Source: Patescibacteria group bacterium
GTDB taxonomy: Bacteria > Patescibacteriota > Microgenomatia > Levybacterales > GWA1-39-11
Direction of reading: 5' to 3'
DNA length: 64,000 nucleotides
Assembly (NCBI GenBank): GCA_035549315.1
Contig: DASZRC010000012.1
Location: forward strand, 5,082 to 69,081
This document shows positions 1 to 64,000 of the stretch, piece after piece. The stretch's first letter is position 1. Each line of letters begins with the position of its first letter. The notes under the pieces are model-generated. The model ran no database searches and was not told the origin of the DNA. It was given only the letters and a program-made list of their open reading frames with translations. The position numbers were made by a program, and so were the translations under genes.

Positions 1-120
1 AAGCGAGTATTTGGAGGATTGTGATTACCTTGCTATTTCTTATAAAAAGGAATAATTTCTTGTTTCTAGACATACTATATAGCAAACCATAAACTTAAGA
101 GAATTGTCAACTATTAAGGG

Positions 121-1212
121 CTAAAAATCTCCACCAACTACAACGGTTAGAATGTCTGAATAATCAGAGGCTTCCGGTGTGGTATTTTTTGCTTTCGCTT
201 TTAATTCAAACTGTACTTGTCCTGACGTAATTGGCGAGTTTGATGTGTCAGCAAGTGCGCGTTCTGATGTATCAAGAATTCCAACATTGTTTCCGGATCC
301 ATTGTATGGAGCAATAAGATTCATTGGTCCGCCGCTTGATTGACTAACTGTTGTTCCGCGCGCGCCGTATCCTTCTAGCGCCGCTGCAAGATCTGTTGAA
401 GAGCTGGGGATTGTGTAGTTGGCTGCAGTTGTTGATTTTAGTCCGGTATTTGTTCCCTGTACATAAACTACTGCTCCGTTTACAGCGTTTGTTGAGACCG
501 TTGATATAACTTTATCACTAGACGTAGAAACAGAGCCGGGGTTTATTGTCCCAATTGCAACCGTAAAAGGCGGAACGGATTGGCTGGTAGTTGTTACTGA
601 AAAACTCATCGTGGGGTTAACGGTTGATGCCGTTGCTATTGGTCCCCAATCGCTTTGCGTATAGAATTGTCCTTGGCGGGCGGCAACTCTTGCATAATAA
701 ATACTTCCCGGAATCAAACCAATTACGTCAATTCCGCTTGATCCGCCCCAAGCAGGGTAGGTTTGCCAATTGCTGTTGTCAAAATTGCTGCCAACCGTAT
801 TGTCTGCCTGGACATATTGGAAGGTTCCGGACTGACTAGCGGCAATTTGGATGGCATATTGATAGTCGGTTGGGTCATTGCCACCGCGGTTTATTGTTAG
901 ATGAAGTTTGTTGTAGCTGTTATTTTGGTTTACAAAAGTTGGGGCAGCAGGAGCACTTGCCATAATCTCATATTCAAGTCCAGCCCCTAGAAAATAATTT
1001 GATGATGAAGGGCTTCCTTGATCTACTTGTCCAAGAGTTCCAAAAAGAGAATAGTTGTTAGAAGAAGAGCTTGCTGTTCCTCCTCCGCCAAATCCATAAT
1101 CTAAAATCTTATAGTTGTTACTTGTCGGAGCAGTTTGGGCAGAGGCATTTGTCTTAAAAAGATAAGATAATGATAATATACAAATGCATAGTAATATGAT
1201 CTTTTGTTTCAT
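121..1212 (-). CDS. secreted surface protein, Gly/Ser/Thr-rich with fibronectin-III-like segment
   Basis: N-terminal signal peptide (MKQKIILLCICILSLSYLFKTNASA); low-complexity G/S/T/N-rich; FN3-like segment (YQYAIQIAASQSG...YYARVAARQG); no catalytic motif seen. Confidence 0.55.
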   Translation of the reverse strand: MKQKIILLCICILSLSYLFKTNASAQTAPTSNNYKILDYGFGGGGTASSSSNNYSLFGTLGQVDQGSPSSSNYFLGAGLEYEIMASAPAAPTFVNQNNSYNKLHLTINRGGNDPTDYQYAIQIAASQSGTFQYVQADNTVGSNFDNSNWQTYPAWGGSSGIDVIGLIPGSIYYARVAARQGQFYTQSDWGPIATASTVNPTMSFSVTTTSQSVPPFTVAIGTINPGSVSTSSDKVISTVSTNAVNGAVVYVQGTNTGLKSTTAANYTIPSSSTDLAAALEGYGARGTTVSQSSGGPMNLIAPYNGSGNNVGILDTSERALADTSNSPITSGQVQFELKAKAKNTTPEASDYSDILTVVVGGDF

Positions 1213-1224
1213 AATGCATCAATT

Positions 1225-2160
1225 TTATATTCTCGTGTAATAAACTGATCTACCTTTTCCAGCAGAGAAGATTAATCCCAGAGCATATAGCTTTGCTAGA
1301 TCTCGGGATGCCGTAATTTGGGAAACTTCAAAAGCCTTTTGGACAGTTTTATTAGATACTTTTGCACCCGGCTTTTCAAAGAGCATGAGTATTTCCCGCT
1401 GCCTATCAGACAGTTCGTAGAAGGAAGCAGGTAGATCATGTCTTCTTTCCCCATTCAAGATTTTTCTCAAAGCGTGCTCGGAGCTTATACTTACACCTTG
1501 GGTAAAGTATTCAAGGTAAGATGAAAGATTCCTATTTGCTGCGCCTTCATTGATTAGATTTCTAAAATGATCAAGGTCATTGCTAAAAAATTCTTCCAAA
1601 TTAAGTAGTCCTCTTAGGTCATAACCATACTTGTAAAGGAATATGTACGATATAATGAATGATAGTTTGATATTATCACTGTCTTTAGGTAAAGAAAGGT
1701 AAAACAGCGCAAAAACTAGGGCAGACTGGACTATTGGGTGTTCAGGATTGATCTGCACAAAATCCAAAATTTGCTTGATATTCGTATCTTTTGTATTCAC
1801 TTTGTGAGGGAAAAACGCAATAACTTTTTTGATATCATCTTCTTTCACTTTCTCCTTACTCATGAGCCATTTTTGGTTTATCCACTCATAGCAATTAACG
1901 TATGATTTGATCTCAGACTTAGACATCTTGTATTCCCCATCTGTTTTAATTGGGTTTAATACGCTTAGAGTTTCTGCTTTTGTAAATTTTTTTGGTGTTA
2001 GCCTTGAAGAGTAGGTTATTCTATCCAAATTTGATTCCCATCTTAACTCCAATTCTTCTGCACGGGACAATAGCTGGATTAGAATTTTATTCCTAGTCTC
2101 ATCAATTTTTTCTATCTCCTTTTTGAGTGTGGGCGTAATTGTAAAAGAAAAGTCAATCAT
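1225..2160 (-). CDS. Fic/DOC-fold-like protein with degenerate catalytic motif and C-terminal winged-helix
   Basis: Fic-like architecture. Helix 'HPIVQSALVFALFYLSLPKDSDNIKLS' sits where Fic proteins carry HPFx[DE]GNGR; GNGR is absent. C-terminal 'SDRQREILMLF...ITASRDLAKLYALGLI...GRSVYY' resembles the wHTH tail of many Fic proteins. Confidence 0.4.
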   Translation of the reverse strand: MIDFSFTITPTLKKEIEKIDETRNKILIQLLSRAEELELRWESNLDRITYSSRLTPKKFTKAETLSVLNPIKTDGEYKMSKSEIKSYVNCYEWINQKWLMSKEKVKEDDIKKVIAFFPHKVNTKDTNIKQILDFVQINPEHPIVQSALVFALFYLSLPKDSDNIKLSFIISYIFLYKYGYDLRGLLNLEEFFSNDLDHFRNLINEGAANRNLSSYLEYFTQGVSISSEHALRKILNGERRHDLPASFYELSDRQREILMLFEKPGAKVSNKTVQKAFEVSQITASRDLAKLYALGLIFSAGKGRSVYYTRI

Positions 2161-2265
2161 GTCTCACAAAAACTTACCATACATTTGAGTAGGGTGTCAA
2201 TCAGTCAAAGCCCTGACTAGCGCAGCCTCATTTTTAACGTAGTGAAAAGTGTGTGAAATATTGAA

Positions 2266-2361
2266 AATGATAAGATTAAGATAAGATTATTTTGTATATA
2301 TATACGGTAGTTTACCCCTTGACAGACTGTGAAAAATATAGATAAGATTATGAATAGATTA
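2266..2361 (+). promoter_or_regulatory. four copies of direct repeat (G)ATAAGATTA(T) in two tandem pairs flanking a TTGACA -35 box upstream of the 2426 gene
   Basis: Repeats at 2269-2278, 2280-2290, 2341-2350, 2352-2361. TTGACA at 2319-2324. The second pair overlaps the expected -10/TSS region. Confidence 0.3.
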
Positions 2362-2425
2362 TTTTTAGTTCAAATTAGCTTTGTGAAAATAATCTTCAAA
2401 ATTTAGCCTTAAATCCAGGCCCAAA

Positions 2426-4888
2426 ATGCCTAGATCTGCCCACAAGTTAGTGTTAGTGCTTACTATTCTCTTATTGATAGTAGGGCAAACCTATCTAATA
2501 ACTACCCCAAAAGCCTTTGCTGCAGATGGCATAAATAAGCAAATAAATTTCCAGGGAAAGGTTGTAAATAGCAACGGTACAAATGTAGCAGATGGAAGCT
2601 ATAATTTTGTCTTTAAAATCTATTCCACACCTTCCGGCGGATCCCCAATTTGGACAGAGACGAGAAGCGGCGGTAACCAAGTCCAGGTACAGGCAGGAAT
2701 ATTTAGAGTATCTTTAGGAAGTGTTCAGAGCTTACCAGGATCTGTTAACTTCAACTCAGATAGTCTTTACTTAGGAATTGAATTTAATGGGGATGGGGAG
2801 ATGACCCCTCGCGTTCGTTTTGCTTCTGTTCCTTATGCTTTTAATGCGGGGACCGTAAATGGCTTAACCGTTACAAATACCTCCGGTAATCCTTTTTCAT
2901 CAACAACCACTTTGCAAATAGCAGATGGCAAAACAGTTGTTGTAAACAATGGGCTTACGTTCTCAGGAACCGATTCAACAACATTTACTTTCCCTTCAAC
3001 AACCGGTGTTGTAGTGACAGAAGCTTTTGCCCAAACCTTAACAAGTAAAACAATTGGTTCAACGGGTCTTATATTCTCAGGGGCCGCAACAGATATAACA
3101 ACTGCAGCTAATGAAGTTTTGGGAATTAGTCCAAATGGGATAGGAAATGTCTTAATTAATCCTACTGCAGGAGGACAAGCAGCATTAATAATCGATAAAT
3201 TAGGAAATAACGATATCTTCACTGCTTCTGCTGCTGGTACAACACGATTTACAATCAACAATGCTGGGGCAATTGGTCTAACGGGTGGTTTTGGTATTGC
3301 AACTCAATGTCTTACATCAAATGGATCTGGAGCCGCTGCATCATGGGGATCATGTGGCGCAGGTGGTGGAGGAACCAACTATTGGCAGCTTAATGGTCCA
3401 GTTTTATCTCCTGGTAATTCAACTGTCGATTTGGCTATTGGTGGGACTTCCACTTCTTCTGCAAAGTTTGCAATTACTGGAATTGCTGGAAGTCAGACCC
3501 CGGTTGCAACCCTTTCCGCCACAACACCTGGTACGGGTATTGTAATTGGAGGAGATGGATCAATTCAAAGTCTTCAGCAAGGAACTCTAGTTTTGGGAGG
3601 AGCAACTACCGGAAATATTAAGTTAGTAAATACAACTGGCGATACAATACTTAACGCTCGTAATAATCAAACAGTAGCAATCGGTGCTGATGCAGATCCT
3701 GGTAATTGGGCAAGATTATATCTTAATGGAGGATTTAGAGCAGATGATGATTTCAGATTCCAAAAAGCATCAGGTACACAATATATTTCAAGACTCAATC
3801 AGGCAGGAAGTGGCGGGGCATCAGGATATGATCTAACGTTCCAGGTAAGAGGAGACAATATCTCTATGTTTGGTGCAGGAGGATTAATTATTAATAACTC
3901 TTCTGATTCCAATAACTTCTTTCAAGTTAAGAGCTCACAACAAGCAAACTCAATCTATCTAACCGGGAACACTGGTAATTTTGGTCTTGGTACAAGTACA
4001 CCGAATTCTCAATTGTATGTAACGCGTCCTCTTGCATCTGTTGCCAACGGAAAAGCTCTTGCAATCTTTGACCAAATAGAAAATCAGGATATATTAACTG
4101 CATCTTATGGGGGCGTTACGAAATTCACAATTAAAAATGATGGAACGGCATCGGTTTCTGCCGGTTTAACAATAAACTCCGTAGGAAGTGTTCAGGCTAC
4201 CAATGGTCAAACATTGACAATTGGAGGAGGAGATACGGGTAATATCACGATATCTCCAAATAGCGGCGGAATATTAATAGTCGGATCAGCAGCCAATGGC
4301 TTAACTTTCAATCCTAGTAGCAATGGTCCAACATATACCGGAACAGCTCGTCCTATAAAATCCGTAGTTTTGTCCCCTGAATATGCCGGAGCCGCTCTAA
4401 CTACAGACGGTTCATCAACAACCAATGGTTCAATGACCGCTGATAATACTCTTAATACCGGTGGGGTTGGTTGGAAAAATTATTATGAGTGGACATCAAC
4501 CCAAGGAGCTTTACAAGATTACACAATTACTGTTCGTGTTACCTTACCTCAAGATTTTGATAGCTGGCAGACCGGAAGTTGTGGTGGATCAACATGCGCA
4601 TTAGAAATTGCATATCAAACAGGAGTTTCCGGAACAACCGACAACGCGGTTTCTGTTCAGGTTAACAACGCGGAAAATAGCCCTGGCTCAGTAATCTGTA
4701 CAATCGCTGCTGCATCAAGCACTACATGGTCTACTTTTGGTTGTACATCAACTGACCTTGCTACTTCACCCACTTGGAATACTGCCGGAGATGTTGCAAT
4801 TTTGAGAATAAAGCTTGCTGCAGATAGCACATCAAGCGCCTTAGCAAGAGTAGGAGATATAACTTTGCGTTACTTTGCAAAGTACTAA
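2426..4888 (+). CDS. large secreted Gly/Thr/Asn-rich surface protein (820 aa)
   Basis: Signal peptide and hydrophobic N-terminus; conserved N-terminal module 'INFQGKVVNSNGTNVADGSYNFVFKIYSTPSGGSPIWTE' of a type seen on tail-fibre-like or cell-surface proteins; long G/T/N-rich region suggesting beta-helix or fibre. Confidence 0.65.
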   Translation: MPRSAHKLVLVLTILLLIVGQTYLITTPKAFAADGINKQINFQGKVVNSNGTNVADGSYNFVFKIYSTPSGGSPIWTETRSGGNQVQVQAGIFRVSLGSVQSLPGSVNFNSDSLYLGIEFNGDGEMTPRVRFASVPYAFNAGTVNGLTVTNTSGNPFSSTTTLQIADGKTVVVNNGLTFSGTDSTTFTFPSTTGVVVTEAFAQTLTSKTIGSTGLIFSGAATDITTAANEVLGISPNGIGNVLINPTAGGQAALIIDKLGNNDIFTASAAGTTRFTINNAGAIGLTGGFGIATQCLTSNGSGAAASWGSCGAGGGGTNYWQLNGPVLSPGNSTVDLAIGGTSTSSAKFAITGIAGSQTPVATLSATTPGTGIVIGGDGSIQSLQQGTLVLGGATTGNIKLVNTTGDTILNARNNQTVAIGADADPGNWARLYLNGGFRADDDFRFQKASGTQYISRLNQAGSGGASGYDLTFQVRGDNISMFGAGGLIINNSSDSNNFFQVKSSQQANSIYLTGNTGNFGLGTSTPNSQLYVTRPLASVANGKALAIFDQIENQDILTASYGGVTKFTIKNDGTASVSAGLTINSVGSVQATNGQTLTIGGGDTGNITISPNSGGILIVGSAANGLTFNPSSNGPTYTGTARPIKSVVLSPEYAGAALTTDGSSTTNGSMTADNTLNTGGVGWKNYYEWTSTQGALQDYTITVRVTLPQDFDSWQTGSCGGSTCALEIAYQTGVSGTTDNAVSVQVNNAENSPGSVICTIAAASSTTWSTFGCTSTDLATSPTWNTAGDVAILRIKLAADSTSSALARVGDITLRYFAKY

Positions 4889-4895
4889 ACATAAT

Positions 4896-7800
4896 ATGAA
4901 AGCAAAAAAAGATAAATACAAAAAAAATAACCTGTCTGCAGGCAGACAGAAAAATCTAAAAGTCAGAACAAAGACTATCAAGAAAAATAAATTGAAGACA
5001 ACTAAAAAAGTTGTTAAGAGAAGGGTGTCGGTTAAAAAAGTAACCCCGGCTTTTGGATTTGTGAAATTCATTGAAAGGGAAGAAAAGCTTTTGGAACAAG
5101 AATTTTTTACTCCCGCATTTGGATTTAACAAACACAACAGCAAAAGCTCAAAATCACTGTACTTTATAGATAGTCTATTTATTAATAACAAAGCACACAA
5201 TCTGAATAAAATACTTAGACATAAAAGGACTAAGACAATTTTACAAATTTCAAAAGTTACGGCCGTTTATTTGGCAATTATTTATATGTCGGTAGGAAAC
5301 TTTGCCCCTGTTTATGCTCAGGCTTTAGGTCAGGCGGTTGATAATCTGGTTTCCCAAGCAAGCAGTTCAGCTCTTTTTGCCCCACGTGTTGCTCTTCCTA
5401 TCCCGCAGCTAATTAAACCTTTTGTAGGTGATCACCCTGTTTCAAGGATTTATGGAGATACGGATTTGGATCACCAAGATAGCGCTTTTGGGAGAGCATT
5501 ATCAATTGCAGAGGGACCAAAAGGTAATAACGGATTAGACTTTTCAATGCCACTTGGGACACCACTTGTTGCAGTAGATGATGGAACAATTATTCAAGCG
5601 GGTAGTGGGGATTATGGAACAACTGTTGTAATAAAAAATTCTTGGGGAAAAAGCCTTTACGGACATTTAAGTGAAATTGGTAATTACAATGTTACAAATG
5701 GAGGCAACACAAATGACAATAGAAAACTCCAGCCCGGTGATCAAGTTAAAAAAGGAGATATTATTGGATGGGCAGGACAAACGGGGCTCGCAACAGGACC
5801 CCATCTTCATTTTGGCCTAAAAGATTCAAATGATAATTGGGTAGATCCGGCAAACTATCTTGGACTTCCACAATTTGCTGCAAAAGATCCTAATGCAACC
5901 GGATCGGCAACTTTAGCAAGTCTTGGTAGTCAGGTTTTGGGTATTGAAACAAATAACTTGGAGGCAAGTTTATCGGCAACAAGCAGAAGACCATCGGCTT
6001 TTGATGATAAATTAAATGATTCTTCCGAGCATTTTAGATACAGAAAAATTCTTAATCGTGGCGTAAACGCCCATTTTTGGGATAAGGATAAAAAGAAAGC
6101 GGACTTTTCCCTAACTGATGATTCAGGAAAGAGTAGTTTATCTTTTACATTAAGACAAGATAGCAACGCCACTGATTCGGCAGCGCCAACTGTTAACGGT
6201 GAAGAGTTAACTTATCCCGTAACAGTAGGTGGAGTTGATGCGGTTTTGAAATATACGGTAACTGATAATCAGGTAAAGGAACAAATTGTTTTTGATAAAA
6301 AACCAGATATATCAAATGATTTAAACATTGTTTTTGATACACAAGTTAATGGATTAAAAACAACATCAAACAATGGACAATACAATTTAAAATCAGATGA
6401 TGGATCAGATAATTGGACAATCCAAACACCAAATGTTGTTGATAGTAAAGGGGATAATGGTCAAATAATAGGAGTTTTGGATGGATCAACCTATACGCTA
6501 AAAATTGATAAAGATTTTCTTGATAAAGCTAACTATCCAATAACTGTTGACCCAACAGTTGTAATAAACACTTCATCAGACCTTAATGCTACCCAAGCAT
6601 CAACCCAGCATCACATTGTTAGAACAAGTGACGGAACACTTCACTCATTTGTTCAAGTTGGCACGCAAACTGCAACATGTGGTGGATCATCAAAATCAGG
6701 TCTTCTTTGGTTTAACTCAACAGATAATGGTGCAACATGGACATGTCAGGCGCAGCTTTCTAGCGACACAACAAATCTTTTTTATGCTGATGCCCGCGTT
6801 GATACATCGGATAACATATATGTAGTTTATTCCGTAAATACAACGGGTAGAAATAATGCGTATGATGTTATTTACCAAAAAATAAGCTATAACGGATCTT
6901 CTTCTTGGACAGCCCAAACTCCACAAACGGTTCTTGATGGATCAGGGAGTGCTACTGCTTATTCATATGCAACGATAGAGCTTGAGTCAACAACGCGCGC
7001 TTGGATAGCAACTCGTTATTATGATGGGACAAATTATGGTGTGACTGTTCAATATTCAAATAGTCTAGGTAATGCGCCAACCTGGACGCAATCAATCTCA
7101 AACCTTGATACAGTCGGGTCGACAAACACAAAACACATTCCTACAATGATCCGTTTTGGTACAAGCATAGGAGTTATTTGGAGTGATCAAACTGCCAATG
7201 GACTCTATTGGAGGACAAGAGGAGACTCTGACTCCTTATCTTCTTGGACAGCTCAAGTTGCAGTATTTACAGCAACAGGTCTTGTGACTCCAACTTTTGC
7301 GGCAGCAACAGATAACCAAGGACATATATATGTTGCAACAAATGCCGCAACTAGTGTTTATCTAAATTACTTCAATGGTGCTACGTGGACGGCAGCACTT
7401 ACCGTATCTTCAGCTGCAGCATCCGCTGCTTTCGTATCTCTTTCAACAGATGGAGATAATGTGTGGGTATTTTATGGAGATACAACAAATCTTGCTGCCG
7501 GACTATCCGGTAATAGAAGATTAGTTTACAAAGAATGTTATCCTCCATTTTTAGTAACGGCTGATTGCGACACAAACTCAACAAGTGTTAATTCTTATCA
7601 AGATATTTTTGATAAATCTTGGGCATTTAGGGCAACAGGATCTGTTTATACAGATGTCACAACGGCTGCCGGTAACACAACTACGGCGGATGTTTTTAAC
7701 TCATCCTCAACAAAGATGGTATCCGCACTTGGGGACATAATTTATTTTGGAAAAACTGTTCAATATGATGCAATTTCTTGGGCAATATCAACGGCTGGAG

Positions 7801-10800
7801 TCGGTGGAACAATTGTTTGGGAATATTGTAGTGGAGTAGACGGCAGCAATAATTGTAATGCGTGGAGTACATTATCATTTACGGCCTCAAGTACTCCAAG
7901 CTTTACGGCAACAACTAACGGATATGGTGCGTTCACTCCACCAGGTGGTTGGGTAGCAGGAAAAGTTAATACAGATTCAAGCACTTATTATTATATTCGG
8001 GCTCGTGTAAGCGTTGCTTATACCACCGCACCAATTGGTACGCAAATGACTTCAATACCTCAGATTAATTGGCCAAGTGCAATTACCAATGTAGTCTCAA
8101 ATTCTGTCTATATGACTTGGAATGAGAATGCTACAAGCCCTGAGAAAGTAAAATATGGTGCGGCAACAGTAAGTGCATTAACTCCCGGTACAGATAGTAA
8201 TATTAATCCGGTTAGTGCTTACTCATCACTTACCACTGCGAGCCAATTATCAACCCAGCACCATCTTGTCAGAACGACTGATGGGACTCTCCACCAATTT
8301 ATACAAGCAGGAACCCTTTATGCTTGTGGAGCAGGTTCTGGAACAGCCCCGGGTCTTGTTTGGCTTACTTCAACGGATAGTGGAGCTACTTGGAATTGTC
8401 AGGGACAGCTAAATTCTGCTGCAACTTATTTTGCAGACGCAAGAGTAGATTCTTCAGACAATATATATGTAGTTTATTCAACGGCTGCCAATGGAGCAGG
8501 GGCAGCAAATGATGTCTTCTATAGAAAGCTTACGTATGGTGGATCATCTTGGACATTAGGATCAGAGCAAACCGTTTTTGACGGAACAGGGTCAGTTGGG
8601 TATTCATATGCAGCGCTAGAAATTGATTCAAGTAGAGTATGGGTTGCAGCTCGTTACTTTGATGGAGTTAATTATCAAGTTTCAGTTGATTATTCAAATG
8701 ACCAGTCCGCCTCTCCAACATGGACAACTTCAATAACAAATCTTGAAACGGTAGGATCTACAACTACAAAACATATTCCCACAATGGTTCGTTTTGGAAC
8801 AAACATTGGAGTTATCTGGGTTGATCAAACAAGTACGGGTCTTTATTGGAGATTCCATGGGGATTCGGATCCTCTAACTTCCTGGACAGGCCAGGCTCCT
8901 GCCTTTTCAACAACGGCACTAACTACTGCAACATTCACTGCGGTATCAGATTCCCAGGGCCACATCTATCTTGCTGCAGTGCCTGGAACAAACGCCGTCT
9001 ATCTTACATACTTCAACGGTGAGACGTGGACAACTCCATTTATAGTTTCATCAACAGTTACCGCTGGAACATTTGTTGCCTTATCAACAGATGGTAACAG
9101 TGTTTGGGTATTTTATGGAGATACAACAAACCTTTCAGGAAGCCTTCCCGGGCTTAGAAGACTTGCTTATAAAAAATGTAGTCCGCCATTTTTTACAGCG
9201 ACTGACTGTGATTCAACAGCAACAAATGTAAATACATACCAAGATATATTTGATAAAGTTTGGAAGTTTACTTCCATAGGTTCTGTCTATGCAGATGAAA
9301 CAACAGCTGCCGGTAATACAACAACAGCAGACGTTTCTATAGGAGGTGCTCTTAACGACATAATGTATTGGGGTAAAACAACTCCATTTGATACATTGGG
9401 TTATGTTTTATCAACTAACGGAACAACCGGAGTAGTGCGTTGGGAATATTGGAATGGTACTGCTTGGGTTCCAATTCCTACATTTATTTCAACATCGGCT
9501 CAAAACTATACGGCAACAGGATACATAAACTTTGTACCAATGTCTGATTGGGCAACCACCCAGATTAATGGTGAGTCAACGCCTTACTACTATATTCGCT
9601 CAAGGGTTGTTACGGCTTACGTTGCTGTACCAATTGGAACTCAAATGGATGCAATTCCCCAGATTAACTGGGCCAATTCACTTACAAATGTAGTTTCAAA
9701 TACTACACCTATAATTTGGACGGAAAACTCTGTTTCTCCAATGAGGCTTAGATATAAAACGGTAACTACCACGTCATCAACTCGCTCTGCCGCATCAGAA
9801 ATTAGTCCAAGTGTTGTAGGTTACTCGGCACTTACCACAGCAACCCAAGATTCTTCACAGCATCATCTTGTCAGGACAACTGATGGAACGCTCCATGCAT
9901 TTGTCCAATCTTCAACAACTCAGTTGGGATGTGGTGGGCAAGCCGGAAATAATTCTGCCTCTCTTAATTGGATAGAATCAACGGATAATGGAGCAACTTG
10001 GAGTTGTCAGGGGCAGCTAAATTCAGCTGCAACTTATTTTGCCGATGCAAGAGTAGACTCTTCAGATAATATATATGTAACTTACTCGGTGGCAGGAAAT
10101 GGAGCAGGGGCAGCAAATGATGTATATTATAGAAAGATTACCTACAACGGTTCGTCCACCTGGACGTTAGGTGCAGAAAGATTAGTGCTAGATGGAACCG
10201 CAGGTGTTGGATATGCTTATGCTGCACTGGAACTTGATCCATCCCATGTATGGATATCTGCCCGTTATTTTGACGGAACAAATTATCAAGTAACCGTCTA
10301 TTATTCTTCAAATCTGTCTGACAATCCTTCCTGGACTCAATCTATTACGCATCTTGATACGGTTGGAACAACAGCCACTCGTCATACTCCTGCTATGGTT
10401 CGCTTTGGAACAAACATTGGAGTAGTTTGGAATGACCAGACAAATACCGGATTAAGGTGGCGCTTTAGAAATGATTCAGATGATTTGTCCGCTTGGGTTA
10501 CAGAAACCAATGTTTTCAGTACAGCAGCTTTAGGAATTGGTTTGTTTGCAGTAACCTCAGATTCAGCAGGTAGAGTATATGTTGCTGCAGATCCTAATAC
10601 AACAGCTTATCTTACTTACTTTAATGGGGTGGCTTGGACAGCTCCACTTGTTGTGACAACAACCTCATCATCTGCATTATTTATTTCTCTCTCAACAGAC
10701 GGTAATAACGTTTGGGTGTTTTATGGAGATACAACAAATCTTAGCGGAACTTTATCCGGTAATAGACGTCTTGCTTATAAAAAATGTGCGCCTCCATTCT

Positions 10801-13106
10801 TAAATACAACAGATTGTGATACTAGTCCAACAAATATAGTAAGTACTGAGAATACTTATGATAAGGTTTGGCTTTATAACCAATCTGCAGCTGCTTATCA
10901 GGATTTAACAACAGCCGCTGCTAACACAACAGCAGCAGACGTTTTTGATACAGTATCCTCAGGTCTTGTTTCAGCAGTAAGTGATGCTGCTTATTTTGGG
11001 TCGGCAAGTAAATTTGATACCATTTCTTGGGTATTATCAACAAATGGAACAACAGGAACTGTTGTTTGGGAATATTGGAATGGGTCAGCCTGGGCTCCAT
11101 TAACAGATATCCTAACTTACTCTTCAGCAAGCTTTACCGGAAGCGGAAATCTAACATTTATTCCGGATAATGATTGGGCAGCAACTCAAGTAAGCACAGA
11201 TAGCTCCCCTTACTACTATATCCGTGCCCGTGTTACATCGGCTTATGTCTCAAAACCGGTTGGAACCCAAATGGCAGCAATAAGTGCAGTTAACTGGGCA
11301 AGTGCTTTATCAAATGTAGTATCTGATACAACTCCAATAATTTGGACGGAAAATGCTGCAGCACCGGAAAGAGTACGCTACATTGCAGCAACTACTACAA
11401 GTTCATCTAGATCAACGGTTTCTGAAATAGCTCCCGGCATTATTGGTTATTCAGCAACAGTAAATGGAACAGCAGCATCAATGGAAAGACATTTAGTAAG
11501 AGCTTCCAACGGTACACTTAACGCATTTGTTGAAGCAAATACCCAACTTGGATGTGGAAGTCAAACAGGCACCAATATAGGTCTCATGTGGGTTCAGTCT
11601 ACAAACGGTGGGGCAACCTGGTCATGTATGGGGGCTCTAAATACTTCAACTCTTTACTACTCTGACGCCCAAATTGATTCTTCAAACAATATATACCTGG
11701 TTTACTCAGCGGTTGGAGCGAGCGCCGGTACGCAATATGACGTTTTTTACAGAAAGCTCACTTATAGCGGGGCTAACTCATGGACATTGGGAGCAGAGCA
11801 AATAGCAATTGATAATGTTAGCTCATCCCAACACTACGAGTTTGCAACAATTGCAGTAGAGGGGACTTCAAGACTTTGGATAGCGACCCGCTATTTTGAT
11901 GGAACAAACTATAAAATACCCGTTTATTATTCATCAGATCAATCGGATACTCCTACCTGGACCCAGTCGGTTGCTGCAGTAGATACGCCGGGGACTAATG
12001 GTAGCTACCATGTTGGAGAAATTGTTAGATTTGGTACGTCAAAGACTGCTGTTATATTTACAGATCAAGCATCAGGTGGAGATATGAAATGGAGCTGGAG
12101 GGATGACTCTGATGGACTAACTTCTTGGAATGCAATCGCAACGGCAAATGCAAGTACGGCTCTTGCAACATCAGGGTTTTCCGTAGCAGGAGACACAAAT
12201 GGCAATATTTACATAGCTGTTAACCAGGCGGCCTCCATATTCTTTAATTATTACAATGGTTCTGGTTGGTCATCTAATACAACTGTCACATCAACGGCTG
12301 CTTCAAGCACCTTCGTTTCCGTTTCAACAGACGGGACAAGTGCGTGGGTATTATACGGAGATACAAATGGACTTTCCGGAAGCCTTTTTGGAAGCAGACG
12401 TCTAGTTTATCAAAAAGGTGTAGCGCCTTTTGCATTTGCAAATTTTGGCGCAGTGACTCCGGTTATCTCACAAGAAACTACATATGATAAAGTTTGGCTT
12501 TATAACCAAGCAGCAACCGGTTATCAAGATCTAACAACCGCTGCCGGTAACACAACTACGGCAGATGTTAAGTACACCACAACATCAGCTGTTGTTTCAG
12601 CGGTTAATGACGCTGCTTATTTTGGTGCAACAACAAAGTTTGATTCTATTTCCTGGGCATTATCAACTGCCGGAACAACCGGGGTAATAGAGTGGGAATA
12701 TTGGAACGGATCTTCCTGGACTCCATTGACAGATATAATCTCAAGCGCAACTCCTAACTTTACAGCAACAACAGGATACATATCATTTATTCCAAATAAT
12801 GATTGGGCGGCAACTCAAGTAAATACAGATAGTACTCCTTACTACTATATCCGTGCCCGCGTAGTAACCGCTTTTGGTACAAAGCCGGTTGGAACTCAAA
12901 TGGATGCAATGACTCAAATAAATATGGCAAATCTTATTGGAACAACAGATGGGGGAGTGTATGGAATCTGGACAGAAAATAGCTCTGCAGTTATGAAGAT
13001 GAGATATTCAACAATTTTTGAGCCCAATAATGGGCCAACACTTGCGCAATTACTCCGTCACGGACAATGGTTTAACAATGGAGTAATACAGCCATTTACT
13101 TGGTAA
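4896..13106 (+). CDS. giant membrane-anchored M23 (LytM-type) peptidase fused to four tandem BNR/Asp-box propeller-like repeats
   Basis: ATG at 4896 follows the upstream stop; the ORF track's TTG at 4875 overlaps the previous gene. Basic N-terminus then TM helix. M23 signature 'GLDFSMPLGTPLVAVDDGTIIQAG...GHLSEI...GWAGQTGLATGPHLHFGLKD' at ~5400-5830. Four ~540-aa repeats each with Asp-boxes S-x-D-x-G-x-T-W (STDNGATW, STDSGATW, STNGGATW) plus SSWTAQ-type degenerate boxes. Confidence 0.8.
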   Translation: MKAKKDKYKKNNLSAGRQKNLKVRTKTIKKNKLKTTKKVVKRRVSVKKVTPAFGFVKFIEREEKLLEQEFFTPAFGFNKHNSKSSKSLYFIDSLFINNKAHNLNKILRHKRTKTILQISKVTAVYLAIIYMSVGNFAPVYAQALGQAVDNLVSQASSSALFAPRVALPIPQLIKPFVGDHPVSRIYGDTDLDHQDSAFGRALSIAEGPKGNNGLDFSMPLGTPLVAVDDGTIIQAGSGDYGTTVVIKNSWGKSLYGHLSEIGNYNVTNGGNTNDNRKLQPGDQVKKGDIIGWAGQTGLATGPHLHFGLKDSNDNWVDPANYLGLPQFAAKDPNATGSATLASLGSQVLGIETNNLEASLSATSRRPSAFDDKLNDSSEHFRYRKILNRGVNAHFWDKDKKKADFSLTDDSGKSSLSFTLRQDSNATDSAAPTVNGEELTYPVTVGGVDAVLKYTVTDNQVKEQIVFDKKPDISNDLNIVFDTQVNGLKTTSNNGQYNLKSDDGSDNWTIQTPNVVDSKGDNGQIIGVLDGSTYTLKIDKDFLDKANYPITVDPTVVINTSSDLNATQASTQHHIVRTSDGTLHSFVQVGTQTATCGGSSKSGLLWFNSTDNGATWTCQAQLSSDTTNLFYADARVDTSDNIYVVYSVNTTGRNNAYDVIYQKISYNGSSSWTAQTPQTVLDGSGSATAYSYATIELESTTRAWIATRYYDGTNYGVTVQYSNSLGNAPTWTQSISNLDTVGSTNTKHIPTMIRFGTSIGVIWSDQTANGLYWRTRGDSDSLSSWTAQVAVFTATGLVTPTFAAATDNQGHIYVATNAATSVYLNYFNGATWTAALTVSSAAASAAFVSLSTDGDNVWVFYGDTTNLAAGLSGNRRLVYKECYPPFLVTADCDTNSTSVNSYQDIFDKSWAFRATGSVYTDVTTAAGNTTTADVFNSSSTKMVSALGDIIYFGKTVQYDAISWAISTAGVGGTIVWEYCSGVDGSNNCNAWSTLSFTASSTPSFTATTNGYGAFTPPGGWVAGKVNTDSSTYYYIRARVSVAYTTAPIGTQMTSIPQINWPSAITNVVSNSVYMTWNENATSPEKVKYGAATVSALTPGTDSNINPVSAYSSLTTASQLSTQHHLVRTTDGTLHQFIQAGTLYACGAGSGTAPGLVWLTSTDSGATWNCQGQLNSAATYFADARVDSSDNIYVVYSTAANGAGAANDVFYRKLTYGGSSWTLGSEQTVFDGTGSVGYSYAALEIDSSRVWVAARYFDGVNYQVSVDYSNDQSASPTWTTSITNLETVGSTTTKHIPTMVRFGTNIGVIWVDQTSTGLYWRFHGDSDPLTSWTGQAPAFSTTALTTATFTAVSDSQGHIYLAAVPGTNAVYLTYFNGETWTTPFIVSSTVTAGTFVALSTDGNSVWVFYGDTTNLSGSLPGLRRLAYKKCSPPFFTATDCDSTATNVNTYQDIFDKVWKFTSIGSVYADETTAAGNTTTADVSIGGALNDIMYWGKTTPFDTLGYVLSTNGTTGVVRWEYWNGTAWVPIPTFISTSAQNYTATGYINFVPMSDWATTQINGESTPYYYIRSRVVTAYVAVPIGTQMDAIPQINWANSLTNVVSNTTPIIWTENSVSPMRLRYKTVTTTSSTRSAASEISPSVVGYSALTTATQDSSQHHLVRTTDGTLHAFVQSSTTQLGCGGQAGNNSASLNWIESTDNGATWSCQGQLNSAATYFADARVDSSDNIYVTYSVAGNGAGAANDVYYRKITYNGSSTWTLGAERLVLDGTAGVGYAYAALELDPSHVWISARYFDGTNYQVTVYYSSNLSDNPSWTQSITHLDTVGTTATRHTPAMVRFGTNIGVVWNDQTNTGLRWRFRNDSDDLSAWVTETNVFSTAALGIGLFAVTSDSAGRVYVAADPNTTAYLTYFNGVAWTAPLVVTTTSSSALFISLSTDGNNVWVFYGDTTNLSGTLSGNRRLAYKKCAPPFLNTTDCDTSPTNIVSTENTYDKVWLYNQSAAAYQDLTTAAANTTAADVFDTVSSGLVSAVSDAAYFGSASKFDTISWVLSTNGTTGTVVWEYWNGSAWAPLTDILTYSSASFTGSGNLTFIPDNDWAATQVSTDSSPYYYIRARVTSAYVSKPVGTQMAAISAVNWASALSNVVSDTTPIIWTENAAAPERVRYIAATTTSSSRSTVSEIAPGIIGYSATVNGTAASMERHLVRASNGTLNAFVEANTQLGCGSQTGTNIGLMWVQSTNGGATWSCMGALNTSTLYYSDAQIDSSNNIYLVYSAVGASAGTQYDVFYRKLTYSGANSWTLGAEQIAIDNVSSSQHYEFATIAVEGTSRLWIATRYFDGTNYKIPVYYSSDQSDTPTWTQSVAAVDTPGTNGSYHVGEIVRFGTSKTAVIFTDQASGGDMKWSWRDDSDGLTSWNAIATANASTALATSGFSVAGDTNGNIYIAVNQAASIFFNYYNGSGWSSNTTVTSTAASSTFVSVSTDGTSAWVLYGDTNGLSGSLFGSRRLVYQKGVAPFAFANFGAVTPVISQETTYDKVWLYNQAATGYQDLTTAAGNTTTADVKYTTTSAVVSAVNDAAYFGATTKFDSISWALSTAGTTGVIEWEYWNGSSWTPLTDIISSATPNFTATTGYISFIPNNDWAATQVNTDSTPYYYIRARVVTAFGTKPVGTQMDAMTQINMANLIGTTDGGVYGIWTENSSAVMKMRYSTIFEPNNGPTLAQLLRHGQWFNNGVIQPFTW
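6600..13106 (+). repeat. four in-frame tandem repeats of ~1.6 kb inside the giant gene
   Basis: Repeat starts at ~6600, ~8250, ~9860, ~11485, each beginning '...QHH(I/L)VRT(S/T)DGTLH' (degenerate 'ERHLVRASNGTLN' in repeat 4). Protein identity roughly 50-60%. Confidence 0.8.
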
Positions 13107-13264
13107 TGAATTATGAAAATAAATTATAAGCCCACCATATCTTACCGTTCGGCTTCAAGTACTATTCGTACACGCCTCGCGGAGCGATATTTAGCGGGCG
13201 TAAGAATTTGTAAACTCACATATTTATTGTTCGCTAACAAATTCTAACGAAAGGAGGTAAATAT

Positions 13265-13339
13265 ATGAAAAACATATTAAAAATGATAAAAGTTAAAATC
13301 GATTACGTTTTAGCATTGTATGCTGCACCTGTTGTTTAG
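13265..13339 (+). CDS. candidate small ORF (24 aa, MKNILKMIKVKIDYVLALYAAPVV) with near-perfect SD
   Basis: AAAGGAGGT 7 nt upstream of ATG; preceded by a GC-richer, possibly structured stretch at 13140-13210; no homology recognisable. Confidence 0.2.
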   Translation: MKNILKMIKVKIDYVLALYAAPVV

Positions 13340-13394
13340 GGTAGAGTATCAATCCTCTTAGACGGTTTGACCCGTAGCTTTTTAAAAGCGCGGG

Positions 13395-13424
13395 TTGACA
13401 TGTAAAAATGAAATCACCTATCAT
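13395..13424 (+). promoter_or_regulatory. putative sigma70-like promoter (TTGACA-N18-TATCAT) giving near-leaderless transcript for 13431 gene
   Basis: TTGACA at 13395-13400 and TATCAT at 13419-13424; ATG at 13431. Confidence 0.3.
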
Positions 13425-13430
13425 ATTAAC

Positions 13431-14249
13431 ATGGCCAAGAAAAAGATTAGTGAAGCAGAAATTGAAAAAAACGAGGAAGTAGCGCCCTTAGTTATAGAGG
13501 AAGCGCCTAAAAAATCAAAGTTATCTTTGACTAGCCATAGCATAGCCTATCTTATTGTTCTTTTTGTAATAATACTTTGCTTTATTGGAATGGCATTCTT
13601 CTATGTCAAATTCCAAAATTCTATAAATAAGTCATTTGGAGTTCCTACAATTGGGGCGCCAAATACCCCGGATAAAAATAAAGAACTGCTTGATGCTGTC
13701 TCAAAAATCGCAGAGTTACCTCCTAATGAAACGCCAACTTTTGCTACGGTTTCAGATGTTACAAAGCTTTCAGGCCAAAGTTTTTTTGCTAATGCCCAAA
13801 ATGGTGATCAGGTTTTAATTTATAACAACGCAAAGAAAGCTTATCTTTATAGGCCAAGTACGGGAAAGATAGTCAATATTGGCCCGGTTGCATTGAGTAA
13901 TGATACTGTTCCTTCAGAATCTGCTTCCCCATCAGCAGCAGCTACTCCAACAGCTTTGCCAAAAGTTGTAATACTTAACGGATCAACAAAAGTGGGTCTT
14001 ACTAAGATTGCAGATTCAAAACTCAAGGCAGATAAGGTCAAGGTGCAGGTTGCTGACCGCGATAACGCAAGACTAAATACATACCAAGATACTTTGGTGG
14101 TTGATATTACCGGTCAACACAAGGATGCAATAGCTTCAATAATTAAAGCCATAGGCGGTAAACAGGCTCCATTGCCAAAAGGAGAAGTAGCATCTTCAAG
14201 CGCAGATATATTAATAATTTTGGGTTCAGATTTTAACTCCGCTCAATAA
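13431..14249 (+). CDS. membrane-anchored LytR_C (LytR/CpsA/Psr C-terminal) domain protein
   Basis: Single TM (IAYLIVLFVIILCFIGMAFFYV). C-terminal 'VVILNGSTKVGLTKIADSKLKADKVKVQVADRDNARLNTYQDTLVV' matches the LytR cell-envelope-related C-terminal domain pattern. Confidence 0.55.
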   Translation: MAKKKISEAEIEKNEEVAPLVIEEAPKKSKLSLTSHSIAYLIVLFVIILCFIGMAFFYVKFQNSINKSFGVPTIGAPNTPDKNKELLDAVSKIAELPPNETPTFATVSDVTKLSGQSFFANAQNGDQVLIYNNAKKAYLYRPSTGKIVNIGPVALSNDTVPSESASPSAAATPTALPKVVILNGSTKVGLTKIADSKLKADKVKVQVADRDNARLNTYQDTLVVDITGQHKDAIASIIKAIGGKQAPLPKGEVASSSADILIILGSDFNSAQ

Positions 14250-17035
14250 GAAGAAGATAGTCTCTTTCTAAGTACCCTGTGAGCATAGAACAGCCACACA
14301 ATTATTGTCAGAATAGTAGCAATTATGAAGGGTAGAGTTGTAATAAGTCCGACCGTCTTAATAAATATAGTCTCAAATAAGATACAAGCTACTAGTAAAA
14401 GCTCAAAGCTAAATCCTACCAAATTTTCCATTCCGGCTAATAGAGTGCTAATCAAACTCTGTGAATCAGCCTCGTTTTTACGCGTCAAGGTAAACTGGAG
14501 TTTATGACTGGGGTAGGTTAGGCTATAGTCTTTTAATATTTCATTGGCGTAGCCATTTTTTGATACAACTATTTTAAAAGATGAGCCGCTTAATGGCTTC
14601 TTAATAAAGAAATCGCCGGTTTTATTTGTTTTAGTTTTAGCAATAAGCTGGCCTCCATGCAAATCAAATACTTCAACCAAAGCTTGGGTTAAATGGTTTC
14701 CCTTTGTGTGATCCATAACCTCTCCATATATATACTTGTTGTGGGTATGCCTAAATATTATTTCCTCAATTTCAAAGAATAAATAGCCTGGTAGATCAAG
14801 AGGCCTAATATGAGTTTTAACACTCAAGGCAGAAACTGTTGTAATAAGTAAAAGTAATAGGGATAGGGTAGCTATTAGATAGAAAAATCTATTAGAGCTT
14901 GCTAGCGCTGCAAGATAAAGAGATGTTGTTTGATAAAAATCACTAATTGTTGAGGCATAATAATCTATAATTACAAAAATATTGAGACCAACCGAACTTA
15001 GGTAAACTTGCGGATAATTTCCCTTTCCGGGACCAATTTCAAATCTTATTTCTTTTGGAGAGTACCCAATTGCTTCAACAACTATTTTATATTGGCCTTG
15101 GGGTAGAGTGATGCCAATCGTGCCATCCTTATTAGTATAAATTGGGTTTTGAATATTAAGAACACTTGGGGAGATTAGGGTATAGATTCTGCTATATGTA
15201 TTGTATACAAAAAGAGTTACTCTAGCGCCCTCTATAGGTTTTTTACTTTTGGCACTAAAGACATGAAGCGGGGTTACAAAGTTAAGGTTTGCTATTTTCT
15301 GTTCTGCTATATTGCCGCTAAAGTCTGCTATCTGGACATATAATTCATAATCCCCCGGAACCGATTGTCCAAGTAGCCTACCTATATATATACCCGGTTG
15401 GATTTCTGTTATTTCTACATTTTCAGAGCTTAAATTAGTCGTGACGGGTGGAGTTAGAGTATTTATTCCTAGAACTGTTTTTGATTTCAAAATTGCCCTG
15501 ATTCTTTTGATAGGTATGTTTTTCTGAAGTGAAAACCTAAATTCGTAAGGTGCATTGATAGGCATAACTATGGTTGGGGGCTGGTTGAGGCTTCCGCTAC
15601 CTGTTGCAGGATTTGCTCCGGAGGAGATGATATTGTTGTTGCTCGAGGTTATAAGGCTATTTATATTAACTTGTGGGCTTTCAGAAAGGGTAGCAGTAGT
15701 TAAAACATATATATCAGAGTTTATTTCTTCGCCAACTGCGTTTGTGGCTGTAATTGTAAAATAGTAGGTTGTAGAAGGGGTTAGGTCTGAAAGATTAATA
15801 GTAAAGTTTGTAGATTGATTTTTAGGCTTAATAATTTTTGTAAGTGCGGTTGGATCTATTCCGTAGCTAAAGACAATATTGGCAGCTTCATTTAGACTTG
15901 TAGAAATCTGGGCGGTTGAAGATGTTATTGAATCAATAGAAATTGTATTGAATGCAAACGGATTTGATGGATTAGGGGTCACGGTTGGACCTGGGGTACT
16001 TGTTGGTCCGGGCCCAGATGTAGGATTGGGGCCCGCCGTAGGCGTAGGGGTTGGAGTAGGGGCTCCCTCATATAAATAGTCAGATGTGACCGTGGAGTCG
16101 GGTGTCTGCGTGCCTGGCCCAACAACTCTTCCGTTTACGGAAAAGGATACGGTATTTGTGCCTGTATAAGCACTATTTGTTTTTAGCTGAAAAGTTACGG
16201 TTTGACCAGTGGTGTTGCCCGGAAAAACAGGAATGTGCCAAGTGATTTTTCTATTCACTGTATCTACAATTGGGGTTGCGCCTCCATATCCGTTACTAGC
16301 ACTGCCTATGACATAATCAAGAATATCCACTGTTGGAATGCCTGATCCAGATATTGTTCCTAGGCTCCAATCAGCCTCAACGTCTATGGTTGCACCATAA
16401 GATAAATTTGAGCCATAAGTTAGGGTATAGGTAAGAGTTGTATTTTGAGGGAAAGTAGAGCCACTTGGGTTTGTCAAAGCCAAGCTTGCATCAAAGTCTG
16501 TAGGGTTGGCAGCAACCGCCGCGCTTACATTTATCTGGTCATTAGCCACAATTGTCAGTCCATAGTCACCACTGTCAATTGGGGCTCCGCCGCTAGTTCT
16601 TGTTGTCAGTGTACCGCTTTTTTCGCCAAGAGTGCTAGTTGTTAATGTATTAGCGGCTGAGAAGTTAAAGCAATATGTAGTGCCGGTTGCTAGATTGCCA
16701 CTTGGGAAAGTAACGGTTTGGCCGGATACGCCAGTTGCGGTACCAATGCCGGGCCAAGCGCTTGCACCGGTTAAAAGATTTGTTGTGGTTACTGTCCAAT
16801 TAGCCGGATTATTATTTACACTAAATCCATTTGGAAAAGTTATTGATACCAAACCTTCCGTGGCATTAGATGTTGGTTGTCCGCAAATCATTCCACCAGT
16901 TGTTGTATTTGGTATTAGCCGGTCAAGTCTTACAAGCGTTGTTGATAAGTCTGAGGCCTCGGTCAGAGACATAAATGGAGATAAAATCCCAAGGAAAGCT
17001 ATAAGAATAATAAGGTAGGACAGGCACCTTTTCAT
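14243..17035 (-). CDS. large secreted/membrane surface protein with PT-linker, carboxypeptidase-regulatory-like beta-sandwich segments and C-terminal TM helices
   Basis: Signal peptide MKRCLSYLIILIAFLGILSPFMSLTEA; PT linker 'PTPTPTPTAGPNPTSGPGPTSTPGPTVTPNPSNP'; 'KPIEGARVTLFVYNT...DGTIGITLPQGQYKIVVEAIGYSPKEIRFE' and 'EVFDLHGGQLIAKTKTNKTGDFFIKKPLSGSSFKIVVSKNGYANE' are CarboxypepD_reg-like; several hydrophobic helices in the C-terminal third. Confidence 0.6.
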   Translation of the reverse strand: MKRCLSYLIILIAFLGILSPFMSLTEASDLSTTLVRLDRLIPNTTTGGMICGQPTSNATEGLVSITFPNGFSVNNNPANWTVTTTNLLTGASAWPGIGTATGVSGQTVTFPSGNLATGTTYCFNFSAANTLTTSTLGEKSGTLTTRTSGGAPIDSGDYGLTIVANDQINVSAAVAANPTDFDASLALTNPSGSTFPQNTTLTYTLTYGSNLSYGATIDVEADWSLGTISGSGIPTVDILDYVIGSASNGYGGATPIVDTVNRKITWHIPVFPGNTTGQTVTFQLKTNSAYTGTNTVSFSVNGRVVGPGTQTPDSTVTSDYLYEGAPTPTPTPTAGPNPTSGPGPTSTPGPTVTPNPSNPFAFNTISIDSITSSTAQISTSLNEAANIVFSYGIDPTALTKIIKPKNQSTNFTINLSDLTPSTTYYFTITATNAVGEEINSDIYVLTTATLSESPQVNINSLITSSNNNIISSGANPATGSGSLNQPPTIVMPINAPYEFRFSLQKNIPIKRIRAILKSKTVLGINTLTPPVTTNLSSENVEITEIQPGIYIGRLLGQSVPGDYELYVQIADFSGNIAEQKIANLNFVTPLHVFSAKSKKPIEGARVTLFVYNTYSRIYTLISPSVLNIQNPIYTNKDGTIGITLPQGQYKIVVEAIGYSPKEIRFEIGPGKGNYPQVYLSSVGLNIFVIIDYYASTISDFYQTTSLYLAALASSNRFFYLIATLSLLLLLITTVSALSVKTHIRPLDLPGYLFFEIEEIIFRHTHNKYIYGEVMDHTKGNHLTQALVEVFDLHGGQLIAKTKTNKTGDFFIKKPLSGSSFKIVVSKNGYANEILKDYSLTYPSHKLQFTLTRKNEADSQSLISTLLAGMENLVGFSFELLLVACILFETIFIKTVGLITTLPFIIATILTIIVWLFYAHRVLRKRLSSSY

Positions 17036-17189
17036 GCATATTTATCATATCGATATTAGCCTTAGTTAGTAAATAGTCAATCCTACTTTGAGGCTAAAAT
17101 ATAAATCTACGTCCCGTAGTCTTTTACAAAAAAGACCTATATTAAAATGACAGCCTTAAGACTTATTTTTAGGCCAAATATTGTATACA

Positions 17190-17209
17190 TTAAGCAATTA
17201 ATTGCTTAA
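17190..17209. promoter_or_regulatory. perfect 20-bp palindrome TTAAGCAATTAATTGCTTAA
   Basis: Exact inverted repeat ~155 nt upstream of the 14243..17035 gene start; candidate operator. Confidence 0.3.
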
Positions 17210-17314
17210 TCAATTAATATAAATTATATTTTTAGCCACAAAAAATTTAGAATGAATTATGCTTTGACTCATTATCATGAGAAGTTATGTAGTCTACTTT
17301 GTTGAGTGATGCAA

Positions 17315-17346
17315 GATGAGATAGGTGAACCTATGTAGCCCGAATT
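17315..17346 (-). repeat. pseudo-tRNA fragment: degenerate copy of tRNA-Tyr variable-arm/T-arm region 16 nt downstream of the gene
   Basis: 18-nt exact match GAACCTATGTAGCCCGAA (17329-17346 vs 17379-17396) with flanking similarity (GATAGG...); T-loop shortened. Confidence 0.45.
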
Positions 17347-17362
17347 AGCAAGTCTTCTTTTG

Positions 17363-17447
17363 TGCCGAGGATAGGATTCGAACCTATGTAGCCCGAACGG
17401 GCGACAGATTTACAGTCTGTTACGATTGACCACTCCGTCACCTCGGC
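17363..17447 (-). tRNA. tRNA-Tyr (GTA), type II with long variable arm
   Basis: Manual fold: acceptor GCCGAGG/CCTCGGC, D-arm with GG, anticodon stem ACAGA/TCTGT, loop CTGTAAA (anticodon GTA), variable arm CGCCCGTTCGGGC, T-arm ATAGG-TTCGAAT-CCTAT, discriminator A; CCA not encoded. Confidence 0.85.
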
Positions 17448-17509
17448 GTAAATATGATTTTACAGGATTTCAGGCTCAAAATAAAGACTTTACTGTTATA
17501 ATAATTTAA

Positions 17510-18070
17510 ATGAGATATATTGTTGGAATTGTAGGAGAAAATGGCGCCGGTAAAGATAACTTTACTATATTTCTCAAGGCCGCAGCGGCTCCCCGCTCTG
17601 TATCAAGAGTTAGATTTTCAGATGTTTTAGTTGAAACCCTAAAGCTTTGGGGAATAGATAAAACTAGAGCTAATCTTCAGAATTTAGCCATAATTATGGA
17701 TAAGCAGTTTGGTCCAGGAACCGTAACTCATGCTGCAGAGGCAAGACTTAAGAGGCAAAAGGCAGATATTGTAATAATCGAGGGCATTCGTTGGCAAACA
17801 GATGTCCCTATGATTAAATCAATGAAAAATAGTTTTATTGTGTATGTAACCGCCTCTCCTAAGACTAGATATGCCAGAATGAAGGCTCGAGCTGAAAAAG
17901 TTGGAGAAGATAAAGCAACTTACGAGCAGTTCCTTAAAGAAGAAGAAGCTGCAACTGAAACAGATATTCCAAAGATTGGGAAAACTGCTGACTTCAAAAT
18001 AGAAAATGATGGTGATATAGACGAGTTTAGGAAAAAAGTTGAAGAATTCTACATAAAACTTAAAACATAA
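17510..18070 (+). CDS. P-loop NTPase, nucleoside/nucleotide-kinase-like
   Basis: Walker A 'GIVGENGAGKD' at the N-terminus; size (186 aa) and layout resemble small dNMP/dephospho-CoA-kinase-like proteins; specific function not assignable. Confidence 0.45.
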   Translation: MRYIVGIVGENGAGKDNFTIFLKAAAAPRSVSRVRFSDVLVETLKLWGIDKTRANLQNLAIIMDKQFGPGTVTHAAEARLKRQKADIVIIEGIRWQTDVPMIKSMKNSFIVYVTASPKTRYARMKARAEKVGEDKATYEQFLKEEEAATETDIPKIGKTADFKIENDGDIDEFRKKVEEFYIKLKT

Positions 18071-18128
18071 AACTTAAAACTAATAACTGGTAAATATGTT
18101 CTCTTCTTGATAAAATTTAGGTTCAAAC

Positions 18129-18200
18129 GCCCTCGTGGCTCAGTGGTAGAGCGAGTTCTTGGTAAGAACTAGGTCATGGGTCCGATTCCCGTCGAGGGCT
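18129..18200 (+). tRNA. tRNA-Thr (GGT)
   Basis: Manual fold: acceptor GCCCTCG/CGAGGGC, D-arm GCTC-AGTGGTA-GAGC, anticodon stem AGTTC/GAACT with loop TTGGTAA (GGT); T-arm ATGGG-TCCGATT-CCCGT has C at position 55 (non-canonical); discriminator T. Confidence 0.7.
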
Positions 18201-18245
18201 CTAATTAACCTAAAGCTTAAACGTAAAACATAGAACTTAACAAAT

Positions 18246-18599
18246 ATGGCATTTAGGTTTCGACAATTCCCCATATATCTAGAGCTTAGAGCTTTTGTGC
18301 TCGAGATCTATAAGCTTTCAGAAACTTTTCCCAAGGAGGAGCAATACGCGTTATCGTCTCAATTAAAGCGCGCCGCAACTTCTTCTGTATTAAATATCGC
18401 TGAGGGATCGATGAAAAAATCAGATGCAGAATTTAATAGATTTATATTAATTTCTGCAGGTTCTATTAGTGAGGTTGTTGCGATAATGGATCTCTGTTTA
18501 GATTTAAAATACATCTCCACTTCACAACACGCACAATTTATGCTAAAATGTGAGAATATTATAAAGCAATTATACGGCTTTAGCAGAAAACTTAAATAG
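18246..18599 (+). CDS. four-helix-bundle protein (TIGR02436; the 'S23 ribosomal protein'/23S rRNA intervening-sequence protein family, a misnomer)
   Basis: Conserved 'QLKRAATSSVLNIAEGSMK' motif and ~117-aa length typical of this family. Confidence 0.75.
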   Translation: MAFRFRQFPIYLELRAFVLEIYKLSETFPKEEQYALSSQLKRAATSSVLNIAEGSMKKSDAEFNRFILISAGSISEVVAIMDLCLDLKYISTSQHAQFMLKCENIIKQLYGFSRKLK

Positions 18600-18624
18600 T
18601 TTTCTGTTTTTAATTTTAAGTTAT

Positions 18625-18801
18625 ATGGCAAAGAAATCTGGCGCTAGAGTTACATTAGGACTTGCTTGTACCGTGTGTGGAACACGTGGATATGTCACGA
18701 GCAGAAACAAACTAAATACTCCAGATAAACTAAAGCCAAAGAAATTTTGTAGAAATTGTCGTAAAGTAACCGAGCACAAAGAAGTAGATAAGCTTAAATA
18801 G
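18625..18801 (+). CDS. rpmG: 50S ribosomal protein L33
   Basis: 58-aa ORF not in the supplied track (<60 aa): MAKKSGARVTLGLACTVCGTRGYVTSRNKLNTPDKLKPKKFCRNCRKVTEHKEVDKLK; four-Cys zinc ribbon and RN(K)xNTPD(K/R)L signature typical of L33. Confidence 0.85.
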   Translation: MAKKSGARVTLGLACTVCGTRGYVTSRNKLNTPDKLKPKKFCRNCRKVTEHKEVDKLK

Positions 18802-18802
18802 A

Positions 18803-19399
18803 TTAGCTCTTTGTGGGTAATTCAGTCTGTGGCCCTCTTGCATAGTAAGACTCAACATTAACATAAGTTTCTTCTTCTGTTCCATCTTCATTAATTGTCG
18901 CAAGATTAATAGTATATTCTCTTTTTATAAAATAAAGACCGTCTACATTGGAGTGATGCCATGTTTCAACAATATCTAATCCGCTTTTATTCTTTTTTCT
19001 GGGTTCTTTCCAGGCAGGGGTATCAATCTGATCCTGACCATGCGTAACGCGCCTGTATTTAGTTGGTAAATCTTTGGGAATATTAAGCTTACTGTAAAAT
19101 GGTCCTGAAGCGTTAAAATCTTCCGAGCATCCATATTCATGTCTGACCACGTCTCCAATTATTGCCATTTTTTCTTGTTGAACTATCCTTATGTCTCCTG
19201 CTTGATTTAAATATGTTCCTGACCTTCTTGGGTCATTATCGTAAAGAAAAACCGGTCTACCGTTGCTTTTCATTGCCAAAGCAATTCTGGCTTTTAATTC
19301 CATATAATATTCCGGATCAAAATCAGATGATCTTTGTTCCGGTATTCCGGTTAAGCCTTCGTTTGCTACCTTACTAGCATAATTTAATAACTCATTCAT
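18803..19399 (-). CDS. hypothetical protein
   Basis: 198-aa ORF convergent with rpmG; no recognisable motif. Confidence 0.45.
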   Translation of the reverse strand: MNELLNYASKVANEGLTGIPEQRSSDFDPEYYMELKARIALAMKSNGRPVFLYDNDPRRSGTYLNQAGDIRIVQQEKMAIIGDVVRHEYGCSEDFNASGPFYSKLNIPKDLPTKYRRVTHGQDQIDTPAWKEPRKKNKSGLDIVETWHHSNVDGLYFIKREYTINLATINEDGTEEETYVNVESYYARGPQTELPTKS

Positions 19400-19491
19400 G
19401 GGGTATGTTTATACCATTTTGTGGCTAATTTTTCAATTTTGGTAACAAAAGAAGATCTGGTAATCAAGTAAACTATGGCCACAAGGATGAA

Positions 19492-21804
19492 CTAGGGACG
19501 GATCGTGTAGCTAAACTTTGCTCTGTACATATTTCCGCCTCCAAATGTACCCGTTGGTGAACCGCTGTTTCCGGCTGCTCCCAGAGTCTTGTAGTACATT
19601 GCTAGCCAGTGAGCAGAGGAGAATGTAAGTGGTGTGTAGCCACTAATAGCCGGTTGGGTTGTACCTCCTGCAGTAGCCATAACCAAAACATGAACCTCAT
19701 TATTGGAGAACGTTGTAACCGGTGACCATGTTTCTGCCCCCATAGTTACAAATCCATTTGTGACACTGCTTATACCATCTATTGGGTTACCACTTGTTAC
19801 AGCATTTCTCCATACCTGTCCTTCTAGAAGTTGGTTAGAGTCTCCGCTGGTTGCTAAGTTGAGTGTGTATTTGGCACTTGATTCTCCGCTTGCACGTTTC
19901 CATGCTACATATACGCCATTGTTTGTGTAGTTGTTGGTTACAAATTCTGTAAATCCGGCCGGCCAAGTTCTAGTTGCAGATGCTGCAGCTTGTGAATTCT
20001 TGTATGTAAGGATGATTATGTCATTGTTAGCAGGAATTTGGCTAAAGGTTATATTAGGTGTTTTTGATCCCCAAGTTGGTGATGATACTGTTTGCTGTTG
20101 CAAAGTTATTGGTGAAGCATTTGGTGTAGGTGTAGCTGTAGGCTCTACAGTTGGTGTAGGTGTAGGTGTGTCTGTAGGTGTAGCTGTTGGCGCAGTTGTA
20201 GGTGTATCACTTGGTGCCAATGTTGCACTTGGTGCTTCTGTTGGTGTAGGTGTGCCGCCAATTACTTGTTGTGACCAAACTGCAAAGTCCCTAGCTCCAA
20301 GAGCGTATCCCCAGTATCCTGATGGTGGAGCAACTTTAACCATTACACTTGTTAGGCCCTCTGGAATTGGCACAAAGTATCCGGAAGCATCTTCTACCTT
20401 ACGTATAGTCTTATTAGGAGAAACCAAATTCCAGGTCGTACCGTTGTCATAACTTAAACTAATTGCGCCAACTGCTGAAAAGCGAAGGTAGGCGCCAACT
20501 GGTGATGGAGCATCAAAGGAAACCTTAGCAGTTCCACCTGTCCTTTGGTTTAGGCCTAAGAACTCTGGTGTTGTGTGAATTATTGTAAATGGAATAGTAG
20601 GAGACATTGTAATGTTATCCCAGTGCCACGTAGTAGCAGTTGCTGAATAACCAATAGTTTGGTAGGTAACCCCATTGCTCGTCACCGTAGAACCTATTGC
20701 GGTTGGCCAAGTTGGTTGTGTTGCTCCCGATGTTCCAGCCACTGTAACTTGGTAAGTACGAAGTTCTGTACCGGATGTAGGTTTTACTATGTCCCCAACG
20801 GCATAGTCATGATTTGCTTGCCAACTTGGGTAACAGTTATCAAGACAAATTCCTTTTACTGGATTATAGCTGTGTTGTGTAAATTGGACTACACCATCTC
20901 CAAATGTAAGTGGAGTTGTAAGATCTTTATCAAATATTACAAAGTTTTTCTCAGGCATGTAGAATTTAATGTGGGTTTTGCTAATTTCGATTGTAAACAG
21001 GTCGCGAGTTATTTTACTTGGGGTAAGTACTGATCTCCAGTTAGAGTATGTTTGGTATACTGTGCTTCCGCCAGACCCATTTGGTACCAAGAGCTCCCAG
21101 GAAACAGTATTTGTACCTGCTCCAAACATAAGTAATCCTACGTATGGATTGTTTGGTGGACCTTGTAGGTCAACGTTATCAAATCCAGTTTGGATTGGGA
21201 GGGTAATATTGTTTGCCCAAGGGGTTATGTAAAATTCTAGCCAGTCGCGGTCTGAGTTTCTGTTTGTACTCATGCGCCAAGATATTGTTGCTGTACCATC
21301 AGCAAAATTTATCATTTGGTTTGGAGTAAGCGCAATCATTCCATATCCGGCTCCGGAAATTGCTGTCATAATGTGGTTTTTACAGTTGAATATTCCAGTT
21401 TCTGCCATGTGTTCTTCATGTGTTGCCGGAGGGGCTGAACAATCAGCACCGTGATCTGCTACCATGCTGTCAAACACGTCGTTCATGTGGTCACGTTCAT
21501 GTAGTTGAACATCAAATTTTGCATATTGGGGCATTAGGTTAAATGCAAGTGGTGCTGTTGGTGCTCCGTCAAAAGTTTCACAAAATCCTACACAGTCTGG
21601 AGAGTCTGCATAGTTTTTGGTTTCAGAGTTTCTTTTTAAACCAATAAGTCCAAAATTTCCAAGACCGTCAAGTGGACCAAAGTAAAGAATGGTTGAGAAT
21701 ATTAAAAGAAGACCAAAACCGGTGGCAAGGTAAAGTCTTTTGCTCTTGCTAAAACTACTTGAGAAATCTGTCTTTAGTTTCTTCCAGTTAAGATTGAATA
21801 ACAT
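19492..21804 (-). CDS. membrane-anchored extracellular protein with PT-linker and C-terminal beta-rich domain
   Basis: N-terminal TM (LYLATGFGLLLIFSTILYFG); Cys-containing N-domain; linker 'TPTPTEAPSATLAPSDTPTTAPTATPTDTPTPTPTVEPTATPTPN'; no catalytic motif recognised. Confidence 0.55.
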   Translation of the reverse strand: MLFNLNWKKLKTDFSSSFSKSKRLYLATGFGLLLIFSTILYFGPLDGLGNFGLIGLKRNSETKNYADSPDCVGFCETFDGAPTAPLAFNLMPQYAKFDVQLHERDHMNDVFDSMVADHGADCSAPPATHEEHMAETGIFNCKNHIMTAISGAGYGMIALTPNQMINFADGTATISWRMSTNRNSDRDWLEFYITPWANNITLPIQTGFDNVDLQGPPNNPYVGLLMFGAGTNTVSWELLVPNGSGGSTVYQTYSNWRSVLTPSKITRDLFTIEISKTHIKFYMPEKNFVIFDKDLTTPLTFGDGVVQFTQHSYNPVKGICLDNCYPSWQANHDYAVGDIVKPTSGTELRTYQVTVAGTSGATQPTWPTAIGSTVTSNGVTYQTIGYSATATTWHWDNITMSPTIPFTIIHTTPEFLGLNQRTGGTAKVSFDAPSPVGAYLRFSAVGAISLSYDNGTTWNLVSPNKTIRKVEDASGYFVPIPEGLTSVMVKVAPPSGYWGYALGARDFAVWSQQVIGGTPTPTEAPSATLAPSDTPTTAPTATPTDTPTPTPTVEPTATPTPNASPITLQQQTVSSPTWGSKTPNITFSQIPANNDIIILTYKNSQAAASATRTWPAGFTEFVTNNYTNNGVYVAWKRASGESSAKYTLNLATSGDSNQLLEGQVWRNAVTSGNPIDGISSVTNGFVTMGAETWSPVTTFSNNEVHVLVMATAGGTTQPAISGYTPLTFSSAHWLAMYYKTLGAAGNSGSPTGTFGGGNMYRAKFSYTIRP

Positions 21805-21964
21805 AAGTTAAATAATATCTACAATCTATTGTTAAGGAAAAGTAAATTACTTGTCAATACCTCGGGCCGTTTTCTTACAATACCTCTTTGAAGCTCACCT
21901 ACATATTATATGTTTTGGATTTTGCAAGAGTTGATTTGGGCCTAATTTATGGTGTACTCTGAAA

Positions 21965-22885
21965 ATGATGGAAAAAAACAAATACGGTTTTATTGATAAT
22001 TTCGCCGCCCAATTCCTATTTTTCTTTGCAATAGGTGGGCTTTGCATAACTCTTCTATTGGTATTCCCAATTCCCCTTGCAACAATTATGCAGATTATCT
22101 TTACGTTAATTGTTGTAAGTATTTTCTCTTTAAGATTTGTTGTTTTTGAGGGGGATAGCAAAAAACCAAGCCTATATAAAGTTCTTGGGCTTATCCCAAT
22201 TGTCTTATTAATTCAGTTCTTAATATTTTCAACAGGAGGTCTTTCCAGTGTTTTTCTTGTCGCTTCTTATCTGTTTACTATTGGTCTATCTTTTCTTGTT
22301 TCCCCCCAGGCGGGTCTAACTTTTATAACCGCTAACACAATTTTACTCATTATATATACGGCCCTAGATGCCCGTTCAATTGATTTTTTCCAAAGAGAGC
22401 CGGCCGCTGCTGTCCTTTATTTGCTTTCATATATAGTTCTCATACCTTTTTCATATTTTGTTGCACGGGAGTATAGGGTTAAAGATGATTGGGCAGATGT
22501 TTTAAAAAAGCAGATAGAAATGTTTAAAACAGAAGAGGATGAATTTTTAAAAAACATTGATGAGGCGGTTGTTGTTGCGGATCCCAATTTTAAGGCAATG
22601 TATTTTAATGAAAATGCAAAAGACTATTGTAAAGATCCCAATAATATTGCAGGTCAACTAATATCTAATATTTTAAAATTCAAGAATTCAGATGGTAAAG
22701 TGCTTGATGCTGGTGATTTTCTTCATGATGCGCTTGATATGAGAAAAACCTTAACGCGTGCCAATATTATGGTTACAAATAACAAGGGCGGTCAAGAGAG
22801 AGCGGATTTAGTAGCTGTGCCAATTGTAGAAGATGGCAATGTAGTTGCAACTAGCCTCATAATTAAGAGCAAAGGCGCTAAATAA
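21965..22885 (+). CDS. polytopic membrane protein with C-terminal cytoplasmic PAS-like sensor domain, no output domain
   Basis: ~6 hydrophobic helices in the first 170 aa; C-terminal 130 aa have a PAS-like alpha/beta pattern; no kinase/GGDEF motifs. Confidence 0.4.
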   Translation: MMEKNKYGFIDNFAAQFLFFFAIGGLCITLLLVFPIPLATIMQIIFTLIVVSIFSLRFVVFEGDSKKPSLYKVLGLIPIVLLIQFLIFSTGGLSSVFLVASYLFTIGLSFLVSPQAGLTFITANTILLIIYTALDARSIDFFQREPAAAVLYLLSYIVLIPFSYFVAREYRVKDDWADVLKKQIEMFKTEEDEFLKNIDEAVVVADPNFKAMYFNENAKDYCKDPNNIAGQLISNILKFKNSDGKVLDAGDFLHDALDMRKTLTRANIMVTNNKGGQERADLVAVPIVEDGNVVATSLIIKSKGAK

Positions 22886-23530
22886 CTAAACAAAGATTAG
22901 GGAGAAGAGTGCAAAAGCTCCACCAAGAAGTGCGCCGCCAATAATGTCTGTTGTCCAGTGTTCACCAAGTGAAACGCGAGAAATAACCATTATCACCAAT
23001 ATTACTAAGATTATTGAGGTTAAGCCAAGCTTTATGGGCATGCTGAGCTTCTTTGAATGCCAAATTACATCAAGAAATACTATAGTAAGAAATGTGCTTC
23101 TCATAGAATGCCCTGATGGATAGGATCCTCCAGGCTGAACGTATCCAGTAGGAAACACAAAATCCAGGGCATACCTATGGAACATAAAAGGCGTGCCTGG
23201 ATGATCAAGAAAGGCTTTTCCTATAATCTCCACTACGTGCATGAGGCAGAACATGCCCACAATTATGAATCCGCCTAGCTTTCTTCTTATGAGAGCATAA
23301 ATAATAAGAATAGTAAGAGTGACCTCAAAGCTACCAAGAAGAGAGAACCATGAGAGGTATGGATCGGCTCTTAATGGAACGTGTCCCTGGATTCTGACGG
23401 TCATATTGAAGTCAAAACTCTTAAAAAGATCCTCTTTTACCAAGAAGGAGAAGATGTAGAAGAGGACAAGAAGAACAGACCCAATTCCTATATAAATGAG
23501 GTTTCTTTTGGTGAAGAATTTCTTGGGCAT
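22886..23530 (-). CDS. PAP2-family phosphatase (phosphatidic acid/undecaprenyl-PP phosphatase-like)
   Basis: PAP2 motifs: 'PSGHSMRS' and 'SRVSLGEHWTTDIIGG'; multiple TM helices. Confidence 0.75.
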   Translation of the reverse strand: MPKKFFTKRNLIYIGIGSVLLVLFYIFSFLVKEDLFKSFDFNMTVRIQGHVPLRADPYLSWFSLLGSFEVTLTILIIYALIRRKLGGFIIVGMFCLMHVVEIIGKAFLDHPGTPFMFHRYALDFVFPTGYVQPGGSYPSGHSMRSTFLTIVFLDVIWHSKKLSMPIKLGLTSIILVILVIMVISRVSLGEHWTTDIIGGALLGGAFALFSLIFV

Positions 23531-23610
23531 TTAACTATCTTATCAAAATAGCTTACCAAGCTCAATCTCACTTGAAAACCAGCCTATAATATGTTAATAT
23601 TACGCCTGAT

Positions 23611-25119
23611 ATGCTAGAAAGATATAGGGGACAAGAGGATAGATTAACGGCTGAGTCTTTGGGTATAAAGCCTGTAGCTTTTGTATTTGGAAGGGATGAG
23701 GATCGTGTTAATAGCTTATCTGTTGGATTATTGAGTCAAGGTGTGGTTGCTGTGCCATCAGTGGATCCAGAAGAGGTTAAGCGTCTTATGTTTGATCTTC
23801 GCCCCCATGCATTAATTTTAGATGAGGTTAGTTATCGACAATACGCGATTGATTGGATAAAGCAAAAAAGAATAATTCCTCCTTTGTTTATATATTCTGA
23901 ACATCCAATTCAAGATATTGAATTATCTAATGATACCGGAGTAGAAAGTACAATAGTTAGTCCAGATAACTATATAGAAATTTCTGATAAAGTTAAGGAT
24001 ATTTTGGCTAGGGGTTTGTCAGGGGTTAATCCTGTAGTCAAAATGGGATCAGTCGAAATTGACTTAAGAAGCCGCATTCTCAAAACTCCTACAGGTGATA
24101 TTAATTTGAGTTCAGAGAAAGAAAGACAAAAATTCGGTCGCGAATGGCCCATATTTGCATTACTTGCTATTAATGCTGGAAGAGAAATGAGTGGCGAAGA
24201 GCTCAAGATCAAAACAATGGGGCAGGGTCATTCAAAAGGGGAATTTAGGCAACATATGAGTAAGCTACGTAAAAGATTAGGTAGGTACAGCGATGTTATC
24301 CTAAAACCATATGGACAAAGTGTATCTGAATTTATGATTAAGCTCGACGATTCGAGTAAAGGGGTTGAGAAAGTTAAGACAAATAATGAAAAATTTAAGC
24401 CTGATGATTTGCCAATCGCCCCTTTGGTTGTCGTGGTTGGTAGTAGAAAATATGTGGATTATTTTTCCAAAGGTTTAAAGAATGAGGGGATTGGTGTTAT
24501 TCCTGCCTGGGATATTAAGGAAGCGGAGTTGGCTATGTTAGACATTCGTCCGGATGCGGTCATACTGGATGAATGGACTTATTGGGAAGATGGATTGAGA
24601 ATGGTAAGAGAGGGTGGTAAGATCCCTCCTTTATTAGTTTCTACGAGTAAGCAGGTTAAGGGAGTAAATATTTTTGGTAGAAAGGGAATTGATGCAGTGA
24701 TAAGCGAATCTGGTCACTCGGCAACTGCATCAAAGCTAAAAAGAGATTTGTCAAGAAGATTATCTAGGGTAAATTCAGTATTGAAACTTGGACCGATCGA
24801 AGTAGATTTAAATAATCATACCGTTGGTTCATCTGGTCAGACAATAGCATTTTTAAGAGCCGAAGAAATCAACACCTTCTTAAATGAAAATAGAAAGGCC
24901 GTATCCTTTAATTCAAAGCAATGGGCAATATTATCATACCTAGTAGTTAATTCTGGTAGAGCCGTTAGTAGGAGGGAGTTAATGCTTAGATTGTTGGGTG
25001 AAAGTAGTCCGCGCAGTTTCGCTTCTGATGTTAGAGATCTTAAAAATAAACTGGGTATATATTCTGACATTATTTCAGAAACTCCGGATGGTAAATATAC
25101 TCTTTCTGCGCCCAAATAG
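23611..25119 (+). CDS. internally duplicated OmpR/PhoB-type regulator: two (receiver-like + winged-helix trans_reg_C) units
   Basis: Two wHTH segments ('VKMGSVEIDLRSRILKTPTGDINLSSEKERQKFGREWPIFALLAINAGREMSGEELKIK' and 'LKLGPIEVDLNNHTVGSSGQTIAFLRAEEINTFLNE...WAILSYLVVNSGRAVSRRELMLRL'), each preceded by a receiver-like segment with 'LILDE'/'VILDE'; receiver motifs degenerate. Confidence 0.55.
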   Translation: MLERYRGQEDRLTAESLGIKPVAFVFGRDEDRVNSLSVGLLSQGVVAVPSVDPEEVKRLMFDLRPHALILDEVSYRQYAIDWIKQKRIIPPLFIYSEHPIQDIELSNDTGVESTIVSPDNYIEISDKVKDILARGLSGVNPVVKMGSVEIDLRSRILKTPTGDINLSSEKERQKFGREWPIFALLAINAGREMSGEELKIKTMGQGHSKGEFRQHMSKLRKRLGRYSDVILKPYGQSVSEFMIKLDDSSKGVEKVKTNNEKFKPDDLPIAPLVVVVGSRKYVDYFSKGLKNEGIGVIPAWDIKEAELAMLDIRPDAVILDEWTYWEDGLRMVREGGKIPPLLVSTSKQVKGVNIFGRKGIDAVISESGHSATASKLKRDLSRRLSRVNSVLKLGPIEVDLNNHTVGSSGQTIAFLRAEEINTFLNENRKAVSFNSKQWAILSYLVVNSGRAVSRRELMLRLLGESSPRSFASDVRDLKNKLGIYSDIISETPDGKYTLSAPK

Positions 25120-25167
25120 AGAAATAAAACTAAACCAAACAAGAGAAAAACAAATAATTCTAAGACT

Positions 25168-25803
25168 TTACACAAAATTCTCTATAAAATCTGTTCTGTG
25201 GTGGATTGTAGCGCCATGTGTTTTAAGCGCCATTCTATGTTCTAGACTCCCATAGCCTTTGTTTCTTCCCCAACCATATTCCGGAAAATCCCGAGACAGC
25301 TTTCTCATATATTCATCTCGAGCTTCTTTTGCAATTACGCTCGCTGCTGCAATAGAAAGGCAAATTGAATCTCCCTTTACAATTCCTTTTTGATTTTTTA
25401 ACCCAACACCTTTTATGTATTTGATTCTAAAACCATCCATTAAGACGTAGGGCTTATTAGTGCCGAGTTTTTTTACAATTTCTCTTGCCGCTTTATATGT
25501 TGCCTTACCAATTCCAATTTTGTTTATCTCATTAACCTCTATGTTGCTTATGTAGTAAGACAAACACTCATCCTTAATAATTTTTGAAAGCTTTTTCCTT
25601 TCCGTGTGTTTTAGTTTTTTGGAATCATTTATGCCGTAGGATAAAAGTTTAGCGATTCGTTTTTCACTGATCGTTGAATCAAATATTACTCCGGCAACAT
25701 AAAGGGGGCCGGCAAAGCAGCCTCTCCCTACCTCATCTATACCAATTGCAGAAAATCCATTCCTCCACAGCTCCAGCTCGTAATTTAGATTGGGAAACGT
25801 CAT
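25168..25803 (-). CDS. rnhB: ribonuclease HII
   Basis: 'GIDEVGRGCFAGPLYVAGVIF' RNase HII signature; start chosen at MTFPNLN (25803) rather than the longer Cys-rich N-terminal extension in the ORF track. Confidence 0.85.
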   Translation of the reverse strand: MTFPNLNYELELWRNGFSAIGIDEVGRGCFAGPLYVAGVIFDSTISEKRIAKLLSYGINDSKKLKHTERKKLSKIIKDECLSYYISNIEVNEINKIGIGKATYKAAREIVKKLGTNKPYVLMDGFRIKYIKGVGLKNQKGIVKGDSICLSIAAASVIAKEARDEYMRKLSRDFPEYGWGRNKGYGSLEHRMALKTHGATIHHRTDFIENFV

Positions 25804-25868
25804 GACCAATTTATAGCAAATAAAACCACATTTGAAAAGCAAACAAGTTATACATATAATATCCATTC

Positions 25869-26408
25869 ATGAGTGCAGAACATTATTTTGATATTAATTT
25901 AAACGGGGAAGATTTTACTAAGAATATCTCGGTCAGAAGAGAGAGGGAGGTTGGTAGGTCGCCAATAAATATAATGGCAAATGACATGATTAGTGAGGGA
26001 ATAATGGGTATTAGTGATGTTGGTAGGAAAACTCCCAATGTAAGCTTCGATGTTAACTCTGGTATGGTTCTATTTGGAGAAGGTTTAATTGCAATAGAGA
26101 GAATGATTTGGGACAGAGAATTTAATCTAAGTGAAATTCAAGCAGATATGATGCGTAAGGGTTCTGCCTATGATGTAAGATTTACTTTTCCAACAAGTGA
26201 GGGGCCGGTTGCAATCTCCGATGCTGAGTGGACAAAGATGAGAGATGCTGCAGTCAAGGATAAAACACTAGCATGTTTTTATGAAGATACAACTTTGCTT
26301 CCAGAGGTTGCAAGAAGGTTTGTGACAAGAGATATGACAAAACTTAGAACAATCAGGGAAAAAATTCTGCCAAAATACAAAACCCTAGCTATTCAGGTTT
26401 GCAAATAG
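25869..26408 (+). CDS. hypothetical protein (N-terminus MSAEHYF)
   Basis: 179-aa ORF divergent from rnhB; N-terminus shared with the next ORF. Confidence 0.45.
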   Translation: MSAEHYFDINLNGEDFTKNISVRREREVGRSPINIMANDMISEGIMGISDVGRKTPNVSFDVNSGMVLFGEGLIAIERMIWDREFNLSEIQADMMRKGSAYDVRFTFPTSEGPVAISDAEWTKMRDAAVKDKTLACFYEDTTLLPEVARRFVTRDMTKLRTIREKILPKYKTLAIQVCK

Positions 26409-26434
26409 AATAATTTGCCTTATAATACTTTTCA

Positions 26435-27094
26435 ATGTCAGTAGAACATATTTTTAAACAAGATTTTGCGGAATTTGATGCAGAAAATAAAAGACGCGTA
26501 GGGCTCTCCATGGTAGATAGAGAAAATGTGGCGTCAGTTGCTGGAAGAAGACTGATTGATATAGGTGGGGAGTATGTTAAGGATATCTCAAGACACCTTG
26601 ATCCTAGCGTTAGCTCAATGGAGCCTGAAGATGTGCGAAGCGCTATGATATATGGAGCTGCTCCCGGAGTTGCGATTATCGCCTATGGAGCTGCTATTAT
26701 TTATCTTGAAAACGCGTTGGTTGATAAATATTTCGATTTTGAAAATTATATTACAGAGGTAAATCTTGGTTTAAAAAGAACTCTTCATCCCGGACTCGAA
26801 ACAGAAGGAATTACTCCGGTAGAATTTCTAAATGTTTTAGGTAAGCCCTTGGATGATGATGGAATTGAAAAGAATTCTACAGAAAATAATGGTAACGATG
26901 CACCAACTAAATGGAAAAGAATGATAGATCTTCAGGCTGGTGATAGATACTTCACAAAGTTCTTTTTACCAGAAAATGAAGAGTTGCTGCCTAATTCCTT
27001 GAAGGATCTTTTAAATGGGACAGGTCTCATGGATATTATTAGGTTAAACCTTATCACTGAGTCACAGGATGGAAACCCTCAGGCCAATTCTTAG
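26435..27094 (+). CDS. hypothetical protein (N-terminus MSVEHIF)
   Basis: 219-aa ORF; N-terminus similar to upstream ORF, suggesting paralogy. Confidence 0.45.
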   Translation: MSVEHIFKQDFAEFDAENKRRVGLSMVDRENVASVAGRRLIDIGGEYVKDISRHLDPSVSSMEPEDVRSAMIYGAAPGVAIIAYGAAIIYLENALVDKYFDFENYITEVNLGLKRTLHPGLETEGITPVEFLNVLGKPLDDDGIEKNSTENNGNDAPTKWKRMIDLQAGDRYFTKFFLPENEELLPNSLKDLLNGTGLMDIIRLNLITESQDGNPQANS

Positions 27095-27138
27095 TTTGTA
27101 GTTTGAAAAGCGATCCCCTCAACTGATAGAATTTTTAC

Positions 27139-28113
27139 ATGGATGGAAATGTTATAGAAGCGCTTCGCGGTGTAATACCAGAAACCAGAAGAAGAATGGT
27201 TGAGGCTAGAAAAAATAATCCCCCAAGGCAAATGCCAAATATTGACTGGTCTGGAAGGTATGACCGCTTTGGTATTAGGAAGGGAGCCATTGCTCTTGGT
27301 GTTTCTGCCGGAATTGTTTTGGGTGGTCCATCAGCAGCTCACGTAGGTGAGAATGCAATTAATTCTATTCTTCCGGATAATCACTCTTCTCATGTTTTGG
27401 TTACAGAAGCAGGAATGCCCTCTCAAAATCTTCCAATAACACATGACAATCCAAATCCTCCGGCAGCAAAAATTGAGCAATCAAATCCAAATGTTTTAAT
27501 CTCGGAAGTTAAAGGAGTAAGGGCTGTAAACGGATACTTTGAGTCTAGTCCTCGTTTGATAAGTGATTCAAATAAAGAAGCAGATATAAAAGCCCTAGTT
27601 GATAAGTTGATGCCGGAAGTTCCAATGGGTCTTAAAGAGAACGCAAAAGTTTCTCTTCCAATGATATTAAAAGCACTGCATGATGAGGGCATTGATACGC
27701 CAAAAGTAATAGCTTTTGCTTTGGCAAATTGTGAACCGGAAAATGATTTAAAAGTTGATAAGGAGGAGATAGGCGGAGGAGCAGGGTTTAATTATAGTGG
27801 AGGGGATAAGTGGCATGCTAGGGGGTTAAGTGATTTAACACAGGACTATAACTATGAAAAATATGGAAAAAGACTAGGTATTGATTTGGTAAATAATCCA
27901 GATCTTGCTAAAGATGAAAGATATTCGGCTAAATTATATGCAGCTTTTCTAAAAGATGAGGGGATTGCAGACATGGTAAATAGAGGTGAGGTAGACGCAG
28001 CTAGAAGAAAATTTGGTGGAGATTTTGACGACAACAAGAATCCTTATAATGCTCAAATTCTGCACTATGTTATTCAGAGGACTAATGCGTATTACTTCCG
28101 CATGAAGAATTAA
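27139..28113 (+). CDS. membrane-anchored glycoside hydrolase family 19-like (chitinase/lysozyme-type) protein
   Basis: C-terminal 'GGDKWHARGLSDLTQDYNYEKYGKRLGIDLVNNPDLAKDERYSAKLYAAFL' matches the GH19 core (RGPIQLT..NY..G..LG.DLL.NPDLV); hydrophobic segment 'GAIALGVSAGIVLGGPSAAHVG' near the N-terminus. Confidence 0.6.
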   Translation: MDGNVIEALRGVIPETRRRMVEARKNNPPRQMPNIDWSGRYDRFGIRKGAIALGVSAGIVLGGPSAAHVGENAINSILPDNHSSHVLVTEAGMPSQNLPITHDNPNPPAAKIEQSNPNVLISEVKGVRAVNGYFESSPRLISDSNKEADIKALVDKLMPEVPMGLKENAKVSLPMILKALHDEGIDTPKVIAFALANCEPENDLKVDKEEIGGGAGFNYSGGDKWHARGLSDLTQDYNYEKYGKRLGIDLVNNPDLAKDERYSAKLYAAFLKDEGIADMVNRGEVDAARRKFGGDFDDNKNPYNAQILHYVIQRTNAYYFRMKN

Positions 28114-28250
28114 TTTGTTGTGAGGATTGCGGGAGAGGGCATTAGTTTTTCGCTTGTGAAAGCTAGTAGTTTTTTAGACTACAGACTTATATTCTCCCCC
28201 GCAAGAACGCGTTTGGCTTGTGGCCTTAGCGTTAATCCACACCTTCGTTA

Positions 28251-28637
28251 TTAGGGATCTACTGTTGGTTCCGGACCTATTGCTTTGGTTTTGCTTCTCG
28301 AGCTCTCTTCTATGAGCGTTACGTCTATTTCAATTTCCCCATAGGCAGTTACGACAGATTCTAAATCTGCGATCAACTGATCGATTAGCTGATCGTCGCC
28401 ATCTTTGGGGCGTGGAATCGAGCTTGAGGAAACCGGAAAGTAAACTTTTAAAGCAATTTCCCCGCCATCGTAATAGTCCACCTGTGGAATCCAGCGAACA
28501 GGAATCGAGGTACCTTGTTTTAGGCTGGGAAAGGCCTTCCTAATAGATGCTTGCCATAAGTGGGCGAGTTCTTCTCGGCTTTCGAACCCAATGTCGTCGA
28601 TCATGTTCCCATCAATAAACGCATGGACTTCGTGCAC
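28251..28637 (-). CDS. hypothetical acidic protein (GTG start) in GC-rich islet
   Basis: 128-aa ORF; GTG start with GAGAGG 8 nt upstream; local GC ~48-50% versus ~37% background. Confidence 0.4.
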   Translation of the reverse strand: MHEVHAFIDGNMIDDIGFESREELAHLWQASIRKAFPSLKQGTSIPVRWIPQVDYYDGGEIALKVYFPVSSSSIPRPKDGDDQLIDQLIADLESVVTAYGEIEIDVTLIEESSRSKTKAIGPEPTVDP

Positions 28638-28684
28638 TTGATTGGCCTCTCGTTGAATATGTTGCTAGCTAGTTGGTTATGTGA

Positions 28685-28783
28685 CTAGGCCGGGATGTTG
28701 ATGGGTGGATCTTCGCCAAAGATAATGTCGATTACCTTGACAAGAATGAGTACCGCCAGCGCGACGATAATGATCTTCTTCAC
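28685..28783 (-). CDS. candidate 32-aa single-TM peptide (VKKIIIVALAVLILVKVIDIIFGEDPPINIPA)
   Basis: GTG start 7 nt after GAGGAG and 11 nt downstream of the zinc-ribbon ORF stop (translational coupling); not in the ORF track (<60 aa). Confidence 0.25.
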   Translation of the reverse strand: MKKIIIVALAVLILVKVIDIIFGEDPPINIPA

Positions 28784-28796
28784 CGTTTTCTCCTCT

Positions 28797-28979
28797 CTAG
28801 TGTTCGTCCATGAACAGACAAGGGCAGGGCCGTTGTGTGCCTTTCTCGCCGTTGTCTATCACAGCTTTGCCATTGCAGCGACTGCAGTTGCCCAACGCTA
28901 TCTTGTGAACTGGTTCATGTGGCCAGTCTTCCAAGACTTTTTGGGGAACTTCCTTACCGTTTCGAGCTGTTGCTTCCAC
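28797..28979 (-). CDS. small 4-Cys zinc-ribbon protein (60 aa)
   Basis: C-x2-C-x17-C-x-C (CSRCNGKAV...RPCPCLF); GTG start with GGGAGG 5 nt upstream; lies in the GC-rich islet. Confidence 0.35.
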   Translation of the reverse strand: MEATARNGKEVPQKVLEDWPHEPVHKIALGNCSRCNGKAVIDNGEKGTQRPCPCLFMDEH

Positions 28980-29162
28980 GTATTCCTCCCAAAAGATATT
29001 AGTATTTCCCTAATGTGTGAAGGTGCAAATAAAGCGTCCCGACGGGGGGCACCTTATTTGTGACATGCTATCGCTTTCGCGAAAATCACAGAACGTACCT
29101 CCACAGGGAACTTTGAAGGAAATTATAACAAATTAGAGGACATTTTACAAAAAACTATAAGA

Positions 29163-30152
29163 TTAGTATCCGCGGTTTTTATCTACCAAAGTTTTCATCT
29201 TTTTTTGGGCTAAATAATCTTTTAGATTATTTATAAAAATGTTTGTAACTCTGTCCGGATATTTTGGAGTCCAAGAAGAAGTGTGAGGAGTAATAATAAC
29301 ATTATCAAAGTCCCACAGCGGAGAGTCTTGCGGTAATGGCTCAGTGTCTGTTACGTCCAGTGCGGCTCCTGCAATAATTTTATTATTTAGCGCCAAAATT
29401 AGGTCATTTTCTGCAACCGTTTTTCCTCGTCCTATATTGATAAAGTAAGAGGTACGTTTCATTTTGTTAAACGATTCGGTATTGAAGTAGTGAAGCGTTT
29501 TGTTAGTTAATGGAAGGCAGTCAACAACAAAATCGGACACTTTTAGTAGTTCATCTAGACTATTAAAAACTGTATCAACAATATTTTTGGGGAAAATATC
29601 TTTTTCATGTTTCAATGTTACAACCTGCATGCCAATAGCTTTTGATACCTTTGCAACTTGTGTACCAATATTTCCAAGTCCTACAATTCCAACAGTTGAT
29701 CCATTTAACTCTAGGCCTTTTACTAAATCAAAATCCCTTATCCATTCACGCTTTGTAACCTGGTTTCTAAAAGTGATATTTGCTCTTTTTGCAAACATTA
29801 ACATATAGCAAAGAACTTGTTCTGCAATAGGAATTGGGTGAGTGCCGGATGCATTTGTTAAAAGAATATCTGTATCTTTTAATTTTTCTGCAATGTCAGT
29901 TACTCCTGCAGAAGTTGTTTGTATCCATTTAAGCTTTTTTGCCTTTTCAAATGGGATATCTGCAAGTGGATAAGACCCCACTGTATAAAGTAATATTTCG
30001 GCATCAGAAATGAACTTTTCTACTTCATTTTTGTCCAAAGTGAAGTTAATAGTGGCATCCGGAATTACCTTTTTTATTTCATCAATGTGCTTTTTAGAAA
30101 AGTTTGCAATTGTTTTGTGGGGATCAGAAGAGCCAATAATTAACAAATTCAT
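29163..30152 (-). CDS. D-isomer-specific 2-hydroxyacid dehydrogenase family protein
   Basis: NAD-binding 'GIVGLGNIGTQVAKVSKAIGMQV' and catalytic-domain pattern 'IGRGKTV...ALNNKIIAGAALDVTDTEPL'. Confidence 0.8.
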   Translation of the reverse strand: MNLLIIGSSDPHKTIANFSKKHIDEIKKVIPDATINFTLDKNEVEKFISDAEILLYTVGSYPLADIPFEKAKKLKWIQTTSAGVTDIAEKLKDTDILLTNASGTHPIPIAEQVLCYMLMFAKRANITFRNQVTKREWIRDFDLVKGLELNGSTVGIVGLGNIGTQVAKVSKAIGMQVVTLKHEKDIFPKNIVDTVFNSLDELLKVSDFVVDCLPLTNKTLHYFNTESFNKMKRTSYFINIGRGKTVAENDLILALNNKIIAGAALDVTDTEPLPQDSPLWDFDNVIITPHTSSWTPKYPDRVTNIFINNLKDYLAQKKMKTLVDKNRGY

Positions 30153-30199
30153 TAGCTAATTATACAGCAGAAACTTAGGTTTAATAAAGCAAAATAGCC

Positions 30200-30886
30200 T
30201 TAATTATTCTTAAGAGATACGAGAATTCCTTTTATTTCATCCATTATATCTTTATCGGCAGGATCTGGAGTTGTTATTGTTATTGCTCCAAAAGATGTCG
30301 GGGCGCCATATGTTTTTCCATCTGTTGATGAGCATACCGTGTAATTAATTTTCCCCGGCTGGTTTCCCGTTTTATTCCAAGAAATCCTAAATTTAGTTGT
30401 ACCATCTACTTGAGTAAAATCCGTAAACTTTTGTGCCATTGGTTGGTCCGCGTCTCCCGGGTACAAACATCCGCCGCCTCCAATCGGAGCTCTGTAAATA
30501 GATAGAGAATAAGCGCCTTTTGTAATTGTGAGTTTATCCGTAATATCTGTTTTTTCTTGTGTATCTGTCCATCCACCTGGAATCTTTACGGAATATGCCT
30601 TAAAACTGCTTCCTGTAGCATTAGGCAAGTTAATTGTTTTAGATGGTAGGGTTGTTAGGGTTGGGCTGGTAGAGGCACTAGGTGTACTTGTAACCATGAC
30701 TTCCTTAGTCGGCATAGCAGTTGGTGTAGGAACTGGCGAATTTTGTTTCTTAGCAATATCACCTATATAGTATCCGCCACCAATAAGTACGGCAGTTGCA
30801 ATAATTATTGCCATGAGCTTTCCAAAAAGGGAAAAGAAGTCCCTTTTTTCACCACTTGATGAGTGATCGTCATCCATTAGGTGCAA
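30200..30886 (-). CDS. membrane-anchored hypothetical protein with PT-rich linker
   Basis: TM 'LMAIIIATAVLIGGGYYIG'; linker 'PVPTPTAMPTKEVMVTSTPSASTSPTLTTLPS'; Cys-containing C-domain. Confidence 0.5.
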   Translation of the reverse strand: MHLMDDDHSSSGEKRDFFSLFGKLMAIIIATAVLIGGGYYIGDIAKKQNSPVPTPTAMPTKEVMVTSTPSASTSPTLTTLPSKTINLPNATGSSFKAYSVKIPGGWTDTQEKTDITDKLTITKGAYSLSIYRAPIGGGGCLYPGDADQPMAQKFTDFTQVDGTTKFRISWNKTGNQPGKINYTVCSSTDGKTYGAPTSFGAITITTPDPADKDIMDEIKGILVSLKNN

Positions 30887-30916
30887 TTAAAGCAAATGTA
30901 AGCGTAAAAGGCAAAT

Positions 30917-32323
30917 TTAATTTGCAAAGTCTTGTGTTGCCATGAGTCCGTAGTGGGGGTCTGATACTACACCAATTCCAATTCTGTTGTAGGCTCCATT
31001 CAAAATATTGGCGCGGTGACCTGCAGAATTCATCCATGCATTAACAATAATGTCAGCTGTTGGTCCGGCTCCTATGTTTTCTGCAGCGGCAGTAAATGTT
31101 ACTCCTCCAATTTTCATTCTTTGGAAGGGATCAAGTCCATCCGGATTAATATGTTCAAAGAAATTACGGGTTACCATATCTTGGCTGTGGGCGCGTGCAA
31201 CATTAGAAATGGTTGGATCAAGAGTTAGTGCGCCAAGCCCATTTTGAGCTCTTTGGGCATTTGTAAGCCTTAATATATCAAGTTCTGCTTGGTTGGTATC
31301 GCTTTGTGGCTGCTGAGTTACTGGTTGTTGTCCGCCACTTGGCTGATTGGGAGTGCTTGTTGGTTGTACAAATGGAGGAGTAGTAGGCTGTACTTGTTGG
31401 TATTGGAAAGGTGGTTGTGTGGGCGCAGCAATAGTTGGTTGGACTTGTTGTCCACCAGATGGCTGAGGTGTGGGGGTAGCAGTAGGTGGAAAAATAAAAA
31501 ATCCTTTTGCTGGTCCGGCGGCTGGCGGAGGAGTAGGCTCTATATTTTGTCCCTGACTATTATATGGAGGAGTAGGCGTAGGTAGAAAATGCAAGCTAAA
31601 ACTATATTTGGGCGCTTGAGTGGGGGTAGCGCCTGTTGGCTGATTATTTGTTGGTGGTACAAAAGCCTGCTGTCCGCCATTATTATCCTTCTGAGCATCT
31701 ACATTTTGCTTAAAATTGTCTACAGCTTTTTGGCTTGGTTGGCTTTTGTTATTTTCTGAATCAGAGTATGTGTCATAGGTAAAAGGATCTTTTATATGAT
31801 ATGCAACTCCATTAAATATTCCGGTATCTTTTAGACCAAGCGGAGCATAATAAATTTTGTAAGACAGTGGTTTTACTATTTTGGAATCCCCTATATATGT
31901 TTGTAATTTAGGGTGAGTTGTACTTGCCGAAACTAAAAATGTAAATACAAAAAAGCATATGAAAAATGAAGCTACAAGGGATGGAAAAATATTTAGGATC
32001 CAATCAATATGATGAAAGAAAACAAACCTATCTATCCCCGTAGATTTACCGGTTACTGTAAAAAATATTTTTTTAAAATTGAAAAAACGCCACAAGATAA
32101 TAAATAAAACTCCTTGGATAATTAATGCTTCCTGTAGGTTTGTTATTGGTAATTTGAATGGATTAGCTGAGGAGACAATTACACCCACTGCAATACAGAT
32201 AATTGTTATTACCAAAAATTTGGTGAAAGAGTAGAAAGAATAAAACCAACCTAACTTATATATAGTTAGGGCAACGAGTAAAAAAGCAGAAACTCCAACA
32301 GCATCAACTAAAGGGATGTACAT
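30917..32323 (-). CDS. polytopic membrane protein with Pro/Gln-rich linker and C-terminal CAP/SCP/PR-1 (YkwD-like) domain
   Basis: C-terminal 'LNAQRAQNGLGALTLDP...ARAHSQDMVTRNFFEH...AENIGAG...NAWMNSAGHRANILNGAYNRIGIGVV' fits the CAP superfamily. Confidence 0.65.
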   Translation of the reverse strand: MYIPLVDAVGVSAFLLVALTIYKLGWFYSFYSFTKFLVITIICIAVGVIVSSANPFKLPITNLQEALIIQGVLFIILWRFFNFKKIFFTVTGKSTGIDRFVFFHHIDWILNIFPSLVASFFICFFVFTFLVSASTTHPKLQTYIGDSKIVKPLSYKIYYAPLGLKDTGIFNGVAYHIKDPFTYDTYSDSENNKSQPSQKAVDNFKQNVDAQKDNNGGQQAFVPPTNNQPTGATPTQAPKYSFSLHFLPTPTPPYNSQGQNIEPTPPPAAGPAKGFFIFPPTATPTPQPSGGQQVQPTIAAPTQPPFQYQQVQPTTPPFVQPTSTPNQPSGGQQPVTQQPQSDTNQAELDILRLTNAQRAQNGLGALTLDPTISNVARAHSQDMVTRNFFEHINPDGLDPFQRMKIGGVTFTAAAENIGAGPTADIIVNAWMNSAGHRANILNGAYNRIGIGVVSDPHYGLMATQDFAN

Positions 32324-32326
32324 ATC

Positions 32327-32710
32327 TTATTCTTTTTCAATTACGTCCTTCAATTTGTCTAAGACCTCTTGAGTAAATGGATTTTCAGGCTCTCCATTAT
32401 CTACCCATTCAGAATATTCCAATTCAGATGATTCATTGTTAATTGGCGTTACAACATATTTAACTCGATAATTCCCTTTGGTTTCGCTCATGGTAAAGGA
32501 TTTACCATCCTCAAATTCTGTGATTTTGTATTCTGTCCATGTTGGATCGTTGTATCTTTTGTTTTTATAAATAGTGCCTAATTTAGAGGGTTTTTCATTT
32601 GTCTCTTCTTTTTCAATAGTATCAATCCACTTAGGTGTATTATCCGGATTTAGACAAAATTCGAATACAACAGCCGCTGGTTTATTTACTATAACTTTTA
32701 GTGTATTCAT
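32327..32710 (-). CDS. SRPBCC (Bet v1/START-like) family protein
   Basis: 127-aa ORF with alternating beta/alpha pattern typical of SRPBCC ligand-binding proteins; weak assignment. Confidence 0.4.
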   Translation of the reverse strand: MNTLKVIVNKPAAVVFEFCLNPDNTPKWIDTIEKEETNEKPSKLGTIYKNKRYNDPTWTEYKITEFEDGKSFTMSETKGNYRVKYVVTPINNESSELEYSEWVDNGEPENPFTQEVLDKLKDVIEKE

Positions 32711-32952
32711 TTTTTCTTATTCTTTATTTTCCAACTTTGGAATACTAATGTAAACCACATAAGAGAGGTTAAAAATGTTATTCCTGCAGTAAACCATAGA
32801 TGAAGGGTTGTATAAACAAGAGAAAAAATAAATACAGTCAGGCCTGTTAAAAAGCTTGTTCCAATTGCGGGTTTATTTTTGCTCGTGATTGATGGAACTA
32901 GAGCTGCTATAAATACAAAATTTCCCACTGTAAATACAAAGTCTTGCCACAT
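32707..32952 (-). CDS. small membrane protein (2-3 TM)
   Basis: 81 aa, hydrophobic; 4-nt overlap with the downstream gene. Confidence 0.4.
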   Translation of the reverse strand: MWQDFVFTVGNFVFIAALVPSITSKNKPAIGTSFLTGLTVFIFSLVYTTLHLWFTAGITFLTSLMWFTLVFQSWKIKNKKK

Positions 32953-33034
32953 AGATATTAATTTCCAATTACCAAATTACAATTTATCAATTTTTGATTA
33001 TATTTTAAAATTGGTTTGATCATTAATTAATTGA

Positions 33035-33787
33035 TTATTGAAATGAAATGCTGTGGGGAATATTCCAGAAAGCGGATTGAAAAGAGCTTGATTTTGTACC
33101 GGCTGGTGGTAGGCATCCGGTTTTGCTACCGGAATTTTGGAGTGGTGCAATCTGAAAAATATAATCTCCTTTTTTAACAATGTAGGAAGGAGCAACAATA
33201 GATGGAACCGGGGGAACATAGTTTTCCTGAGCCTTAGCAGGACCTATTAAGACCGCGTCATCTGATCCTTTTACATTTACATAAGGATTGTCTGATTTCA
33301 TTGGGATAACAGTATAGCTTTTTGCATCTCCTCCTTGGCTAGTAATAAAGTTATCTATTGAGCCGTTGTAGTTGTTAACAATAATCCCCATCATATTATC
33401 AAGTTGTATAAATGTTGAGGACTTTGTCCAAGGAGATACCTTGATTCCATTGCCACAAGCTCCAAGAATTACTTTTTTGCATGAGCCTCCATCAAAGCAG
33501 CCAGGTTCTTGAATATATCCTTCCGCCGGATATTTAATAGTAATTCCATATTGTTCATTGGTGTATGTATTCCAGTTTGTGATGGGGTATTGTTTGCCTT
33601 GGTTATATTCTGCGTAAGTTAAGGATTTTGGAAGATCTGTTTTTTTTGCTGTAGTTAGCCTATATGCCATTGCCAGACAAATAACTACCAAGATAAATCC
33701 AATCAAAAGTACAAAGGGCGTTAGGATTACAAGTTCTTGTGATCCGGATAATTTTACGTTTTTTCTCTGTGGTTTTTTAATTTGCAT
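33035..33787 (-). CDS. membrane-anchored extracellular hypothetical protein
   Basis: Basic N-terminus then TM 'LVILTPFVLLIGFILVVICLAMAY'; Cys-containing extracellular domain. Confidence 0.5.
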   Translation of the reverse strand: MQIKKPQRKNVKLSGSQELVILTPFVLLIGFILVVICLAMAYRLTTAKKTDLPKSLTYAEYNQGKQYPITNWNTYTNEQYGITIKYPAEGYIQEPGCFDGGSCKKVILGACGNGIKVSPWTKSSTFIQLDNMMGIIVNNYNGSIDNFITSQGGDAKSYTVIPMKSDNPYVNVKGSDDAVLIGPAKAQENYVPPVPSIVAPSYIVKKGDYIFQIAPLQNSGSKTGCLPPAGTKSSSFQSAFWNIPHSISFQ

Positions 33788-33807
33788 ACATTCTAGTATA
33801 GCAGTAA

Positions 33808-34266
33808 TTAGAAAATTTCAACCCTAGTTCCTACATCTGCCCAATTGTATAGCCATTGTGCTGACAATAGGGGGACGTTTACGCATCCGTGGGAAGCAGG
33901 TCTTCCAAAATTATTGTGCCAATAAGCTCCGTGGATTGCATAGGCTTGGTAAAAATACATAACATTTGGAACGTTTTTCACTAAGTAGCTGCCGCTTGGA
34001 TAAATATTTTTGTAAGGGGAGGGTCCGCGCATGTCTTGGAGAGGAATCTTGGATTGGATTGTAAAGCTGCCTTTTACTGTTGGGGTTAGATACATACCCG
34101 TTGATACCGGAGTTCTATATTGCAGTAGGCCATCTTTCCAGGCGTATAGCATTTGTTTTGCAAGATCAACGGTTATTAGTTTATTTGTAGTTATTATTTC
34201 TTGAGCATTAGCTTTGGGAGTAAATATAAAGAATAAAAAAAATAGGACAAGGATAATTCGCTTCAC
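33808..34266 (-). CDS. L,D-transpeptidase (YkuD family)
   Basis: Signal peptide; catalytic motif 'HGAYWHNNFGRPASHGCVNVP'. Confidence 0.8.
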   Translation of the reverse strand: MKRIILVLFFLFFIFTPKANAQEIITTNKLITVDLAKQMLYAWKDGLLQYRTPVSTGMYLTPTVKGSFTIQSKIPLQDMRGPSPYKNIYPSGSYLVKNVPNVMYFYQAYAIHGAYWHNNFGRPASHGCVNVPLLSAQWLYNWADVGTRVEIF

Positions 34267-34306
34267 ATAATTAGTATTGCACTAATTGGTTGTTGCCTCA
34301 AGAAGC

Positions 34307-35176
34307 TTATTTGAGTTTGTTTATATTTGTCCAATCACCCTCACCCTTGTTCTTTTTAATTCCTTCTTCAAGACGTGCTAGAGTAGCGTCTAGAAGTGGG
34401 GTTTTTATTTTTCCTTGCCCACCGTAGCCTTGGCGAAGACGGGCTGTGTAGCGCAGATCCTTTGTCATCCAATTAAGTGAAAAGCTGGTTTCCTTTGGTG
34501 GATTTTGGTAATTGGTCCAAGCCCCTTTTGTTGCGGTTCCGCCGGGACGTTCAGATAAAAAGTCTCCAACTTTTTTTACATCTTGCCCGGTAGCTTTTGC
34601 AACTCTTAATACTTCACCAAGAGCTACACCATGGATTGCCTGGAGAGTATTAAGTAGTAATTTAAATTTCATGCCAGCGCCTTCTTTTCCAAAATAAGTA
34701 ACACTTCCGGAAATCGCCTTTAAATCCCCTTCGATCGTTTTAAGCTTAAGTGCGTTACCGCCAACGAGTAAAAATAATTTTCCGGATTCTGCAGCTGGCC
34801 TTCCGCCGGTCATTGGCATATCAAAGAAAGTTAGCTTTTTCTTTTTACATTCACTTATTAATTTTTCTGTCCAATCAATTGATAAGGTAGCGCAGGTTAT
34901 GAGAATAGAATCTTTTTTTGCGCCCGCTCTTATTCCGTCTTTTCCAAACCAAACGGCTTTGGATGATTCATCATTTGCGGTCACTTCAAAAACCATATCG
35001 GCCATTTCGGCTGCCTCGCGTGGGCTCGATGCTTTTACAGCACCTTTTTTAAGAAGAGGGGCAATCCTTTTGGGGTTTCTGTTCCAAACAATCACTTTGT
35101 ATTTGTTTTTAAGAAAGTTACTGGCAATACCATTTCCCATTATTCCGGTACCAATAACTGCAACAGATCTTTTCAT
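34307..35176 (-). CDS. NAD(P)-dependent oxidoreductase, 3-hydroxyisobutyrate dehydrogenase/6-PGDH-like family
   Basis: N-terminal Rossmann 'VAVIGTGIMGNGIASNFLKNKYKVIVWNRNPKR' and the family's C-terminal all-alpha domain pattern. Confidence 0.7.
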   Translation of the reverse strand: MKRSVAVIGTGIMGNGIASNFLKNKYKVIVWNRNPKRIAPLLKKGAVKASSPREAAEMADMVFEVTANDESSKAVWFGKDGIRAGAKKDSILITCATLSIDWTEKLISECKKKKLTFFDMPMTGGRPAAESGKLFLLVGGNALKLKTIEGDLKAISGSVTYFGKEGAGMKFKLLLNTLQAIHGVALGEVLRVAKATGQDVKKVGDFLSERPGGTATKGAWTNYQNPPKETSFSLNWMTKDLRYTARLRQGYGGQGKIKTPLLDATLARLEEGIKKNKGEGDWTNINKLK

Positions 35177-35195
35177 AAAAAAGGATTATATCAGA

Positions 35196-36344
35196 TTATC
35201 TTGCTTGAGGTTCTAGTAAGTGTTCTATTCCTTTTTTGGCTACAACAAGTCCCGCGGCAGCAACACCAACTGTTGCAACTTTTTTACCTATATCTTCCGG
35301 CAATTTATTTTTTATCTCTCGAACGAGCGTTGTAACTTCACCTTCCGGTAGGACTATATTATCTCGAATTTCCTGAGCAGTTTCTTCAAAGGTTTTGAAT
35401 TCAAATCCATAATCTTCGTGAGCTCTCTTGGCTATAAACTGTCTTTGTCCGCCCTCCAATGCAAATGCTAAAACCTCACGTGATACAGGCTGGGTTTTAT
35501 TATGTACATACTTCATGCAAAGTAGAACTGTGTCACCTACGGCTTTTGCTTTCCAAGAAGCAATTGGTACAGTTGGCATTTTAACGTCTGTTAGATCTGC
35601 AAACAATTTAAATATCTCATTAGTGTTTATCATTCCATTTATAAGTAAATACCTATCATGTTGTGCCAGATGAGGATTTGCTGCGAGTTGTATAAACATG
35701 TTGGCAACGTCTTCCTGGTTACTCCATGCAATTTCTTTATTAAGAAGTGCACGCATTCCAAATCTGGTTGCGCCATTACGTATTAAACGTGGAGTAGCTT
35801 TTGCCCAGCTAGATTCTGAACTGAGTGTCATACCTGGTATTCCTTGTAATACTTTGTAATCAGAGCCAGGTGTTTCAAGCATCTTAGCCTCTTTGAATGC
35901 ATTTATTTTAGATAATCCGTAAGCAGATTTAGCTATTGGATCCGTGTCTTCATCAATAACACCTTTTTCATTTCCTGCGTTTTGAGCAATGCTTCCTGCT
36001 ATGACAAGTGGTAGTCCAAATCGAGCCGCAACAATGGCGATCTTAAGGGTAGCAAGACGATTGGTTCTATCATGTAGTTCAAAATCATTTTTCTCGCTTG
36101 TGCTTGCTGCCAAGTGGATTACTGCATCCATTCCTTCAAGAGCCTTATAAAAGTCTTCTATGGGGGAGTTTTCTATGTCAAGATATCTTACGGGAAGATT
36201 TTGTGCCACACGATGGGCGATATAGGCTTCATTACGAACAGCGGGAACTAGATTAAGATTAGGGTACTTGTGGGCTTGGCGCATAACTTCACTACCAATT
36301 CCGCCGGTTGCTCCAGTCACTAAAATATTTCTGATTTCTTTCAT
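35196..36344 (-). CDS. NAD-dependent epimerase/dehydratase (extended/atypical SDR) family protein
   Basis: 'ILVTGATGGIGSEV' Rossmann motif; 382 aa. Confidence 0.6.
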   Translation of the reverse strand: MKEIRNILVTGATGGIGSEVMRQAHKYPNLNLVPAVRNEAYIAHRVAQNLPVRYLDIENSPIEDFYKALEGMDAVIHLAASTSEKNDFELHDRTNRLATLKIAIVAARFGLPLVIAGSIAQNAGNEKGVIDEDTDPIAKSAYGLSKINAFKEAKMLETPGSDYKVLQGIPGMTLSSESSWAKATPRLIRNGATRFGMRALLNKEIAWSNQEDVANMFIQLAANPHLAQHDRYLLINGMINTNEIFKLFADLTDVKMPTVPIASWKAKAVGDTVLLCMKYVHNKTQPVSREVLAFALEGGQRQFIAKRAHEDYGFEFKTFEETAQEIRDNIVLPEGEVTTLVREIKNKLPEDIGKKVATVGVAAAGLVVAKKGIEHLLEPQAR

Positions 36345-36418
36345 AGGAGTAGGATTATACCAAAATACCTATCCTATAGCAAAATGCAGCGAAATTATTT
36401 AAGTTATATAATGAAATT

Positions 36419-37144
36419 ATGATTAAAAAGATCCACAAAAAAACACGCGAGGCACATGAGTTTATTAAAAACTCAAAAATTGGTCTAATTGTTTTTTCAG
36501 AAATAATACTAGGAATGCTTGCAGTAATTGGATCAATTGTAGTTTTAGTTAAAATTCGGGAAGAGGTTTTTGAAAATGATTTAAATATATTTGATAACAA
36601 CATCCTTCACTTTTTATATTCTATTAGAACACCATTTCTCAATGAAATTATGATTTTCATAACAAATCTTGGAGGGGATTTTGTGGTGATTTTAGGAATA
36701 TTAATAATAGCTTATCTTTTTATTAAAAACCATAATCGCGCAGCATTAATAATGGGACTAGTTTTAATTATGAGTGGGATTTTAGATACAGTTCTCAAGG
36801 ATATAGTTAAAAGACCCCGCCCACAATTTCATCCGCTAGTTACAGAAACCGGATATAGTTTTCCGTCGGGGCATGCTATGAACTCTTTTGTTTTTTATGC
36901 AGTTCTTTCATATCTGGTTTTTTATTTTACCAAATCAAAAAAATTGGCAATTATCTTTGCAATAGTTTCTATGTTATTGGTTTTGTTAATTGGGATTAGC
37001 CGAGTTTATCTTGGAGTTCATTATCCTTCAGACGTAATAGCAGGCTATATTGCTGGTTTTAGTTGGTTTATGTCTTTAGTACTAGTTGAAAGAACGCTTA
37101 AATTTTTTAAGTTATTCCAGGAGCATGCGGAGGTTAGAAAATAA
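36419..37144 (+). CDS. PAP2-family phosphatase
   Basis: 'KRPRPQF', 'PSGHAMNSFVFY', 'SRVYLGVHYPSDVIAGY' motifs; multi-TM. Confidence 0.75.
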   Translation: MIKKIHKKTREAHEFIKNSKIGLIVFSEIILGMLAVIGSIVVLVKIREEVFENDLNIFDNNILHFLYSIRTPFLNEIMIFITNLGGDFVVILGILIIAYLFIKNHNRAALIMGLVLIMSGILDTVLKDIVKRPRPQFHPLVTETGYSFPSGHAMNSFVFYAVLSYLVFYFTKSKKLAIIFAIVSMLLVLLIGISRVYLGVHYPSDVIAGYIAGFSWFMSLVLVERTLKFFKLFQEHAEVRK

Positions 37145-37285
37145 TGCGGACTCCGCCCAAATCATCGTATTCAAATGGATGGAAATGATGAATTGACCCA
37201 ATCATTATTGATTTGCCCCATGTATAAATAATACAACAAAAAATTCTTACAAAGTATTTATATTCATTTAGGATAATAGCTTGAA

Positions 37286-37783
37286 ATGAAAAAGGTTCAA
37301 AAAGTAAAAACAATTACAAGGCAAAATAGATACATGACCATTTCAAGTTCTAGTCTCAAAGGTAAGCCTTGGATATCACCGGTATTCTATGCCTATGATG
37401 ATGACTACAATCTTTATTGGGTTTCAAGTAAAAATGCTAGACATTCAAAAAATATAAAACAAAATCCACATATAGCAATTGTTATTTTTAATTCAACAAA
37501 AGGAGAAGGAGAAGGAGACGCAGTTTATATAGAAGCAGACGTTAAAATTCTTATGGAGGATAAAGAAATAGAGCATGGAATGGAGTTTTATAATAATCGC
37601 GCTTCTAAGCCGGATCTGATGGTTAAAAATCCGGCCAGCGTCAGAGGAGGCAATGAATGGAGATTTTATAGGGCCACTCCAAAAAAAGTTTATAAATCAG
37701 GAGACAAAGAGGTTAAGGTAGATGGTCAGCATGTGGATACTAGAGTAAAAATAAATCTGTCTTCCATAAAGGACTTAATTTAA
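37286..37783 (+). CDS. pyridoxamine 5'-phosphate oxidase-like FMN-binding split-barrel family protein
   Basis: Pattern 'KPWISPVFYAYDDDYNLYWVSSKNARHSKNIKQNPHIAIVIF' typical of PNPOx-like general-stress proteins. Confidence 0.45.
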   Translation: MKKVQKVKTITRQNRYMTISSSSLKGKPWISPVFYAYDDDYNLYWVSSKNARHSKNIKQNPHIAIVIFNSTKGEGEGDAVYIEADVKILMEDKEIEHGMEFYNNRASKPDLMVKNPASVRGGNEWRFYRATPKKVYKSGDKEVKVDGQHVDTRVKINLSSIKDLI

Positions 37784-38497
37784 TTATTTATTGGAAAATT
37801 CTTTTTTGATCTGGCGCATTAGAATGGAAAAAGATTTATGAGTTTCTTCCCTGGGCCTTGTATCCTCAACTTTGAATATTTTAATTAATTCCCCGTTTCT
37901 CATAACCCCAATCCTATCAGATAAAAGGTATGCCTCTTCTAATAAATGAGAAACCATAAGAATTGTTTTGTGGGTTTCTTCCCAGATTTTCAAAACACAT
38001 TTATGTAGCTCCTCAGTTGTTAGTGGATCAAGGGCGGAAAATGGCTCATCAAGAAGCAATATCTCAGGTTCAACGGCTAATGCCCTTGCCAAGCCAACTC
38101 TTTGGCGTTGGCCCCCGGATAATTCCCTTGGATATTTATTAGAAAACTCTGCTAGACTAACAAGTTCTATATATTTTGACGTTCTAGCTTTTATTTCATG
38201 TTGGGCTAGATTTTCCATTTTCATTCCAAACTCTACGTTTTCTTTCACAGTTAGCCAAGGGAAAAGTCCTGCGGATTGAAATGCCATAGCAACCCTTCCT
38301 TTTTTCTCAATTTTTCCGGACGTTGGTTTTTCAAGATCCGCAATGAGTTTTAATATTGTAGATTTGCCACAGCCGGATGGCCCCACCAAACAAAAGAACT
38401 CTCCGTCGTCAATTTCTAAATTGAAATCTAAAACCGCAGGTTTTTTACCACCCTTATAAATCTTTGTCACTTTTTCTAAATTTATTGCGCTAGTCAA
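37784..38497 (-). CDS. ABC transporter ATP-binding protein
   Basis: Walker A 'GPSGCGKST', signature 'LSGGQRQRVGLARAL', Walker B 'LLLDEPFSALD', H-loop. Confidence 0.85.
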   Translation of the reverse strand: MTSAINLEKVTKIYKGGKKPAVLDFNLEIDDGEFFCLVGPSGCGKSTILKLIADLEKPTSGKIEKKGRVAMAFQSAGLFPWLTVKENVEFGMKMENLAQHEIKARTSKYIELVSLAEFSNKYPRELSGGQRQRVGLARALAVEPEILLLDEPFSALDPLTTEELHKCVLKIWEETHKTILMVSHLLEEAYLLSDRIGVMRNGELIKIFKVEDTRPREETHKSFSILMRQIKKEFSNK

Positions 38498-39302
38498 ATC
38501 TAAACCTTTCTGCTACGTGTAGTAGCTTTTGCCAAACAAAATAATTAAATAATGTTATTACAATAATTAGGGTTGAGAGTGAAGTTATAAAAACAGCATT
38601 TTGTCCTTGGGAAAACGAATCAACCAAAAGGCTTCCGAGCCCAAAAAGATCATCTTTTGGTAAACCATTTGGTATATAAGTATGAAGCGCCTCTGCAACT
38701 ATTATGATGCTCCAAGATTCACTCCAGGCAAGTAATGACCCGGTTACAATATATGGAAAAATTGATGGCAAAGTAACATACCATAATCTTTTGAATCCGG
38801 TTGCCCCATAAACTTTTGCAGAATTTGTAATATCTTCCGGAATTGTTTTTAGTCCCCCAATCATGCTAAAAACTAGGCTTCCAATCATAGCAATTATGAT
38901 GATAAATATTGCAGCCCCCTCTAGGAAATTTGCTTTTACAAAAGCAACAACAATTATTGGAAAGAAAGCCAAAACCGGAATGGACTGAAGAATATCAAAC
39001 ATTGGGAGAAGAAATTTTTCCAGTGTCTGGTTTTTTGTTATTCCCAGGGCAAGCGGGACGCTTATTATAAGAGCTGCAAAATATGCGATAGTCAAACGAA
39101 TAAGAGTATTAATTGTTGCAATGACAATATCAATAATAGATATTTGTTTCACATCAAAAACGCTTTCCGGAAATAAAGATTTAATAACAACAATGCTTAT
39201 AAAAACTATTGTTGCAACTATTAAGATAAGGAGCGTGAAGTGACGTCTTAAAGATGTTCTATAGGAAAATCTATAGTGGTGGTGATAGTGCTTTACAGAC
39301 AT
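38490..39302 (-). CDS. ABC transporter permease (binding-protein-dependent type)
   Basis: ~6 TM helices; overlaps the ATPase gene by 8 nt (operon); EAA-like loop region present. Confidence 0.7.
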   Translation of the reverse strand: MSVKHYHHHYRFSYRTSLRRHFTLLILIVATIVFISIVVIKSLFPESVFDVKQISIIDIVIATINTLIRLTIAYFAALIISVPLALGITKNQTLEKFLLPMFDILQSIPVLAFFPIIVVAFVKANFLEGAAIFIIIIAMIGSLVFSMIGGLKTIPEDITNSAKVYGATGFKRLWYVTLPSIFPYIVTGSLLAWSESWSIIIVAEALHTYIPNGLPKDDLFGLGSLLVDSFSQGQNAVFITSLSTLIIVITLFNYFVWQKLLHVAERFRFD

Positions 39303-39341
39303 ACTAATATTGTAAGCACTATAGAGATTAAAGTTAAGTAC

Positions 39342-40220
39342 TTATTCTTTAAAGTGTTTTTGAATTATCGAAAGCATTTGTGGTTGAACTTCTTGATTTC
39401 CGGCAATTACTCCCATATATCCCGGTTGCCACTGCTCACCATAAATATTTGTTGCAATTCCACCGGCTTCTCTTACAAGTAGTGCTCCGGCTGATAGATC
39501 CCATGGGCTTGTCCAAGAAGATGCATAGCCGTCAAGTTTTCCTTCTGCTACCCAAGCAAGTTCTAGCGCTCCGGATTGGAATTCTCTATGAAACCTCCCG
39601 GAAACATCCGTAATTTCATCCATCGCGTTTCTAACTGCAGTAACTGCTTGTTTTTCCTTATCCCATTTACCACGATGTGCATCTCTTAATGGGGCAAAAG
39701 TAATTACGCATTTATCAAAAGGTCTGCTGCTTGTACTCATGGGTTCACCATTTTTGTATGCGCCTTGTCCGTCTATTGCATAATAGACGTTGCCGTTTAG
39801 AAAATCATTAACAACTCCCAGTTTTAGTTTTCCTGCTTCTGCCTTGGCTAGAGTAAAGTTGCATATTGGTATGCGTAGTGAAAAATTAGTTGTTCCGTCT
39901 ATCCCATCAATTACCCAAAAGTCTCCTCCGGATATGTCTTGGTTTGGAGATATCTCTTCGCTCATTATAACCGCGTCGGGTTCAAAATCACGAATAGTAT
40001 TTATCCCAATTGCCTCGGCTTGTTGATCAAAAGGGGTGTATTCGCTTTTATCATCATTAACTCTAATTTCATAATCCTTGCTGTAGAACGCGTTTTTAAG
40101 AAATGTCCCAGCCTTTACAGAAGCTTGAATTGCTATTTTTAAATCCGGATTTTGTTCCACAAGAGGCCATTGCTCAATTTTTGGTTCCAGGTTTCCCTGT
40201 GGTAATCTTTCTTGGGTCAT
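39342..40220 (-). CDS. inositol monophosphatase family protein
   Basis: 'WVIDGIDGTTNF' (DPIDGT motif) plus metal-binding residue pattern. Confidence 0.75.
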   Translation of the reverse strand: MTQERLPQGNLEPKIEQWPLVEQNPDLKIAIQASVKAGTFLKNAFYSKDYEIRVNDDKSEYTPFDQQAEAIGINTIRDFEPDAVIMSEEISPNQDISGGDFWVIDGIDGTTNFSLRIPICNFTLAKAEAGKLKLGVVNDFLNGNVYYAIDGQGAYKNGEPMSTSSRPFDKCVITFAPLRDAHRGKWDKEKQAVTAVRNAMDEITDVSGRFHREFQSGALELAWVAEGKLDGYASSWTSPWDLSAGALLVREAGGIATNIYGEQWQPGYMGVIAGNQEVQPQMLSIIQKHFKE

Positions 40221-40308
40221 AATAAGATTTTAACATATATTAGCCTCAATGCTTGTTTATTGAACCAAGGTTGTTGCAGCTAAATTTCTTCTGTGTTATA
40301 TGTAGTTT

Positions 40309-40869
40309 ATGTCAGGCAATATTACACCGGAAGAATTTCTAGGCTGGGGTAGAGAGGACGATAATGATTTAGGCAATGAAAGGCCGCAGCAAGTTGATGC
40401 TCCATATGCAACTTGGCAAAGCTTAATAAGTGATGATCAATGGGCGTATTACTTGTTAACTCCGGCAGAGTTATACGATAAATTAATTGAGAATCCAAAT
40501 GGTCTTAAGCCAAACTTAGGAAGAGAACAATTTATAGAAAAGGAAGAAGGAAATAGGGCAAAAGACAGAAGAGATTTTGAGAGAGCAGGAAAGATATTAT
40601 TTTATACTGAGGGGCCTTTTGAAGGCAGCAAGGCTGATGGTAACTTGCTTGGCGGAGAAACCACTAGGGTTATGGCTTTTGGAAGAATGGTTTCCGTATC
40701 GGGTTTAGAAAAAGAGGCAGTACTTAAGCTTGCTAATGACGTTGCAGTGAAGCCGGTTTATTCTCCGGAAGGAAGTCTACAGGCCATTGCAACTGCATTC
40801 GGAAAAGTTGTAGGGGGTGAAGGAAGAGGCTCATCTTGGGGTAAGAAAATGGAATATTACCCAAGGTGA
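40309..40869 (+). CDS. hypothetical protein
   Basis: 186-aa ORF; TTAGCCTCAA motif ~60 nt upstream. Confidence 0.45.
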   Translation: MSGNITPEEFLGWGREDDNDLGNERPQQVDAPYATWQSLISDDQWAYYLLTPAELYDKLIENPNGLKPNLGREQFIEKEEGNRAKDRRDFERAGKILFYTEGPFEGSKADGNLLGGETTRVMAFGRMVSVSGLEKEAVLKLANDVAVKPVYSPEGSLQAIATAFGKVVGGEGRGSSWGKKMEYYPR

Positions 40870-40901
40870 TTATATCAAATGTAATTAGTCTGATATCTTA
40901 C

Positions 40902-41531
40902 TCAATTCCGCTCAGATTTTTTGGACATTTTTATTTCTAATTTGATAAATCTTTTACCTAGGAAAAACAAAAAGATAAGAATTATAATTCCTGCAATAAT
41001 TTGTGGAATTGGGGCAAATGCAGACCATAATGACAGGGCTTTGTAGTAAATTCCTTCAATTAATGATCCCGGCACTACTGTGAAATAAAGCTTAGTAGCC
41101 GCTGCAATATTAACAGAGGTTTGACCATTTCCAATCTTTTTAACAGGTTGTGCCTCTAGATATGCAAAATATTCTCCGGGAACAGTTTTTACCGGGAGAT
41201 TAAGGGTTATCCGTACAGTTTGAACCCTCTTTGGTTCTAGATGAAACGTTTTTGGTGAAAATATAAACCAACTCTCCTCAGGTATAAGTTGTGGCTGCTT
41301 TTCTTGGTGCTCTATTAAAACTCTATAATCGGAGGGTTGATCTCCTGTGTTTAAAACAGTTATAGCCGGAAGATTATAAATTTGCCCCTGCTTTAATTGT
41401 TGATCAACTTGAATTTTTCCAACTCCAACACCAACTCCTAAATCTGCAAACACTTTAGAAGTGGAGAAGACCATTAAGACGAGGAGGAGAAAGATTATCT
41501 TTTTGGTCATTAGTTTAGTTTTTTTATCCAA
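40902..41531 (-). CDS. secreted protein with C-terminal TM anchor; first gene of a surface-protein cluster
   Basis: Signal peptide, beta-rich ectodomain, C-terminal TM 'IIAGIIILIFLFFLG' and basic tail; architecture recalls anchor components of Gram-positive cell-surface complexes (inference). Confidence 0.5.
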   Translation of the reverse strand: MDKKTKLMTKKIIFLLLVLMVFSTSKVFADLGVGVGVGKIQVDQQLKQGQIYNLPAITVLNTGDQPSDYRVLIEHQEKQPQLIPEESWFIFSPKTFHLEPKRVQTVRITLNLPVKTVPGEYFAYLEAQPVKKIGNGQTSVNIAAATKLYFTVVPGSLIEGIYYKALSLWSAFAPIPQIIAGIIILIFLFFLGKRFIKLEIKMSKKSERN

Positions 41532-41543
41532 TATATTTAAAAT

Positions 41544-42056
41544 TTAATGTATGACAGCTTGGACAGTGACATCAACTGATTGTTGGGTGTAAACAGATGA
41601 TGTTTGAGGGGTTGTAATATAAAGATCAAAGGTTTGGGTACCATTTGCCGCCACATTTCCAGACCCCAGAGCTTGGTAATTTGTTGTTAAGGCAGTATAG
41701 TTAGTTGGTGCACTGGCACAGGACGCAGTGCAGAATCTGTGAATGTAGTGATCGGTTGTGGAGTTTGTTGTATCTAGTGTCCAGTTGGCGCTATTTGTTC
41801 CCCTTATATTTAGATCTTCAGCAACATTTCCATTATTTGTTGCTGTTTGGGTATCGCTCCCATTAGTACCTGCAGAAGAGTTAGCCCCAAGAGTTCCATA
41901 AGATACGGTTCCATCACTAATACTTACTGAAATATTCTGAACAGTGACTGTAGCAGTAACCGTAGCCGTTGAGGTAGCATAAACAAAATTTCCTCGCCCA
42001 CCAAACATAACTAAAATAATTAACAAAATTAATAAAAACAGATAACGGACAGGCAT
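41544..42056 (-). CDS. small secreted protein made almost entirely of a ~130-aa domain shared with the C-terminus of the 1,355-aa neighbour
   Basis: Shared blocks: 'VSISDGTVSYGTLGANSSAGTNGSDTQTATNNGNVAEDLNIRG' vs 'VSVADGTVSYGVMS...LNDTQTATNNGNVAEDFNISG'; 'ANWTLDT' vs 'CPWTLSS'; '(T/S)YQALGSGN(V/L)AANGTQ(T/A)FDL'; 'QQSVDVT(V/I)QAV(I/A)H'. Confidence 0.55.
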   Translation of the reverse strand: MPVRYLFLLILLIILVMFGGRGNFVYATSTATVTATVTVQNISVSISDGTVSYGTLGANSSAGTNGSDTQTATNNGNVAEDLNIRGTNSANWTLDTTNSTTDHYIHRFCTASCASAPTNYTALTTNYQALGSGNVAANGTQTFDLYITTPQTSSVYTQQSVDVTVQAVIH

Positions 42057-42124
42057 AAAATGTAAGAGTTTAGTAAGAACTCTGTAAATAGGTTATTCTA
42101 AAAAGTATGCGCTTGTCAATAGTC

Positions 42125-45100
42125 TTAGTGAGCAACGGCCTGTATTGTTACGTCAACAGATTGTTGACTACTGCAGGCGGTTGAAGTAGGAGTTGTTAGC
42201 TTTAGGTCAAAAGCCTGTGTTCCATTTGCCGCCAAATTTCCGGACCCCAGAGCTTGATAGCTTGTTGTAAGAGGGGTCCAGTTGCTGCCACTGTTGGTAG
42301 AAAATGAATGTACATATTGATCTGTTCCGCTTGATGAGCTTAGTGTCCATGGGCAAGAGGTATTTTGCCCGGATATATTAAAATCTTCTGCCACATTTCC
42401 GTTATTAGTAGCTGTTTGAGTATCATTAAGACCTGAGGCTGTTGTATCTTTGTTTTGATTTATTGACATCACTCCATAAGATACGGTTCCATCGGCAACA
42501 GAAACCGATATAACAGTACTTAATCCTCCCCAGGCAACATACCAATATGTGGTTGATGAGGCATTCGTTTCGGAAGCTGTTCCAACACTAAATCCATCAA
42601 GATCAAGGCTTGTTATTGCATTTGTTATACTAGCAACGTTAATAAAGGGGAGTGCAAAATTTCCTACGCCATCGCTTGTTCTTTGAATACCTCTTGTTGC
42701 AGTTCCAGCTGATCTTTTTACCCATAGATAGTCTGGCTGAAGTCCAACACTTGAAACACCATGTGAGGATCCTGTTCCGGAATATGACCCGACTTTAAAG
42801 TTTGTCCCAGTTTTAAACCCAAAGTACCAATAAATATTAGCTGCCGTGTTTACATTTGCAGTAGTTCCAATCTGAAATCCGTCAGAATTTAAAGTTTGAA
42901 TGTTGTTAGCAGTGTCATTAGTTGCTGCAAAGAAAGCAGATGTGTCTCCAGCTTGAGATGAGCTTCTAAAGGTTCCACCCGTGGCACCGCTTCTTTTTAC
43001 CGTTACCATATCGGCCTGAAGTGGTAGGCGGCCAATATTTGTATTGTCTATTCCATTTCCATAGTAGGCGCCAATATAAAAATCAGAAGCGCCCGTGGCA
43101 GTCATAGGGTTCCATGCATTTCCGTAAGCCACCCAATAATATGTCACACCGGTGCTGTTTGCTGTTGTGCTGGTTCCTACAGTAAAACCATTAGGATTAA
43201 TTGCCGTTATTGCTCCTGCAAGATTTGCTGTTGCGCTATCTAAATATGCCGTGGAATCTCCACCCATCATGCTGGTTCTAAAAACACCGGCTTGTGCTGT
43301 ATCTCCCTTTATTATAATTAGGTCAGGCTGAAATCCTAAATTAGTTATTCTTTGATACGCACCATTTCCCGTATATGTTCCTTTTGCCATTTCAAAAGAG
43401 CCACTTGATGAATGATCAGAAGCGCCACCAAAAGCAGCATAATAAATTGTATTACCACTTCCATTGGACATAGAATTTGTACCTACACTAAATCCATCTG
43501 AATCAAGTGAAGTTATGACTCCTGTTGAATTAGCAGTTTTGGTGAAAAGACTTGAGTTGTTTCCATACGACTCGGGTGTATTATAAACAGCAGAAACTGG
43601 AGTAACTGCATCTGCATTTTTAACAAAGACCCAGTCGGGAGAGAATCCTACTCCGGTTATTCCATGGGCAGATCCTGTTCCTGAATAGGAGCCAACCTTA
43701 ACGGCATTTGCAGTATTTTTGAATGCCACAAAATAATAAATTCCTCCACTTGCATTATTTGTTGTGCCAACTGTAAACCCGGTTGAATCAAGAGTTGTGA
43801 AGAGTGCTCCTGTTGTATCTTGAGCCGTGGCATCAAAGTATTGGCCAACATTCGTTCCCATGGAAGAAGTTCTAAATGTTCCTGTGACAGCTGTTGAGCG
43901 TTTGATCCAAGTAAGGTCTGGCTGAAAACCTACATTCGAAATAGATTTTGTTGCATTGCCATCACCCTGATATTCTCCAATGCAAAACATGCCGGATGCT
44001 GAGCAATCTGATCCGGCAAAAGCAATCCAAGTGACTCTAACATTTGCAGTACTTTGAGTTCCGGAGACTGTAAATCCGTCATCTTCCAAATTGACCCACC
44101 CAGTTGTATTATCAGCAGTCGAAATAAAATAAGACGTATTAGGGCCGGGCATTAGAGTTGTTGAAAACATTGCGCCAAGAGTGTTCGAATCAGATTTTAG
44201 AATAACAAGTTGAGGTCTAAAGCCAAGCCCTGTTATTTGAACAGGATTTGTGTTTCCTATATAGTATCCCGTCTGCATTTTAAAGGTTGGTGTTGTAGGA
44301 GAAAAATTATCTTTCCATGCAACATACCAATATGTGTTTGAATTTGTATTTGCTTCAGCCGCTGAACCTACGGAAAATCCGTTAGATAGAATACTCGTAA
44401 CTGCATTGTTTACATTTGCTGCATTTAAAAAAGGTAAAGAACTATTTGCAGCACCATCACTTGTCCTTAGGATAGATTGTGTTGTACCGGATCGTTTTAT
44501 CCATATATTGTCCGGTTGAAAACCTACGGATGTTATATTTTGAGAGCTTCCGTTCCCACCATATTGACCTACTTTAAATTCGGAGCCATTTTTAAACCCA
44601 AAGTACCAATATACATTTGCCGCCGTATTCACATTCGCAGTAGTTCCCACCTGGAATCCGTCAGATGTAAGCGATTGTACGTTATTTGCAGTATCAGCTG
44701 TGGCTGTAAACAGGGCAGAGGTGTCACCTGCTTGAGCAGAGGTTCTAAATACGCCAGCTGTTGCACCGCTTCTTTTTACTGTTACCATATCTGCTTGAAA
44801 CGGTAAGCGGGTAATGTTTCTATTATCCGCTCCATTTCCATAGTAGGCGCCAATATAAAAATCGGAGGCCCCACTATTTGCCGCCGGATTCCATGCGTTT
44901 CCATAAGCCACCCAATAATATGTCGCCCCGGCACTATTAACCGTTGCGTTTGTTCCCACGGTAAAACCTTTTGGATTTATGGCGATGATCCCTCCGGAGA
45001 AATTTGCAACAGCGTTTCCAAAATATGCAGTGGAATCCCCACCCATCATGCTGGTTCTAAAGACCCCATATTGCGCTGTGTCTCCTTTAATAATTATTAG

Positions 45101-46192
45101 GTCAGGTGAAAATCCTAGGTTTGAAACAATAATATTACTGCCAGTGCCCGTGTAAGTGCCGCTTTCCATTTTGAATGTTCCGCTCCCCGGTGATAGTGAA
45201 CTTGCCCCTGCAAAAGCAGCATAATAAATTGTATTACCGCTTCCATTGGACATAGAATTTGTTCCCACACTAAATCCATCTGAATCAAGTGAAGTTATGA
45301 CCCCTGTTGAATTAGCGGTTGCTGTAAATAAGCTGGAATTATCCCCGTAAGATTCATTTGTGTTATAAACAGCAGAAACGGGAGTAACTGCATCTGCATT
45401 TTTAACAAAGACCCAGTCGGGAGAAAATCCTACTCCTGTTATTCCATGGGCAGATCCCGTTCCTGAATAACTACCAACCTTCATTGCTCCGGATGAGTTT
45501 TTGAATGCCACATAATAATAAATTCCACCACTTGCATTATTTGTTGTGCCAACTGTAAACCCGGTTGAATCAAGAGTTGTGAAGAGAGCGCCTGTTGTAT
45601 CTTGAGCGGTCGCCGCAAAGTATTGGCCAACATTCGTTCCCATAGAAGAAGACCTCCAGTTGCCGGCGACTGCAGTTGTTTGTTTTACCCATACAAGATC
45701 CGGTTGAAAGCCAACCGAGGTAATAGACTGTGTAGAATTTCCATTTCCGGAATATGCTCCAATACAAAAAGTTCCTGATGAACTACAATCCGCGCCCGTG
45801 AATGCAATCCATGTGTACCTAATATTGGCAGTGCTCATAGTGCTTGATACTGTGAAGCCGTCGACTTCTAAATTAACCTGTCCTGTTGTGTTGTCAGCGG
45901 TAGCAATGAAAAAAGCCGTATTAGGGCCGGGCATTAATGTGGTGGAAAATACAGCTCCGGAGGTATTTGTATCAGACTTAATTATTACCAGTTGTGGTTT
46001 AAATCCAAGACCAGTTATATGAACTGGATTTGTGTTCCCCACGTAGTATCCTGTCTGCATAGAAAAAGTTGAAGCGTTTGCCACTTTGGTTTTCAATGGA
46101 AATGCGGGATTTTGTAGCAGTGGTGGCCAGCCTGTAAATAGCCAGAATAACAACAGTAAAACAGTAAAGCTTTTTTTGACTGTACGTTTCAT
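42125..46192 (-). CDS. giant secreted repeat protein (1,355 aa): 12 ~90-aa sub-repeats in two ~590-aa super-repeats plus C-terminal shared surface domain
   Basis: Signal peptide; sub-repeat consensus G.Y.G.G.....I...GF.PD...(I/V)K.......(F/W)R(T/S)S.M.......F....(G/N)..(L/I)...GF.VG........YY(W/Y)(V/F)A(F/Y); C-terminal domain homologous to the 41544 ORF. Confidence 0.7.
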   Translation of the reverse strand: MKRTVKKSFTVLLLLFWLFTGWPPLLQNPAFPLKTKVANASTFSMQTGYYVGNTNPVHITGLGFKPQLVIIKSDTNTSGAVFSTTLMPGPNTAFFIATADNTTGQVNLEVDGFTVSSTMSTANIRYTWIAFTGADCSSSGTFCIGAYSGNGNSTQSITSVGFQPDLVWVKQTTAVAGNWRSSSMGTNVGQYFAATAQDTTGALFTTLDSTGFTVGTTNNASGGIYYYVAFKNSSGAMKVGSYSGTGSAHGITGVGFSPDWVFVKNADAVTPVSAVYNTNESYGDNSSLFTATANSTGVITSLDSDGFSVGTNSMSNGSGNTIYYAAFAGASSLSPGSGTFKMESGTYTGTGSNIIVSNLGFSPDLIIIKGDTAQYGVFRTSMMGGDSTAYFGNAVANFSGGIIAINPKGFTVGTNATVNSAGATYYWVAYGNAWNPAANSGASDFYIGAYYGNGADNRNITRLPFQADMVTVKRSGATAGVFRTSAQAGDTSALFTATADTANNVQSLTSDGFQVGTTANVNTAANVYWYFGFKNGSEFKVGQYGGNGSSQNITSVGFQPDNIWIKRSGTTQSILRTSDGAANSSLPFLNAANVNNAVTSILSNGFSVGSAAEANTNSNTYWYVAWKDNFSPTTPTFKMQTGYYIGNTNPVQITGLGFRPQLVILKSDSNTLGAMFSTTLMPGPNTSYFISTADNTTGWVNLEDDGFTVSGTQSTANVRVTWIAFAGSDCSASGMFCIGEYQGDGNATKSISNVGFQPDLTWIKRSTAVTGTFRTSSMGTNVGQYFDATAQDTTGALFTTLDSTGFTVGTTNNASGGIYYFVAFKNTANAVKVGSYSGTGSAHGITGVGFSPDWVFVKNADAVTPVSAVYNTPESYGNNSSLFTKTANSTGVITSLDSDGFSVGTNSMSNGSGNTIYYAAFGGASDHSSSGSFEMAKGTYTGNGAYQRITNLGFQPDLIIIKGDTAQAGVFRTSMMGGDSTAYLDSATANLAGAITAINPNGFTVGTSTTANSTGVTYYWVAYGNAWNPMTATGASDFYIGAYYGNGIDNTNIGRLPLQADMVTVKRSGATGGTFRSSSQAGDTSAFFAATNDTANNIQTLNSDGFQIGTTANVNTAANIYWYFGFKTGTNFKVGSYSGTGSSHGVSSVGLQPDYLWVKRSAGTATRGIQRTSDGVGNFALPFINVASITNAITSLDLDGFSVGTASETNASSTTYWYVAWGGLSTVISVSVADGTVSYGVMSINQNKDTTASGLNDTQTATNNGNVAEDFNISGQNTSCPWTLSSSSGTDQYVHSFSTNSGSNWTPLTTSYQALGSGNLAANGTQAFDLKLTTPTSTACSSQQSVDVTIQAVAH
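42560..46120 (-). repeat. recent ~1.78 kb tandem duplication inside the giant gene
   Basis: Near-identical stretches offset by ~1775-1785 nt (CCATGGGCAGATCC[T/C]GTTCCTGAATA at ~43660 and ~45445; TTTTAAACCCAAAGTACCAATA at ~42815 and ~44590). Confidence 0.75.
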
Positions 46193-46193
46193 A

Positions 46194-47087
46194 TTATTTT
46201 ATTACACGCTGTCCAAGTCTTAAAAATTCAAGGATATTAATAAGCGCAGGATTATTCACTGCAATAATATTTCCATTTTCCGCAGAGACATGAATAGATA
46301 TTGGAAGTTTTAAAGTTAATAATCCAAGAATTTGAAAATTTTGCAATCCACTAACTACATATACGGGTTTATTGTCAACTGCTTTAAGAATAGAAGTTAT
46401 GCTTGATGGAATAATAAATGAGCCTTGGGTTTTAATAGCATCTATTACCTTAACGGGTGCAATAACTTCATATGTTTTTCCGTCAATGACTACATTAATC
46501 TTTTCGCGCGTTGTATCAAGTTGCACGGGCAAGGATGTTTCTGTTTGTGTATCTCCTTGAGTTATCACTAAATTTCCACTGGAAGTAGCAGGTGTAATAG
46601 TTAATGTGCCATTATTTATTGACTCCATAATTATTTCATCTACAGATTGAGTTGTTGAATCAGTTGGGCTAGTTATCGTGGCTATTAGCGTGTTTTCTGG
46701 TATAGAAGTTGGAGTGGGAGTTGAAGTTGACTCCGGAGAGTTTGTAGGAGTTGGAGTGGAGTTTGGTGCAGAAGTAGGTGTGGGGGAAGGAGTAGAGGTA
46801 GGGGTAAGGGTTGGAGAGGGAATTGGCGTATCAGTGGGAATAAAAGAAGAAACACTTACGGTTATGATAATTCCAGATGATGCACCCAGGACATTGCTTT
46901 TGTAAAGTTTTTTATCTAAAAAAAGATATTTATCAATACTGCCGTTATCAGATAAAAATAATACTCTGCCATCAGATTTTATAACAAGAGATTTAGCATA
47001 TATAGAGTAGGGGTTAATAAAAAGAAAAAGAATAACAAAACAAAAAAGGGTTGAAATTTTAAGCCACATGTAGCTAAATTGTATCAA
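46194..47087 (-). CDS. secreted protein with long PT/ST-rich linker (cluster member)
   Basis: Hydrophobic N-terminus; 'PTDTPIPSPTLTPTSTPSPTPTSAPNSTPTPTNSPESTSTPTPTSIP'; stop 1 nt before the giant gene's start codon. Confidence 0.55.
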   Translation of the reverse strand: MIQFSYMWLKISTLFCFVILFLFINPYSIYAKSLVIKSDGRVLFLSDNGSIDKYLFLDKKLYKSNVLGASSGIIITVSVSSFIPTDTPIPSPTLTPTSTPSPTPTSAPNSTPTPTNSPESTSTPTPTSIPENTLIATITSPTDSTTQSVDEIIMESINNGTLTITPATSSGNLVITQGDTQTETSLPVQLDTTREKINVVIDGKTYEVIAPVKVIDAIKTQGSFIIPSSITSILKAVDNKPVYVVSGLQNFQILGLLTLKLPISIHVSAENGNIIAVNNPALINILEFLRLGQRVIK

Positions 47088-47178
47088 CTAAATCTAAATA
47101 AATGAAGGTGAGAGTCTTGCAGGTGGATAGATGTTACCGTGTTGTTGGTTCTAAATGTGGTAGCTTTGCTGGAACTTA

Positions 47179-47703
47179 TTATGTTGGATAGATCCTATAT
47201 TCCACCTCATCTAGAACGTTTCCTTGTAGATTGGTTTTTAAATATTCATTCTCAACAATTCCACCTAGGCTTTCAGCAATTTTTCTGCTTGCCGTATTTT
47301 TCTTATCAACGGGGTAAATAATGTATTTGTAATATAAATTTTTATCTATCCATTTCTTTAAAGCGGTGACAGCTTCTCTTCCATATTTATTTCCATGAGC
47401 ATTTTTCTTTATCCATATGCCTAATTCTGGGGTATCAGAGTTGAGATGATTAATTCCACCATGACCTAAAAACTCTCCAGTTTCTTTGTTGAGTACTACA
47501 ACCTGAAATTGTTCACCTGCTTCCATTTTTTCTCTTGAAGACTTAATGAAAGTTAATGTTTCTGAAATGTCATCTGCTGGTTTTGGATACATGTATTCAG
47601 TTATCTCTTGGGTTAATTCTTTGTAAATATCTTGAGCGTATTTTTCCGAAGTTGGGAGCAATTTTAACCGCTCTGATTCAATAATTTCGCTAAATAAGTT
47701 CAT
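47179..47703 (-). CDS. GNAT family N-acetyltransferase (RimJ/RimL-like)
   Basis: 'QFQVVVLNKETGEFLGHGGINHLNS...GIWIKKNAHGNKYGREAVTALKKWI' acetyl-CoA-binding pattern; extended -10 (TGATATAAT) 9 nt upstream of ATG. Confidence 0.7.
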   Translation of the reverse strand: MNLFSEIIESERLKLLPTSEKYAQDIYKELTQEITEYMYPKPADDISETLTFIKSSREKMEAGEQFQVVVLNKETGEFLGHGGINHLNSDTPELGIWIKKNAHGNKYGREAVTALKKWIDKNLYYKYIIYPVDKKNTASRKIAESLGGIVENEYLKTNLQGNVLDEVEYRIYPT

Positions 47704-47744
47704 TAGAGAAATTATATCAAAAGCGGTACGTTCGAGTCCCTTTG

Positions 47745-47776
47745 GTAGGCCTAAGTAACTATGTTAGAACGTATTA
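47745..47776 (-). repeat. cassette-boundary repeat A4 (GTAGGCCTAAGTAACTATGTTAGAACGTATTA), degenerate tRNA-Trp 3'-core
   Basis: Ends with the stop codon of the 47774..48352 gene; aligns with A1-A3. Confidence 0.5.
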
Positions 47777-48352
47777 TAGCCTTGGCCACTCTGAGGGATT
47801 AGAGAATATCTTTTTATCTTCACGATATACGGGGATAGAGCTAGGTTTCGTAACTTTAGTTCCTTCAGCGTATGCTTGGCAGCTAGTATGAATACTTCCA
47901 TACTTTTTAATTCTTCTAGCTGCTTCTTCTTTTGATAACTTTTGATATTCCTGCCAGGTCATACAGATTTCAGGATGATAATAGGCAACCGTTCCAGTAT
48001 CTACTATTGCAGCCATTCTGAAATCTTGCAAATCAGGCCGCACTTCATAAGAGACTTTTACACACTTTTGATATTTGATAGGTGTAAAGATGACATACCA
48101 ATCTGTGCAAATAGATTCCGAAGGTCTTATCTCAGAAAGAGTTGTTGGATATTTTCCATGAATTGACTTGTAATCTTTGACTTCCTTTCCAAGTTGTGCC
48201 ATTTGGACATCGATTAGATTCCAAGTTCTTGTCTCGTTATAAAGGGGGTCGATAAATTTATATACAAAATAACCTACAACAAGTATTAAAAATAAAGCTA
48301 GTACAAAATAAATGCGTTTTTTGTTCCTGCTTTGGGTATGAATCTTGCCCAT
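47774..48352 (-). CDS. hypothetical N-terminally membrane-anchored protein (cassette gene)
   Basis: TM 'IYFVLALFLILVVGYFVY'; Cys-containing ectodomain; own TATAAT promoter. Confidence 0.5.
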   Translation of the reverse strand: MGKIHTQSRNKKRIYFVLALFLILVVGYFVYKFIDPLYNETRTWNLIDVQMAQLGKEVKDYKSIHGKYPTTLSEIRPSESICTDWYVIFTPIKYQKCVKVSYEVRPDLQDFRMAAIVDTGTVAYYHPEICMTWQEYQKLSKEEAARRIKKYGSIHTSCQAYAEGTKVTKPSSIPVYREDKKIFSNPSEWPRL

Positions 48353-48360
48353 CAGTGTAT

Positions 48361-48420
48361 TATAGCAGATTTGAGGCTAAATCCGTGACAGGCCCTAGGA
48401 AACTTTGGTGGAAGTTATTA
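48361..48420 (-). repeat. cassette-boundary repeat B1 (~55 nt; core CAGGCCCTAGGAAACTTTGGTGGAAGTTATTA plus TTGAGGCTAAAT promoter segment)
   Basis: Near-identical to 48975-49032. Confidence 0.6.
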
Positions 48421-48429
48421 TTTTAGTTC

Positions 48430-48924
48430 TTAATTATAATATTGGGGTTCACATGAAATTCCATCTATATGCCAATTATCCGTTTTACTTAAGTGAATTA
48501 TTGTTGGAACATCGGAAACATACTTGCCCCAAACCACGACATCAGCAGTGTTCCCATACTGTTTTCCCTCGGTAACATAAATCGTTTCAGGTGATTCATA
48601 TCCGCAATATGCTTTTGTTCTGCCCGACATGGAGTCTATCATTTTTTGGGTAAAGTAGTGAGTTGTGATAATCGAATCGCAATTCCATTCAGATTCAGGT
48701 TTTTTTCCAATCGTATTATTCCAACAATCAACATATTTTGTATAAAAGTCTTTTGTTAACATTGCGGGTTCTGAAAGAGGATTTTTAACTTCCGTAACTG
48801 GGATTGGTGCAACTGTTTTATTTTTCTCGAACTTCATACCGATCAAAAACCCCAGAATCAAACCCAAAAAAAGAGCGACAAAAGTATAAAGTTTCTTATT
48901 TCCGATGTTTTTAGACTTAGCCAT
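48430..48924 (-). CDS. hypothetical N-terminally membrane-anchored protein (cassette gene)
   Basis: TM 'LYTFVALFLGLILGFLIGM'; Cys-containing ectodomain. Confidence 0.5.
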   Translation of the reverse strand: MAKSKNIGNKKLYTFVALFLGLILGFLIGMKFEKNKTVAPIPVTEVKNPLSEPAMLTKDFYTKYVDCWNNTIGKKPESEWNCDSIITTHYFTQKMIDSMSGRTKAYCGYESPETIYVTEGKQYGNTADVVVWGKYVSDVPTIIHLSKTDNWHIDGISCEPQYYN

Positions 48925-48974
48925 TAGTATTAGTTTGTATAACTAAGTGTTTTTTGTCAATAGCGTCGGAATAC

Positions 48975-49032
48975 GCATGGCATTGAGGCTAAAATAAGGT
49001 GCAGGCCCTAGGAAACTTGGTGGAAGTTATTA
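48975..49032 (-). repeat. cassette-boundary repeat B2
   Basis: GCAGGCCCTAGGAAACTTGGTGGAAGTTATTA at 49001-49032 preceded by TTGAGGCTAAAAT; copy of B1. Confidence 0.6.
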
Positions 49033-49049
49033 TCCCCGTAAGACTTTCT

Positions 49050-49397
49050 TTAACAAGGTTTTAAATCTGTCACAATCATCAGTACGGGTTCGGTGTTGCC
49101 AAATCCATCTTCGGGATAAGCGATTGGAATACTGGGAAAGGGCGCAATTTTTTGAATTGGTTTGGGAAACCGTTTCAATTCCATGTTTACGTTCCTTACT
49201 TTACGACCAAGCCCATTGTCTATGCAATCTCCTTGAGATCTCCAAATTATGCCCTGTTTTGCAAACTTGACACTATGACCAGTTTGCTCAAATGCTACGG
49301 CTGTAGCGGCTCCAGTCCCAGCTACAGTTAGAGTAGCGGCAAGACCAATTCTTAAGGCTTTATTTTTTATAAAACCAGAAAATCTTTCTGTATTCAT
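49050..49397 (-). CDS. small secreted protein (115 aa), translationally coupled to upstream NlpC/P60 gene
   Basis: Signal peptide 'ALRIGLAATLTVAGTGAATAVAF'; no intergenic gap. Confidence 0.5.
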   Translation of the reverse strand: MNTERFSGFIKNKALRIGLAATLTVAGTGAATAVAFEQTGHSVKFAKQGIIWRSQGDCIDNGLGRKVRNVNMELKRFPKPIQKIAPFPSIPIAYPEDGFGNTEPVLMIVTDLKPC

Positions 49398-49466
49398 GGG
49401 AGAATTATACCAAACGAGGATAATACATCAAACCATATCAGCAATTTTGTAAAGCATTTACCTAAT

Positions 49467-50075
49467 TTATTGTTTTGGTTGAGGAGATTTTCTAAAGAAA
49501 GCAACGGTATCACCATATTGTAAAGGAACCAGAGCCCATGGGTGGTTAAATACGTGACCCATGTCGAATTTTGAGGTGACTCTTCCATCTCCCTCATATA
49601 TTCCAAAATGTTGATAATAGCCCCTTTTTATATCAGGATTAGTTCTATCCAGGCGCCCATATGCTATTATGTCTCCGGGTTGAGGCAGATCAATTAATGA
49701 ATAACCATGAGAGAGAAGGAACTGATGGCTATCTGCCCAAAACTCTCTACCTTCACCCTGATTATCCTCAAGTGCCCATGTTTCGCCCCGTCTTGTGTGA
49801 AAAACATACTCCGCACATCTATAATTGTAGTCGTTCTCAACGCTTCTCGATTCCACAATCTGAATAGTCGCAATATTACCAATACGGTCGAAATACGCAT
49901 TAGATCTTTCCATGGCTCCTTCTCGCCATCCGGTATACCATTCTTCATATGCTCTCCCTGTATATTCTTGAATTGTCATGCGAACAAACGAGGGGGTTAT
50001 GGGAACCCAAGACTGAAGAGCAATTTCCGGGGCTGTTTGTTCGGACTGTGATCCTTGGTCATCTTCTTTTGTCAT
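49467..50075 (-). CDS. NlpC/P60-family papain-like peptidase, no signal peptide
   Basis: Cys motif 'YRCAEYV'; 'PGDIIAYGRL...QHFGIYEGDGRVTSKFDMGHVF' matches the NlpC/P60 'GDLVFF...HVGIYxGxGxxIHA' His-containing blocks. Confidence 0.55.
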   Translation of the reverse strand: MTKEDDQGSQSEQTAPEIALQSWVPITPSFVRMTIQEYTGRAYEEWYTGWREGAMERSNAYFDRIGNIATIQIVESRSVENDYNYRCAEYVFHTRRGETWALEDNQGEGREFWADSHQFLLSHGYSLIDLPQPGDIIAYGRLDRTNPDIKRGYYQHFGIYEGDGRVTSKFDMGHVFNHPWALVPLQYGDTVAFFRKSPQPKQ

Positions 50076-50128
50076 AAAGCAGATGATACCAAAAAGAGGG
50101 TGTCAAATCAAACTATAAGACTATTTTA

Positions 50129-50157
50129 CAGGGCCTAAGCAACTATCTTAGAACTTA
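50129..50157 (-). repeat. cassette-boundary repeat A3 (CAGGGCCTAAGCAACTATCTTAGAACTTA)
   Basis: 14 nt downstream of the 50172..51188 stop; aligns with A1/A2/A4. Confidence 0.5.
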
Positions 50158-50171
50158 CTACTATAGTACAT

Positions 50172-51188
50172 CTATCCTTTAACGAAGCGCATTACAGTGC
50201 TTTTAGGCATTAGCTCAGGGGTTGTAGCGCTATAAATTTCAGTACGCATTTTACCTCGAGCATTTCCACCAATAGCGATTACTGAGTTAGTTTGAAATTC
50301 ATAATCAAAACGTGGGTCATATGTAGGTCGTGGTACGACCCAATTAAACATCCCGTTAACTCCCTTTGCTAATTCTATTTCAGCTTTTGTCTCTCCAATC
50401 CATAAAATCCTGTCTGTGCTTTGTGGTACGGGCTTTACTAAGTATTGATCAACGCTTGATCTGTTATGGTTTTCCGCAGGAGAGTGATTGATTGACATTG
50501 TTTCATCGTTTTGTGGTATATACGCATGACTCGTTTCATCTATGTTAAGTTCAATTCCTTGTATTTCACCATCATTTCCCTCGGGAGCAATTCCGTACCA
50601 AAAATTCCAATCTCTGCCTTGTTCACCTTTAATGAAAAGGTTATTATTCAATGCGTCTTTGATTTCTTTACCCTTCATAAATTTGCTGTTCCAAAAATAT
50701 GGATAGAAAAAAGTAGTGCCTTCAGGTAGAAGAATAGGTCTCCTTGCGTAGTTTATAACTGGAAGCCATGATGCATATGCTTTTGAACCATCAGGTTTTT
50801 CTACTTGATGAAAGTTTTTGGCAATATCACCTGAAGCATCGGAAGGAACATGTATTCCAAGTTGAGCAAAGCGACTTCGGGTGGTAAGTCGAGCACAAGC
50901 AATTGCGTAGTTACTTAACTCAAAAAACGGTTGTAGCAATATCGGGTCTATGTCAATCTCGGCTATCGCCATTCCATTGGGCGGTATAACTACATCTTTA
51001 TTTACTGCTATGTCAGGACCGAGCCACATTTTGCCCTCAAAACGGGTGTCTAATTCTTGACGAGCTTCGGCACGATAGAGTGCAAGTACTGCTTCATGAC
51101 GTGGAATAGAATATATGGGTCCTGTTTGATTTTGGCGAAATGTCTGATACGCCTCTGCAAATCCAGGAACTTCAATTGAGTTTGTCAT
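50172..51188 (-). CDS. hypothetical protein (338 aa; cassette gene)
   Basis: Own TTGATA-N17-TAATAT promoter upstream; no recognisable motif. Confidence 0.5.
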   Translation of the reverse strand: MTNSIEVPGFAEAYQTFRQNQTGPIYSIPRHEAVLALYRAEARQELDTRFEGKMWLGPDIAVNKDVVIPPNGMAIAEIDIDPILLQPFFELSNYAIACARLTTRSRFAQLGIHVPSDASGDIAKNFHQVEKPDGSKAYASWLPVINYARRPILLPEGTTFFYPYFWNSKFMKGKEIKDALNNNLFIKGEQGRDWNFWYGIAPEGNDGEIQGIELNIDETSHAYIPQNDETMSINHSPAENHNRSSVDQYLVKPVPQSTDRILWIGETKAEIELAKGVNGMFNWVVPRPTYDPRFDYEFQTNSVIAIGGNARGKMRTEIYSATTPELMPKSTVMRFVKG

Positions 51189-51239
51189 AATAAGAAGCTA
51201 TATTAGCACAAATGAGGCTAAATATCAACCTATAGTGAT

Positions 51240-51269
51240 GCAGGCACTAAGCGACTATGTTAGAACTTA
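51240..51269 (-). repeat. cassette-boundary repeat A2 (GCAGGCACTAAGCGACTATGTTAGAACTTA)
   Basis: Ends with the stop codon of the 51267 gene; followed on the minus strand by TTGATA-N17-TAATAT. Confidence 0.55.
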
Positions 51270-51602
51270 CTTTATTTCTTCTATCAATGTTTTACCACCT
51301 GGTTGATCTTTTACAAAAACGATAGCTTGTCCTTTTCCTGTGAGTGTATATAGATCTCCATCGTTCATAACAGCTTTTGTCCTTTCGTTTAACTGTCTAA
51401 CTTTTCCATTGATTGTTAATTGCGCTTTCCCAGTTATCCAGTGTAGTGTTTCTTTTCTGTAAACGTTGTGTGCGACGAGGTTCACTCCTGGATAATTACC
51501 ATCCAACTCGACTTCAGCATAATAGTGGTTATTGTCAGGTTTTTTATGAAGATTCACTTTTGCTCCTGGTAGATCATAAGTAGTGTGTTCATATTCTGCC
51601 AT
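51267..51602 (-). CDS. cupin-domain protein
   Basis: 'HWITGKAQLTINGK...GDLYTLTGKGQAIVFV' two-motif cupin pattern; 111 aa. Confidence 0.6.
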   Translation of the reverse strand: MAEYEHTTYDLPGAKVNLHKKPDNNHYYAEVELDGNYPGVNLVAHNVYRKETLHWITGKAQLTINGKVRQLNERTKAVMNDGDLYTLTGKGQAIVFVKDQPGGKTLIEEIK

Positions 51603-51645
51603 TCGACAATTATATCAAAGCTGAAGAATATATCAAACTATATCA

Positions 51646-51758
51646 GCAGGGCCGTAGGGATTCCCATTCGACTCACTTTGTTCGCTCAGGGTAAACTTCT
51701 CATCCCTCCTATTACATAAATATAAAAAATCAGACATTCGTCTGAGGTTTTATACTTT
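51646..51758 (-). repeat. L-repeat copy 2: ~113-nt element starting with an 18-nt copy of the tRNA-Trp 3' end (GCAGGGCCGTAGGGATTC) and containing a hairpin plus T-run
   Basis: ~97% identical to 52384-52496; flanked by GCAGG cores. Confidence 0.7.
51715..51745 (-). terminator. candidate intrinsic terminator inside L-repeat copy 2 (TCAGACGAATGTCTGA + T7)
   Basis: 6-bp stem with 4-nt loop followed by TTTTTTTATATTT on the minus strand; weak stem. Confidence 0.3.
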
Positions 51759-51788
51759 GCAGGCGCTAAGCGACTATGTAAGAACTTA
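51759..51788 (-). repeat. cassette-boundary repeat A1 (GCAGGCGCTAAGCGACTATGTAAGAACTTA)
   Basis: Ends with the stop of the 51786 gene; abuts L-repeat copy 2. Confidence 0.55.
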
Positions 51789-52343
51789 TTTTATAACCTC
51801 AGTAATGGGATGACCTCTATGATATCCACTTGCAAAAAATCCCATGTGATCACCTTTTATTACAATTTTGCCAGGAGATTCTTCGAAGGCAATAGGAGGC
51901 GTACCGCCTAATATCTCAAATTCAATAGGAGTGGCTCCAATTTTTAATTCCGTTGTGCTAATAGGCTTTCCAATTATCGGTTCATATTCGCTGTGTCCTT
52001 TCCTAACATCTTCCTCAAATTCGTCTGCAGTGTCATTATCTGTATAGAATATTTTTCTACAAATTGGTTGCATTTCCCATTTTCCTTCACGTTGTTTTAT
52101 GCGTAATGACTCACCTGTACTAAGAGTGAAATAAACTGATCCCTGGTCTGTCTTAAATACATTCTGAAACCTGTCCTTTTCTTTTATCTGCTTATCAATA
52201 AAACCTTGTATGAGTTGTTGTTCTTTTATTGATCTTTCTTCGTAGGGTATTCCATCAATTAAGTCTTCGAGTTTATTTTTTTCTTCTTGTAATTCGTCTA
52301 CTGTGTAAGGAAGTGGGTTTTCATTAGTGTTCTCAGAATCCAT
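51786..52343 (-). CDS. hypothetical acidic protein (cassette gene proximal to tRNA-Trp)
   Basis: 185-aa ORF; no recognisable motif. Confidence 0.5.
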   Translation of the reverse strand: MDSENTNENPLPYTVDELQEEKNKLEDLIDGIPYEERSIKEQQLIQGFIDKQIKEKDRFQNVFKTDQGSVYFTLSTGESLRIKQREGKWEMQPICRKIFYTDNDTADEFEEDVRKGHSEYEPIIGKPISTTELKIGATPIEFEILGGTPPIAFEESPGKIVIKGDHMGFFASGYHRGHPITEVIK

Positions 52344-52383
52344 ACTGCGATTATATCAAATGAAGTACGTTCGGGTCCCGTTG

Positions 52384-52496
52384 GCAGGGCCGTAGGGATT
52401 CCCATTCGACTCACTTTGTTCGCTCAGGGTAAACTTCTCATCCCTCCTATTCTATAAATATAAAAAATCAGACATTCGTCTGACGTTTTATATTTT
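52384..52496 (-). repeat. L-repeat copy 1, abutting tRNA-Trp
   Basis: Begins GCAGGGCCGTAGGGATTCCCATTCG..., ends ...TTGCAGG; the intact tRNA follows immediately. Confidence 0.7.
52453..52483 (-). terminator. candidate intrinsic terminator inside L-repeat copy 1, downstream of tRNA-Trp
   Basis: Same hairpin and T-run as copy 2. Confidence 0.3.
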
Positions 52497-52497
52497 G

Positions 52498-52568
52498 CAG
52501 GGCCGTAGGGATTCGAACCCTAAAAAAAGGTTTTGGAGACCTCTATGATACCATTTCATCACAGCCCT
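52498..52568 (-). tRNA. tRNA-Trp (CCA)
   Basis: Manual fold: acceptor AGGGCTG/CGGCCCT (one G-U), U8, D-arm ATGA-AATGGTA-TCAT, anticodon stem GAGGT/ACCTT with loop CTCCAAA (CCA), T-arm TAGGG-TTCGAAT-CCCTA, discriminator G; A1 start unusual. Confidence 0.7.
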
Positions 52569-52682
52569 TCGTCGGCGCTGCCTCCTCAGGGCAGGCCCAT
52601 TTCAAGAATAAGATTATTGTTAATACCTATTCCTAGCTTCTAATTATATTGGAATCGGCTGTGGTATTCAATTAAGATGCCA

Positions 52683-54377
52683 TTATTGGCTAGAGACTAG
52701 AGGGGTGTAGAGAAGTTCAATATATTCTTTTAGCATTCTGGTTGTAGAAAATTCACTTAATATTAAGTTCCTAGCCCTCTTCATATTTTCTATCCACAGC
52801 GTAGGAACGTTATTGCTGTCACGGTTAAAGTAGAGGGGTATTATTTCAGCCTCTAGTGTACCAAGGATGCTTTCATTTACTTTGTCCGTATCAAGTGGCC
52901 AGCCTATTCCATAAAAATCCACTTCGTCCATCCAGCCGTCTTTGGTTGAAAGCGGAAGATCTCCGTTAAGAGCTGCTTTCATGCCACTTGTTCCACAAGC
53001 TTCAAAGCCAACTATTGGCGTGTTTAGCCATACATCGCAGCTACTTGCCATAAGTCTTGAAAGAGCCAGATTGTAGCCGGGTAAAAAAACAACGCTTCCT
53101 TTTAGCTCATTATCAATAATCTCACGTATCTTTTTAAAGAATTCTACTGCCTCCATATCGCTTGGATGTTGTGTCCCGGATATTAATATTTTGACAGGTT
53201 TATTGGAGTTAGAAACAATCGCTTTGAGCCTTTCTATATTTTCAAAAAGAGCCAGGGGTCTTTTGTATTCCACAAGTCTTCTTGCCCAACCAACGAGAAG
53301 CATATTCTCATCCCAATTTTCTTCCGTGAGAATATTAACTTCTTTTAAGAGTTCTCTTTTGTTTTCAAGATGAATTGCCCATATATCGTTTTCGCTAGAA
53401 ACTTTGTTCCAATATTTTATGTTTATACCATTTGTAATTGGAGTCATGGGATTATTCGGCCATAACTCAAGGGATTTTTTAGCGTGAATTTTACTTACTG
53501 CATTTACTTTTCCAGCCATACGTAATGCAAAAAGGCTAGAAGAGAATGAGCTGGAATCCTGGGCACTTCCAAGATTCATAATTTCAGTCATTGGTATTCC
53601 AAGCTCGGCTGTATATTTTACAAAATTTATATTCATTAGTTCTCCCGGATAAATATCATGGCCTGCTGTAACAAGAGTGTGGTTTGTAAAAACTATTTTT
53701 TGTTTTGCTGCATTCTTTGCATCTTCAAAGTTAACCTTTTTGTCCTGCATGATGCGTTTAATTAGTTCAAGGCACAAGAAAGAAGAGAAGCCCTCATTCA
53801 TGTGATAAATAGATGGGGTAATACCAAGTGCTTCAAGAAGTCTAACTCCGCCAACCCCCAAGACCAATGCTTGCTTGAGCCTTGTTTCCCTGTCAATTAC
53901 ATAGAGATGGTTAGTAATTTTCCTATCTGCTTCTGAGTTTGATTCCGTGTTTGTATCAAGTAGATAAACAGGAACACTCCCCACATTCCATTTCCACGCC
54001 TTTACTTTAATAGACCTATCTTGAATCGGAACATCAATAAGTACCAATTCGCCTTTTTCATTTTTTACTTCTACTAATCCATAATCTTCCGGAGGTACAT
54101 GCACATGTGGAGTTTGTATTGCGCCTTTTTCATCAACCTGGTGGAGGGTTTGGTAGCCATCATAATAATACATGCCAAGTGCTACAACCGGGAAATTTTG
54201 TTCTTGGGCTTCACGCAGATAGTCTCCTGCTAAAACCCCAAGACCACCTGCATATATTGGGAGTCCGGAAGTTAGAGCGTATTCAGCACAAAAGAAAGCT
54301 ATTGGGTTTTTCTCAAAAGTAGAATAATTTGAGCTTTGTCTAAAAGATTTAAACCACTCCAAGTTTTTATCCATCAA
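52683..54377 (-). CDS. glgP: alpha-glucan (glycogen) phosphorylase, GT35 family (short form)
   Basis: 'YAGGLGVLAGDYLREA' (GT35 N-terminal motif) and PLP-site 'EACGTSGMKAALNG'. Confidence 0.85.
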   Translation of the reverse strand: MMDKNLEWFKSFRQSSNYSTFEKNPIAFFCAEYALTSGLPIYAGGLGVLAGDYLREAQEQNFPVVALGMYYYDGYQTLHQVDEKGAIQTPHVHVPPEDYGLVEVKNEKGELVLIDVPIQDRSIKVKAWKWNVGSVPVYLLDTNTESNSEADRKITNHLYVIDRETRLKQALVLGVGGVRLLEALGITPSIYHMNEGFSSFLCLELIKRIMQDKKVNFEDAKNAAKQKIVFTNHTLVTAGHDIYPGELMNINFVKYTAELGIPMTEIMNLGSAQDSSSFSSSLFALRMAGKVNAVSKIHAKKSLELWPNNPMTPITNGINIKYWNKVSSENDIWAIHLENKRELLKEVNILTEENWDENMLLVGWARRLVEYKRPLALFENIERLKAIVSNSNKPVKILISGTQHPSDMEAVEFFKKIREIIDNELKGSVVFLPGYNLALSRLMASSCDVWLNTPIVGFEACGTSGMKAALNGDLPLSTKDGWMDEVDFYGIGWPLDTDKVNESILGTLEAEIIPLYFNRDSNNVPTLWIENMKRARNLILSEFSTTRMLKEYIELLYTPLVSSQ

Positions 54378-54418
54378 TCTATATTATTAGCACCTCTGGC
54401 TAAAAGCAACCAACCAAT

Positions 54419-55981
54419 CTACGTAGAATACGCAGGGTGTGGAGTTGCGCTTGTTGCCCTTTTTCTTTCTTCAATTACACCCTTATACCACACTTCATAT
54501 TCGCGAGCCGCATGTTCCCAAGAAAAATCAGAAGATAATGCGTTAGAAACAAGCCTGGTCCAAAGTTTTGGTTGTCCATAAATTGTTAGCGCGGTTATTA
54601 TTGCTCCATACAGAGACCAAGAGCTTTTATTTTTAAAAGAAAATCCATTTCCTTCCCCTGTATTTGGGTTAAATTCGGTGACAATATCATTTAAGCCGCC
54701 GGTTCTCCTAACAATTGGAATGGCTCCATAGCGCATAGCCTCAAGAGCTACAATTCCGCCCGGTTCAAAAATACTTGGGATCAAAACCATATCGGCTCCG
54801 GCATTTATTCTTCTTGGCAATCTAAAATCAGTCTGGAGGTGAAGAGAGAGTTGTTCGCTAAAATCTCTTTGGATAATAGAGAGCTCATTTTGGAATCTTT
54901 CATCTCCTTGTCCCATGACTAGAACTTGTACGTCCGGTCTTTCCAATAAGAGCTTTGGAAGCATCTTAAGGATTAGGTCCCAACCTTTTTGAGCAGAGAT
55001 CCTGCCGCAAACCGCAATAAGTGGCCTTTTTGGGTTTTGGGACAGAGTAAATTCCTTTTGAAGAAGTAATTTATTTTTCTGCCTTGCCGTTACGAAATTT
55101 TTAAGGTTGTAATTGTTTTTTATTATTGGGTCTGTCATTGGATTAAACTCTTTTGTATCTAATCCATTTAATATTCCGGTAATTTTGCCTCTAACCTTGT
55201 TTAGAGTTTTTTCTAAGCCTTCTGCATATTCTGGTGTTAGTACTTCAATTGCATGGGACGGGCTAACTGTATTTACCTCATCTGCATTAATTATTCCCCG
55301 CAATAGTGCATTTTGTTTTAGAAGTTTAGTAGAGTTAAGCGCTGCAAGGGGAGCTACTCCGGTATCCCGGTCTTTTGGAGCCAAATATCTAAAGTTAATA
55401 TTACCCTGAAAATAAAAATTGTGCACCGTAAAGGTAATTGGCGTTTTGTTAAGCAAAGATTTATAGCGTTTGTCATTCCTTGCTAGGTCTACAAAATAGC
55501 CCGTATGCCAATCATTTGTATGTATTACATCCGGCCACCAATCATCATCGTTGTCCTCTTTTAATTTTAATAGCCACTCAAGACAACCTTTGGAAAGTAG
55601 GGCAAAGCGTACATGGTCATCTTTGTAGCCAAAAACGTGTGCCCTGAGGGTAAAGTATTCTTTGTTTTCCAAAAAATATGCTTTGGGTGCTTTGGCCTTG
55701 CTATAAGAGCTTACCGAGCAATTTATAAAAAGAGGCTTACCCTTAATTGGCTCATTTTGAATAGTGTTATATACGGGAACTTTTATATTTTTTATTTCCG
55801 GTTTTAGTTTCCACTCTTTTTTCCCCGGTCCGGTTGTATCCATGGTTCCATGGCGTGCTGTAAATATGCGAACATCATGTCCTTTTTGTTGTAGGGCACG
55901 GGGTAGAAAATAAAGCACTTGAGACAATCCACCAACGGATGCGTATGGTCCAACTTCAGCTCCCAGGAATAGAATCTTCAT
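54419..55981 (-). CDS. glgA: glycogen synthase (GlgA-like GT5/GT4 glycosyltransferase)
   Basis: N-terminal 'MKILFLGAEVGPYASVGGLSQVLYFLPRAL' KxGGL signature; C-terminal GT-B Rossmann 'IPSIFEPGGIVALEAMRYG'. Confidence 0.85.
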   Translation of the reverse strand: MKILFLGAEVGPYASVGGLSQVLYFLPRALQQKGHDVRIFTARHGTMDTTGPGKKEWKLKPEIKNIKVPVYNTIQNEPIKGKPLFINCSVSSYSKAKAPKAYFLENKEYFTLRAHVFGYKDDHVRFALLSKGCLEWLLKLKEDNDDDWWPDVIHTNDWHTGYFVDLARNDKRYKSLLNKTPITFTVHNFYFQGNINFRYLAPKDRDTGVAPLAALNSTKLLKQNALLRGIINADEVNTVSPSHAIEVLTPEYAEGLEKTLNKVRGKITGILNGLDTKEFNPMTDPIIKNNYNLKNFVTARQKNKLLLQKEFTLSQNPKRPLIAVCGRISAQKGWDLILKMLPKLLLERPDVQVLVMGQGDERFQNELSIIQRDFSEQLSLHLQTDFRLPRRINAGADMVLIPSIFEPGGIVALEAMRYGAIPIVRRTGGLNDIVTEFNPNTGEGNGFSFKNKSSWSLYGAIITALTIYGQPKLWTRLVSNALSSDFSWEHAAREYEVWYKGVIEERKRATSATPHPAYST

Positions 55982-56076
55982 GGCTCATTTTACCACGGAA
56001 GTATTAAGTTTGGTTAAGAAGGGTAGGGTGTGATAAAATTAGCCTCATCCCACCTCTCTCGAAGAGCAGGATAAAT

Positions 56077-56910
56077 ATGAAAGTAGGTACTGTTGCACTC
56101 ATTGGAAGACCAAATTCTGGTAAATCTACGCTAATTAATAATTTGGTGGGTCACAAGGTGGCAATTACTTCCCCAAAACCACAGACTACGCAGTTCTCAA
56201 CATACGCAGTTTATGAAGATGAATACGCGCAAATTGTCTTTGTTGACACTCCCGGAATATTTTCTATGTCACAAAAAAAAGATGTAAATTTGGAAGCAGA
56301 GAGAACTCTTAAAAATGACATAGACGTTATCTTGTATATTGTTGACCATACAAGACGCCGCGGGACAGAAGAAAACAAAGTGTTAGGAATACTTAGAAAG
56401 ATAAATAAGCCCAAAATTTTGGTGATTAATAAAATAGATAAAAAAGAGCCATCATACCTTGAGGAATACAAATTTTTGGAGGATGAGTTTGACGCAACCA
56501 TAGAAGTTTCAGCGCTTAAAAACAAAGGTTTGCCCCTTCTTGTTAATGAAATTTTAGAGCATCTCAAAGAGGGCGAGAAAATCATTGTTAAAGAGGATAT
56601 GCCAACTCCGGCAATGAATCTTGATTCCAAGTTGTACATTGCAGAAAATATCCGCGAAAAAGCATTTCTAGTCCTAAGGGATGAGCTTCCATATCATATA
56701 CGAGTAGAAGTAGATGAAGTTACGCCACGAAAAGATAATCTTTATTACATTAAGGCTCGTATAATAACTACTCAAGACAGATACAAAAAAATGATAATTG
56801 GTGCCGGTGGACAAAGGATTAAAGTTATAGGTAGCATGACTAGAAAAGAACTAGAGGTGGCAACGGGACAAAAAATTTACCTTGATCTTAGCGTGGAGGT
56901 TGAGGAATAG
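56077..56910 (+). CDS. era: GTPase Era (short form, 277 aa)
   Basis: G1 'GRPNSGKST', G3 'DTPG', G4 'NKID', C-terminal KH domain. Confidence 0.85.
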   Translation: MKVGTVALIGRPNSGKSTLINNLVGHKVAITSPKPQTTQFSTYAVYEDEYAQIVFVDTPGIFSMSQKKDVNLEAERTLKNDIDVILYIVDHTRRRGTEENKVLGILRKINKPKILVINKIDKKEPSYLEEYKFLEDEFDATIEVSALKNKGLPLLVNEILEHLKEGEKIIVKEDMPTPAMNLDSKLYIAENIREKAFLVLRDELPYHIRVEVDEVTPRKDNLYYIKARIITTQDRYKKMIIGAGGQRIKVIGSMTRKELEVATGQKIYLDLSVEVEE

Positions 56911-57425
56911 TGGCAGAAACATTAATAAGGAGGAATGATCTTGACACCTCCGAATTACCAGAAGATCCATATATATTTAATAAAGGCGTTGCTGAATTCG
57001 CATATGAGGAAGTTAGGCGTGAAGTGAGACAAAGACTAAGCTATACACCGGAAGAAGCACTGAGAATGGGTGGTAGGATTGTGGCATATGAAATGATGCA
57101 GGTCTATGCTCAGTTAGATGCAAATACTAGTCAGATAGATTTGGTTCGTTTAAGAAGGGAAAGACGAGACTTGGAAGCAATTTATGCAGACATGGTCGTA
57201 AGAGGAGATTACGCATCTGCCATAGACCATCTTAAATTAAAACTCGGGGTAAGTATCGATGATGGCGCAAGAAGGCTTATAGGTATAATGCCTGAAACAG
57301 GCGCTAGATTTGAAAGACTTAATAATTCTTATGAAGAACCAAAATATATCTTGGGGTATACGGAAAAAATGCGAAAACTTGGAAAACTCAATAGACCTTT
57401 TGGTCATCCCCTAGAATCCTGCTAG
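56910..57425 (+). CDS. hypothetical protein (GTG start overlapping era stop)
   Basis: 171-aa ORF; no motif recognised. Confidence 0.45.
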   Translation: MAETLIRRNDLDTSELPEDPYIFNKGVAEFAYEEVRREVRQRLSYTPEEALRMGGRIVAYEMMQVYAQLDANTSQIDLVRLRRERRDLEAIYADMVVRGDYASAIDHLKLKLGVSIDDGARRLIGIMPETGARFERLNNSYEEPKYILGYTEKMRKLGKLNRPFGHPLESC

Positions 57426-58054
57426 AAGCCTAGAACTTTTTTAACAAGGATTACTTTGGTTCTTTCTTTGTTCATGTCATTTTCACTATTCATCACAAAA
57501 AATCTTCTTGGATTACTTCCTGTTGTTGTGTTATAAAACTCATTAATTCTTATACTTTCGAGTGGAAGAGAGTGTTTATAAATTCTTTCTATTCCCTCAT
57601 CTATATCTTTTACTAACTTATGAACTCCTATTACAAAAACAACATGGTCAGCGCCATATGCATAGCCGGGAATTTGGCTTCCGGAGCCACTTGCAAGCAT
57701 TATTCTTCCGTCTTTTGTTACAGCGTGAGCAGACCCAACTGCATACTCTGGGACTGATCCAACCATTCTTTTTTCTCGGGCTTGGGCTGGAGTTTCTGCC
57801 GGCATTGAGGCAACTTTATTTTTTAGTGAGACAAACTTGCCGGATTCATTAATTTCTTTTGTTATGCCAAGAGCATCTAGAGTTTTTGAAGTGTTGGTAA
57901 ACACTTCTGAGCCTTCCGGCACTAGTTCAAAAAATTTCTTTCTTGCTTCTTCTTCTGTCTCAACAACAAAAGTTTCAAAGTTGTTAGAAGCCAGTGCATC
58001 TGCATGCTCTTTGATTACAGTGTCAGTTGGTATTTGTGTCCACTTATCGTCCAT
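57422..58054 (-). CDS. LUD-domain (LutC/YkgG-like) protein
   Basis: 'GRIMLASGSGSQIPGYAYGADHVVFVIGVHKLV' resembles the LUD/DUF162 core; tentative. Confidence 0.45.
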   Translation of the reverse strand: MDDKWTQIPTDTVIKEHADALASNNFETFVVETEEEARKKFFELVPEGSEVFTNTSKTLDALGITKEINESGKFVSLKNKVASMPAETPAQAREKRMVGSVPEYAVGSAHAVTKDGRIMLASGSGSQIPGYAYGADHVVFVIGVHKLVKDIDEGIERIYKHSLPLESIRINEFYNTTTGSNPRRFFVMNSENDMNKERTKVILVKKVLGF

Positions 58055-58055
58055 A

Positions 58056-58328
58056 TTATATTTGTGTTATTTTTTTAATATCAATTCCAATACTTTTTAA
58101 ATATTTACTGTTAACTTTGTAATAGCAGTTAACTCCTTTTTTTGATTCTATTAATACATCTGCATCTACAAGCTTTCCTATGTGGTGAGATAGAGTAGGT
58201 TGGGATTTACCGGTTCTCTCCTTTATTTCCGGGCAAATTCCTTTATGGCCGGCGAGTAAATCACGAATTATTTCAACGCGTGTCTCATCTGAAAGTGCAT
58301 CTAATACTTTTACTACTTTATCTGCCAT
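58056..58328 (-). CDS. ArsR/SmtB-family transcriptional regulator
   Basis: 'LSDETRVEIIRDLLAGHKGICPEIKERTGKSQPTLSHHIGKLVDADVL' ArsR-type wHTH. Confidence 0.7.
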   Translation of the reverse strand: MADKVVKVLDALSDETRVEIIRDLLAGHKGICPEIKERTGKSQPTLSHHIGKLVDADVLIESKKGVNCYYKVNSKYLKSIGIDIKKITQI

Positions 58329-58417
58329 AGATTAATATATTTAAATATTTCGATATATCAATATAACACTACTTATCTTTTTTGTCAAGCAACTGATTTA
58401 TTGGTATAATTCATTCA

Positions 58418-59500
58418 GTGATGAAAAAGATTAAGGTAGGAATAATCTTTGGTGGTAAATCCTCAGAACACGAAATTTCTATAATGTCAGCCAGAAATGT
58501 TTTTTCTGCACTAGATCCCAAAAAATATGAACCTCTTCTGATTGGAATATCAAAAAATGGCAAATGGTATTTACAGGAGGATACGGATAAGTTTAGTTCT
58601 TCAGCAACATTAATGCTACAAAACTTAGAAAATGAGGTTAGATTAGTCACAAAGAACGATGATACAAATCTAGTCTCCAGCATTAATAATTTTTCGAGCA
58701 AAATTGATGTGGTTTTTCCGGTTCTTCATGGAACAAATGGTGAAGACGGAACTGTTCAGGGTTTACTAAAGCTTGCGGGTGTTCCATTTGTTGGGTCTGG
58801 AGTCCTAGGATCAGCAATAGGAATGGATAAGGACGTGGCAAAAAGATTGCTTCGGGACGCTGGAATTTTAATTGCTAAATTTATAGTTTTTAGAAAAGGT
58901 GAAGAGATAGACTATGCAAAAGTAGTAAAGCAATTAGGATTACCAATGTTTGTAAAACCTGCCAATAATGGATCTTCTATTGGAATCTCAAAAGTAAAAA
59001 ATAAGTCTCAATTTAGCCAGGCAATCCGGGATGCATTTCGGTTTGATAGAAAAATATTAATAGAGGAAGCTATCAAAGGACGGGAGATAGAATGTTCTGT
59101 TTTGGGAAATGGAACACCAAAAGCTTCAATTCCCGGGGAAATAATAACCACACATGAATTTTACGATTACGAAGCAAAATATTTTGATAAAAATGGAGCA
59201 AGAACAGAAATTCCTGCCAAGCTTTCCTCTAATACAATTAAATTAATTCAGGAAACAGCTTGCCGTGCATTTCAAGTATTAAATTGTGAGGGGATGGCGC
59301 GGGTAGATTTCTTTGTAACTAAAGAGGGGAAAGTTTATGTAAATGAAATTAATACTATTCCGGGGTTTACTAACATAAGTATGTATCCAAAACTTTGGGA
59401 AGCAAGTGGAGTTTCATATTCTAGATTAATTGATGAATTAATTGACTTAGCGATTAAGCGTTTTGAAGAAGAAAAGAAATTGCAAACTACATACGCTTGA
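58418..59500 (+). CDS. ddl: D-alanine--D-alanine ligase
   Basis: N-terminal 'KIKVGIIFGGKSSEHEISIMSARNV', ATP-grasp 'FVKPANNGSSIGISKV', C-terminal 'EINTIPGFT'. Confidence 0.85.
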   Translation: MMKKIKVGIIFGGKSSEHEISIMSARNVFSALDPKKYEPLLIGISKNGKWYLQEDTDKFSSSATLMLQNLENEVRLVTKNDDTNLVSSINNFSSKIDVVFPVLHGTNGEDGTVQGLLKLAGVPFVGSGVLGSAIGMDKDVAKRLLRDAGILIAKFIVFRKGEEIDYAKVVKQLGLPMFVKPANNGSSIGISKVKNKSQFSQAIRDAFRFDRKILIEEAIKGREIECSVLGNGTPKASIPGEIITTHEFYDYEAKYFDKNGARTEIPAKLSSNTIKLIQETACRAFQVLNCEGMARVDFFVTKEGKVYVNEINTIPGFTNISMYPKLWEASGVSYSRLIDELIDLAIKRFEEEKKLQTTYA

Positions 59501-59553
59501 CCCAAATTTAATTGGAGTTGATTTTTGCCTCAATATTCTTCTTAATATAACTA

Positions 59554-60435
59554 ATGCCTGATTTTAAGTTTACAAATATTCCTTCTCTTGAAAACTGGAT
59601 AATACAGGCTCCAAAGCGAGCAAAAAGGCCAGATATCCATAAAAAGAAGGACGAACATTTTTGTCCTTTTGATCCTGGCCATGAAAAAGAAAATCCTGAG
59701 ACATATAGAATTGGTGGAGAGCCGGGAGATAAAAAGTGGTCTGTTAAGGTTGTAAAAAACAAATTTCCATTTGCTCCAATTCACGAGGTTATAATCCATT
59801 CACCAAGGCATGTTAAGAGCCTTTCGGAGCTGCCTGTTGAGCAGGTAAAGCTTGTAATAGAGGCATTTGTTAACAGATTTAATGCATATTTACGAGATGG
59901 TACAGTCTGTATATTCTCAAACTCCGGCCATGATGCAGGAGAAAGTATTGGCCATTCACATTCCCAGCTCGCCGTGGTTCCAAAAGAGGTTCCAATTGTT
60001 GTGCCTGTATTGGAAGATTTCCTCGATTACAGGAGAGAGCACTTGATTGTTAAAGATTTTGAATTGGTTTCTCCTCCATATTCTCAGTGGCCGGATGAGG
60101 TTTGGATAATACCAAGTGAACGCGGAAAATTGTTTGGAGAGATAACCTATGATGAAATGGAAAATCTTGCGTACGTTTTAAGAAGAGTTATATATATTTT
60201 TGAAGCAAGACACGGTAATGATTTCCCTTATAATTTTTATATCTATCCTCATCGTGATTGGTATCTAAGAATTATGCCAAGAGCAAAGATTGCAGGAGGG
60301 TTTGAGATTGCAACGGGAATATTTGTTAATACTCAGGATCCAAAGGATACAATGGAGTTTATTAAAAAACACTTCTTTGAGCCGGAGGAAGAAAAGATTA
60401 AAAAACACGCAGCAGAATACAGAAAAGGAGTCTAA
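59554..60435 (+). CDS. galactose-1-phosphate uridylyltransferase-like HIT-family nucleotidyltransferase (GalT/ADP-glucose phosphorylase type)
   Basis: N-terminal Zn-site-like 'CPFDPGHE', HIT-like 'GHSHSQLAVVP'; 293 aa, short-type enzyme. Confidence 0.65.
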   Translation: MPDFKFTNIPSLENWIIQAPKRAKRPDIHKKKDEHFCPFDPGHEKENPETYRIGGEPGDKKWSVKVVKNKFPFAPIHEVIIHSPRHVKSLSELPVEQVKLVIEAFVNRFNAYLRDGTVCIFSNSGHDAGESIGHSHSQLAVVPKEVPIVVPVLEDFLDYRREHLIVKDFELVSPPYSQWPDEVWIIPSERGKLFGEITYDEMENLAYVLRRVIYIFEARHGNDFPYNFYIYPHRDWYLRIMPRAKIAGGFEIATGIFVNTQDPKDTMEFIKKHFFEPEEEKIKKHAAEYRKGV

Positions 60436-60980
60436 CTTACTCTCGAAACTGATTTTTGTACGTACCACCTGATTTCATTTTCATACTTTTCACCAAATTG
60501 TTGCCAGTGGCTGGGAAAAACTCCTTCTCTCCTATATTTCAAATATTTTTTAATATTGGTAAATAATTTAGCTCTGGATTTATGACCTAGCTTATCTATT
60601 CTTGAAGGGGTAGACTCTATTAATTCGTGCTTGCCGGCTAGTCTTATTCCGATGCTCTTTTTTTTTGTGGCTTTTTTAGTTCGCTCCTTTTGCGTGTTAC
60701 TTGCGATCACCTTTTCTGTAGCTGTTTCTAAGATAGTGCTTGTAGTTTCTGCTGGTTCAATATTAACCGGTAGATCCTGACTAACAAATGGATTGGTTTT
60801 TGTTTCTATTAAAGTAGGAGGGTTAACTGCGGCAAGTATATCTCTAATTGGAAAGAGATTTGTTCTGGTTCTCAATCCTAAGTCTATCCTTGGTCTTGGA
60901 AGATACTTGCTATCTATAGGGTGTACACCTGTATGGAAATTGTGTGGTAATGCTTTAGGACCTCCTTCGGTGTGAGACAT
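60432..60980 (-). CDS. hypothetical basic protein
   Basis: 182-aa Lys/Arg-rich ORF where rplJ would be expected; not L10-like. Confidence 0.4.
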   Translation of the reverse strand: MSHTEGGPKALPHNFHTGVHPIDSKYLPRPRIDLGLRTRTNLFPIRDILAAVNPPTLIETKTNPFVSQDLPVNIEPAETTSTILETATEKVIASNTQKERTKKATKKKSIGIRLAGKHELIESTPSRIDKLGHKSRAKLFTNIKKYLKYRREGVFPSHWQQFGEKYENEIRWYVQKSVSRVS

Positions 60981-61000
60981 ATTGATAAATAAGTTGAATC

Positions 61001-61843
61001 TTAAGCTTGGATTGAGATTCCCGGGCTCATTGTGGACTTGAGTGTCACGCTGTTGATTTTGCTTGATCCAACAGAGGAGAGTAATGTTTTGATATTTTCT
61101 GCAATTTGTTTGTCTTCAAAAGATAATTTTCCTACGGAAACATGGATAATTGGAGCTTGAGCTTCTGTTTTGTAGTTTATTTGTCCTGCAGATAATTTTT
61201 CAATAACACTTTTTGTATCTGTTGTAATTGTTCCTGCTTTTGGATTAGGCATGAGCCCACGTGGTCCCAAAACCTTTGCAACGCGAGCAAGCTTTGGCAT
61301 CATATCCGGTGTTGCTACCAAAATATCAAAATCAATCTTACCCTTTTCAATTTCTGCAATTATAGCTTCATCTGCAACTTTGATTCTCAATTTTTTACCT
61401 GTTCCGTGTGGAAGTACAACTTGTCCATTTACTCCCTTTTCTTTTGTGTTTATGTGTAATTCTACTGTTTCATCAAATCCACCTTTTTTAAACTTTCTAA
61501 GCATTTCAACAGCGGTTGTTATAGGGTAGGCAGTTTTTGCTGCAACTAGACCAGAGTTGGAAATGTGCCTTTTTGAGTGAACGCGAGCCTCTTTTTTAGT
61601 TTTTTGGTTTTGACTCTTGGTTTTTGGTTTATCTTCAGTAGTTTCAGTTGGCGCTGAATCTAGGGAGGCTGCAATATCTTCTTCTGTTACCCCAACGGAG
61701 TTAATTCTTTCTCCACCACCAAGGTTTACACCTTTAACTTGAGCTTTTTTTGCAGCTTTTGCTTCTGCCTTTTTCTTTTGCTCTTCAATTTGTTCTAATT
61801 CAGCTTGTTCGTCTCCTACGACGCGTACTTTTACTTTTCCCAT
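61001..61843 (-). CDS. rplA: 50S ribosomal protein L1 with ~85-aa K/E/A-rich N-terminal extension
   Basis: Core 'VVLPHGTGKKLRIKV...VLGPRGLMPNPKAGTIT' L1 signatures; start set at MGKVKVRV (61843), 4 nt after the rplK stop, instead of the overlapping track start. Confidence 0.85.
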   Translation of the reverse strand: MGKVKVRVVGDEQAELEQIEEQKKKAEAKAAKKAQVKGVNLGGGERINSVGVTEEDIAASLDSAPTETTEDKPKTKSQNQKTKKEARVHSKRHISNSGLVAAKTAYPITTAVEMLRKFKKGGFDETVELHINTKEKGVNGQVVLPHGTGKKLRIKVADEAIIAEIEKGKIDFDILVATPDMMPKLARVAKVLGPRGLMPNPKAGTITTDTKSVIEKLSAGQINYKTEAQAPIIHVSVGKLSFEDKQIAENIKTLLSSVGSSKINSVTLKSTMSPGISIQA

Positions 61844-61847
61844 AAAA

Positions 61848-62270
61848 TTATTCTGTTTGAATTCCCATTGACCTTGCAACACCTTTAACTATCTTTGCTG
61901 CCTGACCAACGTCTTTTGTATTAAGATCTTCGAGTTTTATTTCTGCAATGTCTCTTGCTTGTTGGTCTGTTAATTTTCCGGCAACATCCCGCCCTGGTTT
62001 AGAAGAAGCCTTTTCAAGCTTAAGAGCTTTTTTGATAAGTTCTGGGACTGGTGGTTTTTTAACTATGAAAGAAAAAGTTCTATCTTCATAAACTGTTATA
62101 ACAACAGGAAGAACAGTACCTTTTTGATCTGCGGTTTTGTCATTGAATGCCTTAACGAAATCCATTATAGGAAGTCCGTGTGGTCCAAGAGCTGTACCAA
62201 CCGGAGGTGCAGGAGTTGCCTCTCCACCTTTTACGTTTAATTTTATAAGTGTCTTAATCTTTTTAGCCAT
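61848..62270 (-). CDS. rplK: 50S ribosomal protein L11
   Basis: 'MAKKIKTLIKLNVKGGEATPAPPVGTALGPHGLPIMDFVKAFN' canonical L11. Confidence 0.9.
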   Translation of the reverse strand: MAKKIKTLIKLNVKGGEATPAPPVGTALGPHGLPIMDFVKAFNDKTADQKGTVLPVVITVYEDRTFSFIVKKPPVPELIKKALKLEKASSKPGRDVAGKLTDQQARDIAEIKLEDLNTKDVGQAAKIVKGVARSMGIQTE

Positions 62271-62295
62271 GTTTTTTGTTTTAAGTTTTAGTTAT

Positions 62296-62835
62296 TTAGA
62301 TTTTCGAAACTTGGAGAAAATCCAATTCTACGGGTGTTTCACGTCCAAAAATGGAAACGAGTACCTTAACTTTTCCTTTCTCTTCATCAATTGATTCAAT
62401 TGAACCAAGAAAGTCTGAGAATGGACCGTCGTTGATTTTAACAGCTTCACCGGCAGAAAAGGAAGACCTGAAAACAGGCGTCTTCATCTCTACAAACTTT
62501 AGGATTGCGTCAACTTCGTCGTCTCTGACAGGAGTTGGTTTATTCATTGTGCCTACAAAGGAAGTAACTCCGGGAGTTGTGCGGACAAGTAGCCATGCCT
62601 CGTCATCCAAAATCATTTTTACAAAGATATATCCGGCAAAAATCTTTTCCTTTACGGTCTCTTTTTTACCAGATCTTACCTTTACAATTTCTTTTGTTGG
62701 TACCAAAACATCAAGAATTCTATCTTTGAAACCCATAGCATCAACCCTTTGCATAAGAGTTTTTGCTACTTTGTTTTCGTGTCCGGAATATGTGTGAACA
62801 ATAAACCAGCGTGCTTTGTTTTCAGTAATATCCAT
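62296..62835 (-). CDS. nusG: transcription termination/antitermination factor NusG
   Basis: 'WFIVHTYSGHENKV' NGN domain and C-terminal KOW 'GEAVKINDGPFSDFLGSIESID'. Confidence 0.9.
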   Translation of the reverse strand: MDITENKARWFIVHTYSGHENKVAKTLMQRVDAMGFKDRILDVLVPTKEIVKVRSGKKETVKEKIFAGYIFVKMILDDEAWLLVRTTPGVTSFVGTMNKPTPVRDDEVDAILKFVEMKTPVFRSSFSAGEAVKINDGPFSDFLGSIESIDEEKGKVKVLVSIFGRETPVELDFLQVSKI

Positions 62836-62847
62836 ATTTATTTGATC

Positions 62848-63039
62848 CTAACTTATGAGAAGTCCCAGAAGATTTGTGAATCCGTAGTCGGCTGCACCTA
62901 GGTAAACACCTACAATTGCACTAATCACAAGAACTATAATTGTAAGCCTGACTACATCAGCGCTTGTTGGCCATGTTACCTTTTCGAGCTCTGATCTCAC
63001 TTCCTTCAGGAACGTGAACATATTTGACAATTTTACCAC
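62848..63039 (-). CDS. secE: preprotein translocase subunit SecE
   Basis: 63 aa, 'FLKEVRSELEKVTWPT' then a single TM; conserved position upstream of nusG. Confidence 0.8.
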   Translation of the reverse strand: MVKLSNMFTFLKEVRSELEKVTWPTSADVVRLTIIVLVISAIVGVYLGAADYGFTNLLGLLIS

Positions 63040-63067
63040 AGGCTCGGGTTGCTTGTAAAGCGTGGGG

Positions 63068-63553
63068 TTAAGTGAATCTATCGTAGTGCCTGGTTTTAAA
63101 AAGATCTAGTAGAAAGTGGTTGAAAAACTCCTGTGGGGACATGTGTATTGAGATCAATATAAGGTAGTCAATTGCCAGTAGTAAAAATGCAAACATTATT
63201 ACCTCCCGTAGCTTATGTCTACCATTAATAAAAAGAACCACTCCAATAATAGGTGAGGCAACAAGGAGAAGGTCAAGGAGTGAACTGACGGGGCAATCTT
63301 TTATTTTTATAATATTGCCCCCATTGATTCCTACACAAAAGAAGGTGGATAGGCCGCCGAATACTGATAAGAAATATTGCAGGCCTAGAGTTGCCAGAAT
63401 TGTGAAAAAATAAGTTCTAAAAAGAGGACTAAAGCCCTTTTTTGTTTTAGTCTTAGGCATACCTTGAGTATGATTGACCCCAAAAAATAAGTCAATGTGT
63501 ATTGGTTTACTTGGGGGAATTTCCGGGCTTCTCCGGTTGATTTCTTTTATCAA
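63068..63553 (-). CDS. hypothetical membrane protein
   Basis: 3-4 hydrophobic helices; start uncertain (overlaps upstream ORF by 47 nt; an internal Met is possible). Confidence 0.4.
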   Translation of the reverse strand: MIKEINRRSPEIPPSKPIHIDLFFGVNHTQGMPKTKTKKGFSPLFRTYFFTILATLGLQYFLSVFGGLSTFFCVGINGGNIIKIKDCPVSSLLDLLLVASPIIGVVLFINGRHKLREVIMFAFLLLAIDYLILISIHMSPQEFFNHFLLDLFKTRHYDRFT

Positions 63554-63812
63554 CTGTTCTATTTAGAAACCTTTGATCATAATACATGTGTGCTGCCTCT
63601 CTTCTAGTAATATCTCTGCCCCTATTAGAATACCTATCCTGAATGGCTTGAATTGATCGCCCGTCAACATTCAGATCTATAATTTCTTGAATAGTATCTT
63701 TCGGCTCTAAGTCGTACATAGATGAAAATTCCTTTACATCGTCAGGGGTAATTCCAATAGGTTCAAAAGTATAGGGCAAGTCTGGAAAGTCGTTTTGTTC
63801 AGGGTTAGCCAT
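63507..63812 (-). CDS. hypothetical protein
   Basis: 101-aa acidic ORF; no motif. Confidence 0.35.
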   Translation of the reverse strand: MANPEQNDFPDLPYTFEPIGITPDDVKEFSSMYDLEPKDTIQEIIDLNVDGRSIQAIQDRYSNRGRDITRREAAHMYYDQRFLNRTVDKRNQPEKPGNSPK

Positions 63813-63870
63813 AAGGTTATTTTACAACCCTGTTTGTTTATTTCAATAACATTTTGATTATAATAATTGT

Positions 63871-64000
63871 ATGGATGATGCAGTGGAAGCAAGGAAGTTA
63901 CTTGATAAGCTCCAGAGTGGAACTTTGTGTACGATTTCGTCTGTAAACGCGGAGAATAAGCCGGAATCTGCATTAGTTGGGTATGCAATGACCGATAATC
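63871..64000 (+). CDS. partial CDS (5' end), PNPOx-like FMN-binding split-barrel family
   Basis: 'MDDAVEARKLLDKLQSGTLCTISSVNAENKPESALVGYAMTDN' resembles the N-terminus of pyridoxamine-5'-phosphate-oxidase-like proteins; truncated by the window edge. Confidence 0.35.
   Translation, partial: MDDAVEARKLLDKLQSGTLCTISSVNAENKPESALVGYAMTDN

What the first reader, a model, noticed from the sequence alone, without database searches (positions are those of the whole stretch)
4896..13106. ~2,737-aa protein fusing a membrane-anchored M23 peptidase to four tandem sialidase-like BNR propeller repeats
After a poly-basic N-terminus and one TM helix comes a complete M23/LytM domain (HxxxD-like and GPHLHFG motifs). 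The rest of the gene (6600-13106) is four in-frame ~1.62 kb repeats. Each contains canonical Asp-boxes (S-x-D-x-G-x-T-W: STDNGATW etc.) and several degenerate ones, i.e. a BNR beta-propeller as in exo-sialidases/GH33-type enzymes. Each is followed by a ~200-aa Cys-containing beta-rich module (YKECYPPF...CD...). A peptidoglycan endopeptidase fused to a tetramer of glycan-binding or glycan-cleaving propellers is an unusual architecture. It would suit a surface organelle for attaching to or remodelling another cell's envelope (inference, e.g. episymbiont-host contact).
Basis: partly seen in the sequence, partly recalled or inferred. Interest (0 to 1): 0.75.

Follow-up and report, generated by a model that had tools for sequence, protein, structure and literature searches.

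The report
Giant CPR surface protein, propeller repeats
A 2,736-residue secreted protein of an uncultured Patescibacteria (CPR) bacterium joins a cell-wall peptidase domain lacking one zinc ligand to four diverged copies of a beta-propeller plus a jelly-roll domain shared with phage tails. It is most likely a long surface fibre for binding other cells rather than a sialidase.

Summary
One ORF (4896-13106, +) encodes 2,736 aa: a Lys/Arg-rich N-terminus, a single hydrophobic segment, a Pfam-significant M23 domain, a ~220-aa unassigned domain, and four tandem ~540-aa units (45-61% aa identity). The repeats are too diverged to be an assembly artefact, and an independent assembly gives the same sequence.

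- The M23 domain is not complete: its first zinc ligand is Asn (NNGLD), whereas every same-architecture relative examined keeps His.
- Each unit does model as an Asp-box beta-propeller. It has no FRIP motif, no conserved Glu/Tyr catalytic set, no threshold Pfam hit and no PDB sequence match. Sialidases are not its best structural matches.
- The architecture is not unique: M23 + pre-domain + 1-2 units, and 4-unit giants without M23, recur in CPR genomes.

Best reading: a wall-proximal, probably weakly active or inactive M23 domain carries a ~2,200-aa lectin- or adhesin-like stalk. The function is inferred. The unit is an undescribed CPR-restricted family.

The parts
4896..13106 (+). Whole CDS, 2,736 aa plus stop (NCBI HVZ66924.1)
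4896..5237 (+). Lys/Arg-rich N-terminal extension (aa 1-114; 34 K/R), absent from relatives, which have short signal peptides
5238..5324 (+). Only hydrophobic segment (aa ~115-143), ending in APVYA-QA. It is either a signal anchor or the h-region of a cleavable signal peptide
5523..5849 (+). Peptidase_M23 domain (aa 210-318). Motif 1 is N211xxxD215 (His replaced by Asn); H257 and H303xH305 are retained
5886..6539 (+). 'Pre' domain (aa 331-548), with no Pfam/NCBIfam/PHROG match. It recurs before the first unit in relatives, and its C-terminal ~50 aa are weakly blade-like
6600..7550 (+). Unit 1 Asp-box beta-propeller (aa 569-885)
7581..8081 (+). Unit 1 jelly-roll (aa 896-1062), with an extra disulfide loop CSGVDGSNNC
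8250..9194 (+). Unit 2 Asp-box beta-propeller (aa 1119-1433), the copy modelled with AF2
9222..9680 (+). [not shown]
9681..9791 (+). Unit 2 'tail' (conserved IWTEN...RY). It is a linker or a candidate extra blade; equivalent segments end units 1, 3 and 4
9852..10799 (+). Unit 3 Asp-box beta-propeller (aa 1653-1968)
10830..11306 (+). Unit 3 jelly-roll (aa 1979-2137)
11481..12431 (+). Unit 4 propeller (aa 2196-2512), the most diverged copy, with the Asp-box degraded to STNGGATW
12456..12935 (+). Unit 4 jelly-roll (aa 2521-2680)
2426..4888 (+). Context: a gene for an 820-aa secreted fibre-like protein that ends 7 nt before the ATG, so it is a probable operon partner. It has a sub-threshold match to the Bdellovibrio MAT fibre N-terminal domain

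Best explanation
This is a secreted giant cell-envelope protein of a Patescibacteria (CPR) bacterium, and it belongs to an undescribed, CPR-restricted modular family.

Shown by the tools:
- An N-terminal export signal is followed by an M23 (LytM-type) peptidoglycan-peptidase domain, a ~220-aa unassigned beta-rich domain, and four diverged tandem units.
- Each unit consists of an Asp-box beta-propeller, a ~150-aa jelly-roll and a ~45-aa conserved tail.

Inferred:
- Because the export signal is N-terminal, the M23 domain is the end nearest the cell's own membrane and wall.
- Its first zinc ligand is Asn instead of His, so it probably acts as a weak enzyme or as a non-catalytic peptidoglycan-binding foot. 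It could either hold the protein in the producer's wall or locally loosen that wall.
- The ~2,200-aa chain of disulfide-stabilised propeller and jelly-roll modules would project outward as a fibre tens of nanometres long.
- The modules would act as non-catalytic binding units (lectin- or adhesin-like) for surface glycans or proteins of a partner cell.
- The jelly-roll is homologous to an outer domain of podophage nozzle proteins and similar to one in contractile-injection baseplate proteins. The T7 counterpart docks tail fibres.
For: - Architecture and repeats.
- Export signal with the conserved PV[YF]A[QE] end.
- M23 domain and motifs: Pfam 69.4 bits; alignment to lysostaphin, LytM and zoocin places N211 at the Zn-ligand His, with D215, H257 and H303/H305 retained; five same-architecture relatives and L008 and L019 keep His.
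- Conservation across 124 non-redundant propellers is almost entirely structural: one Trp per blade, Asp-box residues and the C46-C70 pair. The only conserved polar cluster is on a single blade, RY(F/Y)DGxNY.
- All 16 Cys form 8 short-range pairs, as expected for an extracellular protein.
- Family context: the named loci are Daviesbacteria, Roizmanbacteria, WWE3, Woesebacteria and Saccharibacteria, and unit number varies from 1 to 4.
- CPR giant membrane or surface proteins are thought to mediate host attachment (PMC8080830).
Against: - No binding or localisation data exist, and ligand specificity is unknown.
- A single His-to-Asn change does not prove that the M23 domain is inactive.
- If the signal is cleaved, the way the protein stays attached to the cell is unknown.
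- The homologous phage and eCIS domains sit in protein assemblies, so the jelly-roll may bind protein rather than glycan.
Confidence: 0.5

Rival explanations
1. Multi-catalytic envelope-degrading enzyme. The propellers would be active glycoside hydrolases or polysaccharide lyases (sialidase-like, or GH145/PL42/PL25-like), targeted by the jelly-rolls acting as CBMs. With the M23 peptidase they would digest a host cell's wall and capsule.
For: - Asp-box propellers are mostly glycosidases (PMC2716378).
- The propeller-plus-sandwich order mirrors the sialidase + CBM32 and GH32/GH43 + sandwich arrangements.
- R155/Y156/D158/N161/Y162 are conserved on one blade loop, with H195 and Y138 retained in all four units.
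Against: - There is no FRIP motif, no Glu column above 61% and no conserved His across 132 propellers.
- No GH or PL family is detected in Pfam. BNR_2 is sub-threshold and covers one blade only.
- A propeller profile finds no PDB sequence at E<=10.
- Lectin and scaffold propellers score as well as the enzymes do.
- The M23 domain has lost a Zn ligand in this protein.
- The M23 domain sits at the cell-proximal end, which is a poor position for attacking another cell.
Confidence: 0.18
2. Self-directed wall-remodelling enzyme with a structural or S-layer-like extension. The M23 domain would be a housekeeping or insertion-associated endopeptidase for the producer's own peptidoglycan. The repeats would form part of the cell's outer coat rather than recognising partners.
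For: - NCBI names it a peptidoglycan DD-metalloendopeptidase family protein. NCBIfam gives sub-threshold similarity to MepM, ShyA and DipM.
- The M23 domain is adjacent to the export signal.
- A downstream neighbour has a LytR_C envelope domain, and the genome encodes Ddl.
- Many family members lack M23 altogether, so the repeats function independently of it.
Against: - The Zn-ligand His is lost here.
- The family is patchy, with 20 loci among 185,579 species genomes, and copy number is variable. This is unlike an essential coat or housekeeping enzyme.
- The units diverge strongly (45-61%), which fits diversifying binding surfaces better.
Confidence: 0.17
3. Docking mast for fibres. By analogy with the phage-nozzle 'fiber dock' and with eCIS baseplate domains, the four jelly-rolls would dock trimeric fibre adhesins such as the product of the adjacent upstream gene. 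This would build a phage-tail-like recognition device on the cell surface.
For: - The jelly-roll is homologous to LME-1 nozzle orf18 and weakly similar to Afp11.
- In T7 the jelly-roll after the nozzle propeller is the fibre dock (PMC6702177).
- The upstream gene ends 7 nt before this one. It encodes a secreted 820-aa Gly/Thr-rich protein with a weak match to the Bdellovibrio MAT fibre N-domain, 31.7 bits against a cutoff of 60.
Against: - No fibre-like gene is found next to the 20 related loci.
- The MAT match is below its cutoff.
- It has not been shown which T7 nozzle domain corresponds to orf18 aa 518-632.
- The propeller family is absent from viral contigs.
Confidence: 0.1

Closest known systems
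Peptidase family M23 (LytM, lysostaphin, zoocin A; degenerate LytM factors EnvC, NlpD, DipM)
   Same: Domain-level homology to lysostaphin, zoocin A and LytM at E ~1e-13. The D of HxxxD, the mid-domain His and the HxH motif are retained.
   Different: The first Zn-ligand His is Asn. This is intermediate between active enzymes and fully degenerate LytM factors. The domain is fused to ~2,400 aa of non-peptidase modules.
Asp-box (BNR) beta-propellers, including GH33 sialidases
   Same: A propeller with an Asp-box hairpin between strands 3 and 4: one canonical SxDxGxTW plus degenerate Trp-containing copies. It is followed by a beta-sandwich, as in the Micromonospora sialidase + CBM32 arrangement.
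GH145 / PL42 / PL25 propellers and PLL-type bacterial lectins
   Different: From my own knowledge these are seven-bladed, whereas the model shows six 4-strand blades. Sequence identity is 8-14%. Their catalytic or binding residues could not be compared because no coordinates were available.
Podophage nozzle protein (Legionella phage LME-1 orf18, PDB 9efk chain M; T7 gp12 type)
   Different: The nozzle is a hexameric DNA-gating virion protein. There is no detectable sequence similarity in the propeller part. The CPR units are tandem within one chain, and the gene lies in a cellular genome context.
eCIS baseplate proteins Pvc11, Afp11 and Baseplate_J-like proteins
   Different: Everything else about these proteins differs, and no contractile-system genes are seen in the window.
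CBM32 / F5/8 type C (galactose-binding-like) modules
   Different: There is no Pfam F5_F8_type_C match, and ligand-binding residues are not comparable. The phage-type domain is much the closer relative.
Giant surface proteins of CPR episymbionts (for example Vampirococcus lugosii)
   Same: Very large exported proteins in a reduced CPR genome, proposed to mediate host attachment (PMC8080830).
   Different: That paper does not mention propellers or BNR domains in my term search. This particular module family is not described in any paper I found.

Membership tests
Peptidase M23 (Pfam PF01551 / MEROPS M23) | Domain profile match above the curated threshold | tested here: met
   69.4 bits against a cutoff of 28.7, aa 210-318. 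PDB matches to lysostaphin, zoocin A and LytM at E ~1e-13.
Peptidase M23 (catalytically competent) | HxxxD motif supplying two Zn ligands | tested here: not met
   The motif is N211-N-G-L-D215. It aligns to H-Y-G-V-D of lysostaphin and LytM, and relatives have HNG[LVI]D.
Peptidase M23 (catalytically competent) | HxH motif and the mid-domain catalytic His | tested here: met
   PH303LH305F and YGH257LS align to PHLHF and YMHLS of lysostaphin.
Peptidase M23 (catalytically competent) | Endopeptidase activity on peptidoglycan cross-bridges | not testable with these tools
   This needs a biochemical assay of the wild type and an N211H revertant.
GH33 exo-sialidase | Beta-propeller catalytic domain (six blades) | tested here: inconclusive
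   [not shown]
GH33 exo-sialidase | Several Asp-boxes (SxDxGxTW) | tested here: met
   One canonical Asp-box per unit, plus degenerate Trp hairpins in four more blades.
GH33 exo-sialidase | FRIP / xRxP motif | tested here: not met
   There is no [FYWL]R[IVL]P anywhere in the protein.
GH33 exo-sialidase | Conserved Arg triad, Tyr/Glu nucleophile pair and acid/base Asp | tested here: not met
   No Glu column exceeds 61% in 132 propellers. The conserved Arg residues lie in mid- or bottom-strand positions or on a single blade loop. This rests on conservation only, because structural superposition was not possible.
GH33 exo-sialidase | Sequence-family match (Pfam BNR_2/Sialidase, or PDB sialidases) | tested here: not met
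   BNR_2 scores 22.7 and 19.5 bits against a cutoff of 31.4, in two of the four units only. The PDB profile search returns nothing at E<=10.
Asp-box beta-propeller superfamily (Quistgaard & Thirup 2009, PMC2716378) | Propeller blades carrying Asp-box hairpins between strands 3 and 4 | tested here: met
   S61-T-D-S-G-A-T-W68 lies between strands 52-61 and 69-75. Equivalent Trp residues W121, W178, W232 and W280 are 93-99% conserved.
Phage-nozzle / eCIS-baseplate jelly-roll domain (unnamed; LME-1 orf18 aa 518-632) | Same fold with high structural similarity | tested here: met
   [not shown]
Phage-nozzle / eCIS-baseplate jelly-roll domain | Significant sequence-profile match | tested here: met
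   E 1.9e-7 to 9efk_M. There are 102 tblastn-confirmed relatives in IMG/VR.
CBM32 / F5/8 type C | Family profile match and carbohydrate-binding site | tested here: not met
   [not shown]

The most novel reading that the evidence does not exclude
The propeller-plus-jelly-roll unit may be a cellular relative of the podophage nozzle and eCIS baseplate core. CPR bacteria would have multimerised it into a wall-rooted, phage-tail-like recognition fibre. That fibre could dock accessory adhesin fibres and, in relatives with an intact M23 domain, locally cut peptidoglycan at the contact site with the host. This would be a previously unrecognised episymbiont attachment organelle sharing parts with phage tails.
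Probability: 0.12. Interest if true: 0.75.

Novelty: new variant of a known kind. Interest (0 to 1): 0.45.

Why it matters
How CPR/Patescibacteria recognise and hold on to host cells is largely unknown, and their giant surface proteins are mostly unannotated.

This locus defines a recurrent, lineage-restricted module (Asp-box propeller + phage-type jelly-roll + tail) that current databases miss. Pfam, NCBIfam, PHROGs and PDB sequences give no threshold match for the unit. NCBI names the 2,736-aa protein only for its 110-aa M23 domain.

Two leads can be tested directly:
- Whether the units are lectins, and for which glycans.
- Whether the M23 domain, which naturally varies at a zinc ligand between relatives, is an enzyme or a wall anchor.

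The homology between the jelly-roll and a domain of phage nozzle and contractile-injection baseplate proteins also gives that widespread, unnamed viral domain a cellular counterpart.

The finding is a useful annotation and a set of hypotheses. It is not a new principle.

Tried and rejected
- Tandem Repeats Finder found nothing because the units are too long and too diverged. The repeats were defined by protein self-alignment instead.
- The search for homologous proteins with one unit returned only 7 proteins, because it is limited by its word index. With the jelly-roll alone it returned nothing, so that search was wasted. The exhaustive HMMER search was needed and gave 3,130 representatives.
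- PDB sequence searches with unit or propeller profiles found nothing at E<=10.
- PHROGs on the units, the pre-domain and the upstream protein gave no significant match. Most viral carriers of the jelly-roll are also unassigned in PHROGs.
- No phage relative of the whole unit or of the propeller was found.
- Assembly artefact was rejected. DNA identity between units is 55-65%, exact matches are at most 26 nt, and an independent assembly is identical.
- A shorter N-terminus from a mis-called start was considered. The only in-frame starts between aa 66 and the hydrophobic segment fall inside that segment, so the extension is kept, with doubt.
- Conserved synteny was tested. None of the window's flanking genes recurs beside the 20 related loci, except a membrane/PAS-like protein (window 21965-22885) directly downstream in L007 and L008. 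No fibre-like genes lie beside relatives.
- The seventh-blade idea was tested. hhalign of the 'tail' against the six blades gives only 12-14% probability, comparable to the weakest true blade pairs, so the result is inconclusive.
- Residue-level superposition on sialidase, GH145 or PL active sites was not possible because model coordinates are not exposed.
Full report
**1. Observation**

The window carries one long ORF on the + strand. Its first ATG is at 4896 and its stop at 13104-13106, giving 2,736 aa. The product is identical to NCBI HVZ66924.1, 'peptidoglycan DD-metalloendopeptidase family protein [Patescibacteria group bacterium]', on an 88-kb MAG contig. A Logan assembly of run SRR12170510 reproduces 10.6 kb of the locus base for base.

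The N-terminal 114 aa hold 34 Lys/Arg against 7 Asp/Glu. There is a single hydrophobic stretch at aa ~115-143. Pfam finds only Peptidase_M23, at aa 210-318, with 69.4 bits against a cutoff of 28.7.

Self-alignment defines four in-frame units: aa 549-1098, 1099-1632, 1633-2173 and 2174-2736, starting at nt 6540, 8190, 9792 and 11415. They are 45-61% identical in protein and 55-65% in DNA, and no exact shared stretch exceeds 26 nt. The repeat array is therefore real and old, not an assembly collapse or expansion.

Each unit has one canonical or near-canonical Asp-box: STDNGATW, STDSGATW, STDNGATW and STNGGATW.

**2. The M23 domain is not intact**

Alignment to lysostaphin, zoocin A and LytM places N211 of 'NNGLD' at the first zinc-ligand His of HxxxD. 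The codon is AAT, one base away from a His codon. D215, H257 (YGHLS) and H303/H305 (PHLHF) are retained.

Five cluster representatives with the same architecture, and the genome loci L008 and L019, all have HNG[LVI]D or HDGID. The substitution is therefore specific to this protein.

From general knowledge of the family, mutating this His abolishes LytM and lysostaphin activity, and degenerate LytM domains (EnvC, NlpD) act as non-catalytic binders or activators. I infer reduced or lost catalysis, but this is not shown.

**3. Export signal**

In relatives the M23 domain follows an ordinary signal peptide that ends in a conserved PV[YF]A[QE]-like motif. The window protein has the same motif, APVYA-QA, after its hydrophobic stretch. 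It also carries a ~100-aa Lys-rich extension in front of that stretch.

No usable in-frame start lies closer than aa 66. I cannot decide between the two.

**4. The units**

AlphaFold2 on unit 2, with a 9-sequence alignment, gave mean pLDDT 69.8. The score was 80-95 across residues ~70-300.

DSSP shows 24 strands in six A-B-C-D groups. Six phi-x-D-(S/G)-x-x-phi A-B hairpins can be read directly in the sequence. The Asp-box lies between strands C and D of blade 1, and conserved Trp residues occupy the same position in blades 2-5.

The fold searches returned the following.
- Foldseek returned only propeller proteins: sialidases and pseudaminidase, GH43/GH32, PLL, AOL and RSL lectins, and the phage LME-1 chain 9efk_M as the top E-value.

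The conserved 'tail' (IWTEN...RY) aligns in register to blades 2 and 4. The hhalign probabilities are 12-14%, no worse than some genuine blade pairs. The ~50 residues before unit 1 weakly resemble designed propeller blades. A seventh blade supplied by the tail or by the preceding segment is therefore possible but unresolved.

**5. Not a sialidase by any test I could run**

- There is no FRIP-like motif in the protein.
- BNR_2 reaches only 22.7 and 19.5 bits against a cutoff of 31.4, over a single blade, in two of the four units.
- Profiles of 4, 9 or 41 sequences find no PDB chain even at E<=10.
- Across 124 non-redundant propeller instances, the columns conserved at >=80% are one Trp per blade, the Asp-box residues, hairpin Asp/Asn/Gly, a Cys46-Cys70 pair and a few Arg/Lys.
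- No Glu column exceeds 61% and no His column reaches 80%.
- The only conserved polar cluster expected on the top face is RY(F/Y)DGxNY, on the B-C loop of blade 3.

This pattern fits a scaffold or lectin-type propeller better than a central multi-blade active site. Because I could not superpose coordinates, the enzyme alternative keeps about 0.18 probability. The literature also notes that Asp-boxes occur widely in propellers beyond sialidases (PMC2716378).

**6. The 'Cys-containing beta-rich module'**

The YKxC...DC pair is present only in units 1-3 and is absent from unit 4 and from most relatives. All 16 cysteines of the protein form eight short-range pairs, which is consistent with an extracellular location.

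A profile of the module matches orf18 aa 518-632 at E 1.9e-7, with shared YfG / WeYxnGxxW / YwIR motifs. It matches Afp11 only marginally. The PDB entry has six copies of orf18, which fits the hexameric nozzle described for LME-1 (PMC12407071). That assignment is my inference. T7 nozzle gp12 is a seven-bladed propeller followed by a jelly-roll 'fiber dock' and a jelly-roll platform (PMC6702177), so the domain order of the CPR unit parallels a nozzle core.

The module has 102 confirmed relatives in IMG/VR contigs. In the 21 loci whose carrying ORF was extracted, that ORF is 325-1,582 aa, mostly 600-1,000 aa. The three carrier loci whose neighbours were scanned include one beside a portal gene and one beside internal-virion and virion-structural genes. 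These carriers are mostly unassigned in PHROGs. The propeller family was not found in viral collections.

**7. Family and distribution**

An exhaustive HMMER search of 1.84 billion representatives found 3,130 proteins at E<=1e-3 and 125 at E<=1e-30. Among the 150 best listed, the weaker hits match only the jelly-roll.

My domain mapping shows a modular family.
- Signal + 1-4 units, with four units in P0009 and L002, L006 and L009 (L003 has four if two adjacent ORFs are one gene).
- 'Pre' + units.
- M23 + pre + 1-2 units (P0012, P0025, P0031 and L008, L020); P0039/L019 show M23 + pre + a propeller only, and P0048 lacks the pre-domain.
- C-terminal Ig-like domains are often added.

In GTDB species genomes the unit occurs at 20 loci. 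Those named are Daviesbacteria, Roizmanbacteria, WWE3, Woesebacteria and Saccharibacteria. The others carry labels I suspect are wrong.

The window protein is the only one seen that combines M23 with four units, but that is a quantitative difference. No flanking gene is conserved beside relatives apart from one membrane protein in two loci.

**8. Context**

The genome is bacterial and makes peptidoglycan precursors (Ddl). It encodes glycogen enzymes and several other large secreted repeat proteins.

The gene immediately upstream (2426-4888, 7-nt gap, no terminator in between) encodes a secreted 820-aa Gly/Thr-rich protein. Its N-terminus gives a sub-threshold match to the Bdellovibrio mosaic adhesive trimer fibre family. 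This adjacency is not seen in relatives.

**9. Mechanism**

*Shown:* export signal, M23 homology with one ligand lost, a propeller plus phage-type jelly-roll repeated four times, disulfide-type Cys pairs, and a CPR-restricted modular family.

*Inferred:* the N-terminal M23 end stays at the producer's wall, either as a weak enzyme or as a peptidoglycan-binding foot. The four units form an extended fibre whose propellers and jelly-rolls bind partner-cell surface molecules. This matches the proposed role of giant surface proteins in CPR episymbionts (PMC8080830).

Rivals, with my confidences:
- Active glycan-degrading enzyme, 0.18.
- Self-wall remodelling or coat protein, 0.17.
- Fibre-docking mast, 0.10.

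**10. Novelty and score**

The gene is already deposited and is named for its M23 domain. Its parts belong to known fold classes, and similar proteins recur in CPR genomes.

What is new is the definition of an unannotated unit family and its homology to a phage-nozzle and baseplate domain, neither mentioned in the papers my two searches returned, together with the Zn-ligand variant. I rate it a new variant of a known kind, with interest 0.45.

Noticed in passing
window 2426-4888 (+): An 820-aa secreted Gly/Thr/Ser-rich protein ends 7 nt before the giant gene. Its N-terminal ~70 aa give a sub-threshold NCBIfam match to Bdello_MAT_N, the mosaic adhesive trimer fibre family of Bdellovibrio (31.7 bits, cutoff 60). 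It has no Pfam or PHROG match, and no equivalent gene lies beside related loci.
   Followed up: partly
L022-L101 (IMG/VR contigs); e.g. L031:5260-8163, L022:5260-7890: The ~150-aa jelly-roll of the repeats has 102 tblastn-confirmed relatives in uncultivated viral genomes. In the 21 loci examined the carrying ORFs are 325-1,582 aa (mostly 600-1,000 aa), and some lie next to portal or virion genes. Neither Pfam nor PHROGs has a family for it, so it looks like a widespread unnamed phage tail/nozzle domain (WxYxxGxxW ... YYIRxR).
   Followed up: partly
window 42125-46192 (-): A second giant protein (1,355 aa) has ten matched stretches of Pfam DUF7483 (E 3e-82) plus a weak DUF7361 match. It is another repeat-built surface-type protein in the same window.
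   Followed up: no
window 14243-17035 (-) and 13395-14249 (+): Downstream neighbours: a 930-aa protein with CarboxypepD_reg and weak fn3 domains, and a 284-aa single-TM protein with a LytR_C envelope domain.
   Followed up: no
window 21965-22885 (+); L007:5865-6668, L008:12101-12859: A multi-TM protein with a soluble C-terminal domain has no Pfam or NCBIfam match. Its homologues lie directly downstream of the giant-family gene in two related loci, whereas here it is 9 kb away. This may be a weak functional link.
   Followed up: partly
L004-L008, L013, L016, L019 (labelled Gammaproteobacteria/Pseudomonadales); L001 (Nanoarchaeia); L010 (Dehalococcoidales); L014 (Weeksellaceae): About half of the GTDB loci carrying this otherwise CPR-typical family carry non-CPR organism labels. 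GC is 41-54%. I suspect mislabelled or mis-binned MAGs, but I did not verify this.
   Followed up: no
window 27139-28113 (+) and 30917-32323 (-): A 324-aa protein has a partial Glyco_hydro_19 (chitinase/lysozyme-like) match, and a 468-aa protein has a C-terminal CAP domain. Both are further candidate secreted envelope-active proteins.
   Followed up: no
window 4896-5237 (+): The Lys-rich 114-aa N-terminal extension contains an internal duplication, TPAFGF(V/N)K. It is absent from all relatives examined, which start with short signal peptides. Its role is unknown and no alternative start explains it away.
   Followed up: partly
window 6365-6520 (+), aa ~490-538: The last ~50 aa of the 'pre' domain (NNGQYNLKSDDGSDNWTIQ...STYTLKID) weakly resemble propeller blades. 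The match to the designed 'Cake' propellers has E 0.06, and phmmer matches it to the unit propeller. It may contribute a blade to the first propeller.
   Followed up: partly

What the first reader, a model, noticed from the sequence alone, without database searches (positions are those of the whole stretch)
28110..29110. ~1 kb GC-rich islet with three GTG-initiated, strongly SD-preceded small ORFs including a zinc-ribbon and a 32-aa TM peptide
Between the GH19 gene and the 2-hydroxyacid dehydrogenase gene, GC rises to ~48-50% against ~36-38% elsewhere. On the minus strand: a 60-aa 4-Cys zinc-ribbon ORF (GGGAGG-N5-GTG). 11 nt after its stop comes a 32-aa hydrophobic peptide (GAGGAG-N7-GTG). Then a 128-aa acidic protein (GAGAGG-N8-GTG). 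GTG starts plus strong SDs differ from the surrounding genes, suggesting foreign origin. A Zn-ribbon plus tiny membrane peptide could be a toxin/antitoxin-like or regulatory module. The opposite-strand 122-aa ORF (28695..29063) is probably a GC artefact.
Basis: seen in the sequence. Interest (0 to 1): 0.6.

Follow-up and report, generated by a model that had tools for sequence, protein, structure and literature searches.

The report
Conserved small operon flanked by RNA-like elements
The GC-rich kilobase is not foreign DNA: it is a native, probably highly expressed two-gene locus of a rarely sampled soil Patescibacteria lineage, and its most conserved parts are two non-coding, probably structured RNA elements at its 5' and 3' ends that match no known RNA family.

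Summary
In detail: GC is 0.47-0.49 over 28200-29100 against 0.39 for the window, and all four ORFs exist. The interpretation mostly fails. The only available relative (another Patescibacteria MAG, neighbours 74-81% identical in protein) carries the same GC-rich islet in the same place. It has a 127-aa homologue (49% identity) and a 56-aa four-Cys homologue (40%, all Cys kept), both starting with ATG. The 32-aa membrane ORF and the plus-strand 122-aa ORF are absent there. The coding GC excess is a T-to-C shift at third codon positions only. Both genomes show it, and ribosomal-protein genes in the window show a weaker version, so it looks like codon bias of highly expressed native genes rather than foreign origin. 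The new finding lies in the non-coding ends. A ~128-nt element after the 128-aa gene is 93% identical between genomes where neutral sites are ~50% identical. A ~112-nt 5' leader is 80% identical; it follows a conserved extended -10 promoter and contains a terminator-like hairpin. Both fold stably, and neither has an Rfam match or a second copy. Both proteins lack detectable homologues outside these two genomes. Best reading: an attenuator-controlled small operon with a conserved structured 3' RNA. With two genomes, covariation support is thin.

The parts
29122..29150 (-). Promoter of the operon: -35 TTGTAA (29150-29145), 17-nt spacer, TG-extended -10 TATAAT (29127-29122). It starts 13 nt after the stop of the 2-hydroxyacid dehydrogenase gene.
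   Evidence: Consensus scan gives 10 of 12 matches plus TG. In L002 the hexamers TTGATA-17-TATAAT sit at the same place, and the spacer sequence has diverged.
29004..29115 (-). Conserved 5' leader (~112 nt), predicted as a three-way junction. P1 pairs 29110-29097 with 29024-29006. The P2 hairpin is 29090-29059. The P3 terminator-like hairpin is 29058-29027, followed by UUUAUUU.
   Evidence: 80% identical to L002 where neutral 4-fold sites are 50% identical (P about 8e-11). MFE is -46.5 kcal/mol, z -3.0. P2 and P3 keep their shape in both genomes, each with one fully compensatory pair plus one-sided compatible changes. No Rfam match at E<=10. No conserved leader peptide (read).
28985..28990 (-). 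Shine-Dalgarno GGGAGG of the Zn-ribbon gene, 5 nt before the GTG.
   Evidence: L002 has AAGGAGG before its ATG.
28797..28979 (-). Small Cys4 zinc-ribbon/knuckle-like protein gene (60 aa; CxxCxG...PCxC...D-x-H at the C-terminus), unannotated in public protein sets.
   Evidence: A 56-aa homologue lies at the same position in L002 with all four Cys, the start and the C-terminal D-x-H conserved. pN 0.43 against pS 0.69. Not in any protein collection. No Pfam, NCBIfam, PADLOC, PHROG or PDB match.
28685..28783 (-). 32-aa hydrophobic ORF (MKKIIIVALAVLILVKVIDIIFGEDPPINIPA), specific to this genome; status uncertain.
   Evidence: Its SD GAGGAG overlaps the upstream stop, and its third positions are C-rich (14 of 32), like the two real genes (read). 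The whole ~140-nt segment is absent from L002, so nothing supports it by conservation.
28251..28637 (-). 128-aa acidic protein gene (pI 4.45) with a predicted beta-alpha-beta-beta-alpha-beta (ferredoxin-like) topology; a family of two members (annotated 'hypothetical protein VG917_01635').
   Evidence: 127-aa homologue in L002, 49% identity. pN 0.30 against pS 0.76. HMMER against 1.84 billion representatives finds only itself and the L002 protein. AlphaFold pLDDT is 53.6-58.7. Foldseek gives only weak, generic ferredoxin-like hits.
28118..28246 (-). Highly conserved ~128-nt 3' element, starting about 5 nt after the 128-aa stop codon and ending about 5 nt before the stop of the convergent GH19-like gene. 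Predicted branched fold: a closing stem, one hairpin, and a long stem carrying two hairpins.
   Evidence: 118 of 127 positions are identical to L002 (93%) against 50% at neutral sites (P about 3e-25). Together with 25800-25899 (a coding stretch, also 0.92) it is the most conserved stretch in a 6-kb syntenic block. Minus-strand MFE is -39 kcal/mol, z -3.3; plus strand z -1.8. The open plus-strand frame across it shows 8 non-synonymous changes and 1 synonymous change, so the constraint is not on a protein. No Rfam match and no second copy.
28695..29063 (+). Plus-strand 122-aa ORF: an artefact of the GC-rich antisense strand, though one gene caller took it.
   Evidence: Not conserved in L002, where plus-strand ORFs in this stretch reach only 43 aa. 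The Logan assembly's gene caller called it in place of the Zn-ribbon gene.

Best explanation
The islet is a native, lineage-restricted, probably highly expressed small operon of a soil Patescibacteria lineage. A near-consensus extended -10 promoter, just after the dehydrogenase gene, starts a ~135-nt leader RNA. The leader folds into a conserved three-way junction that includes an intrinsic-terminator-like hairpin (P3) with a U-tract. I infer that this leader is an attenuator: by default many transcripts, and read-through from the dehydrogenase gene, end at P3, and a signal I cannot identify (protein, small molecule or RNA) allows read-through. Read-through expresses a 60-aa Cys4 zinc-ribbon protein, in this genome possibly a 32-aa membrane peptide, and a 128-aa acidic protein with a predicted ferredoxin-like topology. 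The transcript ends in a ~128-nt branched structured RNA. This RNA is under stronger purifying selection than any neighbouring protein. I infer that it is a functional 3' RNA domain, either a stabilising and terminating structure between convergent genes or a stable 3'-derived small RNA. Shown: synteny, the coding status of two ORFs, nucleotide-level constraint on both ends, stable folds, the conserved promoter, and a codon bias of the C-ending type. Inferred: that the constraint acts through RNA structure, the attenuation mechanism, high expression, and the role of the 3' element. The high GC has two ordinary causes: GC-rich structured RNA ends in an AT-rich genome, and a preference for C-ending codons in the genes.
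For: Synteny and equal GC elevation in L002. The same locus appears in an independent Logan assembly, which argues against a chimera. The two genes are coding. Synonymous sites are saturated (pS 0.61-0.76) and 4-fold sites are 50% identical. Against that baseline the 3' element is 93% identical and the leader 80%. Fold z-scores are -3.3 and -3.0. The P2 and P3 hairpins are kept through compensatory and compatible changes, including a conserved bulged A. Promoter hexamers are conserved while the spacer has diverged. The GC3 excess is T3-to-C3 only. NNC/(NNC+NNU) is 62-67% in the islet genes against 27-29% in neighbours, in both genomes (Fisher 2e-5 and 1e-6). The next-highest ORFs include ribosomal proteins L11 and L1 and NusG. 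That structured RNAs stand out as GC-rich intergenic stretches in AT-rich genomes is the stated premise of published discovery pipelines (abstracts of PMC8632094 and PMC6429828, listed).
Against: Only two genomes are available, so covariation is minimal. In the 3' element, 4 of 10 changes fall in predicted pairs and 2 of the 3 touched pairs break at helix ends (P = 0.12 for avoidance of stems). P1 of the leader is nearly invariant and its one change breaks a pair. No antiterminator could be identified. P3 is weak in L002 (-8.7 kcal/mol). P1's 3' strand lies downstream of P3, so P1 cannot gate termination in the simple way. No transcript data exist, so strand, ends and expression level are all inferred. 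The protein functions are unknown, and both proteins are acidic to neutral, which argues against their being partners of the RNA.
Confidence: 0.6

Rival explanations
1. The conserved ends are ordinary DNA or transcript signals and not specialised RNAs. On this view the 5' block is the dehydrogenase terminator plus the operon promoter and operator sites. The 3' block is a large bidirectional terminator or protein-binding region between convergent genes.
For: P3 looks like a bidirectional intrinsic terminator (A-tract, GC stem, U-tract) and lies 100-135 nt after the dehydrogenase stop. The 3' element sits exactly between two convergent stop codons. Covariation support for the branched folds is weak.
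Against: Terminators and promoters constrain tens of nucleotides, not about 128 contiguous nucleotides at 93% identity when neutral sites are at 50%. The 3' element has no hairpin followed by a U-run on either strand. Conserved leader blocks lie in the junction and P1 strands, and the hairpin tips vary with compensation. That is the pattern of a folded RNA core.
Confidence: 0.2
2. One reading: the islet is horizontally acquired foreign DNA carrying a toxin/antitoxin-like or regulatory module made of a zinc-ribbon protein and a small membrane peptide.
For: GC and GC3 are outliers. The proteins have no homologues beyond the L002 pair and evolve fast (omega about 0.3 against 0.10-0.13 for neighbours). 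The 32-aa ORF has a good SD and is strongly hydrophobic.
Against: The islet is syntenic in the relative. The 32-aa ORF is absent there, and the GTG starts are ATG there. The GC3 excess is only T-to-C and is unchanged in G and A, unlike DNA from a GC-richer donor. It persists in both genomes although synonymous sites are saturated. There are no flanking repeats, tRNA or mobility genes, no PADLOC or PHROG hit, and no phage or plasmid similarity.
Confidence: 0.05
3. The 3' element is an independent small-RNA gene, or it belongs to the plus strand as the 3' UTR of the GH19-like gene, and has no functional link to the two small proteins.
For: It is far more conserved than the adjacent genes. The plus strand also folds well (-43.3 kcal/mol). 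It begins 8 nt after the GH19-like stop codon.
Against: No promoter-like site precedes it on either strand. The minus-strand fold is more unusual than the plus-strand fold (z -3.3 against -1.8). One U-G pair on the minus strand becomes C-G in L002; on the plus strand the same positions would be an A-C mismatch.
Confidence: 0.1
4. The whole ~1 kb is one long structured non-coding RNA, and the minus-strand ORFs are accidental.
For: Both ends are conserved and structured and the middle is variable. The Zn-ribbon ORF is not called by public annotation.
Against: Codon-position periodicity of substitutions and pN well below pS in the 128-aa ORF. ORFs are intact with SDs in both genomes and all four Cys are conserved. 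The coding regions have no more mRNA structure than control genes under synonymous shuffling (z -0.5 to -1.6).
Confidence: 0.03

Closest known systems
Terminator-containing 5' leader RNAs (riboswitches and protein- or RNA-dependent attenuators), including terminator-embedded aptamers such as the HMP-PP (thiS) riboswitch (PMC6478431, abstract only)
   Same: Promoter, then a ~110-nt conserved folded leader with a GC stem plus U-tract before the first gene's SD. The junction is conserved, and the hairpin tips vary but stay compensated.
   Different: No match to any of 4227 Rfam families. No ligand, antiterminator or second representative in the genome is known. The downstream genes are of unknown function and give no clue to a ligand. 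The long-range helix P1 encloses the terminator instead of competing with it.
GC-rich intergenic structured ncRNA candidates in AT-rich bacterial genomes (GC-IGR discovery approach; PMC6429828, PMC8632094, PMC11109978, abstracts only)
   Same: Non-coding stretches with GC 0.45-0.47 in a 0.39 genome, stable folds, and strong sequence conservation.
   Different: Here the two elements bracket two real small genes, so the 'islet' is only partly intergenic. Only two representatives exist, too few for the covariation tests those studies rely on.
3'-UTR-derived or 3'-UTR-embedded bacterial small RNAs (my own knowledge; not tested here)
   Same: A conserved structured RNA directly after a stop codon, with no promoter of its own detected.
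   Different: It has no terminal hairpin plus U-tract typical of such sRNAs, it is branched and ~128 nt long, and no target or chaperone is known.
Small Cys4 zinc-ribbon/knuckle proteins with a DnaJ-like CxxCxGxG motif, e.g. Bacillus anti-TRAP (my own knowledge)
   Same: Length of 56-60 aa. CxxCxG (window) or CxxCGGxG (L002), followed by a second Cys pair.
   Different: No significant Pfam hit (best: zf-CCHC at E 0.015 and TtuA_LIM_N at E 0.051, both below cut-off). The second pair is CxC, not CxxC. There is no sequence similarity to any solved structure.
Type I toxin-antitoxin loci (small hydrophobic toxin plus antisense RNA)
   Same: A 32-aa ORF with a basic N-terminus and a hydrophobic helix, with a good SD.
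   Different: The ORF is absent from the only relative. No antisense promoter or RNA is evident, and the ORF sits inside an operon between two conserved genes.

Membership tests
Any Rfam 15 RNA family (riboswitches, leaders, sRNAs, ribozymes, SRP/6S/tmRNA/RNase P) | Covariance-model score at or above the family's gathering threshold | tested here: not met
   Only three tRNAs reach threshold in the whole window. At E<=10 on the islet alone, on each element alone and on the L002 islet, only chance-level hits appear (14-15 bits against thresholds of 34-75).
Intrinsic-terminator attenuator / riboswitch expression platform | GC-rich hairpin followed by a U-tract, located between promoter and start codon | tested here: met
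   P3 at 29058-29027 is followed by UUUAUUU. It folds at -13.8 kcal/mol in the window and -8.7 in L002, with the same shape. It lies between the conserved promoter and the SD.
Intrinsic-terminator attenuator / riboswitch expression platform | A mutually exclusive antiterminator (or anti-antiterminator) pairing conserved across representatives | tested here: inconclusive
   Inspection found only short alternative pairings (AAGGUGC with GCACCUU; GUUCC with GGGAC or GGAAC). None is clearly competitive with P3, and two sequences are too few.
Metabolite riboswitch | Aptamer recurring upstream of functionally related genes, which allows a ligand to be inferred | tested here: not met
   The leader is single-copy in 115 kb of held sequence. 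The downstream genes are of unknown function.
Horizontally acquired genomic islet | Absent from the syntenic position in relatives | tested here: not met
   Present between the same two genes in L002. Only one relative could be examined.
Horizontally acquired genomic islet | Donor-like base composition at all synonymous positions; flanking repeats, tRNA or mobility genes | tested here: not met
   Only C3 rises, at the expense of T3; G3 and A3 are unchanged. There are no flanking direct repeats of note and no adjacent tRNA. The neighbours are housekeeping-type genes.
Type I toxin-antitoxin | Conserved small hydrophobic toxin ORF with an overlapping or antisense regulatory RNA | tested here: not met
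   The 32-aa ORF and its ~140-nt segment are missing in L002. No antisense promoter was found in the scan.
Known anti-phage defence systems (PADLOC-DB 2.0) | HMM match of a component protein | tested here: not met
   No families at E<=1 for all four proteins.
IS200/IS605-type element (small ferredoxin-like HUH transposase with structured ends) | HUH motif and catalytic Tyr in the ~130-150-aa protein; multiple copies or variable location | tested here: not met
   IS608 TnpA appears only among weak Foldseek hits (E 0.05, TM 0.26-0.39). No His-hydrophobic-His is conserved between the two homologues. The locus is single-copy and syntenic.
Zinc ribbon / DnaJ-type CxxCxGxG zinc finger | Four conserved Zn-ligand Cys in two knuckles | tested here: met
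   C32, C35, C52 and C54 are invariant between the two homologues.
Zinc ribbon / DnaJ-type CxxCxGxG zinc finger | Significant profile match to a curated zinc-finger family | tested here: not met
   Best hits are below cut-off: TtuA_LIM_N at 14.1 bits (cut-off 27) and zf-CCHC at 15.8 bits (cut-off 20.8).
Ferredoxin-like (beta-alpha-beta-beta-alpha-beta) fold proteins | Confident structural match | tested here: inconclusive
   The predicted secondary-structure order fits, but pLDDT is 53.6-58.7. The best Foldseek E-values are 6e-3 (PDB) and 1.2e-3 (BFVD), with TM about 0.4.

The most novel reading that the evidence does not exclude
One or both conserved ends are founding members of new structured-RNA classes specific to a Patescibacteria lineage. 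The leader would be a new ligand- or factor-sensing attenuator controlling a highly expressed operon of unknown function. The 3' element would be a new functional RNA (a stable regulatory or catalytic RNA, or the RNA partner of an unknown machinery) that evolves more slowly than every protein encoded around it.
Probability: 0.3. Interest if true: 0.7.

Novelty: new member of a known kind. Interest (0 to 1): 0.45.

Why it matters
Patescibacteria (CPR) have tiny genomes with much unknown biology and few described regulatory RNAs. A 128-nt non-coding sequence held at 93% identity, where synonymous sites are saturated, is under stronger constraint than the adjacent enzymes, so it must do something specific. 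It and the leader are concrete, testable candidates for new RNA motifs. The case is also a useful caution. A GC-rich patch with odd start codons and no detectable homologues in an AT-rich genome looked foreign. It was better explained by structured RNA plus C-ending codon preference of highly expressed native genes. The locus also contains a conserved small zinc-ribbon gene that no public annotation calls, and one gene caller annotated the antisense artefact instead.

Tried and rejected
1. Homology for the 128-aa protein. The word-indexed search of 5.8 billion proteins found only itself. Full HMMER against 1.84 billion representatives found only itself and the L002 protein, plus two repeat-protein artefacts. 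Pfam, PHROGs, NCBIfam, PADLOC and the PDB profile search gave nothing.

2. Homology for the Zn-ribbon protein. There were no candidates at all, nothing useful in PDB, and only E = 0.8 tblastn hits in phages.

3. More relatives.
- The GH19-like neighbour has only four family members. The two extra contigs (L003, L004) end 13 and 46 nt after the gene, so they show nothing of the islet.
- A metagenome scan with a 22-mer of the 3' element gave 0 hits.
- A metagenome scan with the dehydrogenase alignment gave only homologues at 27-32% identity, which are not informative.
- Six viral-contig scans (four DNA patterns, two protein alignments) gave nothing.
- blastn against phages and plasmids gave nothing.

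4. Second copies of either element. Neither blastn nor the covariance models R1 and R2 found any.

6. mRNA structure as the cause of high GC3 was rejected: synonymous-shuffle z-scores are no better than for control genes.

7. Pairing between the leader and the 3' element was not significant against shuffles.

8. A protein-coding explanation for the 3' element was rejected, because nearly all changes would be non-synonymous.

9. Leader-peptide attenuation was rejected, because the two small upstream ORFs in the window's leader lose their start codons in L002 (read).

10. A DnaA box or oriC was rejected: there is a single 1-mismatch box, the context is GC-rich, and there is no turn in GC skew.
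Full report

Yes. In 300-nt windows GC is 0.467-0.493 from 28200 to 29099. Flanks are 0.34-0.39 and the window mean is 0.387. All four ORFs exist as described. The Shine-Dalgarno contexts GGGAGG-N5-GTG and GAGAGG-N8-GTG are correct. The gap before the 32-aa ORF is 13 nt rather than 11. The 128-aa ORF has the highest third-position GC of all real ORFs of at least 100 aa in the window (0.46 against a mean of 0.30, sd 0.053). The GC peak is not unique, since 31350-31649 also reaches 0.48. An independent Logan assembly of the same organism contains the identical locus, which argues against an assembly chimera. The source is a 'Patescibacteria group bacterium' MAG.

**2. What a relative shows**

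One relative could be found. It is contig DASZYA010000030.1 of another Patescibacteria MAG (L002). Its GH19-like, 219-aa and dehydrogenase proteins are 74-81% identical to those of the window. The islet sits at the same place there, between the same two genes, with the same GC elevation of 0.46-0.50.
- L002 encodes a 127-aa homologue of the 128-aa protein (49% identity).
- It encodes a 56-aa homologue of the zinc-ribbon ORF (40% identity, with all four Cys, the start and the C-terminal D-x-H kept).
- Both start with ATG, so the GTG starts are not a property of the locus.
- The 32-aa hydrophobic ORF and about 140 nt around it are absent; only 21 nt separate the two genes.
- The plus-strand 122-aa ORF is broken into pieces of at most 43 aa.

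Substitutions in the two conserved ORFs follow coding periodicity. By codon position they are 0.38/0.27/0.56 for the 128-aa gene and 0.48/0.40/0.64 for the Zn-ribbon gene. pN is below pS in both (0.30 against 0.76, and 0.43 against 0.69). Both are therefore real genes, but they evolve about three times faster than their neighbours (omega about 0.3 against 0.10-0.13).

**3. The unexpected part: the non-coding ends**

In the DNA alignment of the two islets, the non-coding ends are much better conserved than the genes.
- Coding parts of the islet are 56-63% identical in a sliding-window comparison over 6 kb.
- The 3' non-coding stretch at 28100-28250 reaches 0.89-0.92, as high as anything in the block.
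- The 5' non-coding stretch reaches 0.72-0.79, which equals the well-conserved dehydrogenase gene.

Synonymous sites between the two genomes are saturated (pS 0.61-0.76). Fourfold-degenerate sites of the neighbouring genes are 50% identical. Against that baseline:
- the 3' element (28118-28246) has 118 of 127 positions identical, P about 3e-25;
- the leader core (29004-29115) has 89 of 111 identical, P about 8e-11.

The substitution rate in the 3' element (0.07) is lower than the non-synonymous rate of the most conserved neighbour (0.116). A plus-strand reading frame stays open across the 3' element in both genomes. Eight of the nine substitutions inside it would be non-synonymous and only one synonymous. 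That is the opposite of what protein-level constraint gives at this divergence. The constraint therefore acts on nucleotides.

**4. Anatomy of the 5' end**

The promoter starts thirteen nucleotides after the dehydrogenase stop. It reads TTGTAA, a 17-nt spacer, then a TG-extended TATAAT (29150-29122; 10 of 12 matches). L002 has TTGATA-17-TATAAT at the same place with a diverged spacer, which is the footprint of a real promoter. The RNA from about 29115 to the GTG at 28979 folds at -46.5 kcal/mol with z -3.0. The predicted fold is a three-way junction:
- a long closing helix P1 (29110-29097 paired with 29024-29006);
- hairpin P2 (29090-29059);
- hairpin P3 (29058-29027).

P3 is a GC stem flanked by an A-tract and followed by UUUAUUU, so it looks like an intrinsic terminator. 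It folds at -13.8 kcal/mol here and -8.7 in L002, with the same shape including a bulged A. The tips of P2 and P3 differ between the genomes. Each keeps pairing through one fully compensatory pair plus several one-sided compatible changes. The junction and the P1 strands are nearly invariant. The two small upstream ORFs that can be read in the window's leader lose their start codons in L002, so ribosome-mediated attenuation is unlikely.

**5. Anatomy of the 3' end**

The 3' element begins about 5 nt after the 128-aa stop. It ends about 5 nt before the stop of the convergent GH19-like gene. On the minus strand it folds at -39 kcal/mol, z -3.3. On the plus strand z is -1.8. The predicted fold has a closing stem, one hairpin, and a long G-rich stem bearing two hairpins. 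No promoter-like site precedes it on either strand, and it has no hairpin-plus-U-run terminator. Most of the changes between the genomes lie in loops, bulges and helix ends. With one pair of sequences this is not significant (P = 0.12).

**6. Comparison with known RNAs and other copies**

Neither element matches any of 4227 Rfam families, even at E<=10 on short inputs and in both genomes. Neither has a second copy in the window or in any fetched locus, by blastn or by covariance models built here. Neither is found in phage, plasmid, viral-contig or JGI metagenome collections by the probes I could use.

**7. Why the GC is high**

The two non-coding elements have GC 0.45-0.47, as expected for folded RNAs in an AT-rich genome. 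That expectation is the stated premise of published ncRNA discovery pipelines (PMC6429828 and PMC8632094, abstracts listed).

In the genes, the excess is confined to third codon positions and to one substitution class.
- C3 is 0.30-0.36 against 0.12-0.13 in neighbours.
- T3 is 0.20-0.22 against 0.37-0.39.
- A3 and G3 are unchanged.
- NNC/(NNC+NNU) is 62-67% against 27-29%, in both genomes (Fisher 2e-5 and 1e-6).

DNA from a GC-richer donor would raise G3 as well. It would also have decayed at saturated synonymous sites. Among the next-highest NNC users in the window are ribosomal proteins L11 (0.50) and L1 (0.46) and NusG (0.42), against 0.31 overall. The simplest reading is translational selection for C-ending codons in highly expressed native genes. 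This fits the strong promoter and the strong SDs. Extra mRNA structure does not explain it: synonymous-shuffle z-scores are -0.5 to -1.6, like control genes. High expression is inferred here, not measured.

**8. The proteins**

The 128-aa family has two members among 1.84 billion representative proteins. The zinc-ribbon ORFs are in no protein collection at all. No Pfam, PHROG, NCBIfam, PADLOC or PDB sequence match passes threshold. AlphaFold models are of low confidence (pLDDT 53.6 and 58.7). They give a beta-alpha-beta-beta-alpha-beta order typical of ferredoxin-like folds. Foldseek returns only weak generic hits. The proteins are acidic to neutral (pI 4.45 and 6.25), which argues against their being RNA-binding partners of the flanking RNAs. 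The 32-aa ORF has the same C3-rich codon style (14 of 32) and a coupled SD, but no conservation, so I leave it open at about even odds.

**9. Most likely mechanism**

Confidence is 0.6 for the overall picture and lower for each inferred step. A strong promoter drives a leader RNA whose conserved three-way junction contains a terminator-like hairpin. P3 probably ends dehydrogenase transcripts and many operon transcripts. An unidentified signal allows read-through into the zinc-ribbon gene, the 32-aa ORF where present, and the 128-aa gene. The transcript carries a strongly constrained structured 3' domain. That domain either stabilises and ends the transcript between convergent genes or is itself a functional small RNA.

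Rivals:
- the ends are only ordinary promoter, terminator or operator signals (0.2);
- the 3' element is an independent or plus-strand RNA (0.1);
- a foreign TA-like islet (0.05);
- one long ncRNA with accidental ORFs (0.03).

**10. Limits**

Everything comparative rests on two genomes, and this lineage is almost unsampled. The GH19-like neighbour has four relatives in 5.8 billion proteins, and JGI metagenomes hold no close relative. Strand, transcript ends, expression level and RNA folds are predictions. No antiterminator was identified, and P1 encloses rather than competes with P3, so the attenuation model is incomplete.

**11. Verdict**

The 'foreign TA-like islet' interpretation is largely refuted. 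What is there is a native small operon whose most constrained parts are two unclassified, probably structured non-coding elements. They are new candidates of a known kind (a cis-regulatory leader and a 3' structured RNA), of moderate interest and needing more sequences or transcript data.

Noticed in passing
window 28797-28979 (-) and L002 7842-8012 (-): The conserved zinc-ribbon gene is not present in any public protein collection searched. The Logan assembly's gene caller instead called the antisense plus-strand ORF (about 28701-29063), which is not conserved.
   Followed up: yes
window 27139-28113 (+): The GH19-like protein has an N-terminal hydrophobic segment. Only its C-terminal ~100 aa match GH19 (Pfam 2e-6) and a phage endolysin family (phrog_181, 3e-12). 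Its family has just four members in 5.8 billion proteins.
   Followed up: partly
window 31200-31650: A second GC peak (0.46-0.48) with strong GC skew (0.41-0.47). It lies inside the CAP-domain protein gene (about 30917-32323, minus strand). The L002 homologue has a long Pro/Thr/Gln-rich low-complexity stretch there, so this peak is probably driven by amino-acid composition.
   Followed up: partly
window 16001-17000: A third GC-rich kilobase (0.459) inside a 930-aa ORF (14243-17035, minus strand). Not examined.
   Followed up: no
window 30200-30886 (-): A 228-aa gene with an N-terminal membrane segment lies between the dehydrogenase and the CAP-domain gene in the window. It is absent from that position in L002, where the two genes are adjacent.
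   Followed up: no
window 29006-29013 and 28250-28257: The leader segment AUUAGGGA is complementary to UCCCUAAU at the very end of the 128-aa coding region, just before the 3' element. Seven of the eight pairs are kept in L002. This could be chance, since both segments are conserved for other reasons.
   Followed up: partly
window 61001-62835 (-): An L1, L11 and NusG gene cluster. These genes show elevated use of C-ending codons (0.42-0.50 against 0.31 overall), which served as the internal reference for highly expressed genes.
   Followed up: partly
window 19492-21804 (-): A 770-aa ORF with no Pfam match has an NNC codon fraction of 0.50, as high as the ribosomal-protein genes. It may be another highly expressed gene of unknown function.
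   Followed up: no
window 25800-25899: Another stretch that is 0.92 identical to L002. From the L002 gene map (RNase HII 4370-5077 minus strand, 179-aa gene 5080-5619 plus strand) it should cover the abutting starts of the RNase HII and 179-aa genes, but the window coordinates of those genes were not checked. It is therefore probably coding N-termini plus shared control signals.
   Followed up: no

What the first reader, a model, noticed from the sequence alone, without database searches (positions are those of the whole stretch)
40902..47087. Four-gene cell-surface cluster with a shared C-terminal domain and a very recent 1.78 kb intragenic duplication
On the minus strand: a PT-linker secreted protein (297 aa); a 1,355-aa protein of 12 ~90-aa sub-repeats; a 170-aa secreted protein; and a 209-aa protein with signal peptide plus C-terminal TM anchor. 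The 170-aa protein is homologous to the last ~130 aa of the giant protein (shared blocks DGTVSYG, TQTATNNGNVAED, (N/P)WTL, YQALGSGN.AANGTQ.FDL, QQSVDVT.QAV.H). This layout of small and large proteins sharing a W-x-L-containing C-terminal domain plus a membrane-anchored partner resembles WxL/Csc-type Gram-positive cell-surface complexes. The resemblance is motif-level only. Inside the giant gene two ~1.78 kb segments are nearly identical at the nucleotide level, indicating recent duplication and possible phase-variable length.
Basis: partly seen in the sequence, partly recalled or inferred. Interest (0 to 1): 0.65.

Follow-up and report, generated by a model that had tools for sequence, protein, structure and literature searches.

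The report
Usher-less chaperone/donor-strand pilus cluster, CPR bacterium
This four-gene cluster of an uncultured ultra-small (CPR/Patescibacteria) bacterium most likely builds a thin adhesive surface fibre: a membrane-tethered PapD-like chaperone, a small pilin and a giant tip adhesin; it is not a WxL complex, and its internal duplication is old.

Summary
The four minus-strand ORFs, the shared C-terminal domain (60% identity, E 2e-42) and a tandem 1.78 kb intragenic duplication are real. The duplication is not recent: 74.7% nt identity, dS about 1.1.

No WxL, DUF916 or DUF3324 signal appears in the window proteins or in 190 family members. There is one W-x-L motif, not two.

The 209-aa protein is a single PapD-like beta-sandwich on a C-terminal TM helix. 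Foldseek gives 150 PDB hits, the best being chaperone-usher chaperones. hhalign maps K39 to PapD R8 and K147 to PapD K112. The 170-aa protein's best, though weak, fold matches are donor-strand pilins. It carries a conserved 15-residue N-terminal extension (ATSTATVTATVTVQN), which the giant protein and all other large family members lack.

The domain lies within 0-4 residues of the C-terminus in 126 of 133 ORFs. Large-small-chaperone synteny recurs across Patescibacteria (137 species genomes).

Best reading: an usher-less donor-strand pilus, with a phage-tail-fibre-like tip adhesin, a major pilin and a tethered chaperone. It works like the Pam pili reported in a 2026 preprint, but with simpler single-domain parts.

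The mechanism is inferred and was not modelled. I rate it a new variant of a known kind.

The parts
46194..47087 (-). 297-aa (NCBI-annotated 291 aa) secreted accessory protein. It has a signal peptide, a conserved strand VLGASSGIIITVSVSSF (46842-46892), a P/T linker (46695-46841) and a 164-aa C-terminal domain (46197-46688) ending in a basic amphipathic tail. It is a candidate base or anchor subunit, but that role is speculative.
   Evidence: ORF. Only 4 family members are found in 5.8 billion proteins. Two of them, in L001 and L083, sit in the same first position of the same 4-gene order. The strand and linker are the invariant part of the N-terminal half. There is no Pfam, NCBIfam or PHROG hit.
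42125..46192 (-). 1,355-aa putative tip adhesin, made of a leader, 12 DUF7483 sub-repeats and a C-terminal pilin-like domain with no N-terminal extension.
   Evidence: NCBI accession HVZ66957.1.
46073..46192 (-). Leader of the giant protein (aa 1-40). It carries the family-wide motif ...F-T-G-W-P-P-L-L-Q-N-P-x-x-P..., followed by an A-N-A cleavage-like site.
   Evidence: The motif W-x-F-S-G-W-P-x-I-W-Q-N-P-x-I-P-P-K-I-x-E-A recurs in large proteins of many loci. It is one of only two segments shared with the L083 large protein.
44315..46069 (-). Duplication copy 1 (aa 42-626), comprising six DUF7483 sub-repeats, i.e. two ~300-aa phage-tail-fibre-like units.
   Evidence: One 300-aa unit aligns over 90-95% of its length to virion structural proteins of 22 phages. 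PHROG tail-fibre family hit at 6e-77.
42530..44287 (-). Duplication copy 2 (aa 636-1221), 77% aa and 74.7% nt identical to copy 1.
42128..42511 (-). C-terminal pilin-like domain of the giant (aa 1228-1355). It starts at ISVSVADG, ends at the protein's C-terminus, and has a Cys pair at 1280/1340.
   Evidence: 60% identity to the 170-aa protein. HMM E 4.8e-51. Coordinates and Cys positions.
41544..42056 (-). 170-aa putative major pilin. It has a signal peptide (41979-42056), an N-terminal extension ATSTATVTATVTVQN that is the candidate donor strand (41934-41978), and a pilin-like domain (41547-41933) with an invariant W92-x-L94 and C109/C113.
   Evidence: 829 homologues, all without a Pfam domain. 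The extension is almost invariant. AF2 pLDDT is 83.5, with the extension unstructured at about 57-61. The best Foldseek matches are donor-strand pilins.
40902..41531 (-). 209-aa (NCBI-annotated 202 aa) membrane-tethered PapD-like chaperone. It has a signal peptide, a single beta-sandwich (41070-41423) whose last strand is TSVNIAAATKLYFTVVP, an amphipathic helix, a TM helix (40947-41009) and a short basic tail.
   Evidence: Pfam PapD_N at E 2e-4, 21.8 bits against a cut-off of 23. AF2 pLDDT 87.5. Foldseek gives 150 PDB hits at E<=1e-3, the top ones FaeE, Caf1M, DraB, FimC and PapD. hhalign against PapD+FimC gives E 0.0053, with K39 aligned to R8 and K147 to K112. K147 is invariant and K39 is conserved in at least 90% of 64 homologues.

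Best explanation
The cluster most likely encodes an usher-less, chaperone-assisted donor-strand pilus of a monoderm CPR bacterium.

Shown:
- All four proteins carry Sec-type leaders.
- The 209-aa protein is a single PapD-like Ig sandwich held on the outer face of the membrane by a C-terminal TM helix.
- The 170-aa protein and the C-terminus of the 1,355-aa protein share a ~130-aa domain that almost always ends at the protein's C-terminus.
- Only the small protein carries the conserved 15-residue extension of alternating hydrophobic residues.
- The giant's head consists of phage-tail-fibre-like DUF7483 units.
- The large-small-chaperone order is conserved across Patescibacteria.

Inferred:
- After export, the tethered chaperone caps each subunit's incomplete Ig fold with its last strand (VNIAAATKLYF). 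It holds the subunit's C-terminal carboxylate with K39 and K147, as PapD R8 and K112 do.
- The giant protein has a groove but no donor strand, so it starts the fibre and ends up at the distal tip as the adhesin.
- Copies of the 170-aa pilin then add at the base. The extension of each one displaces the chaperone strand from the previous subunit (donor-strand exchange).
- With no outer membrane, no usher is needed. The fibre stays attached through the chaperone-bound last subunit, or through the 297-aa protein (conserved strand plus P/T linker).
- The likely function is contact with a host cell or a surface.
For: (1) Chaperone. Foldseek gives 150 PDB hits at E<=1e-3. The top hits are N-domains of chaperone-usher chaperones at E about 3e-6, prob 1.00 and 17-23% identity. 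Pfam PapD_N hits 29 of 64 family members weakly. hhalign against verified PapD+FimC N-domains spans the whole domain (117 columns, E 0.0053) and places K39 on R8 and K147 on K112. K147 is the only invariant charged residue of the family. JGI annotated several homologues as 'P pilus assembly chaperone PapD'.

(2) Pilin. About half of the top 50 Foldseek hits are donor-strand subunits: CfaB, PapE-PapK 1n12, FimA/F/G, the PapG pilin domain, PapA, CsuA/B, Caf1 and archaeal cannulae. The extension is unstructured in the monomer model while the domain is confident.

(3) The extension is nearly invariant in the small proteins. It is absent from the 72 large representatives and the 54 large ORFs in the loci.

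(4) The domain ends within 0-4 residues of the C-terminus in 126 of 133 ORFs.

(5) A small pilin sits directly upstream of the chaperone in 68-70 of 82 loci. A large protein lies directly upstream of the small one in 40 of 60 loci with room for it. The chaperone family occurs in 137 GTDB species genomes spanning many CPR lineages.

(6) Heads are modular and are swapped between relatives, as expected for adhesins. The window's head is homologous to phage tail-fibre and virion proteins.

(7) There is experimental precedent. Pam pili of a cultured CPR bacterium are donor-strand filaments, with TM-anchored PapD/FimC-like chaperones proposed as their assembly factors (bioRxiv 10.64898/2026.03.03.709456).
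Against: - No complex or filament was modelled or observed, so the groove, the strand insertion and the polymerisation are all inferred.
- The pilin fold matches are weak: best E 7e-3, none at or below 1e-3, TM 0.4-0.56.
- PapD_N is below Pfam's cut-off (21.8 vs 23 bits). hhalign against PapD alone gave only E 0.26, with the lysine offset by 2-3 residues.
- The chaperone lacks the second domain that forms half of the subunit-binding cleft in PapD.
- A few related loci (L050, L052, L065) show a large protein and a chaperone but no small pilin.
- Most related clusters have a dockerin-bearing protein and a membrane cohesin that this window lacks. The anchoring step here is therefore the least certain.
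- There are no expression data.
Confidence: 0.6

Rival explanations
1. A WxL-like, non-polymerising surface-display complex. The membrane-anchored Ig protein permanently holds single copies of the large adhesin, and of the small protein, at the cell surface by strand complementation. No fibre is formed, and the small protein acts as a spacer, cap or competitor.
For: The gene logic matches WxL clusters: small plus large proteins sharing a C-terminal domain, plus a TM-anchored Ig protein predicted to insert a strand into that domain (PMC9772566, PMC10599100). Some related loci have a large protein and a chaperone without a small protein. The first-motif context RGTNSANWTL resembles the WxL consensus D-x-R-G-T-x-A-G-W-x-L described in PMC9772566.
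Against: This reading does not explain the near-invariant N-terminal extension, which is restricted to the small protein. It also does not explain why the small protein is the most conserved component (mean column identity 54% vs 44% for the chaperone). The partner's fold and its R8/K112-like lysines are those of pilus-assembly chaperones. CPR donor-strand filaments have been seen experimentally.
Confidence: 0.2
2. A true member of the WxL/Csc family (WxL domain proteins plus DUF916/DUF3324 WxLIP).
For: Only the layout and one W-x-L motif support this.
Against: No PF13731, PF06030 or PF11797 hit appears in any of 190 family members or in the window proteins. There is a single W-x-L, not two. 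The partner has one domain and 209 aa. There is no LPxTG protein. The taxon is outside Firmicutes.
Confidence: 0.03
3. Unrelated secreted Ig-like or cell-envelope proteins that merely happen to be neighbours (for example S-layer or wall-associated proteins). The PapD-like fold would then be a generic beta-sandwich with no assembly role.
For: Ig-like sandwiches are common. Family members also hit fn3_5, NPCBM_assoc and FixG_C weakly. The pilin fold matches are weak.
Against: The same order, strand and tight spacing recur in about 70 of 82 loci from many CPR lineages. The top 50 structural neighbours of the 209-aa protein are almost all pilus chaperones or PapD-like/MSP domains. The functional lysines are conserved.
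Confidence: 0.12
4. A prophage or phage-derived tail-fibre module.
For: The DUF7483 head hits PHROG tail-fibre and virion structural families, and 22 phage records.
Against: Only the head is phage-like. The other three proteins have no meaningful PHROG hit. The flanks are housekeeping genes: GNAT, inositol monophosphatase and an ABC transporter. The same cluster carries non-phage heads in relatives.
Confidence: 0.02

Closest known systems
Pam pili of Candidatus Mycosynbacter amalyticus (CPR), bioRxiv 10.64898/2026.03.03.709456 (2026)
   Same: Both are CPR-restricted. [quoted passage not shown] Both have a PapD/FimC-like chaperone anchored by a C-terminal TM helix, no usher, a tip subunit lacking a donor strand, and paired cysteines in the pilins. 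A tail-fibre-like protein is also noted in Pam neighbourhoods.
   Different: Pam pilins are 39-55 kDa two-domain proteins whose donor strand is an internal linker. Here the repeating subunit is a ~14 kDa single domain with an N-terminal extension, as in classical Pap/Fim pilins. PamC and PamD have two beta-barrel domains; this chaperone has one. The proposed Pam anchor is PamR (RbmA-like, with a TM helix). Here the candidate is a P/T-linker protein, and in most relatives a dockerin protein plus a membrane cohesin, which the preprint does not mention. Sequence or structure homology to Pam proteins could not be tested.
Classical chaperone-usher pili (Pap, Fim, Caf1, Csu) of diderm bacteria
   Same: The chaperone N-domain fold is shared, and the R8/K112-equivalent basic residues are kept. 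The G1-like strand motif is similar: T-K-L-Y-F here against I-K-L-Y-Y in FimC and I-K-L-F-Y in PapD. The pilin has an N-terminal extension of alternating hydrophobic residues. The tip adhesin is a head plus a pilin domain with no extension (FimH/PapG logic). The pilin domain ends at the C-terminus.
   Different: There is no usher and no outer membrane. The chaperone is single-domain and membrane-tethered rather than a soluble two-domain periplasmic protein. Sequence similarity is sub-threshold. The adhesin head is built from phage-tail-fibre-like repeats.
WxL / Csc cell-surface clusters of Lactobacillales and Listeria (WxL plus WxLIP = DUF916-DUF3324-TM)
   Same: Both have small and large secreted proteins sharing a C-terminal domain, with variable adhesin-like heads on the large one. 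Both have a TM-anchored Ig-like partner predicted to complete the shared domain's sandwich with one of its strands.
   Different: No family HMM matches. There is one W-x-L motif instead of two. The partner has one Ig domain rather than two. There is no LPxTG component and the phylum differs. WxL proteins are thought to bind peptidoglycan rather than to polymerise.
Archaeal donor-strand fibres (Pyrodictium cannulae, Hyper2 tubes)
   Same: They appear among the structural neighbours of the 170-aa model. They are also donor-strand polymers built without an outer membrane.
   Different: They have no dedicated PapD-like chaperone and a different subunit architecture. The similarity is weak.

Membership tests
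WxL/Csc cluster | C-terminal domain recognised by the WxL family model (PF13731) | tested here: not met
   No hit at E<=1 for the window proteins, at E<=10 for 55 small-protein homologues, or at E<=1e-3 for 71 large homologues.
WxL/Csc cluster | Two conserved Trp-x-Leu motifs on adjacent strands (PMC9772566) | tested here: not met
   There is one W-x-L per domain (W92-T-L94 in the small protein, W1282-T-L in the giant), and no second invariant Trp.
WxL/Csc cluster | Small and large secreted proteins sharing the C-terminal domain | tested here: met
   60% identity over 133 aligned columns. The small/large dichotomy holds across 150 representatives.
WxL/Csc cluster | WxLIP partner: DUF916 (PF06030) + DUF3324 (PF11797) + TM helix, 337-365 aa (PMC10599100) | tested here: not met
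   The partner has 209 aa, one beta-sandwich and a TM helix. Neither family is hit in the window protein or among the most-matched families of 64 homologues.
WxL/Csc cluster | Firmicutes host, and usually an LPxTG protein in the cluster | tested here: not met
   The host is a Patescibacteria MAG. None of the four proteins has an LPxTG-like motif.
Chaperone-usher pili | PapD-like chaperone N-terminal domain | tested here: met
   At fold level: Foldseek E about 3e-6 and prob 1.00 to FaeE, Caf1M, DraB, FimC and PapD. At sequence level it is only sub-threshold: PapD_N 21.8 bits vs a cut-off of 23, and hhalign E 0.0053.
Chaperone-usher pili | Invariant basic pair (PapD R8 and K112) that anchors the subunit's C-terminal carboxylate | tested here: inconclusive
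   hhalign against PapD+FimC aligns K39 with R8 and K147 with K112. K147 is invariant and K39 is conserved in at least 90% of homologues. However, the alignment against PapD alone was offset by 2-3 residues, and no structural superposition at residue level was available.
Chaperone-usher pili | Two-domain chaperone (PapD_N + PapD_C) | tested here: not met
   The AF2 model shows one sandwich (aa 37-152) followed by helices.
Chaperone-usher pili | Outer-membrane usher gene | tested here: not met
   No usher family appears in the cluster, its flanks or the other large ORFs scanned. CPR bacteria lack an outer membrane (established knowledge).
Chaperone-usher pili | Pilin: an incomplete Ig fold plus an N-terminal donor strand | tested here: inconclusive
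   The best Foldseek matches are CU pilins, but at E 7e-3 to 0.1. A conserved alternating-hydrophobic extension is present. The groove itself could not be inspected.
Pam pili (CPR) | TM-anchored PapD/FimC-like chaperone in a CPR genome, with no usher | tested here: met
   The chaperone here has one domain rather than two.
Pam pili (CPR) | Two-domain pilins (9-strand N-terminal sandwich, linker donor strand, C-terminal truncated Ig domain) | tested here: not met
   The repeating subunit here is a single domain with an N-terminal extension. The giant has no extension-like linker.
Pam pili (CPR) | Sequence or structural homology to PamA/B/C/D/T (WP_2607632xx; PDB 25PZ, 25QA) | not testable with these tools
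A profile search of PDB sequences found nothing, and no Pam entry was among the listed Foldseek hits.
DUF7483 (PF24299) | Match to the family model above the gathering score | tested here: met
   276.7 bits against a cut-off of 27, with 12 stretches.

The most novel reading that the evidence does not exclude
This is a representative of a second, much more widespread CPR donor-strand pilus family that appears undescribed in the literature I could search. It has single-domain pilins with an N-terminal donor strand. It has modular tip adhesins, each made of a constant leader, a swappable head and a constant pilin domain. It has a one-domain, membrane-tethered PapD-like chaperone. In most lineages it also has a dockerin-bearing terminator docked to a membrane cohesin. 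It would be a minimal, usher-free form of the chaperone-usher principle. It could be the evolutionary bridge between the Pap/Fim pili of diderms, the Pam pili, and perhaps the WxL/WxLIP clusters of Firmicutes.
Probability: 0.45. Interest if true: 0.8.

Novelty: new variant of a known kind. Interest (0 to 1): 0.62.

Why it matters
CPR/Patescibacteria make up a large share of bacterial diversity. Cultivated members live attached to other microbes, yet how most of them attach is unknown; only type IV pili and the newly reported Pam pili have been tied to host contact.

This cluster's pilin domain has 1,293 representative clusters at 50% identity, and its chaperone occurs in at least 137 species-level genomes across Microgenomates, Parcubacteria, WWE3, Dojkabacteria and Saccharibacteria-labelled bins. 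If it forms fibres, it would be one of the commonest adhesive organelles of this radiation.

The swappable, phage-tail-fibre-like heads would then be candidate determinants of host range. The system would also show that PapD-type chaperoning and donor-strand exchange can work with a single tethered Ig domain and no usher. That bears on the origin of chaperone-usher pili.

It is testable: Candidatus Microsyncoccus archaeolyticus PMX.50 carries a related cluster (locus L050).

Tried and rejected
- Profile searches of PDB sequences with the pilin and chaperone alignments gave only noise.
- hhalign of the chaperone family against PapD alone was insignificant (E 0.26). Adding a verified FimC sequence improved it.
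- The promoter and terminator scan gave counts no better than shuffles and was not used.
- jackhmmer started from the 297-aa protein pulled in about 70 proteins encoded downstream of the chaperones. BLAST with composition correction matched only L001, and the database search found only 4 true relatives. I therefore attribute the jackhmmer result to drift through signal peptides and P/T linkers. I do not claim that the 297-aa protein is homologous to those 'X' proteins.
- A strict regular expression for the extension found it in only 33 of 68 small proteins, so it was too narrow. It found the motif in 0 of 54 and 0 of 72 large proteins. I rely on the HMM coordinates and the alignments instead.
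- No paper mentions DUF7483. No paper links PapD or chaperone-usher systems to Patescibacteria except the Pam preprint.
- Recent duplication and phase variation: rejected on divergence and on the absence of length variants.

Full report
**1. What is in the sequence**

Four co-directional ORFs lie on the minus strand, with gaps of only 1, 68 and 12 nt:
- 46194-47087, 297 aa
- 42125-46192, 1,355 aa
- 41544-42056, 170 aa
- 40902-41531, 209 aa

The flanks are unrelated. Upstream is a GNAT acetyltransferase. Downstream are a plus-strand ORF, an inositol monophosphatase and ABC-transporter genes.

Each protein begins with a hydrophobic signal-like segment, and the 209-aa protein also has a C-terminal TM segment. 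The giant contains 12 stretches of Pfam DUF7483 (E 3e-82). NCBI holds the same proteins as hypothetical proteins of a 'Patescibacteria group bacterium' MAG (HVZ66956.1 and HVZ66957.1). It annotates shorter starts for two of them, 291 and 202 aa.

**2. The duplication is real but old**

Copy 1 covers aa 42-626 (window 44315-46069). Copy 2 covers aa 636-1221 (window 42530-44287). They align over 584 residues.

| Measure | Value |
|---|---|
| Amino-acid identity | 77% |
| Nucleotide identity | 74.7% |
| Third-codon-position identity | 55% |
| dS | about 1.1 |
| dN | 0.165 |
| Longest identical run | 59 nt |

They describe an ancient duplication kept under purifying selection, not a recent event. 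The only public copies (two contigs) have the same length. Each copy holds six sub-repeats, that is two ~300-aa units. One such unit aligns over 90-95% of its length to virion structural proteins of 22 phages and to a PHROG tail-fibre family.

**3. It is not a WxL cluster**

- The Pfam models for WxL, DUF916 and DUF3324 do not hit the window proteins at E<=1.
- They do not hit 55 small-protein homologues at E<=10, 64 homologues of the 209-aa protein at E<=1, or 71 large homologues at E<=1e-3.
- The WxL family is defined by two W-x-L motifs (PMC9772566). Here there is one.
- The WxL partner WxLIP has two Ig domains and 337-365 residues (PMC10599100). Here there is one domain and 209 residues.
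- There is no LPxTG protein.

The resemblance in layout is real and is taken up in section 8.

**4. What the parts are**

*The 209-aa protein.* The AlphaFold2 model (pLDDT 87.5) shows one beta-sandwich (aa 37-152), an amphipathic helix and a TM helix. Foldseek against the PDB returns 150 matches at E<=1e-3. The top ones are the N-terminal domains of the pilus chaperones FaeE, Caf1M, DraB, FimC, PapD, SfaE and CupB2 (E about 3e-6, 17-23% identity), followed by other PapD-like/MSP domains. Pfam PapD_N is just below its cut-off (21.8 vs 23 bits).

I verified the PapD and FimC sequences against the PDB. A profile-profile alignment of the family against their N-domains covers the whole domain (117 columns, E 0.0053). 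It places K39 on PapD R8 and K147 on PapD K112. In chaperone-usher chaperones these two residues hold the subunit's C-terminal carboxylate (established knowledge). K147 is the only invariant charged residue among 64 homologues, and K39 is conserved in at least 90% of them.

*The shared ~130-aa domain.* It has no Pfam family. The model of the 170-aa protein (pLDDT 83.5) is confident for the domain, but the segment between the signal peptide and the domain is unstructured. No PDB match reaches E 1e-3. Even so, about half of the top 50 matches are donor-strand subunits: CfaB, PapE with the PapK strand (1n12), FimA/F/G, the PapG pilin domain, PapA, CsuA/B, Caf1 and archaeal cannulae.

The unstructured segment, ATSTATVTATVTVQN, has alternating hydrophobic residues and is almost invariant in the small proteins.

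**5. Family-wide regularities**

A profile search of 1.84 billion representative proteins finds 1,293 clusters. The 150 best fall into two classes.
- Small proteins of about 165-190 aa match from the signal peptide onward.
- Large proteins of 230-1,581 aa carry the domain at the extreme C-terminus, and the match starts at the ISVSVSDG strand. They lack the extension.

Across 82 related loci the domain ends within 0-4 residues of the protein's C-terminus in 126 of 133 ORFs.

The large proteins carry varied heads: Gly_rich_2, fn3, DUF2341, DUF7483, cohesin and kelch. The closest relative of this window, L083, has the same four-gene order. Its 1,122-aa large protein shares only the leader and the C-terminal domain with the window's giant.

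**6. Conserved gene order**

The chaperone family was found in 137 species-representative genomes. These include Davies-, Levy-, Shapiro-, Woese-, Pace-, Roizman-, Wildermuth-, Uhr-, Nomura- and Moranbacteria, WWE3, Dojkabacteria, Minisyncoccales, Ca. Microsyncoccus archaeolyticus and Saccharibacteria-labelled bins.

In 68-70 of 82 loci a small pilin gene lies directly upstream of the chaperone gene. In 40 of 60 loci with room, a large protein gene lies directly upstream of the small one.

**7. Most likely mechanism**

The steps below are inferred. They follow from combining the features above with what is known of chaperone-usher assembly.

1. The subunits are exported by Sec.
2. The tethered chaperone caps each subunit's incomplete fold with its last strand and grips its C-terminal carboxylate.
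3. The giant has an acceptor domain but no donor strand. It starts the fibre and becomes the distal adhesin.
4. The 170-aa pilins add at the base by donor-strand exchange.
5. With no outer membrane, no usher is required, and none is present.

A 2026 preprint gives experimental precedent. The Pam pili of a cultured CPR bacterium are donor-strand filaments. TM-anchored PapD/FimC-like proteins are proposed as their chaperones, and the authors use the same PapE-PapK and PapD-PapG structures as comparators.

**8. Relation to known systems**

Compared with Pam pili, this cluster is simpler.
- The pilin is a single domain with an N-terminal extension, not a two-domain pilin with an internal linker strand.
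- The chaperone has one domain, not two.
- The anchoring differs.

Homology to the Pam proteins could not be tested.

Compared with Pap/Fim pili, the cluster lacks the usher and the chaperone's second domain, and the chaperone is tethered.

Compared with WxL clusters, it shares the gene logic and the predicted strand complementation from a TM-anchored Ig protein, but no detectable sequence family. Whether all three share ancestry is an open and interesting question.

**9. The 297-aa protein**

It has only three relatives in the database. Two of them were located, and both sit in the same position of the same cluster. Its most conserved N-terminal feature is the strand VLGxSxGxxITVxxSxF, followed by a P/T linker.

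In most other loci the position after the chaperone is occupied by a different secreted protein. That protein's mature N-terminus is N-A-T-V-K-I-S-V-C-G-N. It continues with a Cys-rich repeat, a linker and a dockerin-like end. The next gene encodes a membrane cohesin-like protein. The window has neither.

I suggest, without a test, that these strand-plus-linker proteins terminate and anchor the fibre. An apparent homology between the two kinds from jackhmmer was rejected as drift.

**10. Verdict**

- The WxL filing is not supported, although the analogy is instructive.
- The duplication claim is wrong in its dating.
- The best-supported reading is an usher-less chaperone/donor-strand pilus with a phage-tail-fibre-like tip adhesin (confidence 0.6).
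- It is a new variant of a kind first reported for CPR bacteria only in a 2026 preprint, and it appears to be far more widespread.

Noticed in passing
window 46073-46144 (giant aa 17-40); also large proteins in L005, L006, L008, L012, L014, L032, L035, L047, L050, L056, L061: Large proteins of the family share a strikingly conserved leader just after the hydrophobic core: W-x-F-(S/T)-G-W-P-x-I-W-Q-N-P-x-I-P-P-K-I-x-E-A. Small pilins do not have it. It hits no Pfam or NCBIfam model. It could be a specialised signal peptide or propeptide, or a sorting signal.
   Followed up: partly
L003-L082, genes immediately downstream of the chaperone (e.g. L039:7550-8188 and L039:8196-9221): 63 of 82 loci encode, after the chaperone, a secreted protein with mature N-terminus N-A-T-V-K-I-S-V-C-G-N, a Cys-rich repeat, a PT- or Gly-rich linker and, in 57 of those 63, a dockerin-like C-terminus. 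66 of 82 loci also encode a membrane-anchored cohesin-like protein. This may be a cohesin-dockerin anchor for the fibre. Both genes are absent from the window.
   Followed up: partly
L083:8858-12226 compared with window 42125-46192: The nearest relative keeps the four-gene order. Its large protein shares only the leader and the C-terminal pilin-like domain with the window's giant, and its head is unrelated (no DUF7483). DUF7483 heads reappear in the distant loci L003, L004 and L081. This looks like cassette-style head swapping.
   Followed up: partly
window 42530-46069: The DUF7483 units are homologous to phage tail-fibre and virion structural proteins: PHROG 24898 at 6e-77, and 22 phage records, mostly marine Pelagibacter, Synechococcus and Prochlorococcus phages, at 26-31% identity over about 93% of a 300-aa unit.
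   Followed up: yes
window 4875-13106 (+) and 2426-4888 (+): A 2,743-aa ORF carries an N-terminal Peptidase_M23 domain and otherwise has no Pfam match above its cut-off (only a sub-threshold DUF2510 hit). It is preceded by an overlapping 820-aa ORF with no Pfam hit. This could be another giant envelope or host-interaction protein.
   Followed up: no
L003, L006, L016, L019, L027, L032, L064, L065 (record titles): Several species-representative MAGs that carry this CPR-type cluster are titled Gammaproteobacteria, Pseudomonadales, Bdellovibrionales, Chitinophagaceae or Bathyarchaeia. These are probably mislabelled or contaminated bins.
   Followed up: no
L050 (Candidatus Microsyncoccus archaeolyticus PMX.50), also L052 and L065: These loci have a large protein directly followed by the chaperone, with no small pilin detected in the locus. 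Either the pilin is encoded elsewhere or this is a fibre-less variant. The point bears on the non-polymerising rival model.
   Followed up: no
window 41544-42056 and 42128-42511: The small pilin has a C-x-x-x-C pair (C109, C113), invariant or nearly so in the family. Large-protein pilin domains instead have a Cys just before the Trp and another near the C-terminus (giant C1280 and C1340). The two classes seem to have different disulfide solutions.
   Followed up: no
window 40902-41531 and 46194-47087: The longest ORFs start at TTG. NCBI annotates later ATG starts, giving 202 aa and 291 aa.
   Followed up: yes
window 30917-32323 (-), 52683-55981 (-), 49467-50075 (-): Other annotatable genes are a 468-aa protein with a C-terminal CAP domain, a glycogen-phosphorylase-like gene next to a starch-synthase gene, and a weak CHAP-domain protein.
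   Followed up: no
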